Assembly (NCBI GenBank): GCA_943332855.1
Contig: CALQRA010000002.1
Location: 19,154-83,153, forward strand
Source of the DNA: Candidatus Kuenenia stuttgartensis
GTDB taxonomy: Bacteria > Planctomycetota > Planctomycetia > Pirellulales > UBA1268
Reading direction: 5' to 3'
DNA: 64,000 bases
Numbering within the stretch: the stretch's first letter is position 1; each line of letters opens with the position of its first letter. The position numbers and the translations under genes are program-made. Of the stretch, positions 1 through 64,000 are shown piece after piece. The notes under the pieces are model-generated. The model did not search any database and was not told the origin of the DNA. It saw only the letters and a list, made by a program, of their open reading frames with translations.

Positions 1-124
1 GGCCCCAAGCAGCATTCTCCCACCCCTTTTACCACGGTGGCATTCCACGAAACCGCAGGGTAGAGTACCAAAATCAGCCGCGGAACCCTGCCCGTCTCCA
101 CTTTCCCCCGCCGAGGGATGCCCC

Positions 125-1543
125 ATGCTCCTGTTCTCCCGCCCCAACCGCGTTCCCTCTGCCTGCCGCCGGGTCGCCGCAGGCACCACGCGTGCCCTCT
201 TGCTGCTCGGCGCGGCCCTGCTCGCCGTTGGAATGCCCGCTTCGGCGCCGGCCCAAGTGACCGTTCAGACCCTCATCGGCCGGGCGGTGACCGACGACGC
301 GCACGCCAATGAGGTCAACGGGGCGATCACCAGGTTCCGCGACCGCGACGTCGACGGCTGCCGGGCGATGCTCGAGCGCGTGCATGCCGATGACCCCAAG
401 GTCCCGCCGCCGGGTGTGATGATGGCGACGCTGTGGTTGAGCGTGAAGCAGGTCGCGGCCGCCCGCGCCGAACTCGATCAGACGGTCACCAAGTTCCCGG
501 ACGACCCCGAGCCCTATCTCGTCCTAGGCGATCTCGCCTTCCAGGAGCGGATGGTCACTGATGCTGCGGTGCTCTTCGACCGGGCGGAGGAACTGGCCGC
601 GAAGTTCGACTCCAACGCCAAGCGGAAGCGCGACTTCGAGATCCGCTGCCACGCCGGCAAGGCCGCGGTGCACGAGGCCCGCGGTCAGTGGGAGACGGCC
701 CTCGCCGAGATCCAAAAGTGGGTCGAAATCGATCCCGACAGCGCCAGCGCCAAGCAGCGTCTGGGGAGCGCTTACTTCCAGCTCGAGAAGCCCGACGAGG
801 CGCTCACGGCCTTCGGTGAAGCGCATGATCTCGATGGGAAACTGCCGCGCAAGGAAATGCTCCTGGCGCGTCTCTACGATCAGGGGAAGAAGATCGACAA
901 GGCCCGTGAGCTCGTTGAAGCCGCGGTCCAAGCCGCCCCAGAGGATGCCGGGGTCCGCCTCGGCGCGGCCAACTGGTTTCTCGCCCACGGCGACACCGCT
1001 GCCGCCCGGGAGAACGGGGGCAAGGCGCTCGATCTCGATCCGAAGAACCTCGAGGCGCGGATCGTCAATGGCACGATCGCCCGCGTCGCCCGTGACTTCG
1101 AATCGGCCTCGAAGCTCTTCGGTGAGGCCCACTCGCAGTCGCCGCGGAACTTCGTCGCCTCCGACTCCCTGGCGCTGGTGCTTGCGGAGCTGCCGGAGAA
1201 GGAGAACGTCCAACGCGCCCTGGAAATCGCCGAGACGAACGTCGCGATGGTCAAGGACAACCCCCAGTTGCAGGTCGCCTCGCTGACGACACTCTCCTGG
1301 GTGCTCTACAAACTTGGGCGGATGGCCGACGCCGAGAAGATCCTTGCCCAGGTGTCGCAAAACAACTCCCTCTCCGCTGACGGCGCCTACTACATCGCCC
1401 AGATCCTCTCCGACAAAGGGGAGAAGGAGCAGGCCCAGCGTCTTCTTGAGCAGCTCATGACCAACGACCCGATCTTCGCCAACCGGGCGGCCGCGGAGGC
1501 CCTCCAGGCCGAGCTGAAGGCCGAGGGTTCGGCGAAGGAGTGA
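125..1543 (+). CDS. Secreted TPR-repeat protein
   Basis: ATG at 125. The N-terminus (RALLLLGAALLAVGMPASAPAQ) looks like a signal peptide. The rest is repeated helical A/L/G-rich 34-aa-type TPR pattern. The overlapping antisense ORFs are R/G/P-rich junk. Confidence 0.7.
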   Translation: MLLFSRPNRVPSACRRVAAGTTRALLLLGAALLAVGMPASAPAQVTVQTLIGRAVTDDAHANEVNGAITRFRDRDVDGCRAMLERVHADDPKVPPPGVMMATLWLSVKQVAAARAELDQTVTKFPDDPEPYLVLGDLAFQERMVTDAAVLFDRAEELAAKFDSNAKRKRDFEIRCHAGKAAVHEARGQWETALAEIQKWVEIDPDSASAKQRLGSAYFQLEKPDEALTAFGEAHDLDGKLPRKEMLLARLYDQGKKIDKARELVEAAVQAAPEDAGVRLGAANWFLAHGDTAAARENGGKALDLDPKNLEARIVNGTIARVARDFESASKLFGEAHSQSPRNFVASDSLALVLAELPEKENVQRALEIAETNVAMVKDNPQLQVASLTTLSWVLYKLGRMADAEKILAQVSQNNSLSADGAYYIAQILSDKGEKEQAQRLLEQLMTNDPIFANRAAAEALQAELKAEGSAKE

Positions 1544-1579
1544 GCCTCGTCCCGGTGCGGCGTCGCTGTGCCGCCGGGC

Positions 1580-2188
1580 TCAGCGCGACTCTCCGGGTGC
1601 GGTCGGGCGCGGGCTTGGCCCGTTGGTGCTGGCCCCCGGAAACACCGGTGCGTTGAATCCGGGGAGGGTCTGGCTTCGCCCGGGATCTGTCGTCGGTTGG
1701 GGCGGAGCCACCGGCGCCGTCGCGGGGCGCGACCCTGGTACGAGATTCGACCAGTTCGTGTTCGGGGGCGGAACCGGCTGCCCGGGGACGGCCGCTGGGG
1801 CGGGCGGCGGGGGGAATCCTGCTGGCGCCCGTGTCACCGGTGTGATGGCAGCGGAGGGTTTCAACTGCGGCGCCATCGGCCTCACGGTGATGCCCCCACC
1901 GGGGATGCCCGGCAGGCCGTCGCCGGCAGGCGCGACGCCTGGTTGGCTTGCCGCCGCCTTGCGGAGTTGCTGGGCTCTGGCCCGTGCCCGGAGCCGATCG
2001 CTCCGCAGCGGAATGCCGGGATAGGCCTGAACCGGCACCTCGAGGCTCGGCAACCCGATCCGGCTGCCGTCGCCAAAGTACGTGAACATCTCGATCGCCC
2101 GTGCCGGCAGCACCAGCGACAACGACAGCAGCATCGTTCCCGCCGACCAACGCGCGACACGCGACCACCGCCGCGGGGTGCAAGTCAT
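1580..2188 (-). CDS. Hypothetical secreted proline-rich protein
   Basis: Internal ATG at 2188 gives MTCTPRRWSRVARWSAGTMLLSLSLVLPARA, which is signal-like, followed by a Pro-rich low-complexity region. No family recognised. Confidence 0.4.
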   Translation of the reverse strand: MTCTPRRWSRVARWSAGTMLLSLSLVLPARAIEMFTYFGDGSRIGLPSLEVPVQAYPGIPLRSDRLRARARAQQLRKAAASQPGVAPAGDGLPGIPGGGITVRPMAPQLKPSAAITPVTRAPAGFPPPPAPAAVPGQPVPPPNTNWSNLVPGSRPATAPVAPPQPTTDPGRSQTLPGFNAPVFPGASTNGPSPRPTAPGESR

Positions 2189-2475
2189 GTTCGGCCTCCC
2201 TGCCGATGGCTCTCCGGCACGGCGGGCCGCCGTCCCGCCGACGGCCATCCCCCCCTACCACAGGGTTCTTCGGCTCGATCCGCGGCGTCACTCATCGATT
2301 CCTCAGCGGGTCGGTCGCCACCGACACGACCGTCAGGACCGTCACCACCCGATCTTCGTCGGCCGTGGCCCCTACCCGGAGGCGATGGCCGGGCTGGTAC
2401 GACCACCCCGGCGGATGGCATGTCCGCTTCCGCCCAGGCCGGGCGCGGCCGCCGAACCGGGGTAGGATTGTGACC

Positions 2476-3456
2476 ATGGCCTCCGATCCTCGCGCCTTCG
2501 ATCCCGCCACGGCCTGCTGGGCGATCGCCTCCCTGGCCGCACTGCTGACCGCGGGTGCAGCCATGCGCGCTGCCTTCGCCACGCGCGGCTCGACGGCCGT
2601 CCCGGCGACTCTGTGGGCCATCGTCGCCTGCCTCGCGCTGCTGCTCGACACGGCGGCCCGAGCCTCGGGAATCGTCTCCCAACCCGCCGCCGCCGCATCC
2701 CTGCGGATGGTGACCGCGAGCTTGTCGCTCTGTCCGGCGATGTCGCTCCTCGGTGCCAAACGCCCGCAGCATGGCGTCTGGCAGCTGATCGTCGCGGCGC
2801 TGGCGGTGATCCTCCTCCTGCCGGCGCTCTCCACGGTGCTCGTGCGACCAGACAGCGTTCCCGATGCCCATTTCCTCGGCCGCTGCTTCCTCGTCATCCT
2901 CGCGCTCGTCGGCTGGATGAACTTCGTCGCCACCCGTCACGGCGCCGCCGCGACGCTCGTCACCCTCGGGCAATTGGTGGTGGTCCGTGGATTCCTGCCG
3001 CTGGTCGACAGTGAATTGGCCTTCCCACCGACCGGTTCCAGCGGCGCCCCCGGGGCAGCATTCGTCGACGCGATCGGCGCCAGCCTAGCCGCCGCCGGCG
3101 GGCTCCTGGCCCTGGCGCGCAGCCGGCGGACGCCATCGTCGCCGGCCGCGGAGGGGACGTTCGCGGCAGCGCTCGGGCCGGCATTTTTTGCCTTCAGGGA
3201 GACGCTCGGCGCCGCATGGACACTGCGCGTCGCCGAGCGATTCGATGCCATCGCCATCAGCCGCGGCTGGCCCTGCCGCCTCCACTTCGACGGCTTCCGT
3301 CCCCCCGACGCTCCGTTCGACGGACCGTGGCAGCGAGACGCCCGCCGGGCCCTGGCGGCCCTGTTCCGTCGGTTCGTCTCGCCAAACTGGCTCGGTCGGC
3401 ACGGTTGGCCGGCGGCGGGCGGCGGGCGATTGGCTCCGGAGGAACGGGGGGGCTAG
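2476..3456 (+). CDS. Hypothetical multi-pass membrane protein
   Basis: ATG at 2476 (MASDPRAF...). Several hydrophobic segments of about 20 aa are present (WAIASLAALLTAGAA, LWAIVACLALLL, LIVAALAVILLLPAL, CFLVILALVGWMNF). No family recognised. Confidence 0.5.
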   Translation: MASDPRAFDPATACWAIASLAALLTAGAAMRAAFATRGSTAVPATLWAIVACLALLLDTAARASGIVSQPAAAASLRMVTASLSLCPAMSLLGAKRPQHGVWQLIVAALAVILLLPALSTVLVRPDSVPDAHFLGRCFLVILALVGWMNFVATRHGAAATLVTLGQLVVVRGFLPLVDSELAFPPTGSSGAPGAAFVDAIGASLAAAGGLLALARSRRTPSSPAAEGTFAAALGPAFFAFRETLGAAWTLRVAERFDAIAISRGWPCRLHFDGFRPPDAPFDGPWQRDARRALAALFRRFVSPNWLGRHGWPAAGGGRLAPEERGG

Positions 3457-3539
3457 ACTGGGCCGCTTCCGGGAAGACTGGCCGTTGGCCGGATCCACGG
3501 TCCTTCACCGGTTCGTCCAGCCCCATCCAGGAGCCAGTC

Positions 3540-3866
3540 ATGTCCGAGTCGTCCGCCCAGCGCCCCGCCCAGGAACCGATGCAGGTGCCCGTCGACGAAT
3601 CCCATATTCTCGCCACCTACGCGAACTTCTGCCGCGTGACCGGCACGCCGGAAGAGTTGATCGTCGACTTCGGTCTCAACAAGCAGGTGGCCGGGACGTC
3701 CCCCGAGACGATCCAGCTGACCCAGCGGATCATCGTCAATTTCTTCACCGCGAAGCGTCTGGCCTACGCCCTCCAGATGGCGGTGGCCCGTCACGAGCAA
3801 GCTTTCGGCGTCCTCGAGACCGATGTCCAGCGGCGAGTGATCCACCAGCAGGCTGCCAAGGCCTGA
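3540..3866 (+). CDS. Small conserved hypothetical protein (DUF3467-like)
   Basis: 108 aa from ATG 3540. The pattern ATYANFCRVTGTPEELIVDFG...RIIVNFFTAKRL resembles the DUF3467 family. Family assignment is from memory only. Confidence 0.55.
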   Translation: MSESSAQRPAQEPMQVPVDESHILATYANFCRVTGTPEELIVDFGLNKQVAGTSPETIQLTQRIIVNFFTAKRLAYALQMAVARHEQAFGVLETDVQRRVIHQQAAKA

Positions 3867-4130
3867 CCAAGCACGATCGGGGATGGCCAGTCGACTCGCG
3901 ACGCCGTCGCCAGCCCGGTCATTCAGCCAATCCACCCGGCGACCCCGGGGCGGGTTTGGCACGTATGACAACCACCACCCGGTGGGCATCGCCGGCGGAC
4001 CCTCCGCCGGCGATGTCCACCGCGACAGTCCATGGGAAAAGTCCTTCGTGGCCTTTTTCCTCGGACAGCCGCCGCATCCAGCGGCGGGTCACTGTATCCC
4101 CAGCCTGCCACCTTTCCGGTTCAGGGCCCA

Positions 4131-6224
4131 ATGAGCACCGTTGATCCCCGCGCCGTCGACGAGGCCCGCCAGCAGATCCGCGCGATCGTGGCGGAGATCG
4201 ACCAACTCGGCCGGTCTGATCTCGCCGAGGCCGATTTCTTCCGCGGACTCCTCGATCGGGTCCTCGAGGCGATGGGGGCCGTGGCCGGGTTGGTGTGGAT
4301 CGTCGGGGAAGGGGGGCGGTGCGAGCCGGTCTGCCACGCTGGGGTCCAAGCAACCGGGTTAACAGACTCCCCGGAGATGCAGGAGGCGCACGGCCGACTC
4401 ATTGAATCGCTCCTCGCCGGCACCGAGGGGATGCTGATCCCCGCCCGGGCCCAACTGGCCGGGCCCGACGGGAAACCAGTGGCGGGCAACCCGACCGATC
4501 TCCTGCTCGTCGCTGCCCCGATCGATCGCAACGGACAGCGGTCCGGGCTCCTCGAGGTTTTCCACCAGCCCCACCCCCCTGAAGTCGAGCAGGGATTCCT
4601 CACCTTCCTCGCCCAGGTGGCGACGGTGGCGGGCAGCTACCTCGCCCGCCGCCAGTCGAAGTCGATCGACGCCCAGCAGACCACGCTCACGCAGGTCGAC
4701 CGCTTCAGCCGGGCGGTCCACGAATCGCTCGACCCGATCGCGACGGCGTTCGTGCTTGCCAATGAGGCCCGGAGGATCATCGGCTGCGACCGCGTCAGTG
4801 TCCTCGTCCGCCGTCGCCGACGCCTCCGACTCGAGGCCGTCAGCGGACAGGAATCGGTGGAGCGGCGGGCCACGGCGGTCCAGGCGATCGAGGCCCTCGC
4901 CCGCGTCGTCTCCCGCGCCCGCGATCCGCTCTGGCATCCCGATCCCGGGCGCGAGCTCCCGCCGCAGATCGAGGAGGAGCTCGAGCATTTCATCGACGAA
5001 TCGCACGCCACGGCCCTGGCGGTGATCCCCCTGGAGCGGCCAAAGCCGACGCCGGTCGTCAAGCCCGGAGGGGTGGACGCGGTGGCGGTTGCCCGAGCCG
5101 AATCGAACTCCGACGGCAACGAGGATCGCGAACCGGTCGGCGTGCTCGTGGCCGAATGGTTCTCCTCGTCGTCGTTCGACGGCGGGAAGCGGGCCAGAGT
5201 CGACCTCGTCTCGGACCACGGACGGGTGGCGCTGGCCAACGCGCTGGATCACACCAGCCTGCCGCTCTACGGCATCCTCGATTTCCTCGGCAAGTCGCGC
5301 GTCCTGACGACCGCCCGCAACCTCCCGCGGACGCTGACGGCGGTGGTGGCGGCGCTGACGGGCTTGGCCGCCCTCGTGCTGATCCCCGCCGATTTGCGGC
5401 TCGAGGGGAAGGGAACGCTCGAGCCGGTCCATCGCCGCGACGTTTTCTCAGGCATCGACGGCGTGATCGAGTCGATTGCCGACGGCGTGGCCCACGGGAT
5501 CGACGTGAAGGAGGGGCAGTTGCTCGCGACGCTCCGCAACACCGATCTCGAGGTGGCCCTGACCGACGTCCTCGGCCGCAAGGCATCGAGCGAGGAGCAA
5601 CTTGTCTCCACGCAGCGGGCCCTCCTCGAAGACAACAAGATCTCCGCCGATGAACGGACACGAATGTCGGGCCGTGTCGCCCAGCTGCGGCGCGAGATCG
5701 AGAGCCTCGAGGAGCAACGGAAATTATTCCTCACCAAAAAGCAGTCCCTTGAGGTCCGCAGCCCGATCGACGGCGTGATCGTCACCTGGCAGGTCCGCGA
5801 CCGGCTCCTCCTCCGACCGGTCGAGAAGGGGCAGGTGTTGCTCGCGGTCGCCGACAAGACCGGCCCGTGGGAGCTCGAGGTCCACATGCCCGATGACCGC
5901 CTCGGCCACGTCAACCGGGCAGCGACCCAGGCGCGCCAGAAGGAGCGGGAACTGAAAGTCGATTACGTTCTCGCCACCGACCCCGGCACCCGGCACTACG
6001 GCTCCGTCAAGGAGATCCACGAACAGGCCGAGGTGCGCGGCGAGGCGGGCAACACCGTGATGGTGCGGATCACGATCGATCCCTCGAACCACGATCGCGA
6101 GGAGCTTGGCGCCGGAGCCACCGTGACGGCGCGGATCAACTGCGGCAAACGTTCGCTGGGGTATGTCTGGTTCCACGACGTGCTCGCCTTCATCCAATCC
6201 CAGATCCTGTTTCGTCTGTGGTGA
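4131..6224 (+). CDS. Tandem-GAF / TM / HlyD-type membrane fusion protein (MFP)
   Basis: ATG at 4131; an alternative in-frame ATG lies at 4032. Two cytoplasmic GAF-like regions are followed by one TM (LTAVVAALTGLAALVLI). After that comes a barrel-sandwich/coiled-coil MFP region (IDVKEGQLLATLRN..., long heptad region, SPIDGVIV). Confidence 0.75.
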   Translation: MSTVDPRAVDEARQQIRAIVAEIDQLGRSDLAEADFFRGLLDRVLEAMGAVAGLVWIVGEGGRCEPVCHAGVQATGLTDSPEMQEAHGRLIESLLAGTEGMLIPARAQLAGPDGKPVAGNPTDLLLVAAPIDRNGQRSGLLEVFHQPHPPEVEQGFLTFLAQVATVAGSYLARRQSKSIDAQQTTLTQVDRFSRAVHESLDPIATAFVLANEARRIIGCDRVSVLVRRRRRLRLEAVSGQESVERRATAVQAIEALARVVSRARDPLWHPDPGRELPPQIEEELEHFIDESHATALAVIPLERPKPTPVVKPGGVDAVAVARAESNSDGNEDREPVGVLVAEWFSSSSFDGGKRARVDLVSDHGRVALANALDHTSLPLYGILDFLGKSRVLTTARNLPRTLTAVVAALTGLAALVLIPADLRLEGKGTLEPVHRRDVFSGIDGVIESIADGVAHGIDVKEGQLLATLRNTDLEVALTDVLGRKASSEEQLVSTQRALLEDNKISADERTRMSGRVAQLRREIESLEEQRKLFLTKKQSLEVRSPIDGVIVTWQVRDRLLLRPVEKGQVLLAVADKTGPWELEVHMPDDRLGHVNRAATQARQKERELKVDYVLATDPGTRHYGSVKEIHEQAEVRGEAGNTVMVRITIDPSNHDREELGAGATVTARINCGKRSLGYVWFHDVLAFIQSQILFRLW

Positions 6225-7237
6225 CATCACCGCACTGCATCGCCCCCCGCGCCCCCCGTGGGGCCGGCCGACTCCCGGAGGTCATCGTGCGTTTTTCCCC
6301 CGTCATCGCCCTGTTCACCGTCAGCGTCGCGGCCCTCGCGCTCCCCGCGGCCCCCCCCGCGGCCCCGTCAGCCTCCGCGCGGAGTGCTGCCGAGCCGGTC
6401 CTCGAGCACTGCCTCGTGTCGGTTCTGAAAGAGGCGAAGGTGCCGGCCAGGGAAGGGGGGGTGCTCATCGATCTCCTCGTCCGCGAAGGGGATTCGATCA
6501 AGGCCGGCGACGTGATCGCCAAGATCGACGACAGCCAGCCGCAGTTCGAGCGCCGCAAGGCCAAGGCCGAACACGACCAGGCGGTGGCGAAGGCCAGCAG
6601 CGACGTCGATGTCCGCTTCGCAGTGGCCTCGGAGCTCGTGGCAGCCGCCGAGTTCGAGAAGGCGCAGCTGGCTGCCGATAAGCTCCAGGGGAGTGTCACC
6701 CTCGTCGAGCTCGACCGCCTCGAACTCAACGAGCGGAAGGCTGAACTGCAGATCGAACAGGCCGAGCTCGAGCGGAGGATGACCGCACTGGCCTCCGATT
6801 CAAAGGCGGTGGAGGTCGAGGCTGCCGAGAAGGCCATCGAGCGGCGCACGATCACCGCTCCCCTCGAGGGCACTGTCGTCCAGGTCTTTCCGCACCAGGG
6901 GGAATGGATGCAACCGGGCGATCCGCTGGCCCGCGTCGTCCAGACCGACCGGCTCCGCGTCGAGGGCTACGTCGACTCCTCCCGCTGGAATCCGGAAACC
7001 GTCAGGGACCGGCCGGTGACCGTCGACGTCGTGTTCGCCGACAACCGGACGGAGTCGTTCCCGGGGCGGATCGTGTTCACCAGCCCGCTGGTCGATTCCG
7101 GAGGCGACTACCGCGTTTGGGCGGAGGTGGAGAATCGGCGCATCGCCGATTCGACCCAATGGCTCCTTCGGGCCGGCCAATCGGCCACGATGACGATCCA
7201 TTCCAGCCAGGCGCCCCTGGCCCCCGTCACGCGGTAG
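6218..7237 (+). CDS. HlyD-family membrane fusion protein (periplasmic adaptor)
   Basis: Signal/anchor FSPVIALFTVSVAALALPAAP, a biotinyl-lipoyl-like hairpin (VREGDSIKAGDVIAKID ... ITAPLEGTVVQV) and a central coiled coil. The track start at 6218 is a GTG overlapping the previous stop, so the true start may be the GTG near 6287. Confidence 0.75.
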   Translation: MVTSPHCIAPRAPRGAGRLPEVIVRFSPVIALFTVSVAALALPAAPPAAPSASARSAAEPVLEHCLVSVLKEAKVPAREGGVLIDLLVREGDSIKAGDVIAKIDDSQPQFERRKAKAEHDQAVAKASSDVDVRFAVASELVAAAEFEKAQLAADKLQGSVTLVELDRLELNERKAELQIEQAELERRMTALASDSKAVEVEAAEKAIERRTITAPLEGTVVQVFPHQGEWMQPGDPLARVVQTDRLRVEGYVDSSRWNPETVRDRPVTVDVVFADNRTESFPGRIVFTSPLVDSGGDYRVWAEVENRRIADSTQWLLRAGQSATMTIHSSQAPLAPVTR

Positions 7238-7261
7238 CCTTTCGCGGAAAGCCCCCACCCG

Positions 7262-9496
7262 ATGTCGACCGCCGCGGACGCCTTCCGATCGAGCACCACG
7301 CGCCCCGTCGGCCTGCGCCGCCGCGGTGACCTCGTGGCGACGAGGCAGTCCTACCAGGGGCAGATTTGGTGGGTCGTGAAGGATCCGATTTCGCTGGGCT
7401 ATTTTCGCTTCCGCCCCGAGGAATATGCCCTCCTCGACATGCTCGATGGCCAGGCGAGCCTGGAGCGGCTCAAGGAGCAATTCGAAGCCCGTTTCCCCCC
7501 CCGCCGAATCACCGTCGAGGAATTGGCCCGCTTCGTGGCCACGCTCCACCGCAGCGGCCTCGTCATTGGCGACCGTCCGGGGCAGGGGCCGCAGCTCTTC
7601 GAGCGCCGCCGTCAGCGGATCTGGCGGCAGTGGATGGCATGGCTTGCCAACATCATGTCGATGCGCTTCCGGGGGATCGACCCCGACCGGATCCTCCACC
7701 GGATTGACCCTGCGTTCGGCTGGCTGTTCTCCGTCCCCGCGGCGGCCGGTATGGCCGTGCTCGTCTCCAGTGCTCTCCTGCTGGTGCTGGTCAACTTCGA
7801 TGTCTTCAGGTCGAAACTGCCGGAGTTCCAGCAGTTTTTCGCCTCCGGCAACTGGATCTGGCTGGCCTTGGCCCTCGGGTTCACGAAGGTTCTCCACGAG
7901 TTTGGGCACGGTCTGTCGTGCAAGCATTTCGGTGGCGAATGCCACGAGATGGGGGTGATGCTCCTTGTCTTCACTCCGTGTCTCTACTGCGATGTGTCCG
8001 ACAGCTGGATGCTGCCGAGCAAGTGGCAACGGGCGGCGATCGGCGCGGCGGGGATGTACATCGAGCTGATTCTCGCCTCGATCGCCACCTTCCTGTGGTG
8101 GAACTCCCATCCGGGGGTCTTCAACCAGCTGTGCCTCGATGTGATGTTCGTGTCGAGCGTGTCGACGCTGATGTTCAATGCCAATCCGCTGATGCGCTAC
8201 GACGGCTATTACATCCTCTCCGACCTCCTCGAGATCCCCAACCTCCGCCAGAAGGCGACGACAATCCTCGGCAGGCTCGCGTCGCTCTGGTGCCTCGGTA
8301 TCGAGCAGCCGGAGGACCCGTTCCTCCCCACGCGCAACCGTGGCCTGTTCGCCCTGTTCGCCATCGCCTCGAGCCTCTACGGCTGGATGGTGACAGCGTC
8401 GATTTTCCTTTTTGTGTGGAGTGTCTTCAAACCCTACCGCCTCGAGGTGCTGGGGCAGATGCTCGCGATGGGCGCCCTATGGGGGCTTGTTGTCAGGCCG
8501 ATCCAAAACATGATCAAGTTCCTCAATGTTCCCGGGAGGCGCGAGGAAGTGAAGCTCCGTAATCTCGTCACGACGGGAGCCGTCGTCGCCGCCCTCGCCG
8601 CCGCCGTGGCACTCATTCCCCTTCCCCAACGGGTGTGGTGTGCCGCCGAACTGCGTCCCCGGGCGGAGGAGACGGTCTACGTGTCGGTCGCCGGAGTCCT
8701 CGAGAGCATCGCGGTGAAGCCCGGAGCGCTGGTCGAGGCGGGCGCCGAGATCGCTCGGCTCTCCAGCATCGATCTCGATCTGGCGATCGCCGATCTCGAC
8801 GGCAAGGCCACCCAGGCCCGGGCGCGATTGGCGAGCCTCGAGCGCGAGCGGTTTACCGATCCCGCCGCCAGCCTCGAGATCGGCACCGTGGAGGAGTCGC
8901 TCAAGAGCGTTGAAGAGCAACTCAAGCGGAAGCGGAAAGACCGGGCGGACCTCGTGCTCAGCGCCCCGCGGAGCGGCGTGGTGCTCCCATCCCCGGCCTT
9001 GAAGCCCCCCCCGGACGGAACCGGCCGGCTCCCCGGGTGGAGCGGCCATGTCCTCGAGGAGCGGAACCTCGGCGCCACGCTCGCCGAGGGGACGGTTCTC
9101 TGTCTTGTCGGTGATCCGAACGCGTTCGAGGCGGTGATGATCGTCGACCAGTCGGAGATGGAGTTCGTGTCGCGGGGGCAGCGGGTCGACCTGAAAATCA
9201 ACGCGCTGCCCTGGCAGACGTTCCGCGGAACGATCGACGAGATCGCCGAGACGAATCTGGAGGGAGGATCGGAGCGGTTGAGCGTGAAGTCCGGCGGTCA
9301 GGTTCCCACGCGGACCGACGAATCGGGGAAGGAGATGCCGATCTCCACTAGCTACGAGGCCCTCATGGCGGTCGATGATCCCGACGGTGCCTTCACCGCT
9401 GGGATGCGCGGCTCGGCGCGGATTCGGGTCGGGCAGCGGACGGTCGGCAGTTGGTTGCTGCGTCTCCTCTGGCAGACGTTTAACTTCCGGATGTGA
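7262..9496 (+). CDS. Fusion protein: PqqD-like N-domain + peptidase M50 (site-2-protease type, HEFGH) + HlyD-type MFP C-domain
   Basis: HEFGH zinc motif embedded in multiple TMs (VLHEFGHGLSCKHFGGECHEMGVMLLVFTPCLYCDVSD). A later TM (VTTGAVVAALAAAVALI) is followed by an MFP-like region (VKPGALVEAGAEIARL, coiled coil, SAPRSGVV). Confidence 0.8.
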   Translation: MSTAADAFRSSTTRPVGLRRRGDLVATRQSYQGQIWWVVKDPISLGYFRFRPEEYALLDMLDGQASLERLKEQFEARFPPRRITVEELARFVATLHRSGLVIGDRPGQGPQLFERRRQRIWRQWMAWLANIMSMRFRGIDPDRILHRIDPAFGWLFSVPAAAGMAVLVSSALLLVLVNFDVFRSKLPEFQQFFASGNWIWLALALGFTKVLHEFGHGLSCKHFGGECHEMGVMLLVFTPCLYCDVSDSWMLPSKWQRAAIGAAGMYIELILASIATFLWWNSHPGVFNQLCLDVMFVSSVSTLMFNANPLMRYDGYYILSDLLEIPNLRQKATTILGRLASLWCLGIEQPEDPFLPTRNRGLFALFAIASSLYGWMVTASIFLFVWSVFKPYRLEVLGQMLAMGALWGLVVRPIQNMIKFLNVPGRREEVKLRNLVTTGAVVAALAAAVALIPLPQRVWCAAELRPRAEETVYVSVAGVLESIAVKPGALVEAGAEIARLSSIDLDLAIADLDGKATQARARLASLERERFTDPAASLEIGTVEESLKSVEEQLKRKRKDRADLVLSAPRSGVVLPSPALKPPPDGTGRLPGWSGHVLEERNLGATLAEGTVLCLVGDPNAFEAVMIVDQSEMEFVSRGQRVDLKINALPWQTFRGTIDEIAETNLEGGSERLSVKSGGQVPTRTDESGKEMPISTSYEALMAVDDPDGAFTAGMRGSARIRVGQRTVGSWLLRLLWQTFNFRM

Positions 9497-9528
9497 TCTC
9501 CGCCCGACCACCAACTCCCCGTCCACCC

Positions 9529-10419
9529 ATGCCGCATCTCGAGCGGATCACGCTCCATCCGGTGAAGAGCCTCGACGGCCTCAATGTCGAGCGGGCCTGC
9601 GTGCTCCCCTGCGGGGCGCTGGCCAACGACCGCCGCTGGCGCCTGGTCGACTTCGATGGGCATGTCGTCAACGCCAAGCGGACGCCGCTCATCCAGCGCA
9701 TCCGGGCGACCTTCGATCTCGACGGCGCCCCGACGGTGGGGCTCTCCACCCCCCCCGACTGGCGCGGGGAGACAGCGCCTCCCCCCCCCTTTCCAGACAG
9801 CTTTCCCCTCGTGCCCGGGCCGGAGGGGCCATGTCGCTGGCTCTCCGCCGCACTCGGGGTGGAGGTCCTCCTCCAGGAGCGTGCCGAAGGGGGATTCCCC
9901 GACGACCGCGACGCGATGGGGCCGACGCTCGTCTCCACCGCATCGCTGAGCGAAGTGGCCCGCTGGTTCTCCCTGCCGCTCGGGGAAGTCCGGCGCCGAT
10001 TCCGGATCAATCTCGAGGTGGGCGACTGCCAGGCCTTCTGGGAAGACGCGTTGGCCAGCCCCGCGCCCCCCGGGAAAAGCTCCGCTGCGCCCGCCGGACC
10101 GGTCCTGCACGACCCCCTCCCAGCCGATTCCTGCGCCCCGCCGCCGCTGTCGTTTCGTGTCGGCGAGGCCGGCTTCACGGCTGTCAACGTCTGTCGGCGC
10201 TGCCCCGTGCCGGCCCGCGACTCGACCACTGGCCGCATCACGGAACACTTCCGGGAGGTGTTCGAGGCCTGGCGGCGGCGGCGGCTCCCCCGTGACGTCG
10301 ATGCGGCGGCCTGGGGGGGGCTCTACCGGCTGGCGATCAACACCGTCGGCGATGGGCAGGGCGGAAACGTGCACGTGGGCGACCGGATCGAACCGGTCGC
10401 CCACGCAGGTGATTCATGA
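9529..10419 (+). CDS. MOSC domain protein (MOSC_N beta-barrel + MOSC)
   Basis: ATG at 9529. MPHLERITLHPVKSLDGL...NDRRWRLVD is MOSC_N-like. The C-terminal part has the conserved Cys context VCRRCPVPARD. It starts 33 bp after the M50-MFP stop. Confidence 0.7.
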   Translation: MPHLERITLHPVKSLDGLNVERACVLPCGALANDRRWRLVDFDGHVVNAKRTPLIQRIRATFDLDGAPTVGLSTPPDWRGETAPPPPFPDSFPLVPGPEGPCRWLSAALGVEVLLQERAEGGFPDDRDAMGPTLVSTASLSEVARWFSLPLGEVRRRFRINLEVGDCQAFWEDALASPAPPGKSSAAPAGPVLHDPLPADSCAPPPLSFRVGEAGFTAVNVCRRCPVPARDSTTGRITEHFREVFEAWRRRRLPRDVDAAAWGGLYRLAINTVGDGQGGNVHVGDRIEPVAHAGDS

Positions 10420-10438
10420 CCTCGCCGACCGGAGCCGA

Positions 10439-12841
10439 TCAGTTGGGCGGCAGCGGAACGGAGAGGGCCGGATCGTAGAACGGCGGCGGCGGGATGATGA
10501 TGTTCCCGTCGCCATCGACGGCATCCGCGGGGAGATCCTGGACCGACGTGCTGAAGTTGAGCCCCTGGAGATTGGCCTCGTTGGCGGCCCGGATGTTGAG
10601 GATCCCCTGGCCGGGGATGACGACGACATTGGTGGCGTCGAACGTCCAGCCGACCGAGTCGAGGAGGATGTTGCCGTTGGTTGTGGCCACGGTGCCCGAA
10701 ATGATCGTTGCGGCCCCAGTGACCCGGTTGCTTACCACGCTGGCGTTCAGCACGGCTCCCGGCGCGTCGGCCACCGACAGGATGATCCCGTTGCCCCCGT
10801 TCGTCACGATATGGTTGTCGTTGATCGTGACGTTCATGACGCCGTTCTCGGTGGCCTGGGCCCGGACGCCGACCGGCACCAGCGAGAAGGTCGACCCGAC
10901 GACCTGGACGGTCGACTGGTTGCCGAACACGCCCGGGGCGATCCCGGCCGTGGCATCGACACCGGCGGTCCCGACACGCTCGAACCTGGTGTTCTCGACG
11001 TACGCCTGGCCGTTGGTGACCTGGACACCCGCGGCGGTCGTCCCCTCGATCGCCGAGTTCGAGATTCGGACCCGCCCCTCGTTGTAGATATCCTTGACGA
11101 CCACGGCCGATCCACCGGTGTTGGCAAAGATCGAGCTGTCGATGTTGACCTTCGGATCGCCCGCCCCGGCACTGCCACCGTCGACGATGAACCCGTCGGC
11201 CGTGAGGCCGGTCAGGACCATGTTCGAGAAATTGAGCGTCGAGTTCGAGCCGCTGGCATCGCGGATCACGACACCGGTCTGCTGGGGACCGCTGCCGACG
11301 ATCCGGACGTCGTTGACAATCACAAAGCTGGCCGGATTGGTGATGTCCCTGTCAGTGATGCCGACCCGCGAACCGGTGATCTGGAGATGGTCGACGACAG
11401 ATCCGTTGCGGAGCGTGATCGCCGGCGCGGCCCCCGAGGCGATCACCGGATAGTCGGTGCTCTTCACACCGCTCCACACCGGCACGAGGCCCATGTTCGC
11501 CGTCGGCAGTCGCATCGCCGACCCCTGGCCGACGAGAAACTGGTGATCGGCCGAGAAGTGGAACCCGCCCTCATAGGGCTGATTCGAACTGATCCCCTGA
11601 TGGACGAGGATGATGTCAAACTCGTTCGTCGCCAGGAGTTGCGCGTCGGCGAGCGTGGCCACCGGCGATTCCGCGGTGCCCAGCCCCGTGGCCGCCATGG
11701 CGGAGACAGACTGCGGCACGGCGGCCGTGCCCGCGGCCATGGCGCTGTCGACGTGGATCACGTTCCAGGGGGTGTTGGTGTAGGGACTCATCGCCTGCAC
11801 CGGCGCTTGGTGGGCACGGACGATATGCTCGTTGCGCATCATCGGTTGCTCGAGCTGATCGGAGACGTTCCGCCGCCGCGAACCCCCCATCCGGTAGGTG
11901 ATCCTGGCAAAGCCGGTCCAGTCGAAGTAGCTGTCGTTGTTCGCCTGGAGCGAGAAGTCCCAGTTGTTGAGAAACGTCATGTCGAGGCGGGTGTACACAC
12001 CGCCGAAGTACGGGACGACGGCGGCGCCGCTGGGGACGTTGTAGCGGGTGTTGCCGAAGGAGTAGCCTCCGACGCTCACCATGCCGGCCCAGTCGGAGAG
12101 GCCGGGAACGTAGGCACCGACTTCAAGATCGGCCCCGGCGAGACCGGCATTGATGCCGAGGACACCGAGGAGCGAATTGCCGACGTATGGCCCCATCGTC
12201 GACGCGGTGGTGCCCACCGGGATGTAGCCGTTGCTCCGCAGATTGCCATAGTCGGTGAGCCATTCGCCCGACACGCCGACCTGGTTGTAAGACATCCCTC
12301 CAGCGAAGACATAACTCCCGCTGGCGTCGTTGATCCAGGTGTTGCCGTACTGGTTTTGGTCGCCGTCGTAGTCCCAGTAGACGCCGATGCCGCCGATCGT
12401 ACCGCCGAAGAACTGCTTGCGGACGATACCGACATTGGAGAAGAAGCCACCGTAGTTGGAGAGATGACTGCGGAGATCAGCCGACCAGAACCCGCCCAGG
12501 TCGTCCTCGGCGTAGGGGATGAACCCGCCGAGCGTCATGTAGCTACCGCGGTAGCCGAGACCGCGGTCGGCGGCATTCAGCCCGTAGTACAGCCACCCAG
12601 GCCCGGTGTTGTTGAGGTTTGCGAACCCGGCAGCCGCCCGGTTCACGACGCCGCCGACCGGCGCCATGCCCATCTGCCCCGTCTGAGCGAGGGCGGTGCC
12701 GGACTGCCCCGCCGCCGTGGTGGCGACCAGCATGCAGGCGGCCATCGCTCGGACGCGACGGCGCCAGATGGCCATTCGGCCACGGCTGGCCTTCGGGCGG
12801 AAGCGACCGCTGCCGGCGGGACGATGCGCTGTGTTCTTCAT
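10439..12841 (-). CDS. Inverse-autotransporter-like outer-membrane protein with right-handed beta-helix passenger
   Basis: ATG at 12841 (MKNTAHRP...) with a signal-like AMAACMLVATTAAG. The N-terminal ~330 aa are G/Y/N-rich alternating beta-barrel sequence, including VGVSGEWLTDYGNLRSNGYIPVG (intimin/invasin beta-domain-like). The C-terminal ~450 aa are imperfect ~22-25 aa beta-helix coils (VVNDVRIVGSG..., NSAIEGTTAAGVQV..., INDNHIVTNGGNGI...). Confidence 0.65.
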   Translation of the reverse strand: MKNTAHRPAGSGRFRPKASRGRMAIWRRRVRAMAACMLVATTAAGQSGTALAQTGQMGMAPVGGVVNRAAAGFANLNNTGPGWLYYGLNAADRGLGYRGSYMTLGGFIPYAEDDLGGFWSADLRSHLSNYGGFFSNVGIVRKQFFGGTIGGIGVYWDYDGDQNQYGNTWINDASGSYVFAGGMSYNQVGVSGEWLTDYGNLRSNGYIPVGTTASTMGPYVGNSLLGVLGINAGLAGADLEVGAYVPGLSDWAGMVSVGGYSFGNTRYNVPSGAAVVPYFGGVYTRLDMTFLNNWDFSLQANNDSYFDWTGFARITYRMGGSRRRNVSDQLEQPMMRNEHIVRAHQAPVQAMSPYTNTPWNVIHVDSAMAAGTAAVPQSVSAMAATGLGTAESPVATLADAQLLATNEFDIILVHQGISSNQPYEGGFHFSADHQFLVGQGSAMRLPTANMGLVPVWSGVKSTDYPVIASGAAPAITLRNGSVVDHLQITGSRVGITDRDITNPASFVIVNDVRIVGSGPQQTGVVIRDASGSNSTLNFSNMVLTGLTADGFIVDGGSAGAGDPKVNIDSSIFANTGGSAVVVKDIYNEGRVRISNSAIEGTTAAGVQVTNGQAYVENTRFERVGTAGVDATAGIAPGVFGNQSTVQVVGSTFSLVPVGVRAQATENGVMNVTINDNHIVTNGGNGIILSVADAPGAVLNASVVSNRVTGAATIISGTVATTNGNILLDSVGWTFDATNVVVIPGQGILNIRAANEANLQGLNFSTSVQDLPADAVDGDGNIIIPPPPFYDPALSVPLPPN

Positions 12842-13235
12842 TGGATTCGGATTCCGGACGGTGGCCGGTTCGCAGAGTGGATTTCCACCGTGCGCCTCAT
12901 AACCGGCATGATCGTCAGCAGTGATCGACCCACTCCGCCCGTTACCATGAGCATTTCCGGAACAACCTCCGGGCGCGGAGCGGACGCGGCGATCGTCCCG
13001 TTTCCCCCAGTCGTCGCCGTCGGCCCCCACCCCGCTGCCGATCGGACCGAAGCCCATCCCCAGCCGGCCCGTTTCCCCCAGCTTTCGCGGGCGGGCCATG
13101 AAAAGGGTTGGGCCGCCGGTCGGGATCTTCAGCGGACCGCCCCAGACCGGAGCGGTGCGCTTGGAGAGCGGTTGGGCCACTCCCCCGGTCGACGGACGGC
13201 CACCGGGGGCGGGCCACGGCCTCATTGAGGGGCGT

Positions 13236-15239
13236 TCAGCCGTCGAACTCCTCGAGGCGGAAGCGGCTCACCGACTCGTTGAGCCCGTCGACCGCCCTGG
13301 CCATGTGGCTCGAAGCCTCCTGAAATTCGCCGAGCGCCTCGGCCGCCGCCCGGGAGCCGTCGGTGAGGGTGACCAGCGCCTCGGCGATCTGCTGGGCTCC
13401 GGTGGCCTGGGCCCGCATCCCCTCGTTGACATGGTCAAACCTCGTCGACAGGCCCTGCACCTTGCCGATCACGTCGGCGAATTGACCGCTGATCCCCGAG
13501 ACCCGCTCCACCCCCGCCTTGACCTCTCTGGAGAATGTCTCCATCTCCGACACGCCTGCGCTCACCGCCTGCTGCATCTGCTCGACGAGCCGCTCGATGT
13601 CGAGGGTCGCGACGGCCGTCTGGTCGGCGAGCCGGCGGATCTCCCGGGCCACGACGATGAAGCCCTGGCCGTACTCGCCCGCCTTCTCGGCCTCGATCGA
13701 GGCGTTGATCGAGAGGAGATTGGTCTGGTCGGCCACCTTCGTGATCGTCGTGATCACCATGTTGATGTCCTCAGCCCGCTCGCGGATGAGGGCCAGTCGT
13801 TGGCTGAACTGGTTCGTCGACTCCTCGAGGTGGTGCATCGTCTCCCCCACCTCCCCGAGGTTCTCGCGCCCCGCATCGGCCACCGCCGCCGTGTCGTTGG
13901 CGACCGCGGCCACGTCGTTCATCGTGGCGAGGAGCTCACGACCGGTGACCGAAATCTCGCGGCTGGCAGCCGCCGCCTCGGTGGTGCTGGCCCCGAGCGA
14001 ATTGATCGCCTCCTCCTGGTGCGCTCCGGCGGTCGCGAGATCGCGGGACGTGGCCCCAAGCTCGCGACTGGCCTCCTTCACCTGCTCGACGATGCTCCGC
14101 AGGCTCTCCGTCATGTGGCTGACATCCCGGAGCAACTGGCCCGTCTCGTCGCCCCCGCGCTGGTCGAAGCCCCCCGTCAGGTCGCCCGCAGCCACCCGGC
14201 GAGCGACGGCGGCGGCCGACGCGACCCGGCGCCGGACCCGGTTGGCCAGCCAGGTGATCAGGCCGGTGAGGAGCGCCAGCGCTGCACCAGCGGCGAGCAG
14301 GATGTCAAACATTGGTCGCTGGACCCGCCCCGTGATCTCGCGCCAAGGGAGTTTGACGACCACCGTCCAGCCGGTGCTCGAGCCCTGGGCCCCCGCAAAC
14401 AGACAGTCGGCACCGTTCTCGACGTCACCGCCACGGATGACCGAGGAGGGCGCCCCCACGAGCCGGTCGACGATCCGCATCCAAGCCGCCTCGGAGAGTC
14501 CCTGCCCGCTTTCGTCGGCCTTGGCTTCCGTGCTGGCGATCATCCGTCCTTCGGGGCCCACCACCGAGATCGCTGCCGACCATCCGGCCTGCGCGAGGCG
14601 GTCACGGATCTTGTCGAGGCGTCGATCGAGATCCTCGAGCGATGAGCTGACGCCGGCAGCACCGAGGAAACGGCCTCCGACGACGATCGGCCAGATGTGA
14701 TCGATGACCTTTACCCCACCGTCGTCGTGTGGTTCGGTGACGATGCCGGCGTCCGTCCGGGCATTTGCCTCGGCCTGCATCCGGCTGCGGGTGTACCCGC
14801 GGGCATCGGGCGACACCATTTCCGGCGACGAGGCTGCGTTGATCGCGCCGGGGTTGAGCGGGTCGCGGTTCCAGCCCAAAACCCGCGGCGCGGCGTCGGG
14901 GCTCCCCGGGTCGGGCTCGAGCACGTACCACGTTTCCGCGAACCTCGGCTGACCATCGAGGACTGCCCGGGCGAGATTTTCCAGGGAGTCATCCTCCCTG
15001 GCCACGCCCTGTCCAGCCGCCAGTGCCATCCCGCGCGCGGCCGTCAGGGCCTCGAGGGTGCCACGATCCAACTCGGCAGCAATGGCCGCTGCCTGTCCAC
15101 GGATCGCCTCTTCGGCCGATTCCCCCAGCACTTCCACGCCACGACGGTATCCCCCCCAGACAAGGATCGCGAGAAGAAAGAGCGTGAAGGCCCCGAGGAC
15201 GAGGATCCGGGGACGGATGCCGATGGCAGGGAGGCGCAT
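13236..15239 (-). CDS. Methyl-accepting chemotaxis protein (Cache-like sensor, HAMP, MA domain)
   Basis: ATG at 15239 and an N-terminal TM ([19 protein letters not shown]). A second TM and HAMP follow ([14 protein letters not shown]). The highly conserved MCP signalling hairpin is present ([39 protein letters not shown]). Confidence 0.85.
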
Positions 15240-15426
15240 GGCGGGTGGATGGTGCCGGGCCGAAGGGGAGGAGCCAGCCCGGAGCGAAACCTCCGGGACG
15301 TTGAAATCATAGGTTACTTCCACGACGGCCCCTGGTCCCGCGACGGGCGAAAAACCGGTCCAGCCCGTATAACTGTCGCTTTCTGCCCTCCTTCGGCGCT
15401 CCCCCCCGCTCCCCCACGGTCTCACC

Positions 15427-16023
15427 ATGTGGCACCTCCAGACCCACGACGCGCTCCTCTTCGACTGCGACGGAACCCTGGCCGACACGATGCCGGCCCA
15501 TTACCTCGCCTGGCTCCATGTGAGCGATCTGCACGGGTTGTCGTTCGACGAGAACCGCTTCTACGCCATGGGGGGCCGCCCCACCCGCGACATCGTGGCG
15601 ACCCTCGCCCGCGAGGCGGGCCTCGATCTCGACCTCGACACCGCGGTGCGAACGAAGGAGGAATCGTTCCTTTCGCGACTGGAGCATGTCGCGGCCATCG
15701 ATCCGGTCGTCGATGTCGTGCGTCGGTCACAAGGGCGGATCCCGATCGCGGTGGTGACGGGGGGGCACCGGGCCGTCTGTGAACGGATCCTCGCCCACAT
15801 CGGGCTCGCCGGGGCCTTCGACCTGATCGTCGCCAGCGAGGACACCGCCCGCCACAAGCCCGATCCAGACCCGTTTCTCGAGGCTGCCCGGCGGCTCGCT
15901 GTCCGCCCGGAACGCTGCGTGGTCTGGGAGGATAGTGATCTGGGGATTGCCGCCGCCACCCGGGCGGGCATGGACTGGATCGATGTCCGCTCCTTCCATA
16001 CCCCAAAGCGGCTCAACCCATGA
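15427..16023 (+). CDS. HAD-superfamily hydrolase (beta-phosphoglucomutase/phosphatase-like)
   Basis: DxDxT motif ([12 protein letters not shown]), later VVTGG and a C-terminal [11 protein letters not shown] motif typical of HAD subfamily IA. Confidence 0.8.
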
Positions 16024-17261
16024 CGGCCCGTCGGCCCACCCCGGCGGTGACGATCGATACAATTCGCGCCGCTCAGAAGCGGATCGGGGCGGGGATCGCC
16101 CGGACGCCCTGCCCCCACAGCATTCCTCTTTCCGAGCTCACCGGCTTCCGGGTCTGGTGCAAGCTCGATCTCCTCCAGCGCACCGGTTCGTTCAAGGAGC
16201 GGGGGGCACGCAATGCCCTCGAGCTCCTCGACGCCGCCACCCGCTCCCGTGGGGTCATCGCCGCCAGCGCCGGCAACCACGCCCTCGGGCTGGCCTGGCA
16301 CGGACGCCTGCTCGAAATCCCGGTGACCGTCGTCATGCCCCGGTTCGCGCCGCTGGTGAAAGTGGCCACCTGCCGGCGCCTCGGCGCGAAGGTCATCCTC
16401 GAAGGGGAGTCGTTCGAGGACGCCCGGGCCAGGGCGGTGGAGATCGCGGCCCGGGACGGTCTGGAACTGATCCACGGCTTCGACGACCCGCGGGTGATCG
16501 CGGGGCAGGGGACGATGGCCCTGGAGGTGCTTGCCGACGTCCCTGATGCCGACGCGATCATCGTTCCCACGGGGGGCGCGGGCCTCCTTGCCGGGGTGGC
16601 GATCGCGGCGAAGGCCGTGCGGCCGACGATCTCGGTGATCGCCGTAGAACCGGCGGCCGCCGGCAGTTTCTCGGCCTCGCTGGCGGCCGGCCGACCGGTG
16701 CAGGTTCCCCTTCGGCCGACCCTCGCTGATGGCTTGGCGGTGGGGAAGGTGGGGGAGGTGTCGTTTCCGCTGGCAGCGCCGCTGGTCGACCGGGTCGTAA
16801 CGGTCGACGAACAGGCGCTCGCCCTCGCGGTCTTGCGGCTGTCGGAACTGGAGAAGACGGTCGTCGAGGGGGCGGCGGCGTCCGCGCTGGCGGCGATTCT
16901 CGGTGACGATTTGGCCGATCTCCGCGGCAAGCGGGTCGTGCTCCTCCTCTGCGGAGGCAACATCGACATGACGACGCTCGGTCGGGTCATCGATCACGGT
17001 CTGGCGGTGGACGGTCGCCTGTGGCGGTTCCGGACACGGCTGGTCGATCGTCCCGGCGGCATCGCCCGGCTGACGGCGACGATTGCGGCCGCCGGCGCCG
17101 GGGTCGTCGAGATTGTCCATGACCGCACGTTTTCCGGGGCTGACGTCTTCTCCGTGACCGTCGAGGTGACGGTCCAAACGGCCGACCATGCCCAAGTGGC
17201 CTCGCTCCGCGAGCGTCTCCGCGGCGACGGTTTCGAGCTCTTGCCCACCGCCGCCGGTTGA
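16020..17261 (+). CDS. ilvA: Threonine ammonia-lyase (threonine dehydratase), short form with one C-terminal ACT-like domain
   Basis: PLP-lysine motif SFKERGA, SAGNHA, and the glycine loop PTGGAGLLAG. The C-terminal regulatory domain is ~80 aa. Confidence 0.85.
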   Translation: MTARRPTPAVTIDTIRAAQKRIGAGIARTPCPHSIPLSELTGFRVWCKLDLLQRTGSFKERGARNALELLDAATRSRGVIAASAGNHALGLAWHGRLLEIPVTVVMPRFAPLVKVATCRRLGAKVILEGESFEDARARAVEIAARDGLELIHGFDDPRVIAGQGTMALEVLADVPDADAIIVPTGGAGLLAGVAIAAKAVRPTISVIAVEPAAAGSFSASLAAGRPVQVPLRPTLADGLAVGKVGEVSFPLAAPLVDRVVTVDEQALALAVLRLSELEKTVVEGAAASALAAILGDDLADLRGKRVVLLLCGGNIDMTTLGRVIDHGLAVDGRLWRFRTRLVDRPGGIARLTATIAAAGAGVVEIVHDRTFSGADVFSVTVEVTVQTADHAQVASLRERLRGDGFELLPTAAG

Positions 17262-17626
17262 CGCGGTCGCGCCCCCGGGCGCGGGCCAGGGGCAGGTTGG
17301 GGAAGGGTTGACGGCCACGTGGACGTTTCCAGCGCGGCGGTCAGGACTGGTTTGCAACCCCCTTCCGCGCCGATGAGCCATCGACCGGGAGGCGGCGCGC
17401 GCCCCCGCCGAGGAGACCTCGCGATGGTGACGCATTCCGGCAAGGGTTTGAGGTGCAAGGCAGCGAGTGCGCCGGCGGAGATCGAGGAGGAACGGGCCCG
17501 GCTGCGCGAGGAACTGCTCCAGCGGATCCTCGCCCGGGAGATTCGGCGCCAGGCGATGCGCCGCGCGCCGCGTTGAATCGACGGCGCCTTGGCTGTCGCG
17601 GGCCCGAGTCGCGGGGAGGGAAGCGC

Positions 17627-18901
17627 ATGGTACGACTCGCGCGACCCCTGGTGTGGTTGGTGTTGACGCCCTGGCTGGTGGCTTCGGCCCCTCCCGCATC
17701 GGCGCAATTCGCACCGTGGACATGGGGATGGGGGGCGACGCCAGCGGCCAGAGAGTCGTTCACGCCCGAGGTGTTTGCCGACTACCTCGGCAGCGGTCAG
17801 CCCCCGCATCCGGCCGTGGTGCGGATCATCGCTCCGGAGAACGGGGGCACCTCGATGGGCTCGGGGGTGCTCGTCGACATCAACGCCTCGCAAGGGCTCG
17901 TTCTCACCAACTGGCACGTCATCCGCGGGGCGTCGGCAGCGGTCCTCGTGCAGTTTCCCGACGGATTCCAGACGGCCGGGACGGTCATCCGTCATGACGA
18001 ACCCTGGGATCTCGCCGCGGTTGCGATCTGGCGACCGCGGGTCGTGCCGATCCCGATCGCCCCATCGCCGCCGACGATCGGCGAGCCACTCTCGATCGCG
18101 GGATATGGCAAGGGGCCGTTCCGATCCGAGGCCGGGCCCTGCACGCAGTACCTCGCTCCGGGAAGTGGCTACCCGCTGGAGTTCGTCGAACTTCAGGCCA
18201 CGGCCCGGCGGGGTGATTCAGGCGGCCCGATTCTCAACGCCCGCGGTGAACTGGCCGGCATCCTCTTCGGCCAGGGCCAGGGTCGAACGATCGGCGCCTG
18301 CTCGACCCGCGTGCAGACGTTCCTCGCCAGCGTCGGCTCGAAGGGCATCACCCCCGAGATGGCGGCGAATCTCCAGGCGGCACTCCCCGCAATTCCACCG
18401 GCTGCCGGGGGAGGGGGGCAGGCGTCCGCCGCGGCCGCAGCCATTCAGCCCTCGCCCCCGCCCGGCCCCCCCGCTGCCGGCACGATCGACGCCATTTCGT
18501 CCGCGCCCCAGCCGACAGGCATCGCCATGGTCGCCCCCGATGGTCGGCTCTCCCTCCCGTCGCTCCCCCCCCCACTGACGGATTTCCCTGGCCTGCCACC
18601 CCCGACCGATGGTCCTGGCATGGCCCCCACCCCGGTTCCCCCGGTGACGTCGACCGCAGCGCTGCCAGCGTCGATCGCCCCTCCCCCATCGGCCTGGGGA
18701 AGTCTTCCCGAGGGAAGACCAGTCGGTCGGACCGTCGACGAACTGCTCGACGTCCGCACCAACGGCCGGGCCCTGCTCGTCGCGGCCGGGGGGGCGGTGC
18801 TGACGCTGCTCGGCCTGAAGACCGTGCTCGGCGGTCGCCGACCACGTCGCGGCAGACGGCGACTCCCACCCGAAGACGACTTCGAGTCAGACGACGACTG
18901 A
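17627..18901 (+). CDS. Trypsin-like serine protease, membrane-tethered, Pro-rich linker
   Basis: ATG at 17627 with signal LVWLVLTPWLVASAPPASA. Catalytic motifs TNWHV (His) and GDSGGP (Ser) are present. A Pro-rich region is followed by a C-terminal TM (LLVAAGGAVLTLLGL) and a basic/acidic tail. Confidence 0.7.
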   Translation: MVRLARPLVWLVLTPWLVASAPPASAQFAPWTWGWGATPAARESFTPEVFADYLGSGQPPHPAVVRIIAPENGGTSMGSGVLVDINASQGLVLTNWHVIRGASAAVLVQFPDGFQTAGTVIRHDEPWDLAAVAIWRPRVVPIPIAPSPPTIGEPLSIAGYGKGPFRSEAGPCTQYLAPGSGYPLEFVELQATARRGDSGGPILNARGELAGILFGQGQGRTIGACSTRVQTFLASVGSKGITPEMAANLQAALPAIPPAAGGGGQASAAAAAIQPSPPPGPPAAGTIDAISSAPQPTGIAMVAPDGRLSLPSLPPPLTDFPGLPPPTDGPGMAPTPVPPVTSTAALPASIAPPPSAWGSLPEGRPVGRTVDELLDVRTNGRALLVAAGGAVLTLLGLKTVLGGRRPRRGRRRLPPEDDFESDDD

Positions 18902-18971
18902 CAACGCGGCGGCCGCGGTCGGGAGCAGGTGAATTGCCGGAATCGCGGCGCCTCCCGATACAATTCGGGAG

Positions 18972-20174
18972 ATGCACAGCGCCCCCCCCATTCCCGGGCC
19001 CCGAGATCTATCCGGCATTCGTCTGGGGGGATATCGTCTCCTCCGACGGCTCGGCAGCGGCGCGATGGCGGATGTCTATCTCGCGGAGCAGGCATCGCTG
19101 TCGCGGGCCGTTGCCGTCAAGGTGCTCCGCCAGGAGACCGCAGCCCGACCGAACGCCGTGCTTCGCTTCACGCAGGAAGCCCGGGCTGCCGCCGGGCTCG
19201 TGCATGGCAACATCGTGCAGATCCACGAGGTCGACTGCATCGACGGGCACCATTTCCTCGCCGAGGAATATGTCGCCGGCCCGACGCTCCGGACCTGGCT
19301 GCAGGAGCGCGGGCCCCTCGACGCTCGCCAAGCCCTCGCCCTGCTGGCGCAGGTCGGCTCGGCCCTCGATCGGGCGGCGGGGCAGGGGGTGGTTCACCGC
19401 GACATCAAGCCGGAAAACCTCCTCGTCACCCCCGCCGGGGAAGTGAAGGTGGCCGACTTCGGCCTGGCGCGGGTCTTGTCGGCAGCCGCCGACGGCCCGG
19501 AGCTCACCCAGGACGGCACCGCGCTCGGCACGCCCCTCTATATGAGCCCGGAGCAGGCCGAGGGACGGGCCATCGACACGCGCAGCGATCTCTATTCGCT
19601 CGGCGCCACCCTCTACCACCTCCTCGCCGGACGACCGCCGTTCGGCGGCTCGACGAGCGTGGCCGTGGCCCTCGCCCATCTCCACGAAGCGCCACGGTCG
19701 CTCGATCAGCATCGCGACGACCTGCCACCGATCCTGACGACGATCGTGCTCCGGCTCCTCGCCAAGTCGCCGGCCGACCGCTATCAATCCCCCACAGAGC
19801 TGCTCCACGCGGTCGAATTGGCAGAAGAAGAACTTTTCCCCGGTTTCCCCCGGCAGAAATCCCCCCTCGCCTGGTCCGACGGCGGCTCCCCAGCCGACGG
19901 CCGGTTCCGCACCGGCGTCGAGGATTTCCGGGAGCGTTCCAGCCACGACGGCGCGCGATCGCGCGGCTGGCGGGCCCCCGCCACGACCAACGAAGTGCGC
20001 ACGGCCACGCTCCGCCTCCAATCGGCCATGGAGCGCGAGCGTTACGAGGCTGACGCGTCGCGCCGGGCCTGGATGACGCTCGCCATGGCGACGGCCGTGG
20101 CGCTCGGGGTGGGATTCGCCCTCGGTCGCACACCGCCGCGCCGCAGTCGCCTCTTCCGACTCCCCTCCCGGTAA
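18972..20174 (+). CDS. Ser/Thr protein kinase (Hanks type) with C-terminal TM
   Basis: GSGAMADVY (G-loop), AVKVL (Lys), HRDIKPENLL, DFGLAR, YMSPEQ. A C-terminal TM is present (MTLAMATAVALGVGFALG). Confidence 0.85.
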   Translation: MHSAPPIPGPRDLSGIRLGGYRLLRRLGSGAMADVYLAEQASLSRAVAVKVLRQETAARPNAVLRFTQEARAAAGLVHGNIVQIHEVDCIDGHHFLAEEYVAGPTLRTWLQERGPLDARQALALLAQVGSALDRAAGQGVVHRDIKPENLLVTPAGEVKVADFGLARVLSAAADGPELTQDGTALGTPLYMSPEQAEGRAIDTRSDLYSLGATLYHLLAGRPPFGGSTSVAVALAHLHEAPRSLDQHRDDLPPILTTIVLRLLAKSPADRYQSPTELLHAVELAEEELFPGFPRQKSPLAWSDGGSPADGRFRTGVEDFRERSSHDGARSRGWRAPATTNEVRTATLRLQSAMERERYEADASRRAWMTLAMATAVALGVGFALGRTPPRRSRLFRLPSR

Positions 20175-20339
20175 TCTCCCTCCGTCCGGCAGAAGCCGCC
20201 TGCCCGGGGTGCGATGGGACCGCCTGCACCGGTCCTGCGGGCTGTCGGAGTGTCGGTCAAGCTCCGGGGCGGGACGGTCGATTTTGTTAGGCAAGGGTCT
20301 TTCATCGCCGGAAAGAGCCCCTGGCAGCGAGTCCGCGGC

Positions 20340-20367
20340 TTGACACCGGGGGCTCTGCTGTTAAAAG
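20340..20367 (+). promoter_or_regulatory. Candidate sigma-70-type promoter for tRNA-Glu
   Basis: TTGACA (20340-20345), 16-nt spacer, TAAAAG (20362-20367), ending ~15 nt upstream of the tRNA 5' end. Consensus usage in this lineage is uncertain. Confidence 0.4.
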
Positions 20368-20381
20368 TTCAGGAGTGTTTC

Positions 20382-20454
20382 GCCCCCATCGTCTAGTGGC
20401 CCAGGACGTCGGGTTCTCAGCTCGAAAACCGGGGTTCGACTCCCCGTGGGGGTA
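20382..20454 (+). tRNA. tRNA-Glu (anticodon CUC)
   Basis: Cloverleaf traced by hand. Acceptor GCCCCCA / TGGGGGT, D-arm TCTAGTGGCCCAGGA. Anticodon stem TCGGG/CTCGA with loop TTCTCAG (CTC). T-arm CGGGG-TTCGACT-CCCCG. No encoded CCA. Confidence 0.85.
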
Positions 20455-20460
20455 CTCGGG

Positions 20461-20502
20461 TCTGATCTCTGATCTACGATTTCTGATCGCCGTTCTCTGA
20501 TC
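20461..20502 (+). repeat. Four copies of TCTGATC (each containing GATC) within 42 nt
   Basis: TCTGATC at 20461, 20468, 20482 and 20496 (spacing 7, 14, 14 nt), immediately 3' of the tRNA. Confidence 0.8.
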
Positions 20503-20507
20503 ATGGA

Positions 20508-20546
20508 GCCGTACAGCCTGCATCAGCCGGCTGTACGGCTTTTTCT
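20508..20546 (+). terminator. Rho-independent terminator downstream of tRNA-Glu
   Basis: Stem GCCGTACAGCC (20508-20518) pairs with GGCTGTACGGC (20529-20539), followed by TTTTTCT. Confidence 0.7.
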
Positions 20547-20904
20547 ATGCACAGCGGTTAGCCGGTCGCCCCGGGGAGACAACTCCGGTTTTTCCCGAGA
20601 TAGCGGCTGCATCGCCGATGGCCTCATCGGCATCGTTTTTTCATCGGTGAAGCGACGGTTTTGGGTGTCCGGCTCGAGCGGACAAAGTCGACGTTCCTTC
20701 GGGGGGGGCCTCGTCCCGTCGACAGCGACCCGAACGTCATGGGACGCCAGCGTCCGACGCTCGCGCTCGGCTGGCGACCGGGTCGCCTTTTGGTGCCGCC
20801 GGGAATGCTTCGGGGACTGTTGGTTGCCCCGGTGCCGCCGATCACGTCGTGTCTTTCCGGTTGATTTGATCCGGTATTCCCTGCCCCCGGCAGCAGTGTC
20901 GCCC

Positions 20905-21924
20905 ATGCCAAAAAAAAGCTCCAACTGGCTCCCCGCTCTTCCCTTCGGCGATGCTCTGGCCCGCATCAGCAAGGATGCCTCCGGCTGCCAACGGACGTTG
21001 AGCGAAGCGATCCCGTCCCTGCGGTCGTGCGATCCGATCGGCAATCCAGACCACTTCCGGCAACGCACGATCTCGGTGCGCATCAAGGAGTTGTGCCTCG
21101 TTGCCTCGGCCACATCTCCGATGACGGCGAAGGCCGAGCGAAACGACCAGGCGCTCCTCCTCGTCCCCTTTTACGGCGCCACCACGCTCCGCTCCGGACC
21201 AATGACTCTCTCGAACCGCGCCGGGGAGTCGGCGATCTTCGTCCGGGGCCGCCACCGGGCCGGTGACGCGATCAGCCGGGGCCCGCGGTCCTCGCTCTGC
21301 ATCGCCCTCGACGTTACGCGTCTGGCCAGCACCGTCCGCGACATGCTCGGCCTGCCCGCCGACGCCCCGTTCCCGTTCGATCTCGACCGCGATCGCACGG
21401 TCCCCCTTGAATACGGGGGAGTCTCCTTCGACACGACGATCCGCCGCCTCTGCAACACCGTCGACGCCCATGTCCGGCAACCGGCCGTGCTCATGATGAT
21501 GGGGATCGACGACTCCTTCTACCGCACGATCGGCATGGCCCTGGCACCGGAGCACATCCTGCCAAAGGTGCTCCAAGCCGTCGCCTCGGACGACGACGAC
21601 GAACGGATCAGCCGGGTTTGTGACCACATCAAGGCCCACATCAGCGAACCCCTCGGTCTGACCCATTTGGAACAGGTCTTTGGCAGGGGCGCGCGGAGCC
21701 TCCAAATGGCGTTCCTGAAGCGGATCGGAGTCTCCCCAACGCGTTGGATCCGTGATATGCGCCTCGATCTCGCCCGTCAGCGCCTGGAATCGGCCGAAGC
21801 AGACGCCTCGGTGGCGGCCATCGCGACAGGGTGCGGATTCCCACGGCTGTCGACGTTCTCGAGGGAGTTTGCCGCTCGATTCGGCGAATCCCCTTCGAAA
21901 GTCCTCGAGCGCCGTCGGGCCTGA
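20905..21924 (+). CDS. AraC-family transcriptional regulator
   Basis: The C-terminal double HTH is typical of AraC/XylS (LGLTHLEQVFGRGARSLQMAFLKRIGVSPTRWIRDMRLDLARQRL...IATGCGFPRLSTFSREFAARFGESPSKV). Start is set at ATG 20905, because the track ORF start at 20503 would run through the tRNA terminator. Confidence 0.75.
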   Translation: MPKKSSNWLPALPFGDALARISKDASGCQRTLSEAIPSLRSCDPIGNPDHFRQRTISVRIKELCLVASATSPMTAKAERNDQALLLVPFYGATTLRSGPMTLSNRAGESAIFVRGRHRAGDAISRGPRSSLCIALDVTRLASTVRDMLGLPADAPFPFDLDRDRTVPLEYGGVSFDTTIRRLCNTVDAHVRQPAVLMMMGIDDSFYRTIGMALAPEHILPKVLQAVASDDDDERISRVCDHIKAHISEPLGLTHLEQVFGRGARSLQMAFLKRIGVSPTRWIRDMRLDLARQRLESAEADASVAAIATGCGFPRLSTFSREFAARFGESPSKVLERRRA

Positions 21925-22173
21925 CGTCCCGCGGCTCGATCGGCCCTTGCTGGCCTTCGTGGGCCTTGCAGGCGGCCGCCCCGACACCAAACCATCGCCC
22001 CGGGGCGGCCCTTCCCCCCGCAAAGCGTTGGCGATTCGCTCGGCGATTCGCCTGACGCACGCCACGCGAGGCACTCTGCCCCGCGCATCCCGCAGCAGTC
22101 TCGCTTTTTTTCGGCCCCGACACGCCGTGTTCTGCGTGAAGCGATTCGCTCGGCGCCGAAAGCCTGACGCGAC

Positions 22174-22197
22174 ATTGCGCAAAACGGACTTCGCAAT
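22174..22197. promoter_or_regulatory. Inverted repeat ATTGCG-N12-CGCAAT (candidate operator/UAS), copy 1
   Basis: ATTGCG 22174-22179, 12-nt spacer, CGCAAT 22192-22197. A related half-site TTTGCGCAAAACG recurs at 22209-22221. It lies in the 630-bp gap between the AraC gene and the PATR/PEP-CTERM gene. Confidence 0.5.
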
Positions 22198-22554
22198 GCG
22201 CTCATCGCTTTGCGCAAAACGTCTATCGCCGGCTCCATCACCCACCCGCTGAGGGAGGGCGTCGCGATCCCGAAAATCGCTTTTTTACAGCGGTTTTCTG
22301 CGGTTTTTTGAATTGGCTGAAAAGCCATCGTCAAACCCGGCCGCGATCCGCTTGCAACTTGGACTGATTCCGTCATGACTCACTCTGAGGGGCGGAGTGA
22401 GGAATCTGCCGACGCTGTTAACCGCCCAGACTCGATCGAGATAAGTCGGCTTCCTTCCGCCGCCGAGCGAATGCTCCACGATTCTGGGATCGCTGCTGAC
22501 TTTGTGGTTTCACTGGGCCTTGTTACTCGAAGCATCTCCACGAGTTATTCCAAA

Positions 22555-25488
22555 ATGCAGTCCAGAACTTTCCGCTTCATCGGCTTCGTCGCGTCAATCG
22601 CTTCGATCGGAGCACAAACCGCGGGTGTTGCCGCGGAGGTCGGCTGGTCGCCTCCCGCCCCGACGGCCACGGCATCGACCCTGTGGCTGAATGACGCCGC
22701 TGGATCCTCAACGCTGGGGCAGGGGATGCTCCAGCTCAATGGGCCTGCGGAATCCTTGGTGCTCACCGATCGCTCGACCGCCACCATCACGGGCCTTCTG
22801 ACCCTCACCGGGACCGTGCCGACCTTCCGCACGAGCGTCGCCACCGGTTCGCAGGATTCAATCGTCGGCATGAACATCGGCTCCGGGGATCCGCAGACAA
22901 GTAATGCCGGCAGAACCGTCGTCAATTCGCTTGTCGCCGATGCTGCTACCGACGTTTCCCAAATCACGAAGACCAGTCGGGGAACACTCCTGCTCGATGA
23001 CGCGAGCACCTACTCCGGCGCCACGACCCTGTTCGACGGATCGCTCGCCGCAGGCAACACGAAGTCGTTCGCCAGCGGGGCCTCCGGCCTCAATGGTGGT
23101 GCGATCTCTTCTCCGGATTTCCCCGCGGCCCCGTCTCGGACGTTTGCCAACAGCGCCTCTGTTGGAAGCACCGTGACGTTCGGAGACACGCTTTCCCCTG
23201 TCAATACCGGCTTCAGTAGCGGGATCGACCTCCAGGGCGCCGTGCGAACGTTCACGACCAACGCCAACGTCACCTTTGACGGCGTCGTCGCCAATGGTGC
23301 CGTCAGCAAGTCAGGAGCTGCCGCTCTGACGCTCACCGGGATCAACTCCTACGCCGGTGGCACCACGCTCACCGAGGGAACGCTGTTTGCCGCGAACAAT
23401 TCGGCCCTCGGCACCGGTCCGCTGGCCCTGGGGAGCACGTCCTCCCCGACGATTTCCTCGGATGCCAGCGGAGCCTCTGCCGCCCGCACATTTGCCAACG
23501 ACGTTTCGGTCAACGGCAACGTCACCTTCGGCGATGGCAGCAACAACGGCGCGATGCTCTTCGCGAGCTCCGCCAATCTGGGCAATGCCGGGGAAACGCG
23601 GACCTTCACGGTCAACGCCAAGACGACGTTCAGCGGAGAAGTCAGTGGTGGGGCAGGGCTGACGAAGACTGGCAGCGGTGTCCTCACGCTCTCCGGCAGT
23701 AATTCCTACTCCGGAGGAACGACGTTCGCCAGCGGGATGCTGAGCGCCGGCAGCAACGGCTCGTTTGGAACGGGGGCGATGACGTTCGCCGGGGGGGCCG
23801 TCGGATCGGCCGACAGCACCCCGCATACCTTCGCCAACTCCATGGTGTTCCTTGGCGATCTGACGATTGGAAACTACATCGACTCCATGGGTGCCCTGAC
23901 CTTCACGAGTCAGGTCGATCTTGGAAACACCGACCGTCGGCTGACGACGAAGGCGAACGCGACATTCACAGGGGCGATCGCCAACGGATCGATCACGAAG
24001 GACGGCCTCGGGGCCCTCGTGCTCTCCGGATCAAACTCGTACGGCGGCGGCACCACCCTCTTCGAGGGCACCTTGCTCGCAGGCAGCGATCAGGCCTTCG
24101 GGTCCGGCATGATGAATCTCAACGGCGGGATCATCGGTTCGGCCAGCGGCCAGCGATCGTTCTCCAACGCCGTGTCGATGGTCGGTGGACCGGTGCAATT
24201 CGGTGATTCCGAGCACCTCGCTTCCCTGCTCTTCACGGGCAGTACGACCCTCGCGGCTGGCCAGAAGACTTTCAACACCGTGGCCGACACCACGTTCACC
24301 GGCATTCTCGCTGGTAGCGGCGCGTCGCTCATCAAGACCGGTGACGGGATCCTCACGCTCACCAACGCCAACACCTACGACGGCGGCACGCAAATCCAGA
24401 ATGGAGTCATCCGTATCGCCAACGACGCGGCCCTCGGCGGCGGTGCGATCACGTTTGGCGGCGGTGCCCTCGCCTCGACCACCAGCGATAACCGGGGGAT
24501 TTACAACGACGTCAACTTCAACGGGGGCGCGTCGATCGGCGATGGCTCATCGAACGGAGCGTTCGTCTTCCACGGTGCCAACAATACTCTCGCCAGCGGC
24601 ACCCAGACGATCACCACGAATGTCGCCACGACGTTTGTCAACGGGATCACCGGGGCCGGCGGCCTGACGAAGTCGGGGGCTCATGCCCTCACCCTAAAGG
24701 GACTCAACACGTACACCGGCGACACGGTTATCGAGAGCGGCAAACTCGTCCTCGATGGATCGATCCTCGGGTCGAAGGAGATCCGCCTCGCCGCAGGTGC
24801 CGTTCTCGGAGGCCATGGCCGGTTCGACGGGACGATCTCCGGGGCCGGCAGCGTCGACCCGGGGAATAGCCCGGGCATTCTCGTCACCGGCACCATCGAT
24901 CCCTCGGGTGGGCTCGACTTCAACTTCGAGTTCACGCAGACGGGTGCTGCGACTTGGACGAACAGTTCGGCGAGCGGTAACGACGTCCTTGTCGCCAACG
25001 TTCCTACCCCGGCCTTCACGGCGAACCTCACCAACGCCAACACCGTCAACCTTTACTTCTCGACGGCTATGACAGCGACATTCACGGCAAGTGCTTGGAC
25101 ATCGATGCAGGGCGGTTTCTTCACCATCGATAACACCAACAGCCTCGCCTCTGCCATCGCCGGCGCGGACTTCCAGTTCTACTTCCAGGGTACCGGTGCC
25201 GGCCAAATCACCTACAACACTGTCACTTACGTCCCCCAGGCTACAGCCCGCAGCAGTGGCCTCCTTCCGGCCAGCGGGCAAGGGTTCGTCATCCGGCAAG
25301 CAACCGTGGCATCCGCCAACTTTCAGTCTCCTGTTGGCACCGTCATCAACGGTCTCTCGATGGAAGTCGTCTCGGTCCCTGAGCCTTCCACCTGGGTGAT
25401 GGGGCTCATGGCCGCCGGCGTGGCCCTCGCCCGTCGTCGCCGTCTGGCTGGTTTGCTCACCCGGTTGCGGAGATCCGTTCCGCTTTGA
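22555..25488 (+). CDS. Large surface protein: autotransporter-associated beta-strand (PATR) repeats with C-terminal PEP-CTERM sorting signal
   Basis: Start at ATG 22555 gives the signal MQSRTFRFIGFVASIASIGAQTAGVAA. There are more than 10 repeats of the type G.LTLSG.NSY.GGTT...G.L. The C-terminus is VPEPSTWVMGLMAAGVALARRRR (PEP motif + TM + Arg cluster). Confidence 0.8.
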   Translation: MQSRTFRFIGFVASIASIGAQTAGVAAEVGWSPPAPTATASTLWLNDAAGSSTLGQGMLQLNGPAESLVLTDRSTATITGLLTLTGTVPTFRTSVATGSQDSIVGMNIGSGDPQTSNAGRTVVNSLVADAATDVSQITKTSRGTLLLDDASTYSGATTLFDGSLAAGNTKSFASGASGLNGGAISSPDFPAAPSRTFANSASVGSTVTFGDTLSPVNTGFSSGIDLQGAVRTFTTNANVTFDGVVANGAVSKSGAAALTLTGINSYAGGTTLTEGTLFAANNSALGTGPLALGSTSSPTISSDASGASAARTFANDVSVNGNVTFGDGSNNGAMLFASSANLGNAGETRTFTVNAKTTFSGEVSGGAGLTKTGSGVLTLSGSNSYSGGTTFASGMLSAGSNGSFGTGAMTFAGGAVGSADSTPHTFANSMVFLGDLTIGNYIDSMGALTFTSQVDLGNTDRRLTTKANATFTGAIANGSITKDGLGALVLSGSNSYGGGTTLFEGTLLAGSDQAFGSGMMNLNGGIIGSASGQRSFSNAVSMVGGPVQFGDSEHLASLLFTGSTTLAAGQKTFNTVADTTFTGILAGSGASLIKTGDGILTLTNANTYDGGTQIQNGVIRIANDAALGGGAITFGGGALASTTSDNRGIYNDVNFNGGASIGDGSSNGAFVFHGANNTLASGTQTITTNVATTFVNGITGAGGLTKSGAHALTLKGLNTYTGDTVIESGKLVLDGSILGSKEIRLAAGAVLGGHGRFDGTISGAGSVDPGNSPGILVTGTIDPSGGLDFNFEFTQTGAATWTNSSASGNDVLVANVPTPAFTANLTNANTVNLYFSTAMTATFTASAWTSMQGGFFTIDNTNSLASAIAGADFQFYFQGTGAGQITYNTVTYVPQATARSSGLLPASGQGFVIRQATVASANFQSPVGTVINGLSMEVVSVPEPSTWVMGLMAAGVALARRRRLAGLLTRLRRSVPL

Positions 25489-25553
25489 AGTCCGTCACTT
25501 TTCCACTGGTTAACCGTCCAAAAGCGATCCCCAGTTCGTGAAGGAGTGCGATC

Positions 25554-26057
25554 ATGATGGTTTACTTCGACGTCGAAGCTTCCGTGGCCACAGGCGCCAT
25601 CGTTGCCCGCCATCCCGCTCCGGTCAGCCGTTTGGCTTGCGTGCCCGGCTATCTCTCGTCGCTTGTGCTCTCTGCCGATGCCGGGGTGAGGCGACGGCTC
25701 GAGGCTGCTACAGAACTCGCTGGTTGGTCGATCTGCGACACTCCGGTCGACGCGGCCTCCTTCGAAAGCTGTGCTGACGCTGATTACCAACTGGTGATCG
25801 TTGATCTCGTTCATCCCCTTGGCGGGGACGTCGCCGCCGCCCAGCAGGCTGCGGCGGAGATCGCGGGCCGCCCGGAGACGCTACTGGTCGTCTGCGGCGC
25901 GGAGGATGAGGTCGCTGACGAGATCTGGTCGCGTTGCCACGGCGCCTTCTGCCATGTCTCCGGCCAGGTTTCCGGCGATGCCCTCGTGTCGCTGCTCAAC
26001 AAGGCCCGGGCCGCCGCCAACCGCCACACCTCCCGCACCGTTCGCGGCACGATCTGA
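25554..26057 (+). CDS. Hypothetical protein with degenerate receiver (CheY-like) domain
   Basis: Beta-alpha pattern with YQLVIVDLVHP at the phospho-acceptor position. The N-terminal acidic pair and the conserved Lys are not evident. Confidence 0.4.
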   Translation: MMVYFDVEASVATGAIVARHPAPVSRLACVPGYLSSLVLSADAGVRRRLEAATELAGWSICDTPVDAASFESCADADYQLVIVDLVHPLGGDVAAAQQAAAEIAGRPETLLVVCGAEDEVADEIWSRCHGAFCHVSGQVSGDALVSLLNKARAAANRHTSRTVRGTI

Positions 26058-26554
26058 AGCGATTGCCGCGGTTCCTTTCGCCAACCACCACGGGCACAAT
26101 GTCTGGGGTAGGTTTTGCCGCCAGGGGAGCCCTCGATGGGCGGGCGTAAGGCCACGTGGCGGTGGCCACACCGAAGCTGGCCACGACAGGCCCAGCACAG
26201 CGGCCAGTCGGGTGGCCCTCGACGGCGGTCGGGATCCTTTGCCCCCTCCCTTGCCAGAGCCAGCCACGACCGGGCCGGTTGCGGGACAGACGACGGCCAC
26301 CGTCCACCGGGGATCAACGCAGAGCAGTCTGTGGATCATCTCTCCGCCGCTGATCGGGCGGCCTTCGACGCGGGAAACACGCGGCGTTTCCGTCGAGAGA
26401 CAAAGCGGCATAAGAGCGGGAATGATTTTTCCCACAGACAACGACAGCCGGGGATTCGTTGGGGGGCGTCAGCCGCCGCCAGCAGCGGATGACTTGATCC
26501 CCAGCCCCGTGCGGACCCCGCGCCGGCTTTGAAATCGGCGGTTGTCCGGGTCGA

Positions 26555-29500
26555 TCAGGCGCTCGGCGCGGCCAACAGCGCTTCGACCTCGGCCAAGCGG
26601 CGCTGGTCGGGCGTCGAGAGCCAGCGATTACCCAGCCCCTTTCGCTTCGCCTCCTCGAGCGCCTTGCGGGATTCCGCAAGATTGCCATTGGCGGCCTCGA
26701 TCACCGCCAGGTGGAGCAATCGCAGCGGGGTCGGCTCGAGCACGGCAGCCTGGCAGTCTTCGAGGGCCCGGATCGGAAGCCCCAGCGACAGCCGGACCAT
26801 CGACCGGGTGTCGAGGAGCTCCGGATCAGGGCCGAGCACCCGAATCGCCCGGTCGAGCAGTTCGGCGGCCTCGGGAGCCGTCTCGTCACGCGTCAGGAGC
26901 CAGGCCAGATTGGCGGCGACGCGGGCCTCCTGCTCCTCGCCGAGCCCGTCCGCGGCCAGGAGTCGGCGGTAGATCGCCTCCGATTCCACAGGACTCCCCA
27001 GACGTTCCTCAATCGATGCCGCCCAAAACTCGACCTCGAGGTTGCCCGGATTCTCGCGCCGAGCCCGGTCGATGATCGCCGCGACTTTGGACGCCAGCGA
27101 CCGCTCGAGTGTGCCGGGGGCCTGCTTGAGGATTCCCTGGAGCGTGGCGAGGATCCGGGGGATAGGAAAATCGCCGATGAGCGGCACGAGGAGATCGACC
27201 GCTTCGGCGATTTTCCCCTGGCGACCGAGGAAGGCCGCTCGATCGAGCGCACCGAGCGTGGCAAGCGTGGCGTATTCCTCGTAAAACCGGGCAGCCGGTT
27301 CGACAAATCCGAACTCCTCGGCGATCCGGGCGCCCGCCAGGAGCCGGTCGATGTTCTCCTTCCGCACCCGCTCGTCAGGCAGGATTCGCTTCATGACGCG
27401 GCCGATCACGGCCGGATTCCCCTCGGCGATCGCCATCTTCAATTCGAGCCGGCGCAGCGTGGGCGAATCCTTGTCGCCGACGCGGGATCGCCCCATCCAC
27501 TGCCGGGCGGAGAGCAGATCGCCGTGGTCGAGGAGGCCGTCGACCAGGAATGCCCGCAGGGCCGGCGTGGCGTCGTCGGTGAGCGCGACGTCGAGGAGGA
27601 CCTTCCGGGCCTCCTCCCAACGCCCCAGCTGGGCCTCCATCCGTCCCAGGGCAAACCGCTCGTCGACGGTCAGCGCTCGCCGCTCGGCGAGGGTTCCGAG
27701 CAGACCAATCGCCTGCCGCCAGTGCACCGGCTCCTTCCGCGCCTGGAGCAAGTCCACCGACACCGCCAGATCGTCGGTGGCCTGATGCCCCTCCCCGTCC
27801 ACGTTCCGCTCGAGCAGGACGAGGGCTTCCTGGAACTCGGGGTAGGTCCCCTTGGCCAACTGGATGGCCAGAACCCGCCGCGCCCAAACGAGCGTCGGCG
27901 TGCCCTGGGCGGGAGCGAGGGTGATGATCCGCCGCAGTTCCTTGCGGGCCTCGTCGTCGCGACCGGATCGGATGAGAAACTCCGTGAGATTCCGGGCGGC
28001 GTCGAGATCGTCGGCTGCAGCCTCGACCTTGGAACGGTACACCGCTTCGGCCCCGGCCAGATCCTCGATCACCTCCAGGGCCCGGGCGCTCAACAGATGC
28101 CGGCGGTCGTCGTCGATTGCCACCTCGGCCACCCGGATCGCCTCGCGGGCATCGTTGCGCCGCCCCTGCGAGACGAGGAACTTGACGAGTGTCAGCCGGC
28201 AGTCGGGGCGGTCGGGGGCGACGAGGATCGCCTGTCGGAACGCCGTCTCGGCCTGCTTCAGCCGGCCGTAGCCGGCAACCAGTCGGCCGAACCACATCCA
28301 TTGCTGGGGATCGCGGCAATCCTCCGGGGTGATCCGTTCGGCGCGGGACAGCGCCGCAGAAACCCTCCCCGTGCGCCCCTCCAAGTCGGAGATGATCCGT
28401 TCGATGGCAATCCCCCCGTGCCCCTCGAGGTCGCGAATCACCTCCTGGGCCTCGTCGTAACGCCGCGCCGCGTGGAGCATGATCGCCATCCGGCGGAGCG
28501 TGGCCCACTGCCGCCCGCCAAGATCGATCGCCCTTTGCAACTCGCCGATCGCAAGGTTGCGATCCCCGCGGATCTCGGCGATTTCGCTCAACAAACGCGG
28601 CACCGCGCTCCAGCGGGGACGGTCGGTCTCCACCTCGACGAGGAGATGCCTGGCCTCCTCGAGATCGACCCCATCCTCGACCGACATGGACACCCCGACC
28701 GCATCCCCGTCTAACCGGTCGCGACGACGCTCCAGCACCAGGGCCACGAGCTTCACCGCCTTGCCGTATCGGCCGTTGGCATCATCGGGATGGGCCATCG
28801 TCACGAGGGATTCCGCGTGGGCCTGGATCGCGGCAAAATCCTCCTCGATAAACCCCAGATCAATGAGCGTCATGAAGCTCGTGAGATCATCGCCGTTGAG
28901 CTTGGACATGCTCGTGGCCACGCGCCGGGCCCCGTCGACATCGCCGACCTGGAGAAACGCCGAGACCAATTCCTGCCTCACCCTCCCCCCGGCCGTCGCG
29001 GACAGCCCGGCAGCCCGTAGCTCGACTTCCTCCAACCGACGCATGGCCTCGCTCTGCGGGAATTCCAGGGCAATCAGAACAGCGGCCCGGAGCATCTCGG
29101 CGGCATTCCGCAGCTCCTCCGGCGCCCCATCGATGACCTGCACCGCCGAATCGCCCCCCAGCAACACCGCCCGCTGACCGAGGAGAATCGGCGACCGGGG
29201 GTGGGTGGCGACCGCGATCGCCGAACGGGCCAGAGCCTGCGCCCGCAAGCCCTTCGCCTCGATGACGTCGATCTCCAATCCCTCGAGCAGGGCTGGGTCG
29301 ATCGGGTCAGTGGGCGTCGCGGTCTTGAGATCGGCCAAGAGCGTGTCGACCTTCGACCAGTCACGCTCGGCGACGGGACGTCGCGTCTGCTCCCAGAGCC
29401 GCATGCGGATGAGCGGAACGAACACCGCGGGCCGTCCCGCCAGACTGCCGATCGGCATCTCCTTGGCGATCGTCTCACAGAGCTCGAGCGAACGATCCGA

Positions 29501-30892
29501 CCAGCCGACCCGCTCGAATGTCAGCGCCAGGGTGAGGAGCGCCTCGATCAGGTTCGGGTCCTCGTTGAGGAGCCTGAGGCCCGCGCCGACGGTCCGGTCA
29601 GACTCGCCGAGGGCATCGTGGCAGGAGGCGAGGCGGAGATCGACCATCCGGGTGTAGGCGGCATCACCCACCATCAGCGGGCGGAGCTTGAGCCACAATC
29701 CGAGCGATTTGACCCACCGGTGCTCGTCCATCGCGACGACCGCGTCGGCATAGAGCGCCGGCACGCAGTTTCTCCCCATCAGCTCGCGGGCCCGGGTGAC
29801 TGCCTGCTCAAGCTCCTCGAAAAGCTTCAGATCGGCGAGTGAAAAGACATACTTCGTCAGCACGCGGGTCTCGTCGGGAAAGCGCTCAACGCCATCGCGG
29901 AGAAACCCGATCATCGCCTCGGTATCCCCCTTGGCGAGGGCGAGATCCGCCCGGGCGATCGTGAAGGCGGGACTATCGGCAAGGTCGACGAGAAGGCCGT
30001 TGATGATCGCCTCTGCCCGGTCGAGACGGCGCCGCCGCATCGCGACGCAGAACTCCTGATAGAGCGATTCCGGGTCGCGTGGCGACAGGGCCACCGACTT
30101 CTCGATCGCCACCTCGGCCGCTTCGAGATCCCCATGGGTGTCCCACCACCAGGAGAGATAGCGCCAGGCCACGGGGTCGGCGTCGGCCACCTCCTCCAGA
30201 CGGTGCATCACCCCTGTGGCCGAGTCCCGATCCTTAAACTGCCGGTCGAGCAGCCCTGCCAGGAGGAGGAAGGCCTCGGCCCGCCCCGGGGCGGGCTGGA
30301 TCGTCGGATCGAAGGCCCGGATGACCGGGATATACCCGGTCATGGTGCCGAGAACGTCCATCGCCTCATCGTCGAGTCGGATGTTGATGCAGGCCTTGGC
30401 GTACATGATGTCGAGCTTGACGGCATGGCGGTCCTCGGCCGGATCGGCCATCGGCAGCCCCTTCACCCCCAACTGGCGCCGAAGTGGCTTGAGGAGCTCG
30501 TAGGCCGTCGACGACTCCCCGGCGGCGACGGCGAACTCGGCGAACATCTCACACAGCTCGTCGTCATCCGGCGCGCCGCGGAGGGCTTTATCCAGCGCAT
30601 TGATCGCCTCCCTCACCTGGTAGGAGGGAGCCCCCTTCGACCGGGCCCGGGCGTGAAGGAGAAGGGCATACTGCCGGATCCGTTTCTTGTCATGGGGACG
30701 GTAGATGAAGTAATGCTCGAGCTCCCCGATGGCTTCGTCCGGCTTCCCGTCCGCCTCGTACTCGTCGGCCCGGCGCGCATGCCCCTCGGCATTCCGCTCG
30801 ATCTGCCACCCGTGGAGGAAGTACACCCCGACCGTCGCGCCCAAAAAGCAGGCCAAGACGCTGAAAAAAAAGCGATAATTGACGCGTTGCAT
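26555..30892 (-). CDS. Giant membrane-anchored TPR-repeat protein (1445 aa)
   Basis: N-terminal TM (FFFSVLACFLGATVGVYFL) followed by TPR-like helical repeats across the whole length. The antisense ORFs are junk composition. Confidence 0.8.
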   Translation of the reverse strand: MQRVNYRFFFSVLACFLGATVGVYFLHGWQIERNAEGHARRADEYEADGKPDEAIGELEHYFIYRPHDKKRIRQYALLLHARARSKGAPSYQVREAINALDKALRGAPDDDELCEMFAEFAVAAGESSTAYELLKPLRRQLGVKGLPMADPAEDRHAVKLDIMYAKACINIRLDDEAMDVLGTMTGYIPVIRAFDPTIQPAPGRAEAFLLLAGLLDRQFKDRDSATGVMHRLEEVADADPVAWRYLSWWWDTHGDLEAAEVAIEKSVALSPRDPESLYQEFCVAMRRRRLDRAEAIINGLLVDLADSPAFTIARADLALAKGDTEAMIGFLRDGVERFPDETRVLTKYVFSLADLKLFEELEQAVTRARELMGRNCVPALYADAVVAMDEHRWVKSLGLWLKLRPLMVGDAAYTRMVDLRLASCHDALGESDRTVGAGLRLLNEDPNLIEALLTLALTFERVGWSDRSLELCETIAKEMPIGSLAGRPAVFVPLIRMRLWEQTRRPVAERDWSKVDTLLADLKTATPTDPIDPALLEGLEIDVIEAKGLRAQALARSAIAVATHPRSPILLGQRAVLLGGDSAVQVIDGAPEELRNAAEMLRAAVLIALEFPQSEAMRRLEEVELRAAGLSATAGGRVRQELVSAFLQVGDVDGARRVATSMSKLNGDDLTSFMTLIDLGFIEEDFAAIQAHAESLVTMAHPDDANGRYGKAVKLVALVLERRRDRLDGDAVGVSMSVEDGVDLEEARHLLVEVETDRPRWSAVPRLLSEIAEIRGDRNLAIGELQRAIDLGGRQWATLRRMAIMLHAARRYDEAQEVIRDLEGHGGIAIERIISDLEGRTGRVSAALSRAERITPEDCRDPQQWMWFGRLVAGYGRLKQAETAFRQAILVAPDRPDCRLTLVKFLVSQGRRNDAREAIRVAEVAIDDDRRHLLSARALEVIEDLAGAEAVYRSKVEAAADDLDAARNLTEFLIRSGRDDEARKELRRIITLAPAQGTPTLVWARRVLAIQLAKGTYPEFQEALVLLERNVDGEGHQATDDLAVSVDLLQARKEPVHWRQAIGLLGTLAERRALTVDERFALGRMEAQLGRWEEARKVLLDVALTDDATPALRAFLVDGLLDHGDLLSARQWMGRSRVGDKDSPTLRRLELKMAIAEGNPAVIGRVMKRILPDERVRKENIDRLLAGARIAEEFGFVEPAARFYEEYATLATLGALDRAAFLGRQGKIAEAVDLLVPLIGDFPIPRILATLQGILKQAPGTLERSLASKVAAIIDRARRENPGNLEVEFWAASIEERLGSPVESEAIYRRLLAADGLGEEQEARVAANLAWLLTRDETAPEAAELLDRAIRVLGPDPELLDTRSMVRLSLGLPIRALEDCQAAVLEPTPLRLLHLAVIEAANGNLAESRKALEEAKRKGLGNRWLSTPDQRRLAEVEALLAAPSA

Positions 30893-31363
30893 GGGAGGGT
30901 GAGCTCGCGGGAATGGACGACCGGAATCAGCGGCAACCGAGACCGCCGCAATCCGCTGGCGGCCGCCAGCGGTGCAATCCGCCCCTTCATCCTATCGACC
31001 CAACGAACTGATTTCCCCCTTTGCGTTGCCCCCTCCCCTACGGCCGTCAGTACCCGTCGGCATTCGTTCCACGAGGGGCTCCATTTCGCACACGTTGCGG
31101 GAGCCGGAGCCGATGAGGGGGACGACCACATGGAGCTTGAGGGGAGGCCGGTCCTCCGTTTGCACTTCCGGTTGGCCCAGGCAACCATCAATCCCCCTCA
31201 CTCCCCCATCATGGGGATTCCGGTCGACTCGGGCCCCCCGGACGGGATCATCGCGAATCCCGACGGCAACCCGATCGGCATCCACTCGATGGCCTGATGC
31301 GGAAGCGACGGTACCGCGGCTAGAATCCCCTTTGCCTTGTCCACCTGACTTTCGGGGGAACCC

Positions 31364-32635
31364 ATGCGTTCGTCGTTCCGCAGGCCGGCTGTCGTCGGCC
31401 TCCTCGTCACCGCTGTGCTCATCGCCGCCGCCCGCTTCTGCCCGGCCGAGGACTGGCCCGACTTCCGCGGCCCTTTGGGGCAGGGGCACTCCGCCACGGC
31501 CGGCCTGCCGACCTCGTTTTCCCCCACCGACCATGTCTGTTGGAAGGTAGCGCTCCCAGGGAAGGGGTGGTCGACGCCGATCATCGATCACGGTCGTGTG
31601 TTTCTGACCACGGCCGTTCCCTCGGCGGAGACCCCCCCCGCGAAGCAATCGCTCCGTGCCCTCTGTCTCGACGCCGCCACGGGGGAGACCCTGTGGGACA
31701 AGGAACTGTTCTCGAAGGACATGACGACGGCGAAGGTCCATACGAAAAACAGCTTCGCGAGCCCCTCGGGCGTCACTGACGGCCGGCATGTCTTTTTCCA
31801 CTTCGGCCCCGACGGCACGGCCGCGGTCGACCGCGACGGCGCCATCGTCTGGTCGAATGACTCGCTCGAATACGACGCGCAGCATGGGGCTGGAAGCTCT
31901 CCGATCTTTGTCGGCAATCTGCTGGCGTTCACCGGCGACGGCGTCGCCGATCCGTTCATCGCCGCGCTCGATCGCGGCACCGGGGCGCTGGTCTGGAAAA
32001 CGGCTCGCCCCGAGATGCCCGATCCGAAGTTCTCATTCTGCACGCCACTGTTGGTCGAGGCCGGTGGCCGCAGGCAGGTCGTCAGTCCCGCCGGGCACAT
32101 GGTCTGCAGCTACGACGCAGAAACAGGCCGGGAACTGTGGCGCGTCCGCTACCCCAACAAGTGGTCGGTCGTGCCGCGGCCGATCTTCTCCCACGGCCTC
32201 GTATTCGTCTGCACCGGCTACGACGGGCCGGCCGAGCTCCTCGCCATCAAGCCGGACGGCGACGGGGACGTCACCGACACCCATGTCGTCTGGAAGACCG
32301 ACGACAACATCCCCCACAATCCCTCGCCGGTGATCGTGGGTGATGCAATCTATCTCGTGGCCGACAATGGCATCGCTTCCTGCCGGGATGCCGTCACGGG
32401 CAAACTCCACTGGCGCCACCGCCTCGGCGGCAATTTTTCCTCGTCGCTGGTGCATGCCGGCGGGATGTTGTGGATCGTGAGCGAGCTGGGGGTTTGCACG
32501 GCGTTCGCCGCCGACCCAGCCGAATACCGCGAGCTCGGCAGCAGCGACATGGGGGAGCAGGTGCTCGCCTCGCTGGCACCGGCCGAAGGGGCGTTCTTCC
32601 TCCGCACCGAAGGGCATCTCTACCGGATCGAATGA
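31364..32635 (+). CDS. PQQ-like (BamB-like) beta-propeller repeat protein, secreted
   Basis: Signal VVGLLVTAVLIAAARF, the motif DWPDFRGP, and repeated W...G......P.v..g.vf propeller blades (ETLWDK, ALVWKT, RELWRV, KLHWRH). Confidence 0.8.
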   Translation: MRSSFRRPAVVGLLVTAVLIAAARFCPAEDWPDFRGPLGQGHSATAGLPTSFSPTDHVCWKVALPGKGWSTPIIDHGRVFLTTAVPSAETPPAKQSLRALCLDAATGETLWDKELFSKDMTTAKVHTKNSFASPSGVTDGRHVFFHFGPDGTAAVDRDGAIVWSNDSLEYDAQHGAGSSPIFVGNLLAFTGDGVADPFIAALDRGTGALVWKTARPEMPDPKFSFCTPLLVEAGGRRQVVSPAGHMVCSYDAETGRELWRVRYPNKWSVVPRPIFSHGLVFVCTGYDGPAELLAIKPDGDGDVTDTHVVWKTDDNIPHNPSPVIVGDAIYLVADNGIASCRDAVTGKLHWRHRLGGNFSSSLVHAGGMLWIVSELGVCTAFAADPAEYRELGSSDMGEQVLASLAPAEGAFFLRTEGHLYRIE

Positions 32636-32681
32636 TCGGTTCGGATGTCTTCGTCATCGTCCTCACCCGGAGCCTCATCCC

Positions 32682-34043
32682 GTGTCGCGTGTGATCGTTT
32701 CGTCCTTGGCCGCCGCCTGCATTTTCCCCTGCGTGGGGATCGGAGGCTTGGGTGTGGTGGCAGCCGCGGAAGAGCGGGTCGTCGTCGCCGAGACCGCGGG
32801 CGACTGGGGAGTGCGCGTGGAATCCCGGCACGCCGGCCAAACGACGGCGGGGACCTTCGTCGTCGCTCCCCCCGACATCGTCGAGGTGCTCAATGAGAAA
32901 CTCCCCACGCTGCCGCTGTTCAACCCCGCGGTTCCCGGCTGGGTGAAGGGGGTGGCGCTGGCGGAGGTGAAGGCGGCCGAGTGCACCGTGATCCGGGCCC
33001 TCGATCCCGAGTCGCTCGTCGTCAAGACGGCCCCCGGAAGGGAAGGGACTCTCCTCGAGCGTGGGCGTGACTGGGAAGCTGATACCGAATGGGGCACCGT
33101 GGGCCGGCTCGCCGGCGGCCGAGTCGGGGAGGGGGTGCCGGTGTGGGCCAGCTACCGGGCAGCTCGGCGCCGAATCGATTCGGTCGTCATGCATGGCGAC
33201 GGTTCGCTCGCACTGCTGACAGGCACCCCGCAGATCGTTCTCTGCGAACCCCCCTCCATCCCGGCCGGGAGTGAACGACTCGTGAATGTCTACCTTCCGG
33301 GGCGGATCGCGAAGCTCTCGGGAGCGAACCTGTTCCCGATCATCGAAGACCGCTGTCCACCGCTGGCCTCGGACCAACCGCCCCAGGCCAGGGCCCGGCT
33401 CCCTGAAACGCTCCGCCGCCTCGAAGCGGGCGAAAAACTGAAAATCCTCGCCTGGGGCGACAGCGTCACCACCTACGACCGCTGGCAGTCGATGTTCGTG
33501 GAGCGACTCAAGGCCCGCTATCCTCGGGCCGACATCGAGTTGGTCACCGAGGCCTGGGGGGGGCGCAACACCGGCAGCTACCTCGCCGAGCCCCCCGGCA
33601 GCGAGCACAACTACCGGGAGAAGGTGCTCGAGTCTCGCCCGCATCTGATCGTCTCGGAGTTCGTCAACGACGCCGGCATGACCCCGGCGGATGTCGATCG
33701 GCACTATGGACAATTGCTCGCCGACTTCCGCGGCATCGGCGCCGAATGGATCATTCTCACGCCCCACTACGTGATGCCCGAATGGATGGGGCCGGGGTTC
33801 CTCGAGCGTGGCCAGCGTGACATCGACGACGATCCGCGTCCCTACGTCGCTGGTCTGAAAGCCTTCGTTGCCGCCCACCCGGAGCGAGTGGCGCTGGCCG
33901 ATGCCGCGCGGCGTTACGGTCGCCTCTGGCGCCAGGGGATCCCCTACCTGACGCTCATGGAGAACAACATCAACCATCCCAACGTGGCCGGCCACCAGAT
34001 CTTTGCCGATGCCCTCGATGAGGTGTTCGGAACGCCTGACTGA
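32682..34043 (+). CDS. SGNH/GDSL-family hydrolase with N-terminal beta-rich domain
   Basis: GTG start. Signal-like SSLAAACIFPCVGIGGLGVVAAA. Block I ILAWGDSVT, block II GGRNTG, block III EFVNDAG, block V NHPNVAGH. Confidence 0.7.
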   Translation: MSRVIVSSLAAACIFPCVGIGGLGVVAAAEERVVVAETAGDWGVRVESRHAGQTTAGTFVVAPPDIVEVLNEKLPTLPLFNPAVPGWVKGVALAEVKAAECTVIRALDPESLVVKTAPGREGTLLERGRDWEADTEWGTVGRLAGGRVGEGVPVWASYRAARRRIDSVVMHGDGSLALLTGTPQIVLCEPPSIPAGSERLVNVYLPGRIAKLSGANLFPIIEDRCPPLASDQPPQARARLPETLRRLEAGEKLKILAWGDSVTTYDRWQSMFVERLKARYPRADIELVTEAWGGRNTGSYLAEPPGSEHNYREKVLESRPHLIVSEFVNDAGMTPADVDRHYGQLLADFRGIGAEWIILTPHYVMPEWMGPGFLERGQRDIDDDPRPYVAGLKAFVAAHPERVALADAARRYGRLWRQGIPYLTLMENNINHPNVAGHQIFADALDEVFGTPD

Positions 34044-34247
34044 CCCCCCGTCGGGCCGTCGGCCTATCGGGGAGGGGCTGCAGCGGCTGCGTAGGATGGG
34101 CAATGGCCGTTGACCCTGCGGCCCCGCACGGTGGGGCTCTGCACAGCCCCTCGCAGTCACCGCCGGACGACTGCCGTCGAACTGCCGCCGGCGCCGAAGA
34201 GTTTTCCGATGGGGCCAGGCACACCCGCCGTTCCTCCGGCAAACCCG

Positions 34248-36614
34248 ATGGTCACCCCTCTCCCAACCTTCCGCCGTCATTGGCCGCCCCGTCGTGGTTT
34301 CGGCTGGGTGGCGATCGGCCTAGCCCTCCTCCTGGCAGGGCTGGGCGCGGCGGCGGCCGGGGCCCCCCGCTCCAGGGAATCCCCCACGGCCGCTAGCCGG
34401 GCGCCGATCCGACGGCTGACGCGGATCGAGCACGAGCACACGCTCCGCGATCTTCTCGACCTCCCCGGCCTCGAGGTCCGTGGCCTCCTCCCCGAGGACG
34501 GGCGCGCCCACGGCTTCGACAAGACGGCTACGGCCCTCGACGTTTCGCATGTCCACATCGCGGGCTGGTACGCCGCCGCCGAAGCGGCGCTGGCCATGGC
34601 CACCATGCCCCAGCCGACGGCTCCGAAGCCGGTCCACGAGACGCTCCTCCCCGGTGCCCAGGAGTTTTTCAAGCTCGCCCTGCTCGAGGGAGACGCCGTC
34701 TTCCTCCGCGAAGGCGCCTACGACGACGAGGCCCTGCCGATCGTCCGCGCGGCGCTCCCGCACAAGCTCTCCCACTACGAGCAGGCGGGGCTCTTTCCCT
34801 ACCGGCACTCGGTGGGGGTCTTCCGCCGTCAGGCCGTGGACGATCACTTTGCCCTCTTCTTCACCAGCTTCGCGCCGATCCGCGCCGGCCACTACCGGCT
34901 GCGGATCTCGACCTGGAGCTTTCAGTGGGACAAAGGGCAGCTGCTGCCGAGACCGGCCCCGGAGGCCGTCAGTCTCCATGCCGACGACCGCCTGCTTGCG
35001 TATGTCGATGCGCCGTCGCTCGAGCCGACGGTCCATACGATCGACACCTGGCTCAATCCCGGCGAACGGATCCTGTTCACCGCCGCCTCGCTGCCGCCGG
35101 CCCGGGTCTACAAGATGCCGGGACGGGCAGCGGAGTATGTCGGTCCGGGAGTGGCGGTCGATTGGATCGAGGTCGAGGGACCGATCCATGAAGCCTGGCC
35201 CCCGGAGAGCCACCGTCGGATCTTCGCCGACCTGCCGGCGCTGCCGCTGCGCGACAGATCGGCCTCCCCGCCGCGCCGACCGCTCGCCGGGCAGCGTTTC
35301 CCCGGCGCGCTCCCCAGGGGTGAGGAGCCCGGAAAACCGTGGGCCGTCACCCCCGTCGACCCGGCCGCCGATGCGCGTCGGTTGCTGACGGCGTTTCTCT
35401 CGCGCGCCTACCGGCGACCGGCGACGGCAGGGGAGATCGCCGTCGCCACGGCCCTTGTCGCGAAGCGAATGAAGCAGGGGGATTCGTTCGAGGATGCCGT
35501 CCGCACCGCCTGCCGGGCGGCGCTGTGCAGCCCCGAGTTCCTCTTTGTCGGCGGGCCGCCGGGGCGACTCGACGACTGGGCCCTGGCGTCGCGTCTCTCC
35601 TATTTTCTCTGGGACTCGATGCCCGACGAGACGCTCTTCACCCTGGCACGACGCCGGCAACTCGCGCAGCCGGACATCCTCCGGGCCCAGGTCGAGCGGA
35701 TGCTCGATGACCCACGGGCCGAGCGGTTCATCGCTCACTTCACCGACGAATGGCTCGACCTCCGTGATCTCGAGGCCACCACGCCCGACGCGACGCTCTA
35801 CCCCGATTTCAGTTCCGCCCTCCTCGATGCCATGCGGGCCGAGACGAGGGCCTTTGTCACCGAGCTCGTGCGTGGCGACGAGCCGGTGACGGCCCTCGTC
35901 CGCTCCGACTTCGTGATGGTCAATCAGCGATTGGCAGACCACTACTTCCCGGGGGATGGCGCCGCCGTGAGGGGCTGCGCCATCCGCCGCGTGCCACTGC
36001 CGGAGGGGAGCCACCGCGGGGGCCTCCTCGGCCAGGCGGCGATCCACAAGGTGACCGCCAACGGCACGGTGACGTCGCCGGTGAAACGCGGCGTCTGGGT
36101 GCTGCGGGAGCTGCTCGATGCCCCCCCCGATCCGCCCCCGCCTGGGGTCCCGGCGGTCGATCCCGATGTCCGCGGTGCGGTCTCGATCCGCGACCAACTC
36201 GCCCGGCATACCTCCGATGCCGGCTGTGCCGCCTGCCATGCCGCCATCGATCCCCCCGGCTTCGCCCTCGAGCGGTTCGATGCGGTCGGCCAATGGCGCG
36301 ACCGCTACCGTGTCTTCACCGACGCCCCCGGCCCCTCCGCCATCGACGGCCCACCGGTCGACGACGCCTGCACACTCGCCGATGGCCGTCACTGCGCGTC
36401 GTTCGAGGCCTTCCGTGACGCGCTCGTTGCCGACCGGCGCCTGCTCGCCGCGGCGCTGGCCAGACAGCTCGTCGTCTACGCCACCGGGGCCGACGTGCTC
36501 CCCGCGGAGCGCGACGCCATCGCCCGGATCGTCGACGACGCCGAGAGGGCGGGGGGGGGGGTCCGTGCGGTGATCCATGCCGTCGTGGCCAGTCCACTGT
36601 TCCTCGACCAGTGA
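34248..36614 (+). CDS. DUF1592/DUF1588/DUF1585-family protein (planctomycete type) with CxxCH motif
   Basis: ATG 34248 with TM WVAIGLALLLAGLGAAAAGA. The architecture and motifs (RLSYFLWDSMPDE, LLGQAAIHKVTANGTVTSPVKRG, CAACHAAIDPPGFALERFD with CAACH at 36225-36239) are typical of the family that pairs with DUF1552. Confidence 0.75.
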   Translation: MVTPLPTFRRHWPPRRGFGWVAIGLALLLAGLGAAAAGAPRSRESPTAASRAPIRRLTRIEHEHTLRDLLDLPGLEVRGLLPEDGRAHGFDKTATALDVSHVHIAGWYAAAEAALAMATMPQPTAPKPVHETLLPGAQEFFKLALLEGDAVFLREGAYDDEALPIVRAALPHKLSHYEQAGLFPYRHSVGVFRRQAVDDHFALFFTSFAPIRAGHYRLRISTWSFQWDKGQLLPRPAPEAVSLHADDRLLAYVDAPSLEPTVHTIDTWLNPGERILFTAASLPPARVYKMPGRAAEYVGPGVAVDWIEVEGPIHEAWPPESHRRIFADLPALPLRDRSASPPRRPLAGQRFPGALPRGEEPGKPWAVTPVDPAADARRLLTAFLSRAYRRPATAGEIAVATALVAKRMKQGDSFEDAVRTACRAALCSPEFLFVGGPPGRLDDWALASRLSYFLWDSMPDETLFTLARRRQLAQPDILRAQVERMLDDPRAERFIAHFTDEWLDLRDLEATTPDATLYPDFSSALLDAMRAETRAFVTELVRGDEPVTALVRSDFVMVNQRLADHYFPGDGAAVRGCAIRRVPLPEGSHRGGLLGQAAIHKVTANGTVTSPVKRGVWVLRELLDAPPDPPPPGVPAVDPDVRGAVSIRDQLARHTSDAGCAACHAAIDPPGFALERFDAVGQWRDRYRVFTDAPGPSAIDGPPVDDACTLADGRHCASFEAFRDALVADRRLLAAALARQLVVYATGADVLPAERDAIARIVDDAERAGGGVRAVIHAVVASPLFLDQ

Positions 36615-37915
36615 AAGGACCCCCTCCGATGGCCCCCTCCTTCCCGACGAGCCTCTCCAGACGCCGCCTCCTCCGGGCCTGCGGCGTCGGCATCGGCCTG
36701 CCGTGGCTCGAGGCGCTGGCGCCGCGCCGACCGGCAACGGCCGCCGAGCCCCGGTCCCCGCTGCGGTTGGTGGCGATCGAGACGACGATGGGACTGCTCC
36801 CCCAATACTTCTTTCCCGAGGGGACCGGCCACGACTACGTCCCCTCTCCCTACCTCGTCCCCCTCGAGCCGTTTCGCGACCGGCTCACCGTCTGCTCCGG
36901 GCTCTCCCATCCCGACGTCGACGGCGGCCATGCGGCCGACATCGCCTTCCTGACCGGGGCTCCCCACCCGGCCAGCGGTAGCTTCCGCAACACCGTGTCG
37001 CTCGACCAATTCGCCGCCGAACGGCTCGGCGCAGAGACGAGGCTCCCGAGCCTGTCGCTCACCGTCGCCGCCCAGGGAACGACGAGCTTGTCGTTCACGC
37101 GTGACGGCGTGCTCCTCCCCGGCGAGCGGAGCCCGGCCCGGCTCTACCGGCAGATGTTCCTCCAGGGAACGCCGCAGGAGACCGGCGAAAAGATCGAGGC
37201 CCTCCGCACCGGCCGCAGTGTTCTCGACTTCGTCGCCACCGGTGCCCGCCGCCTCGACAAGAACCTCCCGGCCGCCGATCGGGAACGGCTCGACCAATAC
37301 TTCACGAGTGTCCGCGACCTCGAGGACCGGCTCCAGCGGGCCGAGGTGTGGGAGAAGCGCCGCCGCCCTCGGCCGAAGTTGCCCCCCCCGGTGGAGAACC
37401 CCGAGCAGGACCTGTTCACGCTCCTGCGGCTGATGGGGCAGATGATCCGCCTGGCCCTGGAGAGCGACACGACGCGGCTGGTGACGCTGCTGGTCAATCC
37501 GGCCCAGTGGGTACCGCGGGCCCCAGGGGTCGTCCACGAAACCCACGCCCTGACGCACCACGGCAACCGGCCGGAGATGATCGCCGAGCTCAAGCGGGTC
37601 GAGGAGATGCAATTCGTGATCCTCGCCGAGCTCCTCGCCGGGCTCGACGGTGTCCGTGAGGGGAGCCACTCGCTCCTCGACGGAACGATGGTCCTCCACG
37701 GATCGTGCCTGGGGAACGCCAACGCCCACTCCAACAGCCGGCTCCCGGTGCTCGTCGCCGGGGGGGGATTCCACCACGCCGGACACCTCGCCTTCACCGA
37801 TCGTGACGCGCCGCCGCTGGCGAATCTCTACGTCAGTCTGCTCCAGCGGCTCGGCGTCGAAACCGACCGTTTCGCCAGCTCCACCGGCACCCTCCGCGGC
37901 CTCGAGGCCGCCTGA
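36611..37915 (+). CDS. DUF1552-family protein (Tat-signal)
   Basis: LSRRRLLRACGVGIGLPWLEA is twin-arginine-like. Later motifs include HPDVDGGH and HHAGH. A 4-bp overlap with the upstream DUF1592 gene matches the canonical pair. Confidence 0.8.
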   Translation: MKGPPPMAPSFPTSLSRRRLLRACGVGIGLPWLEALAPRRPATAAEPRSPLRLVAIETTMGLLPQYFFPEGTGHDYVPSPYLVPLEPFRDRLTVCSGLSHPDVDGGHAADIAFLTGAPHPASGSFRNTVSLDQFAAERLGAETRLPSLSLTVAAQGTTSLSFTRDGVLLPGERSPARLYRQMFLQGTPQETGEKIEALRTGRSVLDFVATGARRLDKNLPAADRERLDQYFTSVRDLEDRLQRAEVWEKRRRPRPKLPPPVENPEQDLFTLLRLMGQMIRLALESDTTRLVTLLVNPAQWVPRAPGVVHETHALTHHGNRPEMIAELKRVEEMQFVILAELLAGLDGVREGSHSLLDGTMVLHGSCLGNANAHSNSRLPVLVAGGGFHHAGHLAFTDRDAPPLANLYVSLLQRLGVETDRFASSTGTLRGLEAA

Positions 37916-37936
37916 GGCGTCCGGGGCCTCGGCCGG

Positions 37937-40465
37937 TCATTCGCTCGACACGGCCTCGAGCAGATCGATCCGCGCCGCCCGCCGGGCGGGGATCCAGGCG
38001 GCCAGGGCCGTGACCACGACGGCGGCGAGCATGTTGGCGAGGATCACCGTCGGCCGGAGCGTCGAGCGGATCGGATGGCCGAGGAGGGGCTGGCTGGCGA
38101 TCTGGATGAACAGCGCGGTCGTCAGGCCGGCGATGAGACCGATGACGGCGCCGGAGAGTCCGAGAAGGACGCTTTCGAGGACGACCACCCCGGTCACCTG
38201 TCGGCTCGTCATGCCGACCGCCCGCAGGAGCCCGAGCGTGCACCGCTGCTCGAGGACGTTCATCGTCACGGTGTTGGCGACGCCGAGGCTCCCCACCAGA
38301 AACCCGAGCCCGAGGATCGCCCACAGCGACCCGACCACGCCGTTGACGATCCCGTCGACGAAGCGTTTCACATCGGTGAAGCTCCGCAGGAGCATCCCGC
38401 GCCCGTCGGCGATCGCCTGGAGCGGCGCGCGGAGCGCGGCAGCCTCCCCCGGCTTGGCCGTGACGAGGATCACGTCGGCCGATTCCAGTCCGAAGAGCCG
38501 TTTGGCGGCATCCCGGCGGAGGATGAGCGACGCCCCACCCGAGGTGTAATCGACGACGAGCGCGGCCACGCGGACCTTCGTCTTCCGACCGAAGACCTCG
38601 ACGGCGAGGTCGTCGCCGGCGACGAGCCCGAGCCGGCGGGCGAGCACCGTCCCGGCGACCGCCTCGCCCCGGGCGAGGGCCGCCCGGACGGTCGATTCGT
38701 CGGCACCGACCGGGTCGAGCGGGAGCGGGGCGTCATCCGGCACGTCGCGGGCCACGATCACGCACGCCCCCCCGGCGACTCGGCCGGCAGCGATGCCGAT
38801 GACGTCGATCCGGTCGACGCCGCCGATCGCCCGGACATCCTCCTCGGCGGAGCGCGGACCGTCGCCGCCGCCTTCGGCAGCCGCGCTCATCGTCCCGGCG
38901 GGGGTCATCACCCAATCGGCTTGCATCAGCCGGGCGTACCAGCCGCGGATGTCCTCGACGTTGTCGCGGATCGCATGCCCCAATCCGATGCCGTTGCTGA
39001 CCGCGACAACGAGCACGCCGGTGGTCAGGGCCGTCCGCACCGGCTGGCGGAGGATCTGTCCGAGGGCCAGCTCACGCTCGATCCGGAAACGGCGCGGCAC
39101 GAGGGCGGCACAGGCGCGGGCGATCGGCGGCAGGATCACCGGCGTCATCGCCACGAACGACAACAACATCGCGATCCCGGCCGGCACGGCGGCCCGTGGC
39201 GGCAACTTCTCGAGGATCACCAGGCCGAGCATGCCCGTCGCGAACGCCCACAGAACGAGTGCCGCCCCGACAAACCTCCAGGGGACGCCGGGGGAAGGGG
39301 GGGGAGGGGCATTGGCGAGCCCCTCGAGCGGGTCGACGGCGGCCGCCTGCCGCGCCGGCCACCACGCCGCCGCCACGGCCACGAGGATCCCCATCAGCGC
39401 CGACAGCGGGATGATGGCAGGATGGACGACGAGCCCTGTGAAGGGGGCCTGGAGCGAGCGGGAGATCCCCGCCGCGATCGGCCGCGCGGCCGCCAGCCCG
39501 GCCGCGACACCGATCGCTGCCCCGACGGCGCCCAGCAGCGCCGACTCCATCGTGATCATGCGCCGGATCTGCCGGCCACTCGCTCCGAGGAGCCGCACCA
39601 GCGACAACGACCGGCGGCGTTCCGTGACGTTCATCAGCATGGCGTTGCCGACGATGAACCAACTCATCGCCACCGTCAGGCCGGTGACGAAATCGAGCCC
39701 CAGGTCGGCCGAATGCATGACGTCCTCTGCCATGCCAGCCCGCCCGGCAGGGATCTCGGCGACGAGGGTGTCGGGGAGGAGTTTCCCCGCGGCCTCGACG
39801 ACCCCCTTCCGGTTAGCCTCGGGGGTGAGGGCAACCCGCACCCGATCGACCAAGCCGAGGGCGTTGGACATGTCCTCGAGCGCGGCGATGTCGAGAACGA
39901 CCCCCGCCCCCTCACCGAACCAGCGCAGCGACGTCGGCACCGCGAGGCCGACGACGGTCATCCGCCGCACCCCGCGCCGGGCGAAGAACAGGATCTCGTC
40001 GTCGACGACCTTGCCGAGACTGCGGGCGAGATTCTCGTCGAGGACGACCTCGTCGATCGCCGTGCAGGCCCGCCCCGCCGAGAGCTCGAGCATGCCGATG
40101 GCGACGAGCCGTTCGGCGTCGACCCCGACGGCGATCTCGCGGACCCGTTTCTCCCCCACCCGCAGGAGCGTGGGCCGGTAGAAGAGCGGCACGACCGCCC
40201 GGACGCCGGGGATGTTGGCAAGCGACGGCAGGTCGCTGGCCTCGAAACGCCCCCCGGCCTTCGAGAGGATATCGACCGCCGGGACCCCCTCGATCGCCGA
40301 CGTCAGCGACTTGTATCCGGCGCGGGAGGCATCGGCCGACACCCACGTGGCGACGACGGCCCCCACGGCCACGGCGACGCTGAAGATCGTCGCCAGCGCC
40401 CTGCCGGGCCGGCGCGTCCACTGCCGAACGAGCAGCCGGCGCAGTTCGAACACGCCGAGACTCAT
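37937..40465 (-). CDS. ABC transporter permease with two FtsX/MacB-type domains
   Basis: 842 aa. An N-terminal TM + periplasmic domain + 3 TM unit is repeated twice, with FtsX-type conserved segments (RRRSLSLVRLLGASGRQI.., TLGLLRAVGMTSRQV..). Confidence 0.85.
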   Translation of the reverse strand: MSLGVFELRRLLVRQWTRRPGRALATIFSVAVAVGAVVATWVSADASRAGYKSLTSAIEGVPAVDILSKAGGRFEASDLPSLANIPGVRAVVPLFYRPTLLRVGEKRVREIAVGVDAERLVAIGMLELSAGRACTAIDEVVLDENLARSLGKVVDDEILFFARRGVRRMTVVGLAVPTSLRWFGEGAGVVLDIAALEDMSNALGLVDRVRVALTPEANRKGVVEAAGKLLPDTLVAEIPAGRAGMAEDVMHSADLGLDFVTGLTVAMSWFIVGNAMLMNVTERRRSLSLVRLLGASGRQIRRMITMESALLGAVGAAIGVAAGLAAARPIAAGISRSLQAPFTGLVVHPAIIPLSALMGILVAVAAAWWPARQAAAVDPLEGLANAPPPPSPGVPWRFVGAALVLWAFATGMLGLVILEKLPPRAAVPAGIAMLLSFVAMTPVILPPIARACAALVPRRFRIERELALGQILRQPVRTALTTGVLVVAVSNGIGLGHAIRDNVEDIRGWYARLMQADWVMTPAGTMSAAAEGGGDGPRSAEEDVRAIGGVDRIDVIGIAAGRVAGGACVIVARDVPDDAPLPLDPVGADESTVRAALARGEAVAGTVLARRLGLVAGDDLAVEVFGRKTKVRVAALVVDYTSGGASLILRRDAAKRLFGLESADVILVTAKPGEAAALRAPLQAIADGRGMLLRSFTDVKRFVDGIVNGVVGSLWAILGLGFLVGSLGVANTVTMNVLEQRCTLGLLRAVGMTSRQVTGVVVLESVLLGLSGAVIGLIAGLTTALFIQIASQPLLGHPIRSTLRPTVILANMLAAVVVTALAAWIPARRAARIDLLEAVSSE

Positions 40466-41259
40466 CGGCGCTTCCTTCCGGGCCGTTTGCCACCACCGCC
40501 ACCGCCACCGTTCGATCGCGGGGCTGGGCGGGGGACCGGCGGGCGACCGCCACCGACCGGGCTGCCGGGCTGGAGGGTGTCGGAGATGATCCGACCATCG
40601 GCCATGCGGATGCAGCGGCCCGCCTCGGCGGCGATGCCTGGATCGTGGGTCACGAGCACGACCGTCTGGCCATGGTCGGCGACGATCGATCGGAGCAATT
40701 CGACGACACGGCGCGAGTTCTCGGAATCGAGGGCTCCGGTCGGCTCGTCGGCGAGGACGATCGCCGGCGCGGTGACCAGCGCCCGCGCGATCGCTCCGCG
40801 CTGCTGCTCACCGCCGGAGAGGGCATCGGGACGGTGGTCGGCGCGGTGCCCCATGCCGACGGTCTCGAGCGCGGCGCGGGCAGCCGCGTCACAGCGGGCC
40901 TCGGGGATGCCGTCGAGCACCAGCGGCAGGCCGACATTCTCGACGAGGGACAATTCGGGGAGGAGGTTGTAGCGTTGGAAGACGAAGCCGATCCGGCGCC
41001 GCCGGACCAGCGCCAGGTCGTCGTCGCCGAGGGCCGCCAGATCGACCCCCTCGAGGATCACCTTCCCGGCGGTCGGCCGGGTGATGCCACCGAGAAGGTG
41101 GAGGAGCGTGCTCTTTCCCGACCCCGAGGCCCCGGTGATCGCCACGAATTCCCCCGGCTCGATCTCGACATCGACACCACGGATCGCCATCACGCCCGCC
41201 GTCGATCTGGCAGCGGCGCCGAAGGTCTTCTCGAGGTGTACGGCCCGGAGGATCGCCAC
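40462..41259 (-). CDS. ABC transporter ATP-binding protein (MacB/LolD type) with Gly-rich basic C-terminal tail
   Basis: Walker A GASGSGKST, Q-loop, signature LSGGEQQR, Walker B VLADEPTGALD, H-loop VTHD. The tail is ...NGGGGGGGKRPGRKRR. There is a 4-bp overlap with the permease gene. Confidence 0.9.
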   Translation of the reverse strand: MAILRAVHLEKTFGAAARSTAGVMAIRGVDVEIEPGEFVAITGASGSGKSTLLHLLGGITRPTAGKVILEGVDLAALGDDDLALVRRRRIGFVFQRYNLLPELSLVENVGLPLVLDGIPEARCDAAARAALETVGMGHRADHRPDALSGGEQQRGAIARALVTAPAIVLADEPTGALDSENSRRVVELLRSIVADHGQTVVLVTHDPGIAAEAGRCIRMADGRIISDTLQPGSPVGGGRPPVPRPAPRSNGGGGGGGKRPGRKRR

Positions 41260-41481
41260 GGTGTCACGTCCCCTGGTTTGGGGACGGCCTGGAGGGAAGG
41301 GGGAGAAGGGGTGATCTGGGGAACCGGACGATTAATGTACCCAACCCCCCACCGCGCTGTGATCCCAAACTGGCCGACCGTTCTGGTGCGGTTTTCTGGA
41401 GCGATCAGGCAAAGAGTGACGAATCTTCCAGATGTGCCCCCGGCGGACCGCTTCACCCCGATCACGCACCTGGACTCCGCC

Positions 41482-43278
41482 ATGTCTCCCCGAACACGAT
41501 GCTCCCCTCCCGTCGCGCTGTTGGTCGCCCTCGCCAGCGGCTTCCCGCTGGTCGCAGCGGAGGAGGCCTCCTGGCCGCGCCCGCCGGGTGCCCCGATGCA
41601 ACTCCCCTCGTCGGAAGTGCCGCTGGCGGTGACGCCCGATGACGGTCTCGTCGACGGCCTCCCGATGGAGGGCACCGTCCCCACCCCGCGAACGCTCGAG
41701 GAGTTCGTCGCTCTGGCGGAACGGAGCCACCCGCGGATGCTCGCCGCCCGGGCCGCCGTCGAGGCCGCCCGCGGGAAGGCGGTGCAGGCCCGGCTCTACC
41801 CGAATCCGGTGATCGCCGGCTTCAGCCCGCAGATCGCCGGTCCGGAGAGCCAGTGGAGCGGCACGGTCGCCCAAGACCTCGTCACTGGCGGCAAGCTCCG
41901 CCTCCAGCAGCAGGCCGCGATCCGCGACATCCAGCGGGCCGAATACGAACTGATCCGGGCCCGCTTCGACGTCCTCAGCGGCGTTCGCCAGAGCTATTAC
42001 CAGCTCCTCGTCGCCCAGCGCCGGATCGAGATCTACAAACTCCTCCTCGACATCGCCAAACGCTCCTACGAGATCGGCCGTCAGCTCGCCGAGGCTGGGG
42101 AGGGGACAAAGGCCGACGTTCTCTTCTGGAGCATCGAGCGCGACCGGGCCGAGGTGCGGATTCTGAACGCGACGGTGTTCATCGAGACCGGGCGCCGCGA
42201 GCTCGCCGCCGCGATCGGCCTGCCACGGGTCGACATCGAGCGACTCGAAGCCGACCTCTTCCAGGAGCTCCCCAACTTCGACCTCAAGGAGCTCCAGGAA
42301 GCGGTCGTCCGCAGCAACGCCCTGCCGCGCGCCGCAGAGGCGCGGGTCGCCGGCAACCAATGGGCCCTCGAGCGGGCCGTTGTCCAACCGATCCCGAATA
42401 TCAACCTCATGGGCGGCTACCAGCGGCAGGTCGGCATCCCCGCCCAGGATCAGGGGCTCGCGCAGGTGATGATGTCGGTCCCCCTCTTCGACCGCAATCA
42501 GGGGAACATCCGCGCCGCGCGGGCCGAGATCGCCACGGCGCGGGCCGACCTGCGGATGGTGGAGCTCGACCTCGCCACGCAGACTGCCCGAGCCGTCGCC
42601 GCCTACCGGACCTCGCAGCGACTCGTCGATTGGTATGAGGAATACATTCTCCCCAAGGCGCGAGAGACCGTAACCCTCACCCAGACGCTCTATGCCCGCG
42701 GCGAGGTGACCTTCTTAAGTCTTCTCCAGGCGCAGAAGATTCTCACCGAGACGGAGCTGGCCTACGTCGATGCCCAGGCCGAGCGCTGGACCGGCGCCGT
42801 GGCGATCGCCGATCTCCTCCAGCTCGAGGAGTTCCCACCGCGGGCCGACGCACCGGCCGCGCAGCCGATGGGAGAACCGACGGCGCGCCTGGAGGAGGTA
42901 CAGGCCCCGGCCGCCAAGAAGCCGGATGCGGGCGCCGCCAAGCCAACCGGCACGGAGAAGCCCGCGGCAGCTCCCGCGGCATCACCCGCTGCGCCCCCGG
43001 GCAGCAGCCCCCCATCCCCCGTGGGGCGTCCGGCCGTGCCACCGGCCAAGGATATCCTGCCCCCGCAGCCGACCGCGCCGGCAGCGGCAGGGATCCCGCC
43101 GCGAGGGGAGGGGGGGATGCCGCTGACGTCGGCCAACCCTCTGCCATCGGCCGCCGTGACCCTGGTGGGGGGCGTGCGTGAGGCCTCTGGCCCAGACCGC
43201 ATCGCCCCGCGCCCAAGCCCCCGCTCCGTCTTCGCAGCAGGCGCCGAAACGCCGTGGGCTGATGGCCCTCATCCCTGA
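41482..43278 (+). CDS. TolC/CzcC-family outer-membrane efflux protein with long Pro/Ala-rich C-terminal extension
   Basis: ATG 41482 with signal PPVALLVALASGFPLVAAE. Two OEP-type helical repeats are present (RAAVEAARGKAVQARLYPNP..., ARAEIATARADLRMVELDL...). The last ~150 aa (about 42825-43278) are P/A-rich low complexity. Confidence 0.8.
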   Translation: MSPRTRCSPPVALLVALASGFPLVAAEEASWPRPPGAPMQLPSSEVPLAVTPDDGLVDGLPMEGTVPTPRTLEEFVALAERSHPRMLAARAAVEAARGKAVQARLYPNPVIAGFSPQIAGPESQWSGTVAQDLVTGGKLRLQQQAAIRDIQRAEYELIRARFDVLSGVRQSYYQLLVAQRRIEIYKLLLDIAKRSYEIGRQLAEAGEGTKADVLFWSIERDRAEVRILNATVFIETGRRELAAAIGLPRVDIERLEADLFQELPNFDLKELQEAVVRSNALPRAAEARVAGNQWALERAVVQPIPNINLMGGYQRQVGIPAQDQGLAQVMMSVPLFDRNQGNIRAARAEIATARADLRMVELDLATQTARAVAAYRTSQRLVDWYEEYILPKARETVTLTQTLYARGEVTFLSLLQAQKILTETELAYVDAQAERWTGAVAIADLLQLEEFPPRADAPAAQPMGEPTARLEEVQAPAAKKPDAGAAKPTGTEKPAAAPAASPAAPPGSSPPSPVGRPAVPPAKDILPPQPTAPAAAGIPPRGEGGMPLTSANPLPSAAVTLVGGVREASGPDRIAPRPSPRSVFAAGAETPWADGPHP

Positions 43279-43546
43279 CGCCTACCTTCCCGGCCGGGGT
43301 GCCGCCCCCCGACGGTAGCGCGGAGAGGAAGCGAACGCCCCGTCGATCGCTTTAGGAAAACCTGCGGTCGCCGAGAGCACGATCGCAAAACCCAACGCAC
43401 TTCCTCCCGATCTTGCTCTGGTGGTCTCGGCGTGGGATCGACCGCCGGAGGCTATCCAAGCCGGCATCGTCGCCATGGTGAAGGCTTCTGTTCACGAACT
43501 ACTTCCTGAACGAGGTTCTCCGCAAGCGTCCGTACATCAAGCCCGA

Positions 43547-43780
43547 ATGGTAGTTCCAACCTTGAAGCTCAACGACCACGCCGATACCGACTCGCTCTCC
43601 ATCGAACTGTGCGACCGCCCGAGCGTGGAGAGCCGCGAGATTTCGGAGGGCGTTGTCCTCGATTACGACGCGGATGGGAGGCTCGTGGGGATCGACGTTG
43701 ACAACGCCGGCAACAAGATCGAGTTGCAGAAGGTCCTTCTCAGCAAGTTGCCGGGCAAGGTTGAGACGGAAGCGGCCTGA
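43547..43780 (+). CDS. DUF2283-like small protein
   Basis: 77 aa from ATG 43547: LKLNDHADTDSLSIEL....ISEGVVLDYDADGRLVGIDVDNA, the characteristic DUF2283 pattern. Confidence 0.6.
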   Translation: MVVPTLKLNDHADTDSLSIELCDRPSVESREISEGVVLDYDADGRLVGIDVDNAGNKIELQKVLLSKLPGKVETEAA

Positions 43781-43996
43781 TCGCTGACGAAAGATCGGCC
43801 CTCTCTCCGGCCCCTCTGCACCCCCCGTTGGTTCGCGGCCGGCGCTGGGTGGCACCGTTTTCCGGGCCGTGGGGAGTCTCTGGTTCGTCCGTGTTTATCG
43901 CCCGTCAACAGCTGTTGAGGTGAGGGGCGGCAGCGGCGTATCAACAGCTCGCCTCGATCCTTGCCCTGAACACCTCTCCCGTCGACAATCCATTCC

Positions 43997-44272
43997 ATGC
44001 GAAGGTTGCTCTACCAGGACGAAGCTCGGCTCGAATATGGGCGGATGTTCTGGGCCGATCCCCGGAAGCGGCAACGTCTCCTTGATCATTGGCTCGACCC
44101 CCGTCATCCCTCCCACGAGCGTTTCCTGGAGCGATGGCGGCCGATCGTCGCGCGCGTCCTTGAAGCGAATCCTGTCGCCGACGACCTCCTCGACCGTGAG
44201 CTCCAAGCCGAAGGCTTGAGTCTCCGCGTCGTCGTCCGGGAGATTCCCCCCGTCTTCGGCAGTTTTTTCTGA
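43997..44272 (+). CDS. Hypothetical small protein
   Basis: 91-aa ORF with helical, protein-like composition and GC-rich third positions. No family recognised. An antisense ORF (43895-44380) is less protein-like. Confidence 0.35.
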   Translation: MRRLLYQDEARLEYGRMFWADPRKRQRLLDHWLDPRHPSHERFLERWRPIVARVLEANPVADDLLDRELQAEGLSLRVVVREIPPVFGSFF

Positions 44273-44748
44273 CCGGCTGACGATCTCTCCTCTCCTCCGG
44301 GGTGAACAGCATCCCGAAGAGAGGCATCCTATCGCCTGCTGCCAGCCCGTGTCAGCCGGCAGCACCGCCGGCCAGGGCACCGATCGCCAGTTCCAACTCC
44401 TCCTCGGTCATCGACTGCGGCGATGACTTGGTCTGCTCGCGGAACTGGGCCAGCCGGATGACGGCCGCCAGATGCCGTCCGGGCGGGGTCGTAGCGATGG
44501 TGCGTGCGTCGGGAGGATGAAGCCGGGCTGGGCAGTAAGCAATCGGGGACTGCCCGAAGGTTTGATCGCCAGTCTTCGTCACCATTGGCAGGCCTGAACC
44601 TCGTCGCCGGGCCTCATCACCCGGGACGAGCCCTTTCCCGGGGCTGCCACGCGGATTCAATTCCCTCCGCCGCCAAATTGAATCCCACCTCGAACCGATT
44701 CCTTGACGGAAATGAAAGCCTTTCCTACGAGGGATTCCAAGAGGGGGG

Positions 44749-45936
44749 ATGCGCACTCTCATGAGACGCCTTCGGAGGTCTCAATCAACCGGCCTCGCGC
44801 TCCCCAGCAACTCCGGCTCGGGGGCAGGCTCGTCCTCCTCGTGCCCCGCCAACGGCTCTCTTGCGAACGACCCTACCATTTCGTCGCAGTACACCGGCGG
44901 TGCGGGAGGTGGCCTAGTGTTCTTCGTCGCAGGAGCAACCGGGGCGAATGCGGCAAACTCGGTGAGCCAACAGGGAATAACCGGATCAACCGCGCTCACG
45001 CTGGCGGATGGCCAATCGACCGTGACGACCACGCCGCTGGTCTACCAACCCGGTAGCGACGACGGGCCGGGGGTCGTCTCGGCCGTGTGGACGGGCGGCG
45101 AAGGGGACGTGCAGTTTATGCCGGTGGCGGATGAGGAAGTTCAAGCGGCATCGCCGCCAGAGTATTCCGGACCGACCATTCAGGCAGCTCCTCCGTGGTA
45201 CATCAGCGCTTGGTACACGTTCTTCGGAAGACTTGCCAGCGATCAACCGCTGATCGGCGATCCGAGGGGATCCAAGTCCTTCGAGACCGGTGGCAGGACC
45301 TACACCGTTCCCAATTACGTCCACGACGACACCTTCTACTGGATCGCCGGCAATCTCTACCACCGACCGCTCATCGGCGATGTAATTGGAACTGCGGAAC
45401 TGCCATTTCGGATTTTGGCGAACCCGGGACGATTCGCCCATGCTACGGTCGACGGCGCCGTGGGCACGATCACGAACATTCCGAGGCTGCCCGAGATCTG
45501 GAGCGACATGCCGGACTACCAGCGGCAGGACTGGGTAATCAGAATGTTGGCCGTACCTTATCTCACAGCGGCAGGGGTTAGTTTCTCGGGCGTGGGAAAG
45601 TATTCTAAGTCGCCTGATGCAACCCACTTCTATGGGACCGCCAAACCTTTCAGCGATGGAGCGACGCCGGGGTCAATCTATACCCACATCGACCCGGACA
45701 GTGGGAAAGCCGTTCAAAATGCGATCTATAACGCAGACGGGAAGGTGATTGATCATGTGGATTTCAAGAATCATGGCGCCGGCGCACCGTCAGGCCATGG
45801 CCACAGATTTCCGCAGCCGGGCAACCCATCTTCAGGGCATGGCCCAGGAAAGCCACATATCCCAAGCAACCAACTCCCACCCGGGTGGGACGCCCTTCCA
45901 CCGAAAGTAGAGCCACACACACCACTCGGACGCTAG
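44749..45936 (+). CDS. Putative polymorphic-toxin-like protein (C-terminal toxin-type module)
   Basis: 395 aa with no signal peptide. The C-terminal segment is GSIYTHIDPDSGKAVQNAIYNADGKVIDHVDFKNHGAGAPSGHGHRF. This resembles the Y-(D/N)-x-x-G-x-hydrophobic-x-x-hydrophobic-D ... H-x-H tips found on Rhs/polymorphic toxins. An immunity-like gene follows 3 nt after the stop, and the 3' half is AT-richer. Confidence 0.45.
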   Translation: MRTLMRRLRRSQSTGLALPSNSGSGAGSSSSCPANGSLANDPTISSQYTGGAGGGLVFFVAGATGANAANSVSQQGITGSTALTLADGQSTVTTTPLVYQPGSDDGPGVVSAVWTGGEGDVQFMPVADEEVQAASPPEYSGPTIQAAPPWYISAWYTFFGRLASDQPLIGDPRGSKSFETGGRTYTVPNYVHDDTFYWIAGNLYHRPLIGDVIGTAELPFRILANPGRFAHATVDGAVGTITNIPRLPEIWSDMPDYQRQDWVIRMLAVPYLTAAGVSFSGVGKYSKSPDATHFYGTAKPFSDGATPGSIYTHIDPDSGKAVQNAIYNADGKVIDHVDFKNHGAGAPSGHGHRFPQPGNPSSGHGPGKPHIPSNQLPPGWDALPPKVEPHTPLGR

Positions 45937-45938
45937 CT

Positions 45939-46355
45939 ATGACGCCTCTCTCACCAGACCATACTTCCAAGTTTCTCGAACGCTTCGTGTCGTTCAACGA
46001 CGCATTGCTTCGGAGTGTTACGCACTCCTATTTTCCTGACGGAACACAGATTTCATCACTTTCGCTATCCGCCAAGGATATCGATTCTTCAGACGGATGG
46101 TCGAATGTGACCCTTGTTATTGTCGATGTTAAGGAGATTGTATTTCGGGAAGGCGCATCAACTCGACAGATTCTTTCCGATGGTTTGTCCATTAAGTGGA
46201 TAGACGGTCGCGTCTGGTGCGACTTTTCTCCCTACGCCAGTAATCCGCAGAATGAGTCCGATTTTCGTCGATCGGATCTCTTCGTAACCGGCACTCACGC
46301 GGCATGGACAGTGGGCCCCTATGCTGAGAATGTTTCCGTTGCTTGGAAGACCTGA
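45939..46355 (+). CDS. Putative immunity protein (Imm50-like pattern)
   Basis: 138 aa from ATG 45939, 2 nt after the toxin stop. It is cytoplasmic and AT-richer than the window. The F.DA.L.SV...L.L...D......V.LVI.DV.EI.F pattern is typical of small polymorphic-toxin immunity proteins. Confidence 0.45.
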   Translation: MTPLSPDHTSKFLERFVSFNDALLRSVTHSYFPDGTQISSLSLSAKDIDSSDGWSNVTLVIVDVKEIVFREGASTRQILSDGLSIKWIDGRVWCDFSPYASNPQNESDFRRSDLFVTGTHAAWTVGPYAENVSVAWKT

Positions 46356-46447
46356 TCTGGGCGGTAGGAAAGTCTGCGCCCAATGGGGACAACGGCCAGG
46401 CTAAGGTTTCAGTCGCCGCATCCTGTGCACGCGGGCTTTAACTAGGC

Positions 46448-46804
46448 ATGCTGAGACGACCCATGAGCACGAGATTCGAAATGGCGAAGGAGCTTATCGG
46501 CGAGGCGCACGCCGATGAGGTCGGTTTATGGTTCGTAGTGGCTCGTATCCGTGATGAGGTGGGAGACGCCGATCTCGATCGCCTCCAACGCGAGACTCTC
46601 GATTGTGTCGATCTGATGCTAGCCTCAGGTGATGTCTCGGCAGGCTCCTATCGCCCTGATGGAAGTGGACTCGAGTTATGGCATCGCGATCGACAGGACA
46701 TTCTCAATCGGATCGCCGATGAGTGGAATAAACTCGGTCGAATTCCGGACCTTGGTGACATCGTCGTGTTTGTGGGGCGCCATGGGGCAACATCCCTACC
46801 ATGA
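46448..46804 (+). CDS. Second small immunity-like/hypothetical protein
   Basis: 118 aa, with an alternative ATG at 46463. Acidic and cytoplasmic (EVGLWFVVARIRDE...LGRIPDLGDIVVF). Same strand and same AT-richer composition as the preceding gene. Confidence 0.4.
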   Translation: MLRRPMSTRFEMAKELIGEAHADEVGLWFVVARIRDEVGDADLDRLQRETLDCVDLMLASGDVSAGSYRPDGSGLELWHRDRQDILNRIADEWNKLGRIPDLGDIVVFVGRHGATSLP

Positions 46805-47312
46805 TCCCTGATCGAGTCTCCTCGGAGCGAATGCCGATGGTGCAGTAGCCCCTCTCTTCCACCGGTGGCGGACAATAGCCAACTTGAAGATTTCCAGTCG
46901 CCCCTGGGCCAACTCGGCCAGCAACTGCGTCCACACGGACCTCTCGACGAGCAACCCGTAGACGCATTCGGGCACGCCACTATCCAGGCGGCCTTGGCCT
47001 CCCCTGGAAATCCAGATCCAGGCGGCTCCAGGGCAGCCCCTCCCGATTTCGGATGAAGCGCCCCTGACCCACTCGGGCCTCCGGCCGACGAGAGCCGCTG
47101 GATACCAGGACTGGTCGGACGAAGTTCGCTGATCGCAGCCTGCTTCCTCCACCGGTGTTCAGACCGGTGCTCTCTTGAAGCCCGTGGCGGGACCGCTCGC
47201 ATGCCCTTTTTGCCGACGGATTCTGGCGAGGAACCCATTTTCAGAGCCCTGGGCAGACCCGAAGGTCTCGCCTTAACGGCGCACTCGTAGAAAGAGTGAG
47301 CCGTGCCGAACG

Positions 47313-48056
47313 TCACTCACCGGCCGGCGGCTGCCACGTCCAGAGTTCCCTGGCGGCGGTGCAGTAATCCCCGAGGTGAAACACCGCGGCGCCAGCCACT
47401 TTGAAGCGGAAGTCAGCAAAAGGCGCTGCCTGCATTTCGCGGACGAAATCGAACTGCCCGACGCCGGTCGTCACGTGCGGACCGTACTTCGTGCCGAGCT
47501 GCTCGGGGACAAACGTGCGGACGTAGTCGCGCGACGACGCATTGATTTCGGTCTGCCCGGGCGCGGTGACGAATGCGGCCGAGGTGCCGTCGGGCACCGT
47601 GTACGGCTCGACGGCCTCGACGATCGCCTCCTGCAGCGCGCGGAGTTCGGGCGTCGGCCGAATCACGATCCCCGCCAGGCCCATGTTGTCGAAGTCAACG
47701 AAAAAGCAGCCGGTGGCCTCGAGCTCCCAACCGACCGGCCGCTGTTGGTCGAAGACACGCTGGACGGCGGCAAAAACTTTATCCAGGTCGTTCGTCCGCA
47801 CGTAGCGCTGCAACACCGTGATGTGCGGCCGGTGCTCGGCGTCGAGCGCAAAGCCGGCTGGATGGTTGGCGCGGAGCCGCGCGTTGTCGGCTTGCGCATG
47901 GGCGATCATGGTTTCATCCGGCAGCAGCAGGATGTCGATGGCCGTGACCGCTTCGGCGGCCGCTACGCCGCCAGCGGCAAGCGGAGCAAGAACGCCAAGA
48001 ACGAGCGACATGATTCTGGTGCTCAAACGGAATTGATTCATGGGAGCAACGCTCAA
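47313..48056 (-). CDS. Secreted 2H-phosphoesterase superfamily protein (LigT/2',5'-RNA-ligase-like)
   Basis: Two H-x-T motifs in the right context (RPHITVLQ and GPHVTTGV) and an N-terminal signal (IMSLVLGVLAPLAAGGVAAAEA). Confidence 0.6.
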   Translation of the reverse strand: MSVAPMNQFRLSTRIMSLVLGVLAPLAAGGVAAAEAVTAIDILLLPDETMIAHAQADNARLRANHPAGFALDAEHRPHITVLQRYVRTNDLDKVFAAVQRVFDQQRPVGWELEATGCFFVDFDNMGLAGIVIRPTPELRALQEAIVEAVEPYTVPDGTSAAFVTAPGQTEINASSRDYVRTFVPEQLGTKYGPHVTTGVGQFDFVREMQAAPFADFRFKVAGAAVFHLGDYCTAARELWTWQPPAGE

Positions 48057-48110
48057 AATCGACGAAGCCGGTTCGGTCGGAGAAGACTCTTGCCGGTGAG
48101 TCTGCCCCGA

Positions 48111-49457
48111 CTACTCTGCCACGACGTCGAGATCGAGATGGGCCTGACGGCTGGCTCCGGCCACGGTGTCGGTCACGCTCCACTCGAGACGATGACGGCC
48201 GGGCTTGGCATCCTCGGGGATGCGGATGAAGTACCGGGCGAAATAGTCGCGGCGGGGGGCAGGGCAGGTCTCGACGATCGGCTCGAACGCCCATTGCCCG
48301 ACGCGCTCTCCGCCGGCATCGATGAGGCGGAAGCTCGCGTCGATGCCGGTGGTGTGCCCGTCGGCGGCGGAGCGGATCTGGAGGCGGTCGAGCTCAAAGT
48401 AGACGATCAGTTCCTGACCTGGCCGGAACACCGCCGTCGGGAAGCGTTCCACGTTGCCCCAGCCGCGGACCCGGGTCGCGAAGCAGGCGTTGCTGACGAC
48501 CGGGCCGGCGGGAGCGATCACGCCTCCCGTGGCCGTCGCGGGGGGGAGCTCAAAGGCCTCGGGGGTCGGCGGCATCGGTGCCGCCGTTTCGACCTGCGGC
48601 GTGACCAGCTCAGCGGGCGCTGCCGGTGTCGGGGCCGGTTCGATGAGGGCAGCCACCACGACCGGCGCCGGCGCGGGTTCGGGAGCGATCGGCCTCACCG
48701 GGATATCGACCACGTCGATCGGCTGCGGCGGCAGTGGGGCGGTGGGAGGGGGAGGATTCGGCACCGGCGACGGTGCGGCGTCGGCGGGAACGGGGGCTAC
48801 GACGATCGGTGCCACTCGAAGGAGCGGAATGCCGGAGAGGTCGACGGCGGCCACCGGCTCCACCGGCGCGGCGGCAAGCTCGGCGACGGGGGGAGGGGCA
48901 TCGGCCGACGATCGGGCCCGCGCCGGGATGTCGAGCTCGAGCACGCCGCCGGTTGAGGGCCGGGCAAGGATCCCGCCGTCGGCGGCATCATCGGCGGCGA
49001 TCGACCCGCGCGACGCCTCGAGCGTCTTGGCAAACTCGTTGACGACGACGGCCCAATCCTCGGGGCGGGTCTGTTCGAGAGTCTTGATGAGCAGTTCCTG
49101 GGTCGGTGTATCGATGCCACCGGCGGCCGAGAGGCGGGCGACGGCGTTGTCGATCACTTGTTCAAGCTGGGCGTCGTCGCCGGGGGAGTTTTCGGCATCC
49201 TCGGCCTCGACGTCCGCCACCGGACGGTCGACGCGGGCCGTCGACGCATGGTCGAGGTCGTGCGGCGCCGAGAGGGATGCGGCCGTCTCGCGGAGCGCCT
49301 CCCGGAGGGTCGTGGCGGTGATGGCCGACATGCAGCCCGCTTGGGAGAGGATGCCGATCCCGGCCAGCGTCCAACCGGCCAGGCCGAGCTTGGCCTGCCA
49401 AAGGGGCCGGCCCCGACCCTGGTTCCCCACCGACGACGTGTCGCGTTCGCTGTCCAT
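48111..49457 (-). CDS. Hypothetical membrane-anchored/lipoprotein-like protein with Pro-rich linker and C-terminal beta-rich domain
   Basis: ATG 49457 (MDSERD...). TM/lipobox-like [14 protein letters not shown], a Pro/Ala-rich middle, and a conserved-looking C-terminal ~130 aa. No family recognised. Confidence 0.5.
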
Positions 49458-49793
49458 CGGATTCTCGCTCGCGAGGGTGACGCTCGACCGGCTGCCCCCG
49501 CGGTGTTCACGTCGAACACCGCCGCCAGCACGGAACCGGCACACCGGATCGCGCAGGAAGGTAGGCCGACCCGATTCCACGAGGCAAGGCCAGATGCCGC
49601 CAGAGACGGATCCCGGGGCTTTCGGTGGCAGGAGAAATGCCGACTGGGGGTCCGCCGCCGGTGGGAAGACCGGGGTTTCCCCGACGGAATCGCGGGCACT
49701 CCCCCCGCGCCGGGGCCCGAAGACGATTCCGCCCCGCCTGCTAGAATCCGCCCACCCCCACCGGAAGCCACGACATTCCCTCCGGATGCCGCC

Positions 49794-50807
49794 ATGCCCA
49801 CGTTCCCCCCAGCTTCCCTGGGTTCACCCGATGCCGTGCCGGCGTCATGGACCCACCGTCATCTCCTCGATCTCGAACGGCTCACCGCGGACGAGATCCG
49901 ACTCCTCCTCGACACCGCCGCCCGCTTCAAGGAGGCCACTCACGGGTGCCGCCGGAAGCTCTCGGTGCTCGGTGGCCGGACGATCTGCAACCTGTTCTTT
50001 GAGAACTCGACACGCACCAAGACGAGCTTCTCACTGGCGGCCCGGCGCCTCGGTGCCGACGTCGTCGATTTCTCCGCCTCAGGGTCCAGCCTCTCCAAGG
50101 GGGAGTCGTTCATCGACACGGCGAAAAACCTCGAGGCGATGGGAATTGACGCCGTCGTCGTCCGCCACACCACGCCGGGTACCCCCCATCTTCTTGCCCA
50201 GCACCTCGACGTCGGCATCATCAACGCTGGCGACGGCCCGCACGAGCACCCGACCCAGGGGCTCCTCGACATCTTCTCGATCCGCGAACGCCTCGGCGAC
50301 CTCGCCGGCGTGACGGTAGGGCTCGTCGGCGACATCGCCCACAGCCGCACGGCCCGCTCCAACATCCACGGCCTGCTCAAGCTCGGGGCCCGGGTCATCG
50401 TCTGCGGCCCGCCGACCCTCGTCTCGCCCCGGTGGCGGGAGCTTGGGGTCGAAGTCTCGCACGATCTCGACGCCATCGTCCCGGTGTGCGATGTCCTCAA
50501 CCTCCTGCGGATCCAGTTCGAGCGGCAGAACACCCGCCCGTTCCCGTCGGTGCGCGAGTACGCCCACCTGTACGCGATGACGGCCGAGCGGATGGAGCGG
50601 GCCCGCCCCGGGCTCCTCATCCTCGCCCCCGGACCGATCAACCGGGGGGTCGAGGTGTCCGCCGAGGTGGCCGATTGCCCGCAATCGCTGATCCTCGATC
50701 AGGTGACCAACGGGCTCGCCGTGCGGATGGCCGTGCTGTGGCTCGTCTGCGGGCCGCGCGGGGACGCTTCAACCACGACCACTGGCGACGACGGGAGGGG
50801 AATCTGA
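49794..50807 (+). CDS. pyrB: Aspartate carbamoyltransferase catalytic subunit
   Basis: [14 protein letters not shown] (STRT carbamoyl-phosphate site), [26 protein letters not shown]. Confidence 0.9.
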
Positions 50808-52099
50808 TGGCCACACTGCTGATCCGCGGCGGACGCGTGATCGATCCGGCCCAGGACATCGACCGGATCGCCGACCTGCGGATCGTCGACGGGAGGATCG
50901 CCGGCATCGGCCCCGGCGAGACCGGCGCCGGACGTGCCGACGAGACGATCGACGCGGCCGGGATGATCGTCACCCCTGGCCTCATCGACATGCACGTCCA
51001 TCTCCGCGAGCCGGGCCGCGAGGAGGACGAGACGATCGCCAGCGGCACGCGGGCGGCACTCGCCGGCGGCTTCACGAGCGTGGCCTGCATCCCCAACACC
51101 GAGCCGCCGATCGACACCCAGGCGGCCGTCGAGTTCATCCATCAAAAGGCGGCCCGCGCCGACACCTGCAACGTCTTCGTCGTCGCCTGCGTGAGCCGCA
51201 ACCGCGAGGGGAAGGAGCTCGCCGAGATCGGTCAGCTCGTCGAGGCGGGAGCGGTGGCCTTCAGCGACGACGGGGCACCGGTCTCCGACGCCGAGCTGAT
51301 GCGCCGGGCACTCGAATATTGCAGCATGTTCGGCAAGCCGATCCTCGCCCACGAGGAAGTCCTCGAGCTCTCGCGCGGCGGCGTGATGAACGAGGGGATC
51401 GTGTCGCTCCTCCTCGGCTTGGGGGGGATGCCGGCGGCGGCCGAGGAGGTGATGATCGGGCGCGACACGGCGCTCGCCGAGAGCACCAGCGGGCGCCTTC
51501 ATGTGATGCACGTTTCGACGGCCGGGGGCGTGGCACTGGTGCGCGCGGCGAAGGCCCGTGGCGTGCGGGTAACGGCGGAAGCCTGCCCCCACCACTTCAC
51601 CCTCACCGATGAATCGCTGCGGACGTTCGATGCCAACTGCAAGATGAGCCCGCCGCTGCGCACCTCCGCCGACGTCGAAGCGATCATCGCGGGGATCGCC
51701 GACGGCACGATCGACTGCATCGCCACCGATCATGCCCCCCATGCCCGCGAGAAGAAGATGCTCGAGCTCGATCGGGCACCATTCGGGATCCTCGGCCTGG
51801 AGACGGCGATCGGGCTTTCGGTGACGCGGCTGGTTGCCCCCGGCCATGTCGGGTGGCCACGGCTGGTCGAGGCGATGAGCACCCTCCCGGCGCGGATCCT
51901 CGGGCTCGACCGAGGCACGCTCCGAACCGGCAGTCCGGCCGACGTGACGATCATCGATCCCGATCGGTCCTGGAAGGTCGACGTCAAGTCCTTCCGCTCC
52001 AAGAGCATCAACTCGCCGTTCGATGGCTGGACCCTCCGCGGCCGGGCGGTGGCCACGATTGTCGGCGGCCGGGTGAAATACCGGCTCGCCGGCTCGTGA
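50807..52099 (+). CDS. pyrC: Dihydroorotase (multifunctional-complex type)
   Basis: The ATG overlaps the pyrB stop (TGATG). DMHVHLREPG metal-binding motif, HVMHVST, ATDHAPH. Confidence 0.9.
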   Translation: MATLLIRGGRVIDPAQDIDRIADLRIVDGRIAGIGPGETGAGRADETIDAAGMIVTPGLIDMHVHLREPGREEDETIASGTRAALAGGFTSVACIPNTEPPIDTQAAVEFIHQKAARADTCNVFVVACVSRNREGKELAEIGQLVEAGAVAFSDDGAPVSDAELMRRALEYCSMFGKPILAHEEVLELSRGGVMNEGIVSLLLGLGGMPAAAEEVMIGRDTALAESTSGRLHVMHVSTAGGVALVRAAKARGVRVTAEACPHHFTLTDESLRTFDANCKMSPPLRTSADVEAIIAGIADGTIDCIATDHAPHAREKKMLELDRAPFGILGLETAIGLSVTRLVAPGHVGWPRLVEAMSTLPARILGLDRGTLRTGSPADVTIIDPDRSWKVDVKSFRSKSINSPFDGWTLRGRAVATIVGGRVKYRLAGS

Positions 52100-52112
52100 C
52101 GGGGGCAGAGCG

Positions 52113-52598
52113 ATGTCCTTGACTCTTGTCGACGGCTACAACCTTCTCCATGCCTCGGGCGTGTTCGGGGCCACGCGGGGCGCTCGCGGGCTCGAGTCCT
52201 CGCGGACAGCGCTCCTCGACCACGTCGCCGACCTCGTCGGCGAGACCGCCCCCCGCGTCCTCTTCGTGTTCGATGCCGCCAAGGCCCCCGACGGCCTGCC
52301 TGGGAAGATCACCCACCGCGGCATCCGGGTGTGGTTCGCGCGGGAATATCCCGACGCCGACTCGCTCATCGAGGAGATCCTCGAGGAGGAGCGTTCCCCC
52401 GCCTCGATCACGGTTGTCTCCAACGACCGCCGGCTGCAACTCGCCGCCCGGCGGCGGGGGGCCGCGGCGATCTCCTCCGACGCGTGGCTCGCCGACCTGC
52501 GGCGTCCCCGGAAGGTGGCCGATCCGGGCGCCGACAAGCCCCCGGAGCCCGGTCCCGGAGAGGTGGAGCATTGGAAGCGTCACTTCGGGCTCGACTGA
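52113..52598 (+). CDS. NYN-domain (YacP-like) predicted RNase
   Basis: MSLTLVDGYNLLH..., VLFVFDA, VWFAREYPDADSLIEE, VVSNDRRLQ, the characteristic YacP/NYN pattern. Confidence 0.75.
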   Translation: MSLTLVDGYNLLHASGVFGATRGARGLESSRTALLDHVADLVGETAPRVLFVFDAAKAPDGLPGKITHRGIRVWFAREYPDADSLIEEILEEERSPASITVVSNDRRLQLAARRRGAAAISSDAWLADLRRPRKVADPGADKPPEPGPGEVEHWKRHFGLD

Positions 52599-52638
52599 CG
52601 CCGCCGCCTCGGGCGGGCGGGGCTCACGCATCGCGCTC

Positions 52639-52678
52639 AAAAAAAAGGGGAGCAGGCCCCTCTCGGAACCTGCTCCCC
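52639..52678 (-). terminator. Rho-independent terminator for the minus-strand PEP-CTERM ORF
   Basis: 10-bp stem GGGGAGCAGG (52647-52656) pairs with CCTGCTCCCC (52669-52678). On the minus strand the hairpin is followed by T8 (A-run 52639-52646). It lies 36 nt downstream of the minus-strand stop at 52714-52716. Confidence 0.7.
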
Positions 52679-52713
52679 CCGCGAATCGATCACGAGACGT
52701 TCAGCGCGAGGCG

Positions 52714-53085
52714 TCAGGCCACCACCCGCCGCCGGCGCTCGAGGAGCCCAAGCGCCCCGCCCACGAGGGCCAGCACCGAGCCCATCCCGGCCGGGTCGAT
52801 TTCGGGCACGGCCTGGAGGGGCGAGATCTCCACGCTCAGCGGACTGAAAAATGCACTTTTTTCGTTCGTTCCGTTCGTCACGGTGATCCGAAAAGATTCG
52901 AAGGCGTTGCCGGAGAACGTTGTAGAGGTGCCAGAAAAGTCAGCCAGATACGCCGCCGGCGTCGGTGGGTTGACTTGCGAAATGGGGCTCCTCCGCAGAC
53001 TCCGTGAGCGCAGACCGGCTTGAGAGAAAGCCTGATGCGGGCTGCAACAGAGCCGCCACCGCAGTCCGCCGGCAGCCGTGGCCGG
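52714..53085 (-). pseudogene. Small PEP-CTERM protein gene lacking an in-frame start (probable frameshift), absent from the ORF track
   Basis: Hand translation of the minus frame ending at TGA 52714-52716 gives ...YLADFSGTSTTFSGNAFESFRITVTNGTNEKSAFFSPLSVEISPLQAVPEIDPAGMGSVLALVGGALGLLERRRRVVA*. The frame is open back to a stop at 53086-53088, but no ATG, GTG or TTG precedes the domain. An ATG-initiated ORF in another frame (MALTGHGCRRTAVAALLQPAS..., within ORF 52940-53296) ends at 52940 inside this frame. Confidence 0.45.
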
Positions 53086-53385
53086 TCAAGGCCATGACCC
53101 GTCGGGCCGCGGTGGCGGCATCAGGCTTCGTCCGGCCGACCGCCGCCCGGAGACAGACGTTCGGCCGCACAGGAAGAGGCGGAGGAGTCCCACCCAACCT
53201 GCCACCATGGCAGACTCCAAGATTAATCGCGAAGCATCGCTCCGGCTCAGACCCGAAGCGATGCCCCGGCAGGAAGACAGCCTCCTGCCGGGGCACACGC
53301 TCTTACTGCTGCTATGCCGCTAGCAGAGGAGAAGAAGGGATCAGGGGGATCAAAGGGATAAAGGGCAAAAGCCCAAAGGGAACCG

Positions 53386-54435
53386 TCAGCGGCCGTACCG
53401 CCGTCGTTCCAGTAACCCAAGTCCACCGAAGAGCAGCCCCAACACGGCACTCAAACCGCTCGGGTCGATCTCGGGGACGCCGGAGGGGCCGCTGACCGGA
53501 CTTGCGAGACGAAAACCGACGGTGAGGCCCGCGGTCTCCGGGTCTAACGAGCCACGGCAGGAGGACGACATAAGGAACGCAATGCCGTTCCAATTGCCGC
53601 CACGCTGCCCACGAGACGAGCCGGAAGCACCCGTGAGGTCGTTCCATTCATACACGTTGCCGCTCATGTCAAACGCCCCGTAGAAGCTCGGCCCGCCGTT
53701 GGTCCCCACCGTCGTCACGATGCCATTTTGGCCATTCCAGACAGCGTTATTGTCGTAGTTCGCGAAGTTGCCGGTGCTGCCAGCGGAGCCGTTTCCTGTC
53801 GAATCCGCCGTCACCGCCGTCGGGGCCAAATCGCTCTGCGTGGCGTAATTCCAGTAGCCGGCGCTGGTGCCTCCACCCTTGTAGTACGCCGCCTTGTACC
53901 ACTGGTCTTCCGTCGGGAGGTAGAACGTCGCGCCCGAGTTGACCGCCGGGGCCGTGCCGCTCGTCTGGCCGCCGACGAGCGTATACGCCCCTGTCTCTGT
54001 GCTCGACGAGCTTGTGGCGCCGTTCATCAGCCAGTTGGAGACTCGTGCCGCATCGAACCAACTCACGTATTCCACCGGCTTGTCGCCCATGTTCGACCTC
54101 GCGGCGTACTTGCTGCCAGAGGCCGCATCAGGTGTGAGACTGATCCCTCCACGGCCGTCGGTGCCCATGCTCGTGTTGTAGACGGAATAGGGATTGGTGC
54201 CGCTTGAATCGACGGAGTTCAGGAAGTCGGTGTACTGCTGGTTCGTGAACTGATATTTTGCAATCCGGAATGAAGCGGCCACGGCACCGTAGCCATCAGA
54301 GTCGGTATCAGCCGTGTTTCCCGGGTCGCCGACCGTCACCCACTCGATGATTCCGGCGTTGGCGATAGAGCCCAACGGGAGGCAGGCCAAGGCAGCCAGC
54401 CAAAGGGAAAAAGCTTTCAAAGAAAAGTACCGCAT
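53386..54435 (-). CDS. SUMF1/FGE-domain (formylglycine-generating-enzyme-like) protein with PEP-CTERM anchor
   Basis: Signal MRYFSLKAFSLWLAALACLPLGSIANA. FGE-sulfatase-type motifs PVEYVSWFDA, GAFDMSGNVYEWN, RGGNW, GFRLA. C-terminus VPEIDPSGLSAVLGLLFGGLGLLERRRYGR. Confidence 0.85.
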   Translation of the reverse strand: MRYFSLKAFSLWLAALACLPLGSIANAGIIEWVTVGDPGNTADTDSDGYGAVAASFRIAKYQFTNQQYTDFLNSVDSSGTNPYSVYNTSMGTDGRGGISLTPDAASGSKYAARSNMGDKPVEYVSWFDAARVSNWLMNGATSSSSTETGAYTLVGGQTSGTAPAVNSGATFYLPTEDQWYKAAYYKGGGTSAGYWNYATQSDLAPTAVTADSTGNGSAGSTGNFANYDNNAVWNGQNGIVTTVGTNGGPSFYGAFDMSGNVYEWNDLTGASGSSRGQRGGNWNGIAFLMSSSCRGSLDPETAGLTVGFRLASPVSGPSGVPEIDPSGLSAVLGLLFGGLGLLERRRYGR

Positions 54436-54525
54436 GCGATCGTCCTTCCCATAACGTAAATCGGCGTTCGACGGAGGGCGAAAAACCTACCCCCTCTTCG
54501 GTCTAAAGCACCCCCCCACTTCCGT

Positions 54526-54582
54526 CAAGGCCCTGCCAAGGCCCTGCCAAGGCCCTGCCAAGGCCCTGCCAAGGCCCTGCCA
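54526..54582 (-). repeat. 11-bp tandem repeat x5 (CAAGGCCCTGC on +; GCAGGGCCTTG on -) forming phased sigma-54 -24/-12-like elements
   Basis: Perfect copies at 54526, 54537, 54548, 54559 and 54570. The minus strand reads TG-GCAGGGCCTTG x5, giving four overlapping TGGCAG-N5-TGGCA units. The consensus is TGGCAC-N5-TTGCW, and GG and GC are correctly spaced. The array lies 91-147 nt upstream of the FGE/PEP-CTERM ATG (54435). Confidence 0.6.
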
Positions 54583-54691
54583 CAAGTTTCGCGAAGTTTC
54601 CGCCAGCCACGGCCGCCAGATCACTTTCACCCCCCAGTTTTTTAGCCCACATCGCAAGCACCCCACGCAGAAAGCGCAACGGACCACGCGC

Positions 54692-54715
54692 ATTGCGAAA
54701 GACACTTTGCGCAAT
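54692..54715. promoter_or_regulatory. Inverted repeat ATTGCG-N12-CGCAAT (candidate operator/UAS), copy 2
   Basis: ATTGCG 54692-54697, 12-nt spacer, CGCAAT 54710-54715. It lies ~110-190 bp upstream (minus-strand sense) of the sigma-54-like repeat elements. Confidence 0.5.
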
Positions 54716-54734
54716 TTCCCCCACCGGCGACTCG

Positions 54735-54986
54735 TCACCCCCGGATCCCATCGCCGGGGGGAATGGTGCTCATCGCCCCGGCTAGGACGGCTCGCTCGAC
54801 GGGGTGGCGGCCGTCATTCGCGGGGCGCGTGGAACGACGCCGGAAACGTTTCCCCCCCTCGCCGTCCGTGGCGGGGGCACGGGGCTCCTTGGCGGCGAAA
54901 TCCTCCCCCAGGTCGTCGATCCCCGCCATCGGGAGCGGGTCGTCGGCAGGGTCCTCGGGCGTCTCGCCGTTCTCTCCGCTCGGCAT
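54735..54986 (-). CDS. Possible small acidic protein (83 aa)
   Basis: ATG 54986 with strongly GC-biased third codon positions by hand count. No recognisable family, and the GGAAGG directly abuts the ATG (poor SD spacing). Confidence 0.3.
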   Translation of the reverse strand: MPSGENGETPEDPADDPLPMAGIDDLGEDFAAKEPRAPATDGEGGKRFRRRSTRPANDGRHPVERAVLAGAMSTIPPGDGIRG

Positions 54987-55092
54987 CCTTCCGACCGCAT
55001 GCCCGGCGACGACCGCACCGGCATAGAGCGGCAGGCACGGGCCGAACCGGCTGGGGAGCAGCGCCCCACGACGCCGGCCGCGGAGCGCAGCG

Positions 55093-57081
55093 TCAGCTCT
55101 TCTTCGCCCACCGGGTGAGCTTGCGGTCGAGAGTCGATCGCTCGATGCCGAGCATCGCTGCCGCCTTTGTTTTGTTGCCGCCGACCGCAGCGAGGGTCGC
55201 CATGATGTGGCGGCGCTCCAGTTCCTCGATGGTCTGCGGTACGAACGCGCCGGTCGGCCCGCCCGTCCCGCGCCCCGTGCCGCGACCGGTGTCGCCGGAT
55301 GGTGCGAGTTGGCTCAACGCCAGATCCGACGTGTCGATCGTGTCGTGCGTGGAGAGCACGACGGCCCGCTCGATGCAGTTGCGCAGCTCGCGGATGTTCC
55401 CCGGCCACTGGTAGCCGAGGAGGGCCTCGAGGGCGGCGGGGGAGAAGTCGTGCACACCCCGCCCCGTCTCGGCGGCGAACCGGGCGAGGAAGTGCCTGGC
55501 CAACGGCTCGATGTCCTCGCGCCGGCGCCGCAGCGGCGGCACGACAATCTCCACCACCTTGAGACGGAAGTAGAGGTCACGACGGAACTCATTGGCCGCC
55601 ACCGCCTCCTCGAGATTGCGGTTGGTGGCCGCCACGACGCGGACGTCGACCTGCACCCGCTGGCTGCCGCCGACACGCTCGAACGAATGCCCCTCGAGAA
55701 CACGGAGGAACTTCGCCTGGATCGTCTGGCTCATCTCGCCGATCTCGTCGAGGAACAGCGTTCCCCGGTGGGCAGCCTCGAACTTCCCCGCCTTCCGTTC
55801 GGTGGCGCCGGTGAAGGCGCCCTTCTCGTGCCCGAACAGCTCGCTCTCCAGGAGCGTTTCGGTCAGCGCAGCGCAGTTGAGGCAGACAAACGCCGCGGTG
55901 CGGCGGTCGCTGGCGTCATGGATCGCCCGGGCGACGAGCTCCTTGCCGGAGCCACTCTCCCCGCGCACCAGCACCGTCGCCTTGGTCGACGCGACGCGGG
56001 CGATCTGGCTGACGATATTCGACAGGGCCGGACTCCCTCCCACCATCCGCGACTCCTCCCGGAGCCGCTGCCGGAGACGTTCATTCTCGTCGGAGGTGCT
56101 CGCGAGGCGAACGGAAAGCCGCTCCCGCGTCGAGAGATTCTCAACAGCGATCCCCAGGGCGTCGCAGACCGCCATCACGAACTCGAGGTCGTCGGGGGTC
56201 GCTGGTCGGCCGCCGGCGGCCTGTTCGACATGGAGGACGCCGACCGGCCGCCCACCGACGCGCACCGGTGCCGAGATCGCCGAGCGTGAATCGTCGACCG
56301 CGGCCCCGGCAACCGGGGCTTGCGGCGCACGCCCGACGAGGATCGCCTCGTTCGAGGCGAGGACAGTTGCCACGGCTCCGGCGGGGAGCCCGCCTTCAGG
56401 CGGCCACCCCGGGGGCGCTGCCGCCGCCGGCACGAGCGACGCCACACCGGTGGGCGCCCGCCATTCCGCCGCCGGTCCGAGGGGAGGGAAGAGAACGACA
56501 CCATGGGGGGCTCCGGCACCATCCATCGCGGCATCGAGCGCCAAGCGGGCCACCTCGGCGATGTCGGTCGCGCGGGCGAGGGCGAAGGCGAGCCGGCAGA
56601 GACTGGCCGCAGCCTTGCCGACGCGGGGCACGCTGCCGGCCGATTCACCGATGTCGTCGAGAAGCCGCGTCTTGTCGCGGCGGAGCGTGATCGCATCGGA
56701 CCACTTCCGCATGTCACTGGTGACTTCGGAGGTCTCCGTCGCCTCGTCGGAGAGCCCGGACAGGTCGGTCGGCGGATCCCCTTCGCCGAATACGATCTCC
56801 GCCCCGCCGATGCGGATCGTGTCCCCCGCGGCGAGCGTCCGCTCACCGACGATCGGCTCGCTCCCCACGATCGTGCCGTTGCGGCTGCCGACGTCCCGCA
56901 CCACCCAGTTGGGGGCCACCGCCATCACCTCGGCATGGAAGCGGCTGGAACGCTCGTCGTGGAGGACGATGCTGTTGGAGGGCCCACGGCCGATCGTGCA
57001 CGGCTGCCCCGGGTAAAGACGGACAACGCTGTGGCCGACGGTGGGATCGAGGACGAGCAGAAAGGCGGGATTAGATTCCAT
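55093..57081 (-). CDS. Sigma-54-dependent transcriptional activator: FHA + GAF + AAA+ (GAFTGA) + Fis-type HTH
   Basis: ATG 57081. FHA: CTIGRGPSNSIVLHDERSSRFHAEV...VRDVGSRNGT. A GAF-like middle follows. AAA+: VLVRGESGSGKELVARAIH, ESELFGHEKGAFTGA, LFLDEIGEM. C-terminal HTH: NKTKAAAMLGIERSTLDRKL. Confidence 0.85.
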   Translation of the reverse strand: MESNPAFLLVLDPTVGHSVVRLYPGQPCTIGRGPSNSIVLHDERSSRFHAEVMAVAPNWVVRDVGSRNGTIVGSEPIVGERTLAAGDTIRIGGAEIVFGEGDPPTDLSGLSDEATETSEVTSDMRKWSDAITLRRDKTRLLDDIGESAGSVPRVGKAAASLCRLAFALARATDIAEVARLALDAAMDGAGAPHGVVLFPPLGPAAEWRAPTGVASLVPAAAAPPGWPPEGGLPAGAVATVLASNEAILVGRAPQAPVAGAAVDDSRSAISAPVRVGGRPVGVLHVEQAAGGRPATPDDLEFVMAVCDALGIAVENLSTRERLSVRLASTSDENERLRQRLREESRMVGGSPALSNIVSQIARVASTKATVLVRGESGSGKELVARAIHDASDRRTAAFVCLNCAALTETLLESELFGHEKGAFTGATERKAGKFEAAHRGTLFLDEIGEMSQTIQAKFLRVLEGHSFERVGGSQRVQVDVRVVAATNRNLEEAVAANEFRRDLYFRLKVVEIVVPPLRRRREDIEPLARHFLARFAAETGRGVHDFSPAALEALLGYQWPGNIRELRNCIERAVVLSTHDTIDTSDLALSQLAPSGDTGRGTGRGTGGPTGAFVPQTIEELERRHIMATLAAVGGNKTKAAAMLGIERSTLDRKLTRWAKKS

Positions 57082-57369
57082 CGGCCCATTCAGGTCTCGA
57101 AGGCGAGGCGCGGCCCATGACCGAGACCGGCGAATGGGCGCCTGTGCATGATGCATCAGCCGGAGGGGATTTGCGAGCCGAGGGCCCTCGCCATCGGCTC
57201 CCGCCGGGCGGCTGGAGGGAAAAACCGGCCAGACCCCCAGTTTTGCCCGTCGCAATCGGGTTTGCAGAACAAACCCCGGCCGGTCTACGATTGCCGCGAA
57301 ATGCGGGATCACCCCGTTTGTCAAGCCCCCGTGCCTCCCAGTCACGGGTTTCCCAGCCGGAGGACGTCC

Positions 57370-58815
57370 ATGACACGCCAGGCACCGCATTCCCATCTCG
57401 TTGCCCCGCCGTCCGCCGGCGGAAGATCTCTGGCGACGACCCGGGGCCTCGGGCGGCACGATTCCCTCGGCACGTCGGGCTGGAGCCGCCCGGTGGCAGC
57501 CCTGCTGGCGATCATCCTGTCATGCGCTGGCACCGGATCGGCCGAGGCGCAGTTCCTCGGTGGCCAGGCGGTCGGCGGCATCTCGATCGACGCCGACGGC
57601 ATCGTCCGCAACGTCGATGCGAAGATCCTCGACGAACTCTCCGCCACCCGCCGCAAGGCCTTGGCCGGCGGCGGCCCAAAGCAATCAAAGGATGGCCTGC
57701 GGAAGGTGTCGTTGGCCCGTCTCACGAAGGCGGTCGAGGCGGCCGCAGCCGGCACGGCGCCCCTTCCGGCGGATGTCGCACTGATGGGCGGGCTCGAGCG
57801 GATCACCCATGTGTTCGTCGATCCCGACGGTCATGACATCGTGCTCGCCGGTCCGGCCGATGCAGCGCGCGTCGATGCGGCCGGCAACGTCCTCGGCGCG
57901 TCGAGCGGTCGCCCGCTGCTCCAACTCGAAGACTTCATCGTCGCCCTCCGGGCCGTCGACGGAGCCCGAGAGGGGGGGATGCTGTGCTCGATCGATCCAG
58001 CCCCCGAGCGCGTCGCCGACCTGCAGAAGTTTCTCAAACTCCAGCAGGCCAGTGCCGCCGATCCGGCCGGAACGCTCCGGAAGATGGAGGAGGTTCTCGG
58101 TCCGCAGAACGTCCGCATCGGCGGCGTGCCGACCGACAGCCGGTTCGCCCGCGTGCTCGTGGCCGCCGACTACCGACTGAAGCGGATCGGCATGGGCCTC
58201 GAGCCCTCCGGACTGAATGACCTTCCCAGCTACCTGGCGACGGTTCCCGCCAACGCCAGCGTCGGCACGCTCCCCCGCTTCTGGCTCGAGGCGTCGTATG
58301 ACCCGATCGCCCGCGACGCCGACGAGCTCGCCTTCCGGCTCTCCGGCCGAAAGATCGCCTGCCTCACCGAGAACGACGTGTTCGCGAAGGACGGCGTGAA
58401 GCGCGGGGCCGGCCCGACCGACAAGGTGGCGCAGAAGTGGTGCGACGGCTTCAGCGCGAAGTACGATGCCCTCTCCGCGAAGCATCCGGTGTTCGCCGAA
58501 CTGGCCAACTGCGTCGATCTCGCCGTTGTCGCCGCCCTCATCCAGGGGCAGCAGCTCGACCGCAAGGCGGGCCTCGATCTGTCGGGGCTCCTCGATGCCG
58601 ATCGTGTCCGCCTCCCGACCTACGACGCTCCGGCCACCGTTCCAACCGTCGCCAGCGGGGTGAAGAAGGGGGGACGGTGGGTGGTGAGTGCCTCCGGCGG
58701 CATCCAGTTCCAGCCGTGGGGATTCGCAACGAACACGGTCGAATCGGATGATATCGCAACGACGCGCACCGCAGCCCTGAGCGCCCGGGCCGACACCGCT
58801 TGGTGGTGGGACTGA
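57370..58815 (+). CDS. Secreted hypothetical protein (DUF1598-like, planctomycete type)
   Basis: ATG 57370 with signal VAALLAIILSCAGTGSAEA. GGISIDADGIVRN... and the overall pattern are recalled from DUF1598. Family call is from memory only. Confidence 0.55.
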   Translation: MTRQAPHSHLVAPPSAGGRSLATTRGLGRHDSLGTSGWSRPVAALLAIILSCAGTGSAEAQFLGGQAVGGISIDADGIVRNVDAKILDELSATRRKALAGGGPKQSKDGLRKVSLARLTKAVEAAAAGTAPLPADVALMGGLERITHVFVDPDGHDIVLAGPADAARVDAAGNVLGASSGRPLLQLEDFIVALRAVDGAREGGMLCSIDPAPERVADLQKFLKLQQASAADPAGTLRKMEEVLGPQNVRIGGVPTDSRFARVLVAADYRLKRIGMGLEPSGLNDLPSYLATVPANASVGTLPRFWLEASYDPIARDADELAFRLSGRKIACLTENDVFAKDGVKRGAGPTDKVAQKWCDGFSAKYDALSAKHPVFAELANCVDLAVVAALIQGQQLDRKAGLDLSGLLDADRVRLPTYDAPATVPTVASGVKKGGRWVVSASGGIQFQPWGFATNTVESDDIATTRTAALSARADTAWWWD

Positions 58816-58817
58816 CC

Positions 58818-59513
58818 TCAGCCCACTCCTCTCCCTCTCCCTTTCGGCGCTCTCAGCTTCGACCCGCGTGCCGGAGCGGCCCAGCGGACCCTCGCCACGC
58901 CTGCCGCTGCCTCGGGAAACCACCCGTCGACCCAGCCGAGGCCGGCCAGCGACGCGAGATTCGTCTCCCGGGCGGCTCCCGGTGGCCGCGGCGGGGGGAC
59001 ACTCTTCGCCAGGAGGAGGTCGCAGGCATGGGCGGCAGCCACGATGGCGGCGAGCGAATCGCTCGTCACGCTCCACGATGCCGGGATCCCCGCGCCTCGC
59101 GCCGGGTCGGCCGCCAGCCAGCCGGCGATGTCGAGCACGGCGTGGCGGTCGATCGGCCGCGTCACCAGCGGCAGGCCGAGCGTGAAGGCGACGAGCCGGG
59201 CCGTGATCCCCATGCCGTCAATCGCCAACCGATGGACGAGGCGCTGATCGAGGGGGCGCGTCCGATCGATGCCACGCAGCCCCTCGACGATGCCGCCACC
59301 GCCGACGACGAGCGTCAGCGGCGGGCTGGGCCCGCCCCCGAAAGGCGCTTCGAGGAGAAGGCCGACGAGCTCGGGCCACTCGGCCCGCTCAAGGAGGCTT
59401 CCGCCGAAGCGGATCACCTCCGGCGCCCCGGTAGGCGACGAGCCCAGCGCCTCCCCCGAGGCATCCCCCAGGTCGCCAAACCACCAGCCCGATCGGCTCC
59501 GGTAGGGAGTCAT
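58818..59513 (-). CDS. Amino-acid-kinase-fold protein (MfnE-like / H4MPT-methanofuran cluster kinase)
   Basis: ATG 59513 overlaps the upstream stop (ATGA). VIRFGGSLL ... LVVGGGGIVEGLR is a glycine-rich aspartokinase/uridylate-kinase-fold N-terminus. The C-terminal part has SVTSDSLAA. Confidence 0.55.
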   Translation of the reverse strand: MTPYRSRSGWWFGDLGDASGEALGSSPTGAPEVIRFGGSLLERAEWPELVGLLLEAPFGGGPSPPLTLVVGGGGIVEGLRGIDRTRPLDQRLVHRLAIDGMGITARLVAFTLGLPLVTRPIDRHAVLDIAGWLAADPARGAGIPASWSVTSDSLAAIVAAAHACDLLLAKSVPPPRPPGAARETNLASLAGLGWVDGWFPEAAAGVARVRWAAPARGSKLRAPKGRGRGVG

Positions 59514-60583
59514 CGCAGCTCTCCCAGCGCGACCAGCGCCAGAGCATGCGCCGGAGCGGCCCTCGAGAGTGCCCCCCCAAGCCGCTCCTCGAGATCGACC
59601 GCCGGGGCGAAGATCCCGGCCCGCTCTAAAGCGCGCTTGGCCAACACGGCGCCGTGCCCGGAGACGACGACACGCTCGGGCGAGCGATGCGCTCTGGCGC
59701 ACACACGGCGGATCGCCCCGGCGACGAGGCGCACCTGCACGGCGGCCGGGCGATTGGCCGCGAGCGTCGCCTCATCGAGGCTGACCTCGGCCGGCTCGAC
59801 GAGGACCTGATGAGCCAGGCGAACCCTTGCCCCCTCGCGGGTGGCGGGGCGGCCGTCAGCGGTGTCGCCCGACGCCTCGTTCTCGGGGATCCCGCCGAGG
59901 AGGAGCCAGGCGTCCTGGGACGATGCGTAATGTTCGGCGGCCAGCGGACGGCGCCGGCCCGCCAGCGGCAGGGAACGCACCAGCGCGGCCAACGGCGTCC
60001 GCTCAATCCCAGTGTAGACCAATTCGCCGCTGGCCATCCTCCCGGCATCGTCGGTCGCCGCTGGGCGTGCTCCCTGGCGGTCGAGGAGGAGGATGTCGGT
60101 CGTCGTCGAACCGACGTCGATGAGCAACCCATCGTCACATTCTGCCGCGGCGGCGGCGAGCCGGGCGAGGACATGCCAGTTTGAGGCGGCGGCGGCGCGG
60201 GGGGCGGCAAGGACGACCTCGGGGGCGACCAGACGGCCGTCGACGAGATAGATGCCGAGGTCGGCCTCCACCGCCCCCGCGGCGCTGTGCAGCGCGGCGA
60301 CGATCGCGGCCACCCCCGCCGCGCGGTCGGGGAAGCAGTCGGCGATCTCGCCGGTCATTGTGGCGACGATCCGCTCGGGGTGCCAGGCCGCCGCGATCGC
60401 CGTCAGCCGACCGGCAAGCTCGTCGGGGCGGCGCCACAGCGCGAAGGTCTCGGCGTGCACGCGGCCACGTCCATCGGCTGCCTTGAGATTGGCACCACCG
60501 ACATCGAAGGCGAGGACCCGGCCGGCGGGTGATTCAGCGCGGTGTCGATCCATCAAGAGCCCCATCCCCGACGGCGAAGGCAC
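59510..60583 (-). CDS. Hydantoinase/oxoprolinase-like ASKHA protein (H4MPT-linked C1-transfer pathway protein type)
   Basis: VLAFDVGGANLKAA, ATMTGEIADCF and LLIDVGSTTTDILLL are ASKHA phosphate-binding motifs, arranged as in the TIGR03123-type proteins of H4MPT clusters. The start is ambiguous (ATGs at 60583, 60565, 60553). Confidence 0.65.
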   Translation of the reverse strand: MPSPSGMGLLMDRHRAESPAGRVLAFDVGGANLKAADGRGRVHAETFALWRRPDELAGRLTAIAAAWHPERIVATMTGEIADCFPDRAAGVAAIVAALHSAAGAVEADLGIYLVDGRLVAPEVVLAAPRAAAASNWHVLARLAAAAAECDDGLLIDVGSTTTDILLLDRQGARPAATDDAGRMASGELVYTGIERTPLAALVRSLPLAGRRRPLAAEHYASSQDAWLLLGGIPENEASGDTADGRPATREGARVRLAHQVLVEPAEVSLDEATLAANRPAAVQVRLVAGAIRRVCARAHRSPERVVVSGHGAVLAKRALERAGIFAPAVDLEERLGGALSRAAPAHALALVALGELR

Positions 60584-61565
60584 CGTTCGCTCCGGTCGAC
60601 GCCCCGGGCCAAGTCAACGGATCGCCGGCGGCGATCGCCAGCATCGCGCGCAGCAGGCTCGCCGTCCCGAGGGTCGAAAGCCCCACGAACGACGTCGTCA
60701 TCCGCGGATTGATCTCAAGAACACGATCGTCACATCCATCTTCCCGATCGCCGAGGATCATGTCGACTCCGACCCACCCACCGGCCCGCCGGACCGGCGA
60801 TTCGAGCCCCCGGATGGCCCGACGGGCCAGGGCCATGGCCCGGTATTCGAGCAGCTGCCCCAACTGCAGATCGCCCCCCAGGTAGCCGGGATGGATCCCC
60901 GTGGAGAACCGCTGCCGGACCGGCGGCAGGGCGATCATCTCGGCGGGGCCGCACAGGCAGGAGACCCCCACCGGCACCCCGGCGACGAACGCCTCGACCC
61001 GGCGGGGGAGCGGGGCAGGGGGGAGATCAGCGCCGCGCGGCACGACGACGAGCCCGTCACCGCCACAGCGGTCGAGGGCCTTGGCCACGGCCGGCCTCCG
61101 GAACGCGTCGGGGAGCCGTTCCCCGGCCGGCAGGAGACACCCGGCCGGAACCGCCACGCCGGCCCCCGCCAGCGTGAGGACGGTGGCCTGTTTGTCGGCG
61201 GCAAGGGTGATGAAAGACCCACCGGCAGCGGCCACGCGCCCGCCCGCCGCACGGGCCAGCGCCACGCGGTCGGCGAGGATGCCGTCGGTCTCCGGCGCCA
61301 CGATCAGCGTCCAATCAGCCCCGGCCGCCGCCGCCGCCAGGCTTCTCCGCTCATCTCCGTTCGGGACGCGGATCACCGTCACCCGATCGTGGCCGACTCC
61401 CGGTGGTAGCGGCAGAGTTGCCGCGCCGTCGAGGAGCAGTGTCAGTTCGAGGTCGTCCGCGCGGAGGCCATCGCAAAGCAGCGCCTCGAGCAACGCCCGT
61501 CCCTCGACGGCAAGGCCTGCCGCCACGCCCCCGGCATCCCCGCCGACGGCGGCCGCCTCCGGCAT
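60534..61565 (-). CDS. ATP-grasp enzyme (MfnD/MptN-like)
   Basis: ATG 61565. The C-terminal ATP-grasp core ends with GWVGVDMILGDRE....RVLEINPRMTTSF (the E-x-N Mg-binding motif). Confidence 0.6.
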   Translation of the reverse strand: MPEAAAVGGDAGGVAAGLAVEGRALLEALLCDGLRADDLELTLLLDGAATLPLPPGVGHDRVTVIRVPNGDERRSLAAAAAGADWTLIVAPETDGILADRVALARAAGGRVAAAGGSFITLAADKQATVLTLAGAGVAVPAGCLLPAGERLPDAFRRPAVAKALDRCGGDGLVVVPRGADLPPAPLPRRVEAFVAGVPVGVSCLCGPAEMIALPPVRQRFSTGIHPGYLGGDLQLGQLLEYRAMALARRAIRGLESPVRRAGGWVGVDMILGDREDGCDDRVLEINPRMTTSFVGLSTLGTASLLRAMLAIAAGDPLTWPGASTGANGAFAVGDGALDGSTPR

Positions 61566-61624
61566 CCGCAGCCCTCCCGAGCAGCACCATTCGTGGAGCA
61601 CGACCCGCACGGGGAGAGGATCCC

Positions 61625-62395
61625 TCAAAAAATGCCGAGTTGATCGCGGGCGTCGTCGGTCATGCGGTCGGGAGTCCAGGGGGGATCCATGACGATCCGC
61701 ACCTCCACCCCCGCCACATCGGGATGGGCCGCGAGCGCCCGCTTCGTGTCGCCGATCAGTTGCGGACCGGCCGGGCAGGCCGGGCTTGTCATCGTCATGT
61801 CGACCGATACCTGCTGCTTGCCAGGGATCTCTGCCGAAGCAGCGAGGGTGACGCCGTAGATCAACCCCAGATCGACAATGTTGACGAACAGTTCCGGATC
61901 CTTGACCTGCTTGAGCAATTCCCGGACGCCGTCCTCGCAGAGTGCTCCGGCGGCGGTGGCAGACGGAGCCGTGACGACGCCCCCTGTCGACGACAGGGTG
62001 GCGGCGGGGGGCGGAGCGATCGGGAGGCCCGTGGCCGGTTTCGCGACAGGGGCTTGGGCCACCGGGCCATCGGCGCCGTGACCGCTCCGCAACCGCACCC
62101 ACACCCCCCCGGCCTCGACTTTGACATCGTGAGCCCGCGTGGCCCGGACTGCCGGCATCGAGAGGGCCGCTCCGGTGCGGATGTCGAACTTCGCACCATG
62201 GCGGGAACAGGCGACCTTGTGACCGACGATCTCCCCAGAGGCCAAGGGCCCGCCGTCATGGGTGCAGACGTCGTCGAGCGCGTAGAACGCCCCCTCGACA
62301 TGGAACAGGGCGATCAATTCGCCATCGACCTCAACCACAGTCGACCCCGGATCGGGCAGTTCGCCTGCCGTGGCCACCCGTACGAAATCAGCCAT
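61625..62395 (-). CDS. Fusion of Rieske-type [2Fe-2S] ferredoxin domain and DUF59 (SufT/MIP18-like) Fe-S assembly domain
   Basis: N-terminus: CTHDGGPL...(17)...CSRHGAKF (C-x-H / C-x-x-H Rieske ligands). An Ala/Pro linker follows. C-terminus: VKDPELFVNIVDLGLIY...MTMTSPACPAG (DUF59 signature Cys). Confidence 0.8.
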   Translation of the reverse strand: MADFVRVATAGELPDPGSTVVEVDGELIALFHVEGAFYALDDVCTHDGGPLASGEIVGHKVACSRHGAKFDIRTGAALSMPAVRATRAHDVKVEAGGVWVRLRSGHGADGPVAQAPVAKPATGLPIAPPPAATLSSTGGVVTAPSATAAGALCEDGVRELLKQVKDPELFVNIVDLGLIYGVTLAASAEIPGKQQVSVDMTMTSPACPAGPQLIGDTKRALAAHPDVAGVEVRIVMDPPWTPDRMTDDARDQLGIF

Positions 62396-62509
62396 TGCTC
62401 ATCCTCCCGGAATCGGATTCCAGCCACGCCACTCTCGCCAGCGTTCGTTTTTTCGCCGCCGACAGCCCCGGCACTTCCGCCAGCCACCACAAGGACGGCG
62501 GCCAGTCCG

Positions 62510-63886
62510 TCAGGAGACCCGTCGGATCCGCCCACCGATCGCGGCCGAGAGCGCCTCGCGCACCGGGGGGATCGTGATCCGGTCAAACACCTGCTGAAAA
62601 AATCCGGCGACAACGAGCCTGGCGGCCTCGTCGGCTGTCAGACCCCGGGCCTGGGCGTAGAAGATCTGCTCCTCATCGACCCGGCCGCTGGTCGCGCCGT
62701 GGGTGCAACGGACATCGTCGGCCTCGATCTCGAGGCCGGGGATCGAATCCGAGCGTGCCTCGCGCGAGAGCATGAGCGTGTCGTTCCGCTGATAGCCGTC
62801 GGTCTTCTGAGCCGCCTTGTCGACCTTGATCATCCCGCGCCACACCAACCGTGATCGGTCCTGGAGCGCCCCCTTGTAGAGGAGATCGCTGTGGCAACCC
62901 GGTGCCATGTGGTGCTGGAGCGTGTTGTAGACGAGTTGCTGGCGCCCCTCGGTGAACATCACGCCGTTGACCTGGGCGTCGGCGCCTCGACCGACGAGCG
63001 CAACATCCTGCTGGACCTGCGACAGCCGACTTCCGAGGGCGGCGAGCGTCCACTGGAGCTTGCCACCGGCCTCGACGACGGCCCGCTGGCGGGCGAAATG
63101 CCACACCCCGCGGTTCCAATTCTGGAGATTCACCATCCGCAGCGACGCCTTGCGACCGACGATAATTTCGGTGGCTCCGCAGTGGAGGCCGGCATCGGCG
63201 CCCGTGTCGCCCCCACCGACCGTCTCCGTGAGCACGGTCGCCTCCGCCCCCTCGTCGAGGACGACGAGGACATGGCTCGTGTCGAGGCCACCGGGGCTGA
63301 TCGCGGAGAGGACATGGAGCGGTGCGGTCAGCCGCACCCCGGCGGGCACCCACAGCACGGCCCCGGCGCGGTGGAAGGCGGCATGCATGGCGGCGAACCA
63401 GTCCGCGCCGCCATCGACGGCGGAGAACCAGCGCCCCCGGAGTTGCTCCCCGTGTGTGGCCAGGATCCGCTCCGGGGTACCAAACAAAACCCCCTGCCCA
63501 GCGAGGGCCGGATCGAGCTCATCGCGGACGACATGCCCGTCGAGTGAGGCGATCCGGCCACCGAAGGCCTGGGTACCGACCACCGCGGCGGCCGCCTGCG
63601 TGGCCGACTCGAGGAGCGCCTCAGGGAGCGATCCCCCAGGGGCCGTGGTCTGCTCCGCCGCACCAACCCAGGCGCGCGGTTGGAACATCCGCAGGTCGGT
63701 GCGCATCCAGTTCTCTTCTCCCCGGCCGGGGAGGGAGAGAGCGGTGAGCCGATCGACCGCAGCCCGACGGAGCGCGATGGCCCAGTCGGGGAGCGACGAA
63801 CCAGCTAGCAGCCGGTCGAGGAGGTGACGGTCGAATCCCGTCGGAACGGGGATCGTGGCAGGGGGAGTGGGGGTGGCGGTCGTCAT
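62510..63886 (-). CDS. sufD: Fe-S cluster assembly protein SufD
   Basis: 458 aa. It has a beta-helix-type SufB/D core and the C-terminal region DALFYLRSRG-type motif (EEQIFYAQARGLTADEAARLVVAGF). It sits directly downstream of the sufB 3' end. Confidence 0.85.
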   Translation of the reverse strand: MTTATPTPPATIPVPTGFDRHLLDRLLAGSSLPDWAIALRRAAVDRLTALSLPGRGEENWMRTDLRMFQPRAWVGAAEQTTAPGGSLPEALLESATQAAAAVVGTQAFGGRIASLDGHVVRDELDPALAGQGVLFGTPERILATHGEQLRGRWFSAVDGGADWFAAMHAAFHRAGAVLWVPAGVRLTAPLHVLSAISPGGLDTSHVLVVLDEGAEATVLTETVGGGDTGADAGLHCGATEIIVGRKASLRMVNLQNWNRGVWHFARQRAVVEAGGKLQWTLAALGSRLSQVQQDVALVGRGADAQVNGVMFTEGRQQLVYNTLQHHMAPGCHSDLLYKGALQDRSRLVWRGMIKVDKAAQKTDGYQRNDTLMLSREARSDSIPGLEIEADDVRCTHGATSGRVDEEQIFYAQARGLTADEAARLVVAGFFQQVFDRITIPPVREALSAAIGGRIRRVS

Positions 63887-63914
63887 GCTGTGTTCGTCGT
63901 TGGTCGACCGGGGT

Positions 63915-64000
63915 TCACCCGACAGACCCCTCCATCTGCAGTTGGATGAGTCGGTTCATCTCCACCGCGTACTCCATCGGGAGTTCCTTGACGAGCGGCT
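63915..64000 (-). CDS. sufB: SufB, C-terminal end only (gene continues beyond the window)
   Basis: The minus-strand translation ends ...PLVKELPMEYAVEMNRLIQLQMEGSVG*. This matches the conserved SufB C-terminus (LP.EFAVE...L....LEGSVG). Confidence 0.8.
   Translation of the reverse strand, partial: PLVKELPMEYAVEMNRLIQLQMEGSVG

Follow-up and report, generated by a model that had tools for sequence, protein, structure and literature searches.

What might three adjacent genes for periplasmic adaptors do when no transporter gene accompanies them? This question is raised by a 64,000-nt stretch of DNA from Candidatus Kuenenia stuttgartensis (GCA_943332855.1 CALQRA010000002.1:19154-83153), called the window here, in which one adaptor is joined to GAF domains and another to an M50 intramembrane metalloprotease core. 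We propose, with a probability of about 60%, that these three genes and a neighboring DUF3467 gene specify the core, in the inner membrane and periplasm, of a TolC-type pathway, resembling a type I secretion system (T1SS), that serves proteins bearing a LEPR signal and has no ABC, RND, or MFS transporter. An initial annotation had read the triad as a pump-less module that couples intramembrane proteolysis to export, and that overall interpretation is partly supported.

Organization of the locus

Open reading frame (ORF) calls agree with the annotated gene layout (Table 1). The short adaptor gene begins with a GTG that overlaps the upstream stop codon (positions 6218-6224), a 24-nt gap (7238-7261) separates it from the M50-adaptor gene, and the MOSC_N gene begins at 9529, 33 nt past the M50-adaptor stop. 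The longest ORF for the GAF adaptor runs from 4032, but comparison with homologues favors the ATG at 4131. Pfam HlyD_3 matches all three proteins in gene order with E values of 7e-8, 5e-14, and 4e-8 (33.6, 53.3, and 34.3 bits, all above the curated threshold of 22.2), in keeping with the earlier assignment of a HlyD-type adaptor to each C-terminal end. Domain searches and hydropathy likewise agree with the differing front halves ascribed to the three proteins, namely, GAF-GAF-TM, a signal anchor, and an N-domain with an M50 core.

Table 1. Features of the triad and flanking genes (positions in the window)
Feature	Position	Strand	Evidence
Polytopic membrane protein upstream of DUF3467, start uncertain	2509..3456	+	
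DUF3467 small soluble protein	3540..3866	+	Pfam DUF3467, E 3e-20
GAF-GAF-TM-periplasmic adaptor protein, 697 aa	4131..6224	+	HlyD_3 and HlyD_D23 matches
N-terminal GAF-like domain, cytoplasmic, residues ~36-166	4236..4628	+	Own match, E 0.12
Second GAF domain, cytoplasmic, residues 202-301	4734..5033	+	Pfam GAF, E 7e-4
Single transmembrane helix, GAF adaptor residues 402-420	5334..5390	+	Hydropathy scan
Short periplasmic adaptor, 339 aa, N-terminal signal anchor and long coiled-coil hairpin	6218..7237	+	
RRE(PqqD)-like domain, M50 intramembrane metalloprotease core, and periplasmic adaptor, 744 aa	7262..9496	+	
Cytoplasmic PqqD/RRE-like peptide-recognition domain, residues ~14-103	7301..7570	+	AF2 model, weak PqqD matches
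HEFGH zinc-binding/catalytic motif, H212 E213 H216 (residues 212-216)	7895..7909	+	
NANPLMRYDG second M50 motif, residues 306-315 (N306 N308 P309 D314 G315)	8177..8206	+	Invariant columns
Periplasmic adaptor domain of the M50 protein, with C-terminal amphipathic helix	8618..9493	+	AF2 and Foldseek
MOSC_N-domain protein	9529..10419	+	Pfam MOSC_N, E 3e-14

GAF adaptor and short adaptor

In the window's own sequence, the GAF domains of the first protein are weak (its Pfam GAF score is 20.6 bits against a cut-off of 22.4). The family as a whole supports two of them: GAF is matched by 24 of 28 family members (best E value, 1.4e-14), and 7 of 10 members give a GAF, GAF_2, or GAF_3 match in the N-terminal ~165 residues, with 1.5e-6 as the best value. 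For instance, the Methylosinus orthologue matches GAF at 5e-13. Homologues of the GAF adaptor are present in 46/55 informative planctomycete loci, and the proteobacterial counterparts are 450 to 630 aa long. The short adaptor has its signal anchor at residues 22-40, as measured by hydropathy, and reaches 100.1 bits for NCBIfam RND_mfp, above the cut-off of 94.9. Its gene is conserved adjoining the M50 gene.

The M50-adaptor protein

The third protein scores barely above the Pfam Peptidase_M50 cut-off (27.3 versus 27.2 bits), and the model is matched by 24/24 family members. Residues H212, E213, H216, N306, P309, D314, and G315 are invariant in the polytopic membrane core; the HEFGH and NxxPxxxxDG motifs do not vary across 24 homologues, the most distant of them 35% identical, and HEFGH is also invariant across 66 sequences. 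The catalytic residues are thus conserved, a point on which the initial annotation had staked its reading. The family is large, with 4,462 cluster representatives at E values of ≤1e-30, of which the best 150 are mostly full length at identities down to 36%. Across many planctomycete metagenome-assembled genomes (MAGs), the proteins share 75 to 94% identity, and the M50 proteins of Proteobacteria are 27 to 29% identical to that of the window (BLASTP).

The N-terminal domain may be a peptide-recognition module. In the AF2 model, a beta-sheet is followed by three helices, an order that fits the winged helix and three-stranded sheet of PqqD/RRE domains. Pfam PqqD gives weak matches only, in 5/24 family members; the proteobacterial homologues carry the PGAP label "PqqD family," and the region aligns with the N terminus of NCBIfam daptide_HExxH. 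More broadly, residues 33-418 align to the RiPP leader peptidases daptide MpaP (NF041824; 177.8 bits, under the equivalog cut-off of 300) and YydH/LiaK (NF058609; 53.4 bits, under the cut-off of 225). The JGI name is "putative peptide zinc metalloprotease."

Structure prediction supports a genuine adaptor fold, of the kind that docks to TolC, for the last third of the protein. The AF2 model (mean pLDDT, 78.7) displays the lipoyl, beta-barrel, and alpha-hairpin fold, with a two-helix hairpin of ~28 residues (503-529/534-562), and the best 50 Foldseek PDB matches listed are all adaptors (MacA, MexA, AcrA, ZneB, and EmrA; E values down to 2e-14).

Conservation of the triad and its neighbors

Among 80 planctomycete loci, 55 were informative for triad completeness. 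All three genes are kept in 44 of these, and the M50-adaptor gene lacks detectable partners in 6. These data support a triad that is self-contained, conserved, and pump-less.

Of the flanking genes that were thought possibly to belong to the module, DUF3467 does and MOSC probably does not. DUF3467 keeps its link to the triad in 22/80 planctomycete loci although its position varies (upstream of the M50 gene in 6, downstream in 16) and also adjoins the triad in Methylosinus and Thalassospira, which makes it a conserved accessory. The protein is very highly conserved in alignments, its AF2 model has a pLDDT of 58, and we regard it as a candidate cargo chaperone or adaptor. MOSC adjoins the triad in 6/80 loci, all from the closest relatives, and is probably an adjacent gene outside the system. 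Finally, the polytopic membrane protein has no Pfam or NCBIfam match and is kept upstream in five close relatives only; it is a lineage-specific neighbor.

Pumps, TolC, and SecA

Within the window, there is no ABC, RND, or MFS gene inside ~28 kb of the triad. The nearest such genes form a set at 37937-43278 in which a MacB-type permease and an ABC ATPase accompany TolC. The TolC at 41482-43278, which had been put forward as the conduit partner of the triad, belongs to this neighboring MacB/ABC set. Any ABC ATPase occurs within 10 kb in 3/80 planctomycete loci, and neither a MacB/FtsX permease nor TolC was found within 10 kb in any of the 80. Also, a pump is absent from all 10 proteobacterial regions, including those in which TolC and cargo genes directly adjoin the triad; TolC is adjacent in 7 of the 10. 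The ABC transporter that type I secretion uses as its inner-membrane component is not encoded next to the triad in the window or in any of the 10 proteobacterial loci. The claim that no pump is adjacent therefore holds, and constant pairing of homologues with a conventional pump, which would have made this copy a rearrangement, was not seen across the 80 planctomycete and 10 proteobacterial loci.

Four alphaproteobacterial loci and 10 planctomycete loci have a short SecA paralogue beside the triad. It matches SecA_DEAD (1e-103) without a scaffold or wing match and is 42 to 47% identical between the two phyla. The window contains no SecA-like gene. Because the paralogue adjoins many related triads, a motor or translocon may lie elsewhere, outside the triad. 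The initial annotation's ideas that the M50 domain is itself the core for translocation and that GAF acts as a ligand-sensing gate are conjectural.

Candidate cargo

Proteobacterial relatives point to what the system might export. An adaptor gene adjoins the M50-adaptor gene in 10/10 regions examined, and a giant ORF lies directly upstream in 9/10. This placement of the triad, with a giant protein of the secreted type on one side and TolC on the other, fits the idea that proteolysis is coupled to export. All six giant-protein N termini read in Proteobacteria contain a basic stretch and an [LI]E[PS]R motif (LEPRFLL, LEPRVLL, LEPRFMF, LESRQLF, LEPRVVY, and IEPRILL), and two of four scanned match NCBIfam LEPR-8K (E, ~1e-7). 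Pfam Planc_extracel gives weak matches to both planctomycete candidates and to the Pseudosulfitobacter N terminus. SapC is found in the Pseudosulfitobacter locus. Among candidate cargo N termini, the net charge is +6 to +12 in 8 of 10 read, and a Sec-type hydrophobic core is absent from 8 of 9 that could be scored.

Large LExRxLL proteins occur in 11/80 planctomycete loci; in loci L002, L020, and L064, they lie ~1 kb downstream of the module on the same strand. The density of such ORFs (11 in 1.19 Mb) is about what chance predicts at 52 per genome, and so the cargo link rests on Proteobacteria. No LExRxLL ORF lies in the 64-kb window. The cargo class, which the initial annotation missed, is most likely that of LEPR-XLL/Planc_extracel-tagged proteins.

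Proposed mechanism

The cargo signal would be a nonhydrophobic, strongly basic N terminus followed by [LI]E[PSDT]Rx[LVM][LF], a motif that is NCBIfam LEPR-XLL and is similar to the export signal of planctomycetes in Pfam Planc_extracel, "RRLxxExLExRxLLA." The cytoplasmic RRE/PqqD-like domain, possibly together with DUF3467, would bind this N-terminal leader, which would then be removed at the membrane by the M50 site. On this reading, the RRE-M50 protein recognizes the leader and probably cleaves it. The three different adaptors would form a hetero-oligomeric periplasmic duct that docks to an outer-membrane channel, while the cytoplasmic GAF domains would regulate the system. Where a genome has a dedicated SecA paralogue of the short type, this protein might supply the energy; elsewhere, another source would do so. 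The planctomycete studied here would encode its cargo, its outer-membrane partner, and any paralogue of SecA outside the window, an arrangement that would fit a housekeeping pathway serving many scattered substrates.

Relationship to known systems

The closest parallels are partial ones. PCAT-type T1SSs, such as colicin V CvaA/CvaB/TolC, use a protease of the inner-membrane component to recognize and cut an N-terminal leader and achieve one-step export through a periplasmic adaptor and TolC, both as proposed here; in the proteobacterial relatives, too, the genes for cargo, adaptor, and TolC lie together. However, the triad has no ABC transporter or ATPase domain, the place of the C39 cysteine protease is taken by a polytopic metalloprotease of the M50 family that bears an RRE-like domain, its three adaptors differ and two are fused to other domains, and the candidate cargo consists of giant LEPR proteins rather than double-glycine peptides. 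The candidate motif is also N-terminal, in contrast to the C-terminal, uncleaved signal of type I secretion. Tripartite efflux pumps (MacAB-TolC and AcrAB-TolC) are related through the adaptor fold of the M50 protein, which matches MacA, MexA, and AcrA, and TriABC-OpmH, with its two adaptor species TriA and TriB, is a precedent for more than one adaptor. Unlike these pumps, the ~90 triad loci contain no ABC, RND, or MFS inner-membrane pump, and, in the triad, adaptors come joined to GAF domains or an M50 core.

Site-2 proteases (RseP, SpoIVFB, and Eep) share HExxH and NxxPxxxxDG in a polytopic membrane core; the M50 protein, by contrast, lacks PDZ and CBS domains and instead combines an RRE-like domain with a fused periplasmic adaptor, and its genomic context is secretion rather than sigma-factor signaling. 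Accessory SecA2 systems, which export giant serine-rich adhesins in Gram-positive bacteria, likewise pair a SecA paralogue with export genes and very large surface proteins that bear atypical N-terminal signals, a likeness that holds for related loci and not for the window. Nevertheless, the triad setting is diderm, with adaptors and TolC and without SecY2 or Asp proteins, and the triad-linked SecA is short, lacks a scaffold/wing match, and is absent from the window.

Alternative explanations

The triad might instead be a RiPP- or bacteriocin-like module in which the RRE-M50 protein trims the leader of a small peptide, as do YydH and daptide MpaP, and the adaptors export the product. The RiPP HExxH proteases (B. 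subtilis YydH, daptide MpaP, and the LiaK family) do align over ~390 residues, comprising the recognition domain and the M50 core (178 bits for daptide_HExxH and 53 bits for YydH/LiaK over residues 33-418), their presumed job is also leader removal at the membrane, and the PqqD-like N-domain and the JGI name both suit this idea. However, the scores fall far under the equivalog cut-offs, and RiPP proteases differ in having no C-terminal adaptor domain, in using ABC exporters and small-peptide substrates, and in having tailoring enzymes nearby. No precursor peptide, radical-SAM, or tailoring enzyme recurs in the 80 planctomycete and 10 proteobacterial neighborhoods, the recurrent neighbors are giant LEPR proteins, and 75 to 94% identity across many MAGs is unlike accessory RiPP clusters; we consider this explanation quite unlikely. 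We judge a role in regulated intramembrane proteolysis, or envelope surveillance, to be unlikely too. Here, the adaptors would monitor the state of the envelope and the GAF domains a ligand in the cytoplasm, and the M50 site would cut a membrane-tethered regulator, as RseP and SpoIVFB do, without any export. GAF domains are typical sensor modules, and signaling proteolysis is the role for which M50 proteases are chiefly known, but no sigma factor, anti-sigma factor, or other regulator recurs beside the triad, the proteobacterial neighborhood of TolC and giant proteins has no obvious place in pure signaling, and the putative RRE-type N-domain would bind peptide leaders rather than act as a PDZ-type sensor.

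It is very unlikely that the three proteins are orphan adaptors of a pump encoded elsewhere, such as the MacB-type ABC and TolC set at 37.9-43.3 kb, with the M50 fusion acting as an accessory or quality-control protease. Such a pump does share the window, and MacA, MexA, and AcrA are the closest folds among the matches listed; nevertheless, the scarcity of ABC ATPases (3/80 loci within 10 kb), the absence of MacB/FtsX (0/80), and the absence of a pump from all 10 proteobacterial loci argue against it, as do the elaborate cytoplasmic or membrane domains that two of the three adaptors bear in the pump's place.

Biological significance

The triad family is widespread but unstudied, and we found no published description of an M50-adaptor triad system in the literature. 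There is an even chance, in our estimation, that the triad and DUF3467, accompanied in many genomes by the short SecA paralogue and TolC, represent a distinct, unnamed secretion system in which an intramembrane metalloprotease cuts the leader and no ABC, RND, or MFS transporter takes part. If so, this system would be the missing exporter of planctomycete proteins with the "RRLxxExLExRxLLA" signal, and it would also export the LEPR-XLL/DUF4347 giants of Proteobacteria and Chlorobia, which include the largest bacterial proteins known.

Genes and domains of the triad

Three co-directional genes in the window encode a GAF-adaptor (697 aa), a short adaptor (339 aa), and an M50-adaptor (744 aa), referred to here as the triad. 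All three proteins end in an adaptor domain, as the initial annotation had it: the Pfam models HlyD_3 and HlyD_D23 matched each of them, and the gene coordinates agree. The longest ORF for the GAF-adaptor runs from 4032, and the ATG at 4131 was taken as its start because homologue alignments begin there. The GTG start of the short adaptor overlaps the preceding TGA, and this 7-nt overlap, together with the 24-nt gap before the M50-adaptor gene, suggests an operon. A promoter and terminator scan of 2000-10800 returned no signal exceeding shuffled expectation.

Features of the window, with coordinates on the 64,000-nt stretch
Feature	Coordinates	Strand	Remark
Upstream membrane protein	2509-3456	+	315 aa
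DUF3467 gene	3540-3866
GAF-adaptor gene	4131-6224	co-directional with the other two
Short adaptor gene	6218-7237	co-directional
M50-adaptor gene	7262-9496	co-directional
MOSC_N gene	9529-10419		start 33 nt past M50-adaptor stop
Beta-helix protein	10439-13225	-	928 aa
PATR-repeat protein	22375-25488	+	1037 aa; PEP-CTERM anchor
PSD/PSCyt protein, then DUF1552 protein	34110-37915	+	DUF1592/1588/1595/1587/1585; HXXSHH
FtsX/MacB-type permease	37937-40465	-
ABC ATPase	40462-41259	-
TolC	41482-43278	+

Hydropathy analysis predicts a single transmembrane (TM) helix in the GAF-adaptor (residues 402-420), a signal anchor in the short adaptor, and a multi-helix core in the M50-adaptor. The Pfam GAF match in the window GAF-adaptor itself is sub-threshold; at the family level, GAF matched 24 of 28 homologues (best E 1.4e-14), and the first ~165 residues matched GAF, GAF_2, or GAF_3 in 7 of 10 homologues, with most or all of the profile covered. 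Because homologues match where the window protein is weak, the earlier proposal of two GAF domains is a reasonable reading. A conserved amphipathic C-terminal helix ends both TM-anchored adaptors (window 6150-6221, …LGYVWFHDVLAFIQSQILFRLW, and 9440-9493, …TVGSWLLRLLWQTFNFRM; AlphaFold2 helix 728-740). Such a helix is unusual among adaptors, and the short adaptor lacks it.

NCBIfam holds no model dedicated to any of the three proteins, PADLOC defense-system models gave no matches, and the GAF-adaptor and DUF3467 found no useful match among PDB sequences.

The triad is surrounded by genes for a TPR protein, an unknown membrane protein, a MOSC protein, a beta-helix protein, an MCP, a HAD hydrolase, and a PLP enzyme, with no pump nearby. 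The window's TolC had been put forward as a partner, yet it sits with its own ABC ATPase and MacB-type permease; these genes are a conventional MacB-type system of their own, separate from the module. Strict and relaxed motif scans found no cargo motif at any N-terminus, and the window is without a cargo gene, a TolC partner, or a SecA paralogue. Elsewhere in the window, the PATR-repeat gene has a local G+C of 0.62-0.63 (0.67-0.72 in its flanks), and the pairing of planctomycete PSD/PSCyt and DUF1552 genes is recurrent.

The M50-adaptor

The Peptidase_M50 match in this protein barely clears the Pfam cut-off (27.3 versus 27.2 bits). The catalytic motif HEFGH spans residues 212-216, and NANPLMRYDG, the second M50 motif, spans 306-315. 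H212, E213, H216, N306, N308, P309, D314, and G315 do not vary among 24 aligned representatives with identities as low as 35%; the catalytic residues are conserved among relatives. Residues 33-418 align with nearly the full NCBIfam model of the daptide leader peptidase MpaP (178 bits), and residues 165-330 align with YydH/LiaK RiPP proteases, in both cases under the family cut-off.

An AlphaFold2 model built from 66 sequences has a mean pLDDT of 78.7. At its N-terminus (residues ~18-103), a sheet followed by three helices is arranged like a PqqD-type peptide-recognition element (RRE). Pfam PqqD gave weak matches in 5 of 24 family members, and several proteobacterial homologues carry the PGAP name "PqqD family." Both M50 motifs lie inside the modeled helical membrane core, and a last TM helix follows at 432-450; the periplasmic domain comprises a two-helix hairpin (503-529/534-562) and beta-barrel parts before the C-terminal amphipathic helix. 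The best 50 Foldseek PDB matches listed are all TolC-type periplasmic adaptors (MacA, MexA, AcrA, ZneB, and EmrA), with E values down to 2e-14. By sequence, no PDB match was better than marginal (best E 0.008, the EmrA adaptor).

Conservation in Planctomycetota

A scan of 1.84 billion cluster representatives yielded 4462 M50-adaptor relatives at E<=1e-30; the best 150 of these are mostly full length (~740 aa), with identity down to 36%. Close relatives, 75-94% identical, occur in many planctomycete MAGs. A genome scan found at least 571 loci, of which the best 80 are Planctomycetota throughout. Neighborhoods were compared by tblastn with the window proteins and by clustering all flanking ORFs, and 55 loci extended 3.5 kb or more beyond the M50 gene on its upstream side. 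Of these 55, 44 keep both partners, for the most part arranged as in the window (GAF-adaptor, short adaptor, M50-adaptor), 5 keep one, and 6 keep none; the triad is thus conserved as a unit. Homologues do not keep company with a conventional pump: within 10 kb, 3 of the 80 planctomycete loci have any ABC ATPase, and none has a MacB-type permease or TolC.

The initial annotation named two neighbors as possible members, and they fared differently. DUF3467 is linked in 22 loci: it lies upstream in close relatives of the window, and in 16 more distant loci it directly follows the M50 gene; its linkage to the triad survives rearrangement. MOSC (6 loci), like the upstream membrane protein (5 loci), is limited to the closest relatives, and we reject it as a component. 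No other neighbor cluster occurs in more than about eight loci. We also considered DUF3467 as a SecB-like chaperone, which was rejected because hhalign against E. coli SecB (an approximate sequence) was negative (probability 0.1%); an AlphaFold2 model of DUF3467 from a shallow alignment is unreliable (pLDDT 58).

Several variations were seen among the compared loci (L numbers). In six (L028, L039, L045, L053, L055, and L062), the M50-adaptor gene has no detectable GAF-adaptor or short adaptor upstream; its neighbors on either side in L055 and L062 encode a glycosyltransferase-like protein and a small beta-barrel-like protein, and a separate variant may be represented here. Paralogous M50-adaptor loci occur in pairs in several planctomycete genomes (L018/L036, L038/L053, L034/L041, and L012/L049), and the short adaptors are doubled in tandem at L033:7882-9907. 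Homologues of the window's beta-helix protein (cluster c5, 730-975 aa) stand in tandem beside the module in the close relatives L002, L004, and L017; the LExRxLL motif was not found in the window copy.

Relatives in Proteobacteria

A tblastn search of annotated plasmids and chromids matched 84 records, mostly from Proteobacteria, and ten regions were examined.

Gene order in ten proteobacterial regions
Region	Order
Methylosinus (L082)	giant protein (26.5 kb), DUF3467, GAF-adaptor (629 aa), "PqqD family" M50-adaptor (715 aa), "prepilin peptidase" (638 aa), short adaptor, TolC
Thalassospira	LEPR-XLL protein (12 kb), DUF3467, adaptor, M50-adaptor, adaptor, TolC
Pseudosulfitobacter (L081)	LEPR-XLL protein (38.7 kb), adaptor, M50-adaptor, SapC, "prepilin peptidase," adaptor
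A. brasilense Sp7	giant DUF4347 protein, TolC, short adaptor, ~450-aa adaptor, M50-adaptor
E. coli pABWA45_1 (L085)	as A. brasilense; giant annotated Ig-like, Pfam DUF4347
Burkholderia anthina	as A. brasilense
C. metallidurans CH34	as A. brasilense; upstream ORF at least 2741 aa (tblastn; N-terminus unread)
Magnetospirillum pMSR-1	as A. brasilense, but smaller repeat protein in front
Rhodobacteraceae M382	unannotated upstream ORF (at least 2646 aa); adaptor, M50-adaptor, SecA
Rhizobium johnstonii	adaptor, M50-adaptor, SecA

A giant ORF lies immediately upstream in nine of the ten regions, TolC adjoins in seven, and a pump is present in none. By BLASTP, the window's M50-adaptor (27-29% identity) and short adaptor match their proteobacterial counterparts; the GAF-adaptor does so weakly, via its adaptor domain alone. 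Of 5426 complete E. coli genomes, 24 carry the set of giant DUF4347 protein, TolC, two adaptors, and M50-adaptor, >=99% identical and mostly plasmid-borne. A SapC-family gene lies within the Pseudosulfitobacter module (L081:11230-12051), and LEPRxLL giants of Chl. chlorochromatii are also flanked by SapC (2026 preprint); SapC may be a further accessory component.

The "prepilin peptidases" of Methylosinus (L082:11192-13108, RefSeq GYH34_RS19190) and Pseudosulfitobacter (L081:12044-14068, RefSeq DSM107133_RS19240) are short SecA paralogues, as evidenced by Pfam matches to SecA_DEAD (E 1e-103), SecA_PP_bind, and P-loop_SecA, with no scaffold or wing match. Their naming looks like a systematic mis-annotation. 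The window's upstream membrane protein was rejected as a prepilin-peptidase relative, having no BLASTP match. Both paralogues share 50% identity with the M382 "SecA." In eight planctomycete loci, the triad is immediately preceded by a gene for a 670-830-aa protein that shares 42-47% identity with them, and fragments of such a protein lie at two contig edges. One Bremerella locus (L020) has the order SecA-like, GAF-adaptor, adaptor, M50-adaptor, DUF3467, LESRQLL protein. SecA-like domains have been described within giant proteins (bioRxiv 10.1101/2023.11.21.568195). The short SecA paralogue is a candidate motor.

Candidate cargo

In all six proteobacterial giant-protein N-termini that were read, a basic stretch precedes LEPRFLL, LEPRVLL, LEPRFMF, LESRQLF, LEPRVVY, or IEPRILL, and two of the four scanned matched the NCBIfam model LEPR-8K ("LEPR-XLL domain") at E~1e-7. 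In planctomycete loci, 11 large ORFs, including subtilases and RTX-like repeat proteins, have an Arg/Lys-rich start and then LE[SDEPTK]Rx[LVM]L. Among six extracted planctomycete ORFs, the pre-motif net charge is +4 to +12, and five have no Sec-type hydrophobic core. The 20-residue Pfam model Planc_extracel gave sub-threshold matches to planctomycete motif ORFs and to the Pseudosulfitobacter LEPR N-terminus; because it matches both groups, the two motifs look like one signal. The non-hydrophobic planctomycete signal was described in 2004, and 52 such genes are known in T. immobilis (PMC8567305).

Three motif ORFs (L002, L020, and L064) lie on the same strand as the module, about 1 kb downstream. 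However, the 11 motif ORFs fall in 1.19 Mb, about the density implied by 52 per genome in T. immobilis, whose genome we take to be ~6.7 Mb. Enrichment near planctomycete triads is therefore rejected, and this adjacency carries no statistical weight; it is the Proteobacteria that support the cargo link.

A proposed mechanism

We propose that the RRE-like domain would bind a leader in the cytoplasm, that the M50 site would cut it, and that the three adaptors would assemble into a mixed duct leading to a channel in the outer membrane. The GAF domains may regulate the system, and SecA-like ATPases could drive translocation where present. This SecA-driven route competes with one in which M50 is itself the channel. 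Domain composition, catalytic-site conservation, adaptor fold, the triad as a unit, and pump absence are observations on the module itself; related loci contribute the association with TolC, giant LEPR-tagged proteins, DUF3467, and the SecA paralogue. These observations and the proposed steps together lead us to regard the initial picture, a pump-less coupling of proteolysis to export, as broadly right, although it missed the cargo class.

Significance

No account of a secretion module built on an M50-adaptor was found in the literature searched. We class the module as a variant within TolC/adaptor-based secretion; should it be validated, it would probably rank as a separate secretion system. 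Two export questions are open in the papers searched, namely, the route taken by dozens of planctomycete surface proteins with a non-hydrophobic signal and that taken by LEPR-XLL giant proteins. The module is one concrete, testable candidate for both, and because a near-identical proteobacterial version occurs in E. coli, the genetics should be straightforward. If the proposal is true, this would be the first TolC/adaptor machine with a protease, not a pump, as its inner-membrane partner. Such a swap bears on how TolC/adaptor ducts are energized, for which the recurrent short SecA paralogue, echoing the SecA-like domains in giant proteins, is a lead.

Follow-up and report, generated by a model that had tools for sequence, protein, structure and literature searches.

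RiPP recognition elements (RREs) are used as a hallmark of RiPP clusters and as a handle for genome mining. An RRE joined to a site-2 protease has a precedent in the daptide leader peptidase MpaP/DapP, an intramembrane peptidase proposed to remove its leader in an RRE-dependent manner. Kamneva, Poudel and Ward described in 2015 a type-I-secretion-like module beside secondary SecA_DEAD proteins, and assigned it no function (PMC4452313); a PqqD/RRE domain, DUF3467, a leader and a cargo are all unmentioned in their paper. In the literature that we searched, LEPR-XLL, LEPR-8K and 'LEPR motif' do not appear, DUF3467 is named just once, in passing, in one paper, and the main text of the RRE-Finder paper mentions none of M50, HlyD or Planctomycetes. 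What is new here, for a module published in 2015, is an RRE domain, a DUF3467 partner and candidate LEPR cargo.

The window analysed is a continuous stretch of 64,000 nucleotides (64 kb) from Candidatus Kuenenia stuttgartensis. It contains a gene, single copy in this genome, for a fusion of RRE, M50 protease and HlyD-type membrane-fusion protein; this architecture had been read correctly in the first-pass annotation, which was made from the sequence alone. Judging by its gene context, the fusion is the core component of a conserved module, probably one that exports large surface proteins. The gene and its parts are as follows, in window coordinates:

7262..9496, + strand: whole gene, 744 aa, RRE / M50 site-2-type protease / HlyD adaptor fusion (ORF and translation, Pfam, NCBIfam)
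7313..7567, + strand: RRE (PqqD-type winged helix), residues 18–102, predicted cytoplasmic (AF2, Foldseek, profile searches)
7586..7660, + strand: long basic helix, residues 109–133, between the RRE and the first membrane segment (AF2)
7709..8551, + strand: M50 / site-2-protease membrane core, residues ∼150–430 (Pfam, alignments to NF041824 and NF058609, hydrophobic segments)
7895..7909, + strand: HEFGH zinc-binding / catalytic motif, residues 212–216 (motif search)
8177..8206, + strand: NANPLMRYDG, second site-2-protease motif, residues 306–315 (motif search)
8564..8620, + strand: last transmembrane anchor, residues 435–453, ahead of the predicted periplasmic part (hydropathy 2.21)
8624..9493, + strand: HlyD-type membrane-fusion domain, predicted periplasmic, residues 455–744 (Pfam HlyD_D23 and HlyD_3; TIGR01730 RND_mfp)

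The Peptidase_M50 match of the fusion scores 27.3 bits against the Pfam cut-off of 27.2. Both M50 motif types, HExxH and NxxPxxxxDG, lie in its membrane segments, and the catalytic motifs of the core are intact; Asp314 within NANPLMRYDG is presumably the third zinc ligand of M50 proteases. The basic helix was modelled with pLDDT 59–75 (positions 92–116 of the modelled piece), and the first 150 residues of the protein hold 26 Lys+Arg. With a topology drawn from hydropathy and charge only, the RRE is predicted to sit on the cytoplasmic side, tethered by this helix to the M50 core. No inner-membrane channel beyond the M50 core is evident, a point against the export role proposed below. The fusion family is large, with more than 7,000 relatives found.

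Residues ∼18–102 are confirmed as a genuine PqqD-type RiPP recognition element. In a single-sequence Pfam search of the N-terminal domain PqqD was the only match, and the fusion scores 12.2 bits on that model (PF05402) against a cut-off of 23.4; a single-sequence search of PDB sequences gave a chance match only. Since the single-sequence PqqD match is weak (E 0.24), family-level evidence was needed. Among 66 diverse relatives, 51 match Pfam PqqD at E ≤ 1 (best 1.2e-6) and 54 match TIGR03859 PQQ_PqqD, and a family profile of the domain run against the PDB puts PqqD (3g2b, E 0.009) and TfuB1, an RRE of lasso pathways, at the top. The AF2 model of residues 18–140 has pLDDT 93–97 up to residue ∼100, with strands at 25–31, 34–41 and 46–50 followed by helices at 52–60, 67–77 and 85–97. 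The nine best Foldseek matches of the domain in the PDB are all RREs (TbiB1, CteB, TfuB1; probability 0.99–1.00), the stand-alone RREs among the matches reaching a target-normalised TM of 0.70–0.74; after these nine the probability drops to 0.2 or below. The domain is conserved family-wide (mean column identity 55%) and is retained, 105 of the 111 genomic fusion matches in the phylum beginning at or before residue 33.

These results bear out the proposal in the first-pass annotation of a PqqD/RRE fold at the N-terminus, including its pattern of strands, then helices. Its quoted residues 30–104 are the exact translation of 7349–7573 (+ strand); the true extent is slightly wider N-terminally. 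That annotation had also inferred a one-polypeptide system, which is unsupported: the fusion is one part of a four-to-five-gene module conserved across the phylum. The other module genes in the window are:

3540..3866, + strand: DUF3467 gene, 108 aa, conserved small module partner (Pfam PF11950, E 3e-20)
4032..6224, + strand: GAF-like cytoplasmic domain, transmembrane segment and HlyD adaptor, 730 aa (Pfam HlyD_3, weak GAF)
6218..7237, + strand: short signal-anchored HlyD adaptor, 339 aa (TIGR01730, 100 bits)

The short HlyD gene overlaps the GAF-HlyD gene by 7 nt, lies 24 nt ahead of the fusion gene and shows conserved synteny with it. The GAF-HlyD protein has one transmembrane segment, at 435–453, and its gene adjoins the fusion gene in all 21 of the 21 long loci. 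Adaptors, DUF3467 and MOSC are the neighbours of the fusion, and the set of DUF3467, GAF-HlyD, short HlyD and RRE-M50-HlyD is conserved though gene order is shuffled. The small DUF3467 gene, conserved and genomically linked to the fusion gene, had been overlooked in the first-pass annotation.

The 2015 module (PMC4452313) consists of linked genes for GAF-HlyD, M50-HlyD and a short HlyD plus a truncated SecA, and all of them are present here, the SecA as the second SecA_DEAD protein of the genome. The three genes lie together in the window, whereas the SecA paralogue, adjacent to them in relatives, is on a separate contig (C35:23666-25669) and so is unlinked; it has 667 aa with SecA_DEAD, PP_bind and P-loop domains. 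In five of 12 loci from other Planctomycetota families the second SecA directly adjoins the module, and a sixth of those loci has a weaker SecA match (24% identity). The operon and its conserved synteny contain no ABC transporter; the window has a single ABC pump, of MacB type and 28 kb away. A TolC-family gene lies in the window at ∼40.6–43.3 kb.

The most likely ligands for the RRE are the basic LEPR leaders of large proteins. The LEPR motif, '(E)xLE(P/S/Q)RxxL(A/S)', closes these basic N-terminal leaders. Such leaders occur on about 15 large proteins of this genome, and most of the leaders have no Sec-type hydrophobic region; among the candidate cargo are some of the genome's longest open frames, with LEPR-bearing frames of 11,060, at least 4,000, 2,682 and 1,994 residues. 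Of 23 matches to the motif in this genome, 16 fall within the N-terminal 140 residues of the frame, where 36% would be expected (p 0.001). Co-occurrence was measured over 301 Planctomycetota genomes with NF012209 (LEPR), a 24-position model that is insensitive and recovers two of the ∼15 candidates here. The fusion is present in 38 of the 40 genomes with an NF012209 match, versus 79 of the 301 overall (odds ratio 102, shared ancestry ignored). By the same insensitive model, 41 of the 79 fusion genomes have no LEPR match at E ≤ 0.01. Eleven LEPR genes, spread over 10 genomes, are found no more than 12 kb from the fusion gene; in this genome no LEPR gene adjoins the module. LEPR and the module occur together in 10 genomes that have no DUF3467, and LEPR never occurs with DUF3467 alone.

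The homology of the RRE and M50 parts to the daptide leader peptidase, together with the LEPR co-occurrence, favours a leader-docking role. We put at about 50% the probability that the RRE docks LEPR-type N-terminal leaders for cleavage and export of large cargo. The short N-terminal leader of the cargo would dock on the RRE, on the cytoplasmic side of the protease, the M50 site-2 protease core would cleave the docked leader, and the cargo would then be handed to an HlyD-type adaptor conduit; the truncated second SecA ATPase belongs to the same module. A fuller scheme is offered more tentatively, as rather less likely than not: a RiPP-type RRE would have been recruited, outside the biosynthesis of peptide natural products, as the signal reader of protein secretion, N-terminal LEPR leaders on large or giant surface proteins without Sec signals would be recognised and clipped, and the cargo would pass, powered by the truncated SecA, to an ABC-less conduit of three adaptors and an outer-membrane channel, with DUF3467 serving in the cytoplasm to adapt or chaperone the cargo.

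The main rival to LEPR leaders as the RRE ligand is DUF3467 itself, acting as protease substrate or as a chaperone/adaptor that delivers cargo. Its gene belongs to the module here and sits at the same position in 42 related loci (74–100% identity). Of 111 fusion genes across the phylum, 28 have it within 5 kb and on the same strand; these come from 26 genomes of many families, and in two genomes it adjoins both fusion paralogues. The linkage outlasts the shuffling of gene order, with DUF3467 sometimes a tandem duplicate, and among the sampled genomes 52 have both DUF3467 and the fusion, 27 the fusion only, 13 DUF3467 only and 209 neither (odds ratio 31). A conserved 'VPVDES' in its disordered N-terminal tail (residues 1–19, pLDDT <50) is a candidate binding element. 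Against this, DUF3467 is conserved over its full length, unlike a leader/core precursor, and has neither a signal nor a recognisable fold match; the 27 genomes have the fusion without it, and it is found without the module not only in the 13 Planctomycetota genomes but also in Thermus, Bacteroides and Methanosarcina, and at loci unlinked to it. We judge DUF3467 an unlikely ligand for the RRE.

The structure model of DUF3467 is moderate (pLDDT 68). A Foldseek search of the PDB yielded nothing significant, only weak look-alikes with a strand-strand-strand-helix layout such as MRP1/2, PC4/Sub1 and PUR (probability ≤0.5), and the protein has no sequence relatives in the PDB. A SecB-like chaperone fold was considered for it and is unsupported by the structure search. 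An obligate place for DUF3467 in the module is ruled out by the unlinked loci and the genomes that lack the module. Within leader-guided export, the SecA preprotein-binding domain or DUF3467 could read the leader in place of the RRE.

The first-pass annotation had taken the substrate to be a ribosomal peptide, recognised, cleaved and secreted by the fusion. Our preferred reading retains cleavage and export guided by a leader; a small RiPP-like peptide as the cargo is unsupported. A ribosomal peptide of RiPP or bacteriocin-like kind as the ligand of the RRE, with one protein doing both cleavage and export, would suit two facts: RREs are known almost solely from RiPP pathways, and the characterised proteins nearest to the RRE and M50 part, daptide MpaP and the YydH/LiaK family, are peptidases that act on RiPP leaders. 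The score on the daptide equivalog (NF041824), however, is 177.8 against a cut-off of 300 bits, far under it, and the surroundings are not those of a RiPP cluster, with neither a short precursor nor tailoring enzymes conserved near the module. The first-pass annotation had likewise reported no convincing precursor nearby, and this stands: in the gaps of this locus and of six distant loci no short ORF besides DUF3467 is conserved, and upstream of GAF-HlyD, in the window and in ten related loci of which six are distant, DUF3467 is again the only one, in the closer clade only. Presence across the phylum (79 of 301 genomes), conserved proteins and fixed partners are also unlike a variable secondary-metabolite cluster. 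We regard a small-peptide substrate as quite improbable.

Site-2 proteases classically work in signalling. The least probable reading, in which the domain is a winged helix that has lost leader binding and has a structural or regulatory task, for example gating or dimerising the protease in GAF-coupled regulated intramembrane proteolysis, draws on the GAF-like sensor domain of the neighbouring adaptor (PMC4452313) and on weak matches of some relatives to other winged-helix families, and we consider it very doubtful given that the confident structural matches are leader-binding RREs only and not DNA-binding winged helices, that the RRE is well conserved throughout the family, and that no conserved anti-sigma or sigma genes lie near the module.

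Leader docking by the RRE would give a concrete, testable role to the core protein of this module, published in 2015 with no function attached. An RRE domain may have been reused here to read a protein-export signal. The fusion family, found in a quarter of the sampled Planctomycetota, would make up a very large class of false positives in RRE-based mining.

Among known systems, daptide MpaP/DapP (NF041824, NCBIfam daptide_HExxH) has the same order, N-terminal RRE then M50 core with HExxH intramembrane protease motif: residues 33–418 align to profile positions 15–373 of 379 (E 3.4e-52), and the N-terminal domain alone matches NF041824 in 25 of 66 relatives. The fusion differs in its ∼320 extra C-terminal residues, which make up the transmembrane anchor and HlyD adaptor, and in its host, Planctomycetota rather than Actinomycetota/Bacillota; neither the daptide genes MpaB/C/D/M nor ELExMEAP precursors were found in the window or related loci. 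The RREs of PqqD (3g2b), lasso TbiB1/TfuB1 (5v1u, 6jx3) and CteB (5wgg) have the same fold and the same 'LDG' turn after helix 1; identity to them is only 16–17%, the similarity being at profile level, and here the domain is fused to a protease-adaptor with no RiPP cluster around it. With HlyB-HlyD-TolC and the PCATs the module shares HlyD-type adaptors, and the coupling of leader recognition and cleavage to export that we propose resembles that of PCATs. These systems differ in having an ABC transporter, which is missing from the module, and in a C39 cysteine peptidase where the module has a zinc M50; the module moreover has three different adaptors, and its presumed signal is N-terminal rather than C-terminal of the RTX type.

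The stretch at 7349-7573 (+), read in the first-pass annotation as a PqqD/RRE-like fold, translates to exactly the sequence quoted there and forms residues 30-104 of a 744-residue ORF (7262-9496). This ORF encodes the fusion, in which an RRE (RiPP recognition element, a PqqD-type leader-binding domain) precedes an M50 site-2-type protease and an HlyD adaptor. The window is 68% G+C, and the fusion ORF shows the third-position G+C bias typical of real genes here. Relatives of the same length, with 81-97% identity over the first 420 residues used as query, occur in many Planctomycetota metagenome bins.

The fold assignment is borne out by the family profile, by the Pfam and NCBIfam matches of relatives and by structure prediction and comparison. 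As a single sequence the domain had PqqD as its sole Pfam match (E 0.24), and a single-sequence search of the PDB returned nothing useful. Residues 20-135, searched against 1.8 billion cluster representatives, gave 1,493 matches; most of the best are ∼740 residues long and have the domain in the same place at the N-terminus, and the shorter ones are mostly fragment-like. The profile of an alignment of 66 diverse full-length relatives (39-56% identity to the query) placed PqqD 3g2b (E 0.009), the lasso-peptide RRE TfuB1 (6jx3_B) and PqqCD 5sxy within the top four PDB matches, in alignments that span the strands through the last helix. Pfam PqqD is matched by 51 of these 66 relatives (best E 1.2e-6), TIGR03859 PQQ_PqqD by 54, the N-terminus of the daptide protease model by 25 and the ApyI RRE by 24, while further relatives match ScmD and WgkC, peptide chaperones of the PqqD family. 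AlphaFold2, run with the 66-relative alignment, gave strands at 25-31, 34-41 and 46-50 and helices at 52-60, 67-77 and 85-97 (pLDDT 93-97), followed by a long helix at 109-133 of lower confidence. All nine top matches of a Foldseek search of the PDB are RREs (probability 0.99-1.00), namely TbiB1 with leader peptide (5v1u, 5v1v), the sactisynthase CteB (5wgg, 5why) and TfuB1 (6jx3_B); from the tenth match onward probability is at most 0.2 and rmsd exceeds 12 Å. With nine RREs on top and a sharp drop after them, the RRE fold is confirmed. TM-scores normalised by target length are 0.70-0.74 for the stand-alone RREs TbiB1 and TfuB1, and low for CteB because that protein is much longer and its RRE is only its N-terminus.

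Downstream of the RRE, Pfam places Peptidase_M50 at residues 201-279, barely above threshold, and recognises HlyD adaptor domains towards the C-terminal end. The top NCBIfam model is NF041824, the daptide intramembrane metalloprotease (E 3.4e-52; residues 33-418 against profile positions 15-373 of 379), whose score of 177.8 bits lies under the 300-bit equivalog cut-off. Both catalytic motifs are intact (HEFGH, 212-216; NANPLMRYDG, 306-315), and a strongly hydrophobic segment (435-453) precedes the adaptor region. Because the first 150 residues are Arg/Lys-rich and contain no signal peptide, we infer a cytoplasmic N-terminus and a periplasmic adaptor.

The fusion gene lies in the following group:

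3540-3866, + strand, DUF3467 protein, 108 residues (PF11950, E 3e-20)
4032-6224, + strand, GAF-like domain, one transmembrane segment and HlyD adaptor, 730 residues
6218-7237, + strand, signal-anchored HlyD adaptor, 339 residues
7262-9496, + strand, RRE-M50-HlyD fusion

The last three genes are co-directional and tightly packed. Each of the 21 related loci covered by 14 kb of sequence or more retains the trio, at identities as low as 51%, with varying outer flanks. A MOSC-domain gene (9493-10419, +) begins on the fusion's stop codon; it is present downstream of the fusion in the closer clade (46-95% identity) and not in loci at ∼52%, and is probably an operon passenger. Between a TPR protein (125-1543) and DUF3467 lie two conserved genes without a Pfam family (1580-3456), a 222-residue ORF on the minus strand and a ∼326-residue membrane protein (2476-3456, +), both of which hold their place in the closer clade. 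The DUF3467 gene is buried in a longer spurious ORF (3216-3866) and is missed by longest-ORF calling, since the longest ORF of its frame starts too early. It occupies the same position in 42 related loci (74-100% identity), with conservation at least equal to that of its neighbours. Its structure model has moderate confidence only (pLDDT 68), with three strands, a long helix and a disordered N-terminal tail, and gave no significant structural match; a tail motif, VPVDES, falls in the disordered region. Elsewhere in the window (37937-43278) a MacB-type ABC pump (FtsX permease and ATPase, minus strand) stands beside a divergent TolC-family outer-membrane efflux protein (OEP) gene. No adaptor gene was seen next to this pair, and the only adaptor genes seen in the window are the three described here, 28 kb away.

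A conserved locus of secondary SecA_DEAD, Peptidase_M50/HlyD, GAF/HlyD and HlyD proteins, sometimes with an OEP protein, was described by Kamneva, Poudel and Ward 2015 (PMC4452313), who mention no PqqD, RRE, DUF3467, leader or cargo. The window's genome encodes SecA_DEAD proteins twice, once in a 1,389-residue open frame and once as a much shorter second SecA (667 residues; DEAD, preprotein-binding and P-loop domains) on another contig, C35. Homologues of the second SecA (40-55% identity) directly adjoin the module in 5 of 12 fetched loci, and at the equivalent place in one further locus the match is weaker (24% identity). The window therefore carries the 2015 module, whose ATPase gene is at a different place in the genome. 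At C35:22357-25669 the second SecA gene overlaps by ∼30 nt the end of a gene for a 446-residue trypsin-like/PDZ (HtrA-type) protease, a neighbour not found in the fetched relatives, and a DksA-like zinc-finger gene lies upstream.

Among 301 Planctomycetota genomes surveyed, 79 have the fusion, in one to three copies and nearly always in open frames of 700-780 residues; the RRE is retained, 105 of 111 matches starting at or before residue 33. Twelve loci from other families have the same module parts in shuffled order, with DUF3467 sometimes tandem.

The most likely ligand of the RRE, judged by association, is the leader of large surface proteins, the LEPR proteins, whose N-terminal leader ends in an LEPR-type motif. 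The NCBIfam model LEPR-8K (NF012209) finds two frames over cut-off in the window's genome, one of at least 4,000 residues that runs off its contig end. A genome-wide scan for LE-x-R-x-(L/M/V/I)-L-(S/A) gave 23 matches, 16 of them in the first 140 residues of an open frame (36% expected; p 0.001), and some 15 of these seem genuine. Their frames, on contigs such as C14, C77, C115 and C214, all outside the window, include ones of 11,060, at least 4,000, 2,682 and 1,994 residues; no LEPR gene adjoins the module in this genome. The leaders here are basic, 17-86 residues long and end in LE(P/S/Q/D)RxxL(A/S), and 11 of 15 have no Sec-like hydrophobic core. In the survey, 38 of the 40 genomes with LEPR matches have the fusion (odds ratio 102, kinship ignored), the other two having weak matches only. 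In ten genomes a total of 11 LEPR genes are found no further than 12 kb from the fusion, and their products likewise have LEPRxLLSA following a short leader. No LEPR match was found in 41 fusion-bearing genomes; the short model is insensitive, finding just 2 of the ∼15 candidates in the window's genome.

The main alternative is that DUF3467 is itself the ligand, or a cargo adaptor. It occurs in 65 of the 301 genomes, 52 of which also have the fusion (odds ratio 31, kinship ignored). For 28 fusion genes a DUF3467 gene is no more than 5 kb away and in every case on the same strand; in two genomes this holds for both paralogues. DUF3467 is found too at unlinked loci and in genomes without the fusion; ten genomes have LEPR and the fusion without DUF3467, and none has LEPR with DUF3467 alone. 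In one Planctomycetota family a single-domain DUF3467 gene precedes an ORF that has the domain twice in tandem, sometimes adjoining the module and sometimes far off (L091/G256, L095/G146, L096/G042). A small RiPP-like peptide is unlikely as substrate, since the loci examined show neither precursor nor tailoring enzyme, the score against the daptide model falls short of its threshold, and many genomes across the phylum have the module with an unchanging set of partners.

The leader-guided part of the first-pass annotation's recognise-cleave-export idea is kept as a proposal, with the LEPR leader as preferred ligand. The RRE, predicted to be cytoplasmic and anchored through a basic helix beside the M50 core, would probably bind a short leader at the cargo's N-terminus in the form of an extra strand, by analogy with other RREs, and bring it to the zinc site within the membrane to be cut. 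Cargo would meanwhile move into a periplasmic assembly made up of three distinct HlyD-type adaptors plus an outer-membrane channel, with the truncated SecA as likely motor and the GAF protein as possible regulator.

The RRE fold, RRE-site-2-protease fusions and the gene module are already in print. In the literature searched we found no mention of an RRE in the module's M50-HlyD protein, and no report of that protein's linkage to DUF3467 or association with LEPR-leader proteins. The finding suggests an RRE at work in protein export and makes the function of the 2015 module testable.

An RRE-M50 fusion as such is not new, because RRE-dependent leader removal has been proposed for the daptide peptidase MpaP and other M50 enzymes (TglG, TmoG, EpeP) are involved in RiPP maturation. 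The daptide leader motif ELExMEAP and the LEPR consensus ExLE(P)RxxL are both centred on LE followed by Pro or Arg; as pure speculation, the two leaders might be distantly related, given that the daptide and window RRE-M50 proteins are homologous. From MpaP-type enzymes the fusion differs by its C-terminal adaptor and its gene context.

Follow-up and report, generated by a model that had tools for sequence, protein, structure and literature searches.

A 44-bp composite element made up of four TGCGCA-like hexamers stands upstream of two genes for PEP-CTERM-type secreted proteins in a 64,000-nt stretch of planctomycete DNA (hereinafter the window). The element is real and conserved, and from its sequence and surroundings we infer that it is a previously undescribed cis-regulatory array of a clade of freshwater and wastewater Planctomycetia, one that probably acts as a transcription-factor operator and defines an exosortase-cargo regulon. 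We found no earlier description of it in the literature on PEP-CTERM and AraC, on VPEID-CTERM or on Planctomycetes promoters, and TTGCGCAA, the outer block of the first copy described below, is known in the literature only as a eukaryotic C/EBP site. To our knowledge, almost nothing has been reported on the transcription factors of Planctomycetes or on the DNA sites that they recognise.

How exosortase (PEP-CTERM) cargo is regulated outside Proteobacteria is a question that dates back to Haft et al. 2006 (PMC1569441). The element offers a testable handle in the form of a 44-bp probe, a defined set of PATR- and FGE-like targets and a single named regulator as candidate. Its confirmation would mean that a cargo regulon evolved independently with other, apparently sigma-54-independent, machinery, and would help to predict which surface proteins uncultured freshwater and wastewater bacteria deploy together.

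Two copies of a directional four-hexamer element

The original prediction held that one 6+6 inverted repeat, ATTGCG-N12-CGCAAT, occurs at two positions of the window, both in long intergenic regions. Both points were borne out: the pattern matches exactly twice in the 64 kb (22174–22197 and 54692–54715), compared with 0.01 matches expected from dinucleotide-preserving shuffles, none of 100 of which contained two or more, and the two copies lie in intergenic regions of ~630 nt (21925–22554) and 657 nt (54436–55092). A scatter at the frequency set by base composition, coding regions included, which had been named as evidence against the prediction, is not what the window contains. The additional half-site-like TTTGCGCAAAACG described at 22209–22221 is present as well. 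Once copy 2 is turned into its reverse complement, the sequence of either site toward its gene is ATTGCGCAAA-N6-TTCGCAATGCGC-N8-TTGCGC, with 22 of 28 specified bases identical plus a third block; this longer gene-ward match indicates that the 6+6 repeat is a mere fragment of a larger directional element.

Alignment of about 20 non-redundant relatives delimits a conserved core of ~44 bp with four TGCGCA-like hexamer palindromes, whose centres are 14, 7 and 14 bp apart; hexamers 1 and 3, like hexamers 2 and 4, are separated by 21 bp. The middle two hexamers form GCGCA-W-TGCGC, the AAT and ATT variants of which are mutually reverse-complementary. The gene-proximal hexamer is the most degenerate of the four, and is lost in the orthologue L180 through a deletion of ~26 nt. 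The arms of the 6+6 repeat cover one half each of hexamers 1 and 2, and the repeat cannot be upheld as the unit, since in 5 of 15 non-redundant sites one of its base pairs is disrupted with no compensating change.

Site 1 (class I; 22174–22217, forward strand; 54.7 bits with the position weight matrix described below) comprises hexamers A (22176–22181, TGCGCA), B1 (22190–22195, TTCGCA), B2 (22197–22202, TGCGCT) and C (22211–22216, TGCGCA), and can be written as TTGCGCAA-N9-CGCAATGCG-N9-TTGCGCAA with its symmetry centre at base 22196. Site 2 (class II; 54672–54715, reverse strand; 74.5 bits) contains the same element, with hexamers A (54713–54708, TGCGCA), B1 (54699–54694, TTCGCA), B2 (54692–54687, TGCGCG) and C (54678–54673, TGCGCT). 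The matrix, built from 16 non-redundant sites, detects only sites 1 and 2 in the 64 kb, all other positions scoring below 8 bits and randomised windows reaching a maximum of 0; a looser scan of the window for hexamer spacing also returns sites 1 and 2 only. TGCGCA itself occurs 11 times in the window against 17.6 ± 4.3 expected, and a depletion that might betray a restriction system was rejected, the shortfall not being significant.

Putative target genes in the window

Site 1 precedes a gene on the forward strand (22555–25488) whose secreted product has PATR repeats (autotransporter-like beta-strand repeats) and a PEP-CTERM tail, which passes both Pfam PF07589 (29.8 bits, cutoff 20.7) and TIGR02595 (20.4 bits, cutoff 16). 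Site 2 precedes a gene on the reverse strand (53386–54435) for a secreted FGE-sulfatase-domain protein with a tail of the form VPEIDPS...LLERRRYGR; this tail, VPEIDPSGLSAVLGLLFGGLGLLERRRYGR, is VPEID/PEP-CTERM-like by eye and matches no model. The similar tail of the L140 protein reaches 23.3 bits with TIGR04161 (cutoff 33, E = 5e-5), and the L180 protein has a weak precomputed match to PF27847. The identities of both downstream genes had been correctly anticipated; the start of the PATR gene had not, its ATG being at 22555 rather than at 22566. The two sites thus precede 2 of 2 PEP-CTERM-type genes and none of the other ~35 of the roughly 37 genes. The window annotation includes neither an exosortase nor a third protein with a PEP-CTERM-type tail.

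Recurrence in related Planctomycetota

About 40 further copies of the element were found in related Planctomycetota, in public genomes and metagenomes, and all are intergenic. In species-representative genomes, a scan for the A+B core, with 17 specified bases, was too loose: most of the 118 matches listed were chance ones in unrelated phyla, and 5 belonged to true relatives. It identified at least 5 Planctomycetota with the full architecture. A more specific pattern returned 48 stretches from metagenomes, about 39 of which are the element. The other ~9 were set aside as (TTGCGCA)n arrays or as matches in low-GC contigs 5′ of rpsD, 5′ of an integrase-like gene or inside open reading frames. Pure (TTGCGCA)n heptamer arrays occur in the unrelated contigs L137, L141, L154, L166, L167 and L169, in L141 and L169 upstream of the gene for ribosomal protein S4; they matched the search pattern and are not associated with cargo genes.

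The copies fall into five sequence classes, between which only the 44-bp core is common and the flanks are unrelated. The motif points toward the downstream gene wherever such a gene can be identified; at a few sites that are nearly symmetric, both strands match. The non-redundant downstream proteins number 31, of which 15 belong to the PATR type and 12 to the FGE-sulfatase type (27/31). Most of the others are contig-end fragments, and the complete downstream proteins carry PEP-CTERM or VPEIDP...RRR tails. Beyond the window, where a pattern search had been suggested along with the original prediction, the motif stands before some 30 more cargo genes of the PATR or FGE type in related genomes. 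At L145, two tandem FGE paralogues have one motif copy each. L014 (class V) and L184 (class I) belong to one assembly, GCA_947453375.1, so a second species also has several sites per genome.

Conservation of the class I locus

Class I sites share a gene order of hypothetical gene, Ser/Thr kinase gene, AraC-family regulator gene, motif, PATR gene, hypothetical gene and TPR protein gene, and this synteny is found with every AraC orthologue examined, over identities of 68–100%. Phylogenetic footprinting, proposed at the outset as a check, singles out the motif as the best-conserved block across six orthologous promoters: in the alignment of the AraC-PATR intergenic regions, 24 of 44 motif columns are invariant, compared with 85 of 627 columns elsewhere, and the best-conserved 44-column windows lie within 22168–22217, coinciding with the motif. 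This pattern suggests that the class I motif is under purifying selection.

The same intergenic region contains a second conserved block (22050–22098, forward strand), which begins with GCCTGACGC. GCCTGACGC recurs within the 12 nt directly 5′ of site 1 (22162–22170), about 112 bp away, and the block could be an older copy that has degenerated, or else a distinct site. The interval from site 1 to the start codon of the PATR gene contains two overlapping terminator-like hairpins with T-runs (22264–22298, forward strand). Across the orthologues, one sequence of which is out of register, the T-runs recur and conservation of the structure is unconvincing. A tRNA gene (20382–20454, forward strand), the sole Rfam match in the window, lies directly upstream of the AraC gene.

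The class II module and its putative promoter context

Site 2 lies, together with a promoter region and the FGE gene, in a lineage-specific segment of ~2.5 kb (52599–55092). Upstream of this segment is a gene for an FHA-GAF-sigma54-HTH_8 enhancer-binding protein (EBP) and downstream of it a NYN/YacP gene. In relatives whose EBP is 87%, 75% or 70% identical to that of the window, the segment is missing, the NYN/YacP gene starts 12–24 bp after the EBP gene, and neither an FGE gene nor the motif was found within 10 kb of the EBP gene. Only L155, with an EBP 96% identical, has the EBP-FGE arrangement of the window. As the FGE unit and the motif are missing at the EBP loci of relatives, the FGE unit represents a 2.5-kb insertion.

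The class II module is >90% identical over ~300 nt at three unrelated genomic positions, with homology that begins ~35 nt before the motif and extends as far as the ATG, and site 2 is retained both in the orthologue L155 and in the paralogous modules. Because class II is a recently duplicated module, conservation within it does not count as independent evidence; independent support comes from the about five classes and the orthologous series, so that the weight falls on comparisons between classes and between orthologues. At L138, a class II module with an N-terminal FGE remnant is fused ahead of a PATR gene, and at L134 an ISL3 transposase gene lies 3′ of the module.

The interval from site 2 to the putative FGE promoter contains an 11-nt tandem array (54526–54582, reverse strand; 5.2 copies of TTGGCAGGGCC on the gene strand). 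Loci differ in the copy number and in the unit sequence of this array, class II loci overall having 1–5 copies between motif and promoter and the paralogous class II modules 1–3. The array of L155 (10920–10977) has 5.3 copies, every unit of which has the same two substitutions (TTGGTAGGGAC), indicating that arrays are homogenised lineage by lineage. In classes III–V, 2–5 copies of a CCCGWTTCGTCC box recur with a period of ~21 nt between the motif and the putative −35 box. The box CCCG(A/T)TTCGTCC is seen at L151 (11291–11388) and also at L014, L098, L132, L139, L145, L150 and L156. It resembles the AlgR/LytTR 9-mer CCGTTCGTC, and a second regulator may bind there.

The putative sigma70-type promoter of the FGE gene (54500–54528, reverse strand), proposed from conservation, consists of TTGACG (54528–54523), a 17-nt G-rich spacer and TAGACC (54505–54500), and would leave a leader of ~58 nt with a GGAAGGA ribosome-binding site. 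The pattern TTGACR-N15-18-TA is shared by 11 of the 20 loci, nearly all from class II, and lies 100–145 nt past the motif in 10 of 11 class II loci; similar −35/−10-like boxes are found in classes III–V. The 3′ end of the motif is roughly 150–350 bp from the start codon and, where a putative sigma70-type −35 box can be recognised, about 70–145 bp from that box. Given the helically phased repeats in between and this distance to the putative promoter, the motif appears to be a distal element. Its distance from the putative −35 box is unusually long for the site of a simple sigma70 activator, which counts against the operator reading proposed below.

Proposed operator and candidate binding proteins

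The most plausible reading of the element is that a multimeric, sequence-specific transcription factor binds the four-hexamer array, which would present two interleaved hexamer pairs, each 21 bp or two helical turns apart. Such a factor would co-regulate dispersed single-gene cargo units as one regulon, the cargo being secreted PATR adhesin-like and FGE-sulfatase-like proteins with PEP-CTERM or VPEID-type exosortase sorting tails. The element itself, its conservation, its orientation and its association with these genes are seen directly at the loci, and the predicted protein binding, candidate binder, presumed direction of regulation and putative promoter positions are read from them. The core idea of a small surface-protein regulon with a shared site thus stands, the site being specific, conserved and recurrent; the anatomy first proposed for the site does not, and the sigma-54 activator proposed as its binder is disfavoured.

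Two regulator genes had been pointed out as encoding candidate binders close to the sites, an AraC-family gene (20905–21924, forward strand) and the FHA-GAF-sigma54-HTH_8 gene (55093–57081, reverse strand), and both were confirmed as such genes. The AraC-family protein, encoded directly 5′ of site 1, is the best candidate. It has the C-terminal double helix-turn-helix of the family (PF12833 HTH_18, 66.3 bits, cutoff 33.6), its gene always lies directly upstream of the class I site, and it is the only regulator gene that consistently adjoins any copy of the motif. The candidate is plausible because synteny is kept over 68–100% identity. Its homologues form a narrow group, with 16 clusters at 68–100% identity and the next at 32%, a distribution that appears compatible with that of the motif. 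The gene adjoins class I sites only, so its product is unproven as the binder, and the adjacency could be plain synteny among close relatives. At sites of classes II, III and V, Pfam searches of 8 proteins encoded nearby revealed no regulator. The two helix-turn-helix motifs of one AraC-type monomer are typically spaced ~10–11 bp apart, unlike the hexamers here, which are spaced at 14 bp. We name the AraC-family protein as a tentative candidate with somewhat less than an even chance of being the binder; binding by another, unlinked factor has a chance that likewise approaches evens without reaching it. The EBP is at best a highly improbable binder, since its adjacency to site 2 results from the lineage-specific insertion, which removes the argument from proximity, and sigma-54 promoters are not generally found 3′ of the motif.

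Alternative explanations

Two copies of a 6+6 repeat are by themselves weak evidence, and a GC-rich genome could contain two short AT-rich palindromes that are alike by chance. With 0.01 copies expected, with a match that extends to 22 of 28 bases and into a third block, and with some 40 more copies elsewhere, this reading is already refuted and its probability negligible. It is also unlikely that the motif is non-regulatory, whether as a passenger in a copied promoter-plus-gene module or as a mobile-element scar or recombination site. Such an origin would account for the near-identity of the class II modules at unrelated positions, where homology starts only ~35 nt upstream of the motif, for the location of site 2 within the 2.5-kb insertion, for the transposase gene 3′ of the L134 module and for the motif copies at each of the tandem paralogues in L145. 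Against it, the sharing between classes is confined to the 44-bp core while flanks and downstream gene families differ, and the core is the most conserved intergenic block of class I loci that are stable over AraC identities of 68–100%. The orientation of the motif relative to its gene is fixed, and no terminal inverted repeats, target-site duplications or recombinase genes were found alongside it at the loci examined. Integron attC-like and MITE readings were rejected too: there is no integrase and there are no terminal repeats, and the motif lies 5′ of genes in stable synteny.

Slightly less room is left for an element that acts as RNA, a hairpin 5′ leader or small RNA controlling translation or termination of the cargo mRNAs, which we consider quite unlikely. 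The repeat arms can pair over 6–8 bp, the distance from motif to start codon is long, and the terminator-like hairpins at 22264–22298 lie 3′ of site 1, all as this reading would have it. RNAalifold analysis of 15 non-redundant sites, however, yielded invariant pairs only, with a covariation term of 0.08 and not one compensatory change, and the sole variable position of the 6+6 stem is the one at which the pair is broken in 5 of the 15 sequences. Every hexamer is itself palindromic, which a stem does not need; Rfam gives no match to the element, and the hairpin after site 1 is not convincingly conserved. Palindromic hexamers, fixed spacing and uncompensated changes instead fit the recognition of duplex DNA by a protein. 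That this protein is the FHA-GAF-sigma54 EBP, with the motif serving as an upstream activating sequence from which the EBP loops to a −24/−12 promoter in the way proposed for PrsR, has a precedent in Haft et al. 2006 (PMC1569441). Site 2 and the EBP gene share a strand, with the end of the gene 377 bp upstream of the site, and the 11-mer array, about 120–170 bp past the motif, reads TGGCAGG-N4-TGGCA four times on the gene strand and ties for the best sigma-54-like score in the window. This reading is nevertheless largely refuted and hardly probable. Neither the FGE gene nor the motif accompanies the EBP within 10 kb in its 87%, 75% and 70% identical relatives, and at 62–65% identity the EBP is present in >100 Planctomycetota clusters, a distribution far broader than that of the motif. 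Across 20 non-redundant loci, the best −24/−12 score between motif and ATG averages 13.5, compared with 13.6 for random segments. Only 2 of the 20 score high, by virtue of the 11-mer array, and the −12 GC is lost in the orthologue, the array unit TTGGTAGGG of L155 and L164 destroying it; site 1 has no sigma-54 promoter candidate at all. The EBP moreover falls below the PrsR cutoff and has FHA and GAF domains instead of a receiver domain. The 11-mer array was accordingly rejected as a set of overlapping sigma-54 promoters, being neither conserved in the orthologue and paralogues nor enriched across the 20 loci.

Comparison with known regulatory systems

In Proteobacteria, PEP-CTERM genes form single-gene units with >200 nt of upstream DNA, which share a 17-nt motif 1 ending in TTTACA and a sigma-54 motif 2 and are associated with the regulators PrsK, PrsR and PrsT; motif 1 lies about 63 nt from the −24/−12 promoter, from which about 71 nt lead to the ATG (Haft et al. 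2006, PMC1569441). In that study, only Proteobacteria shared those motifs; others were predicted outside the phylum, and further motifs as well as regulators were still to be found. Like the proteobacterial system, the planctomycete motif lies in long non-coding DNA before dispersed, mostly single-gene PEP-CTERM units, is absent from coding regions and marks a cargo regulon. Unlike the 17-nt motif 1, it is a 44-bp array of four TGCGCA palindromes located 150–350 nt from the ATG. Alignment of both intergenic regions of the window and of all classes showed no conserved block ending in TTTACA, the core being TGCGCA-based, and the −24/−12 element is not conserved 3′ of the planctomycete motif. The EBP of the window scores 339.3 bits with the PrsR model TIGR02915, compared with a cutoff of 502.6 bits, and lacks the receiver domain. 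As the tests for sequence, for sigma-54 and, among the proteins of the window, for PrsR all failed, the planctomycete element is best seen as a different system of the same kind.

The preferred operator reading also invites comparison with AraC/XylS activators. Their sites, such as araI1-I2 of Escherichia coli AraC and those of Pseudomonas aeruginosa ArgR, consist of two tandem half-sites ~21 bp apart. The element resembles them in its footprint of ~40–45 bp, its 21-bp periodicity, its fixed orientation to the promoter and the AraC-family gene beside one target. By contrast, it is built from palindromic hexamers spaced at 14 bp where AraC/XylS sites have asymmetric 17-bp half-sites, and it seems to be positioned well 5′ of the −35 box, which those sites abut. 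The placement of an AraC-family gene beside a gene for a C-terminally sorted surface protein recalls the Firmicutes regulators of TIGR04094 (YSIRK-targeted surface antigen transcriptional regulator). The AraC protein of the window matches that model weakly (E = 1.6e-6, 27 bits, far under the 200-bit cutoff), and the Firmicutes case differs in phylum and in relying on sortase instead of exosortase, which leaves the likeness as an analogy only.

Phase-variable adhesins are controlled at operators that contain methylation sites, by OxyR and Dam at agn43 and by Lrp and Dam at pap. The presence of several short palindromes in a regulatory site upstream of autotransporter-like adhesin genes is a speculative point of resemblance. 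In an epigenetic or contingency switch of this kind, a methyltransferase acting on TGCGCA would compete with the regulator, and the 11-nt and 21-nt arrays would shift spacing by whole turns; if so, exosortase-sorted adhesins in Planctomycetes would show heritable on/off or graded expression. Unlike at agn43 and pap, there is no sign of a TGCGCA methyltransferase, nor is TGCGCA significantly depleted in the window, and we regard such a switch as very unlikely.

Other features of the window

A large TPR protein gene (26555–30892, reverse strand) lies just 3′ of the motif-bearing PATR gene, and its product has a weak, sub-threshold similarity to PrsT (93 bits, cutoff 312). At L162 (5752–8451), a large TPR protein with phosphodiesterase, TPR and sulfotransferase domains is also encoded just 3′ of a motif-bearing PATR gene, and TPR genes in this position occur in two classes. 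Between 43800 and 47300 (~3.5 kb), the window has no open reading frame with the high third-position GC typical of its remainder. This stretch may be foreign or non-coding DNA, and relatives differ in gene content at the same position.

Follow-up and report, generated by a model that had tools for sequence, protein, structure and literature searches.

Simple sequence repeats (SSRs) that act from within promoters, as rheostats or as contingency loci, are known for the most part from Helicobacter, Neisseria, Haemophilus and Campylobacter, and to our knowledge stochastic surface variation has so far been described almost only in host-adapted pathogens. Direct repeats at promoters are also familiar from the PHO boxes of the OmpR/PhoB family, in which 11-nt units lie next to the -35 box or replace it. 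Three promoter SSRs are the closest relatives of the locus described here. In Helicobacter pylori, a T-tract next to the -35 box of sabA shifts UP-like elements, and its effect on RNA polymerase binding has been shown experimentally (PMC4081817). The TAAA tract of Neisseria meningitidis nadA respaces distal operators (PMC2791445), and at hmw1A and hmw2A of Haemophilus influenzae the number of 7-bp repeats is inversely correlated with mRNA (PMC2424069, PMC8262952). A further point of comparison is the PrsR-associated sigma-54 motif found upstream of proteobacterial PEP-CTERM genes (PMC1569441), together with the general sigma-54 consensus (PMC2725144).

In this report, we analyze an 11-bp tandem array located between two genes of a 64-kb stretch of planctomycete DNA, hereafter called the window. 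It belongs to a kind already known, the promoter-located SSR; what is unusual here is the host and the 11-bp quasi-palindromic unit. Our best explanation, which we put forward tentatively and at somewhat less than an even chance, is that the array is a slippage-prone, promoter-proximal repeat of the rheostat or contingency type, situated in the promoter module of a multi-copy gene for a secreted FGE protein. The features on which the discussion turns are collected in Table 1.

Table 1. Features of the array locus (coordinates in the window) and aligned type-A upstream regions of four paralogs
Feature	Coordinates	Strand	Description
Duplicated module	53056..55034	-	about 600 bp of upstream region, FGE-like gene and 3' flank; blastn boundaries; recurs in other genomic contexts
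FGE-sulfatase-domain gene	53386..54435	-	349 aa; Pfam FGE-sulfatase, 1e-20; downstream of the array
TAGACC, weak candidate -10 element	54500..54505	-	3/6 matches; 17 nt after TTGACG; tentative
Spacer	54506..54522	-	17 nt, with a poly-G tract (G7 at 54511-54517)
TTGACG, -35-like hexamer	54523..54528	-	arises from the terminal partial unit of the array; lies 93 nt upstream of the ATG
11-bp tandem array	54526..54582	-	reads TG(GCAGGGCCTTG)x5; copy number polymorphic, 3, 5 or 6 at the locus
Direct repeat GAAACTT-CGC-GAAACTT with palindrome TTCGCGAA	54584..54600	-	10-bp period; directly 5' of the array
Inverted repeat ATTGCGAAA-N6-TTGCGCAAT	54692..54715		9-nt arms, 89% complementary; 6-nt spacer
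Sigma-54 enhancer-binding protein gene	55093..57081	-	FHA-GAF-Sigma54_activat-AAA_lid-HTH_8, GAFTGA intact; upstream of the array
L107, type-A upstream region			TTGGACAGGGCC TTGGATTAGCG TTGACA (alignment)
L106, type-A upstream region			TGGACTGCGCC TTGGAGTGGCA TTGACA (alignment)
L007, type-A upstream region			TGGACAGGGCC TGAGATTGGCC TTGACA (alignment)
L013, type-A upstream region			CGGACAGGGCC TTGGAATGGCC CTGAAA (alignment)

A search of the 64-kb window with TRF returned 61 rows, among which the array (period 11, 5.2 copies, 100% matches) has the maximum score, 114, with the runner-up at 57. An earlier reading made from the letters of the window (the sequence-only reading) had described a perfect 11-bp repeat in five copies lying 91-147 nt upstream of the ATG at 54435, and both the repeat and the distance are as claimed. 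The array was built independently in more than 10 public contigs and is therefore no assembly artefact. Nor is it a dispersed element, since an exact search for two units among JGI metagenome contigs gave four unrelated loci, coding or in other intergenic regions, none of which carries an FGE or activator homolog. One further JGI contig (L093, Ga0164297_10001036), unrelated to the window and of 67% G+C, has at its positions 4100-4200 an imperfect intergenic array on the unit of the window array (GGGGCCTTGGCAGGGCCTTGGCAGGGCCTTGGCAGAGCCTTGGCGGGGCC); this array stands just 3' of a stop codon, with no FGE or activator homolog nearby.

Every unit contains the 10-nt quasi-palindrome CAGGGCCTTG, self-complementary with two G-T/G-U wobbles, and for this reason a long hairpin is predicted for the array (z=-4.1 as DNA; z=-3.2 as RNA, with -75.7 kcal/mol for 165 nt). 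Such strong folding, and wobble pairs that are G-U on the sense strand only, would suit a structural element, that is, an RNA hairpin in a long 5' untranslated region read from a more distant upstream promoter, or a DNA cruciform affecting local supercoiling. We regard this as exceedingly improbable: the hairpin is not kept in two-unit paralogs, no U-tract for a terminator is present, a gathering scan of the whole window against Rfam matched a tRNA-Glu only and nothing at the array, and a conserved -35-like box downstream of the array (see below) would leave the array untranscribed.

Variation in repeat number had been predicted by the sequence-only reading, and it was found when copy number was compared among independent assemblies, as whole-unit differences on near-identical or identical backgrounds. 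The locus has three units in L104, five in the window and 9 contigs, and six in L084-L086; a paralogous, UxuA-adjacent locus has two (8 contigs). These four lengths are the only copy-number states recovered, all of them from short-read assemblies. Ten contigs encode an identical protein and have identical array flanks, yet seven carry five units and three carry six. Two of the six-unit contigs, L084 and L086, show zero substitutions relative to the window over 2.7 kb (54650-51920), overall identities are 99.5-99.9%, and in the three-unit contig 300 nt of upstream flank are identical. Assembly error was considered as the source of the copy differences and rejected: both the k-mers and the reads used exceed the arrays (35-68 nt) in length, and three independent assemblies gave the six-unit allele and at least 10 the five-unit allele, always with identical flanks.

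In three megahit k141 contigs (L084, L085 and L090), the distance between the contig end and the 3' edge of the array is exactly 141 nt. These ends fit a de Bruijn branch between leaving the array and entering one more unit, and so suggest that length variants co-exist in single samples. The two-unit state is constant across the 8 contigs of the paralogous locus, and arrays of at least three units vary; this appears to be the pattern expected for SSR instability.

The gene downstream of the array had been called FGE/PEP-CTERM. The first part of this name stands, by virtue of the Pfam match in Table 1, and the second falls: the PEP-CTERM HMM (PF07589 / TIGR02595) does not match the protein, its isolated C-terminus reaches IPTL-CTERM at E=0.067 only, which is under the cut-off, and the likeness of this C-terminus (PEIDP, hydrophobic stretch, RRR) to a sorting signal is one seen by eye only. 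The N-terminus of the protein resembles a signal peptide, and at its C-terminus RRR comes after a hydrophobic helix; its gene is preceded by the ribosome-binding site AAGGA at 54443-54447 and is a member of a large multi-copy family in freshwater Pirellulales. On the other side of the array, the sigma-54 activator gene and the inverted repeat that had been reported are both present, the former with its domains and GAFTGA loop. Public gene calls start the activator at 57081 (662 aa), and the ORF is extendable to a GTG at 57459 (788 aa). Because this extension is Arg/Pro-rich and overlaps the divergent DUF1598 ORF 57148-58815 (+), the shorter start is more likely. Pfam annotation of more than 40 ORFs found no rpoN within the 64-kb window, and we infer its presence in the genome from the intact enhancer-binding protein. 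No family match was obtained for ORFs 54503-54751 and 54735-54986, which overlap the intergenic region; public metagenome-assembled genomes (MAGs) list the second as a gene, yet it lies within a region missing from the syntenic ortholog described below, and its status as a real gene is doubtful.

Some other features of the window may be recorded here. The protein encoded at 22375-25488 is a true PEP-CTERM protein with PATR repeats (PF07589, 6e-07), and 34110-37915 holds a planctomycete-typical gene pair, PSD/PSCyt (DUF1585-1595) plus DUF1552; the two findings are in keeping with the source organism, a freshwater planctomycete of the Pirellulales. Around 44000-47300, G+C is 0.55-0.64 as against 0.68-0.70 elsewhere in the window, and ORFs 44749-45936 (+), 46648-47316 (-), 43895-44380 (-) and 45885-46355 (+) in this stretch have no Pfam matches; it may be foreign or fast-evolving DNA.

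Comparison with related loci separates the array from the activator gene. In the syntenic ortholog, L001 (MAG EUL_332), the activator lies directly upstream with 96% amino acid identity, and homology to the window extends through the activator stop plus 57 nt as far as 55039 and is lost from there to 54398, where it sets in again inside the FGE-like gene. The intergenic region of L001 is unrelated sequence, with no array, inverted repeat or sigma-54-like site. Conversely, the duplicated module, with its upstream region, stands beside paralogs that lack a nearby activator (L098-L103, L110 and L113, which have a divergent UxuA-like neighbour, as well as L106 and L107-L109). The inverted repeat of these paralogs is perfect, TTGCGCAA-N6-TTGCGCAA, and the window copy has one mismatch. 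Because the module recurs without the activator, and L001 has the activator without the module, the regulatory region goes with the FGE-like gene and not with the activator.

The alignment of type-A upstream regions also points to a course of descent. Distant type-A paralogs have two imperfect units of about 11 bp (TTGGACAGGGCC TTGGAnTnGCn), followed by a conserved hexamer. Two imperfect units plus TTGACA are the ancestral state, retained in these paralogs. In the window clade, one base is lost from the first unit (GGACAGG to GGCAGG), which creates TGGCA, and the units are homogenised and expanded. The array of L095 has five units, four of which read TGGTAGGGCCT, a C-to-T variant that turns GC into GT; in L113 both of the two units read TGGTA, again with GT for GC. 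The variant unit has swept four of the five positions in L095.

The paralog family shows further signs of reshuffling. Its 5' regions are modular and swapped. One class, upstream of the FGE-like paralogs in L021, L029, L105 and L111, has a CCCGATTCGTCC-like unit directly repeated three times at intervals of about 20 nt. The coding sequence of L105 is 93% identical to that of the window, and the identity begins only at -12 of the ATG. Within the FGE-like gene, the segment 53520-53620 has about 35 substitutions and a 3-nt insertion in L096/L097, the rest of about 2.7 kb being identical to the window, and this patch has the look of gene conversion from a paralog. Similarly, the upstream region of L104 matches that of the window at 100%, but the protein encoded there is only 85% identical. 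In L001, the last 20 nt or so of the activator and the next 57 nt (55115-55039 in the window) are repeated 3' of the FGE-like gene (L001 positions 3569-3625 and 5204-5280), and in L011 a fragment of the activator (amino acids 621-721; positions 1736-2038) follows the FGE-like gene. Because pieces of the activator 3' end recur beyond the FGE-like gene in this way, an insertion or exchange of that gene by recombination at the 3' end of the activator is suggested.

These comparisons bear directly on the central proposal of the sequence-only reading, which was that the array consists of four phased sigma-54 promoters of the -24/-12 type. In the model that follows from it, the promoters overlap, the adjacent FHA-GAF protein acts on them from the inverted repeat, and slippage alters both the number of promoters and their distance to this upstream activating sequence. 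The register on which it was built is real: the gene strand has four TGGCA-N6-TGGCA sites (54582-54567, 54571-54556, 54560-54545 and 54549-54534) against 0.07 expected by chance, all of them are TGGCAGGGCCTTGGCA, and the spacing between the GG at -24 and the GC at -12 is canonical. The four-fold phasing, however, is automatic, since the period of the repeat is 11 bp, and 57.5% of the 11-mers of the window put GG-N10-GC in register when tandemised. Only 1.6% of them (given strand; 3.2% on either) would mimic sigma-54 as well as the array unit does. Compared with TGGCAC-N5-TTGCW, every site of the array is wrong at 2 of 11 specified positions (-21 C>G and -14 T>G). Sites with two mismatches occur in the window, whose G+C content is 68%, at the frequency expected by chance (15 seen, 16.1 +/- 3.5 expected), and none with one mismatch or fewer was found in the whole window. 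The likeness is a modest coincidence, neither trivial nor compelling, and comparative data must therefore decide.

They speak against the proposal. At the would-be -12 position, L106, L107, L007 and L013 have GG or GA and no GC, L095 and L113 have GT, and the TGGCA of the window clade itself is derived, through the 1-nt deletion described above. No sigma-54-like site is kept at one position anywhere in the module. The proposed link of the array to the activator and the inverted repeat is not borne out, for the module, inverted repeat included, occurs beside paralogs without a nearby activator, and L001 keeps the activator without array or inverted repeat. Among 65 homologs, sigma-54-like sites were seen upstream of L028, L032, L055 and L074 only, and sigma-54 control is therefore not family-wide. 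On the other side stand the GAFTGA-bearing activator directly upstream, the near-canonical sites of the distant paralogs L028, L032 and L055, the one sigma-54-like site retained in the two-unit paralog L098, and the frequent occurrence of sigma-54 motifs before proteobacterial PEP-CTERM genes (PMC1569441). In L028 and L032, which form a separate upstream class, the site is GGCATCGTTTTTGCA and lies about 110 nt before the ATG. A search of the literature for sigma-54 promoters made of tandem repeats found nothing relevant. Overlapping sigma-54 promoters served by the adjacent activator are, on balance, very improbable, and there is equally little chance that functional sigma-54 promoters, tunable by slippage, arose de novo from the derived TGGCA units. 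The sigma-54 look of the array is better seen as a probable side effect of how the derived unit reads at a period of 11 bp. A general caution follows, as any 11-bp tandem repeat containing GGC will resemble phased sigma-54 promoters.

The 3' edge of the array provides a different candidate for the core promoter. The position of the -35-like hexamer reads TTGAC followed by A, G or C in 8/9 aligned type-A upstream sequences. TTGACA is also found at -71 to -106 from the ATG in unrelated, unalignable upstream classes of the paralog family, for example in the ATTTATTTGACAcgg block of L004, L005, L006, L009, L012 and L041; L040 has TTGGCA at the exact spot of TTGACA. A consensus sigma-70 and terminator scan of 54300-55200 reported no promoter or terminator, and for this reason the conserved -35 box is the sole basis of a sigma-70 reading. 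The promoter rules of planctomycetes are poorly known, and nothing usable on planctomycete promoter motifs was found in the literature. The length of the poly-G tract in the spacer differs among relatives (G7 in the window, G6 in L095, G8 in L098 and G9 in L007), and the tract is absent in L106 and L107. It is possibly a second hypermutable element, of the classic spacer-length type.

The position of the array against this hexamer also raises the idea of a direct-repeat operator, in which head-to-tail units of about 11 bp bind a regulator that contacts RNA polymerase at or near -35, much as winged-helix regulators of the OmpR/PhoB type do at PHO boxes, so that unit number sets occupancy and cooperativity. 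A TTGG...GCC periodicity of about 11 bp does predate the expansion and abuts the -35-like box in all type-A paralogs, and direct repeats exist in other upstream classes, such as the threefold CCCGATTCGTCC of L021, L029, L105 and L111. Yet no candidate regulator was identified, the units of the paralogs differ substantially in sequence, and units so perfectly identical speak for recent slippage rather than for selection on each site. We therefore hold an operator of this kind to be quite improbable.

Under the favoured explanation, a slippage-prone repeat in the promoter module, the events can be pictured as follows. An ancestral two-unit repeat has lost one base and given rise to a homogenised unit, present today in 2, 3, 5 or 6 perfect copies, and the hairpin of the array may promote slippage during replication. 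The core promoter would be sigma-70-like and consist of TTGACG (54528-54523), the 17-nt G-rich spacer and TAGACC, with transcription starting near 54493. With each added unit, the distance between the -35 box and the conserved elements upstream of the array would grow by about one helical turn. The elements so displaced would be the GAAACTT direct repeat, the AAAGTGATC...GTGGCT block and the TTGCGCAA inverted repeat. The first of these, kept in L098, L106, L107 and L013 and deleted in L113, is a possible binding site for a regulator, and the array would determine how far it lies from the -35 box. Unit number would thereby grade promoter output, as in known promoter-proximal repeat rheostats, and from this analogy, with sabA, nadA and hmwA as the models, we infer that repeat number affects expression of the FGE gene.

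The main rival to this explanation is a neutral microsatellite, alike in its slippage anatomy, in which expression does not depend on copy number to any meaningful extent and additions of a whole turn are tolerated. Length variation by itself could be neutral, and since the 11-bp period roughly keeps helical phase, changes in copy number could equally be tolerated rather than exploited. The unit sequence differs among paralogs, the syntenic ortholog lacks the array altogether, and the TGGTA variant has spread with no evident counter-selection, all of which would be expected of a neutral repeat. However, the array sits directly between the conserved -35-like box and conserved upstream blocks, and in characterised systems changes of 11-44 bp at such a position normally alter output (PMC4081817, PMC2791445). 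There are, moreover, further signs that the gene family diversifies, in the swapped 5' regions, the gene-conversion patch and the variable poly-G. We consider the neutral alternative rather unlikely.

A broader form of the favoured explanation would make the locus part of a contingency system acting on the secreted FGE family, in which the copy-number-graded promoter is combined with the variable poly-G and with gene conversion and 5'-region swapping. This we judge unlikely, and decidedly doubtful at present. If repeat number does set expression, the range of promoter-SSR rheostats or contingency loci would come to include a free-living planctomycete not yet in culture, and a unit that, at one helical turn, is unusually long. 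Bet-hedging at the level of the population would then be indicated, over a family of secreted or surface proteins and perhaps against phage or grazers.

How the locus compares with the systems cited at the outset can now be stated. With sigma-54 promoters it shares the exact GG/GC spacing, an adjacent gene for an enhancer-binding protein, a long intergenic region and a lone downstream gene. It departs from them, and from the PrsR system, in that the GC is not conserved in paralogs and in two alleles, and that activator and module are not co-inherited; furthermore, the activator is of the FHA-GAF type and not PrsR, and the downstream protein does not score as PEP-CTERM. As in PHO-box operators, head-to-tail repeats with a period of about 11 bp abut the -35 position and differ in number between promoters. 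Unlike those operators, the units here are perfectly identical, which is the signature of slippage and not of independently maintained sites, and neither a cognate regulator nor a unit consensus was found.

The resemblance to nadA and hmwA lies in multi-base tandem repeats that are placed upstream of or within the promoter region and are polymorphic in copy number among isolates. There, the units are of 4 and 7 bp, the ranges are larger (9-28 copies for hmwA) and the mechanisms have been put to experimental test, whereas the present array, known from sequence alone, has 2-6 copies of an 11-bp quasi-palindromic unit. With sabA the likeness goes further: a slippage-prone repeat stands directly upstream of the -35 element and differs in length among close relatives, upstream elements are shifted relative to the core promoter, and the product is a surface or secreted protein of a paralogous family. 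The repeat of sabA is a homopolymer that changes axial phase in steps of 1 bp, while an 11-bp unit would change distance far more than phase; and where sabA belongs to Helicobacter pylori, the host here is a free-living freshwater planctomycete.
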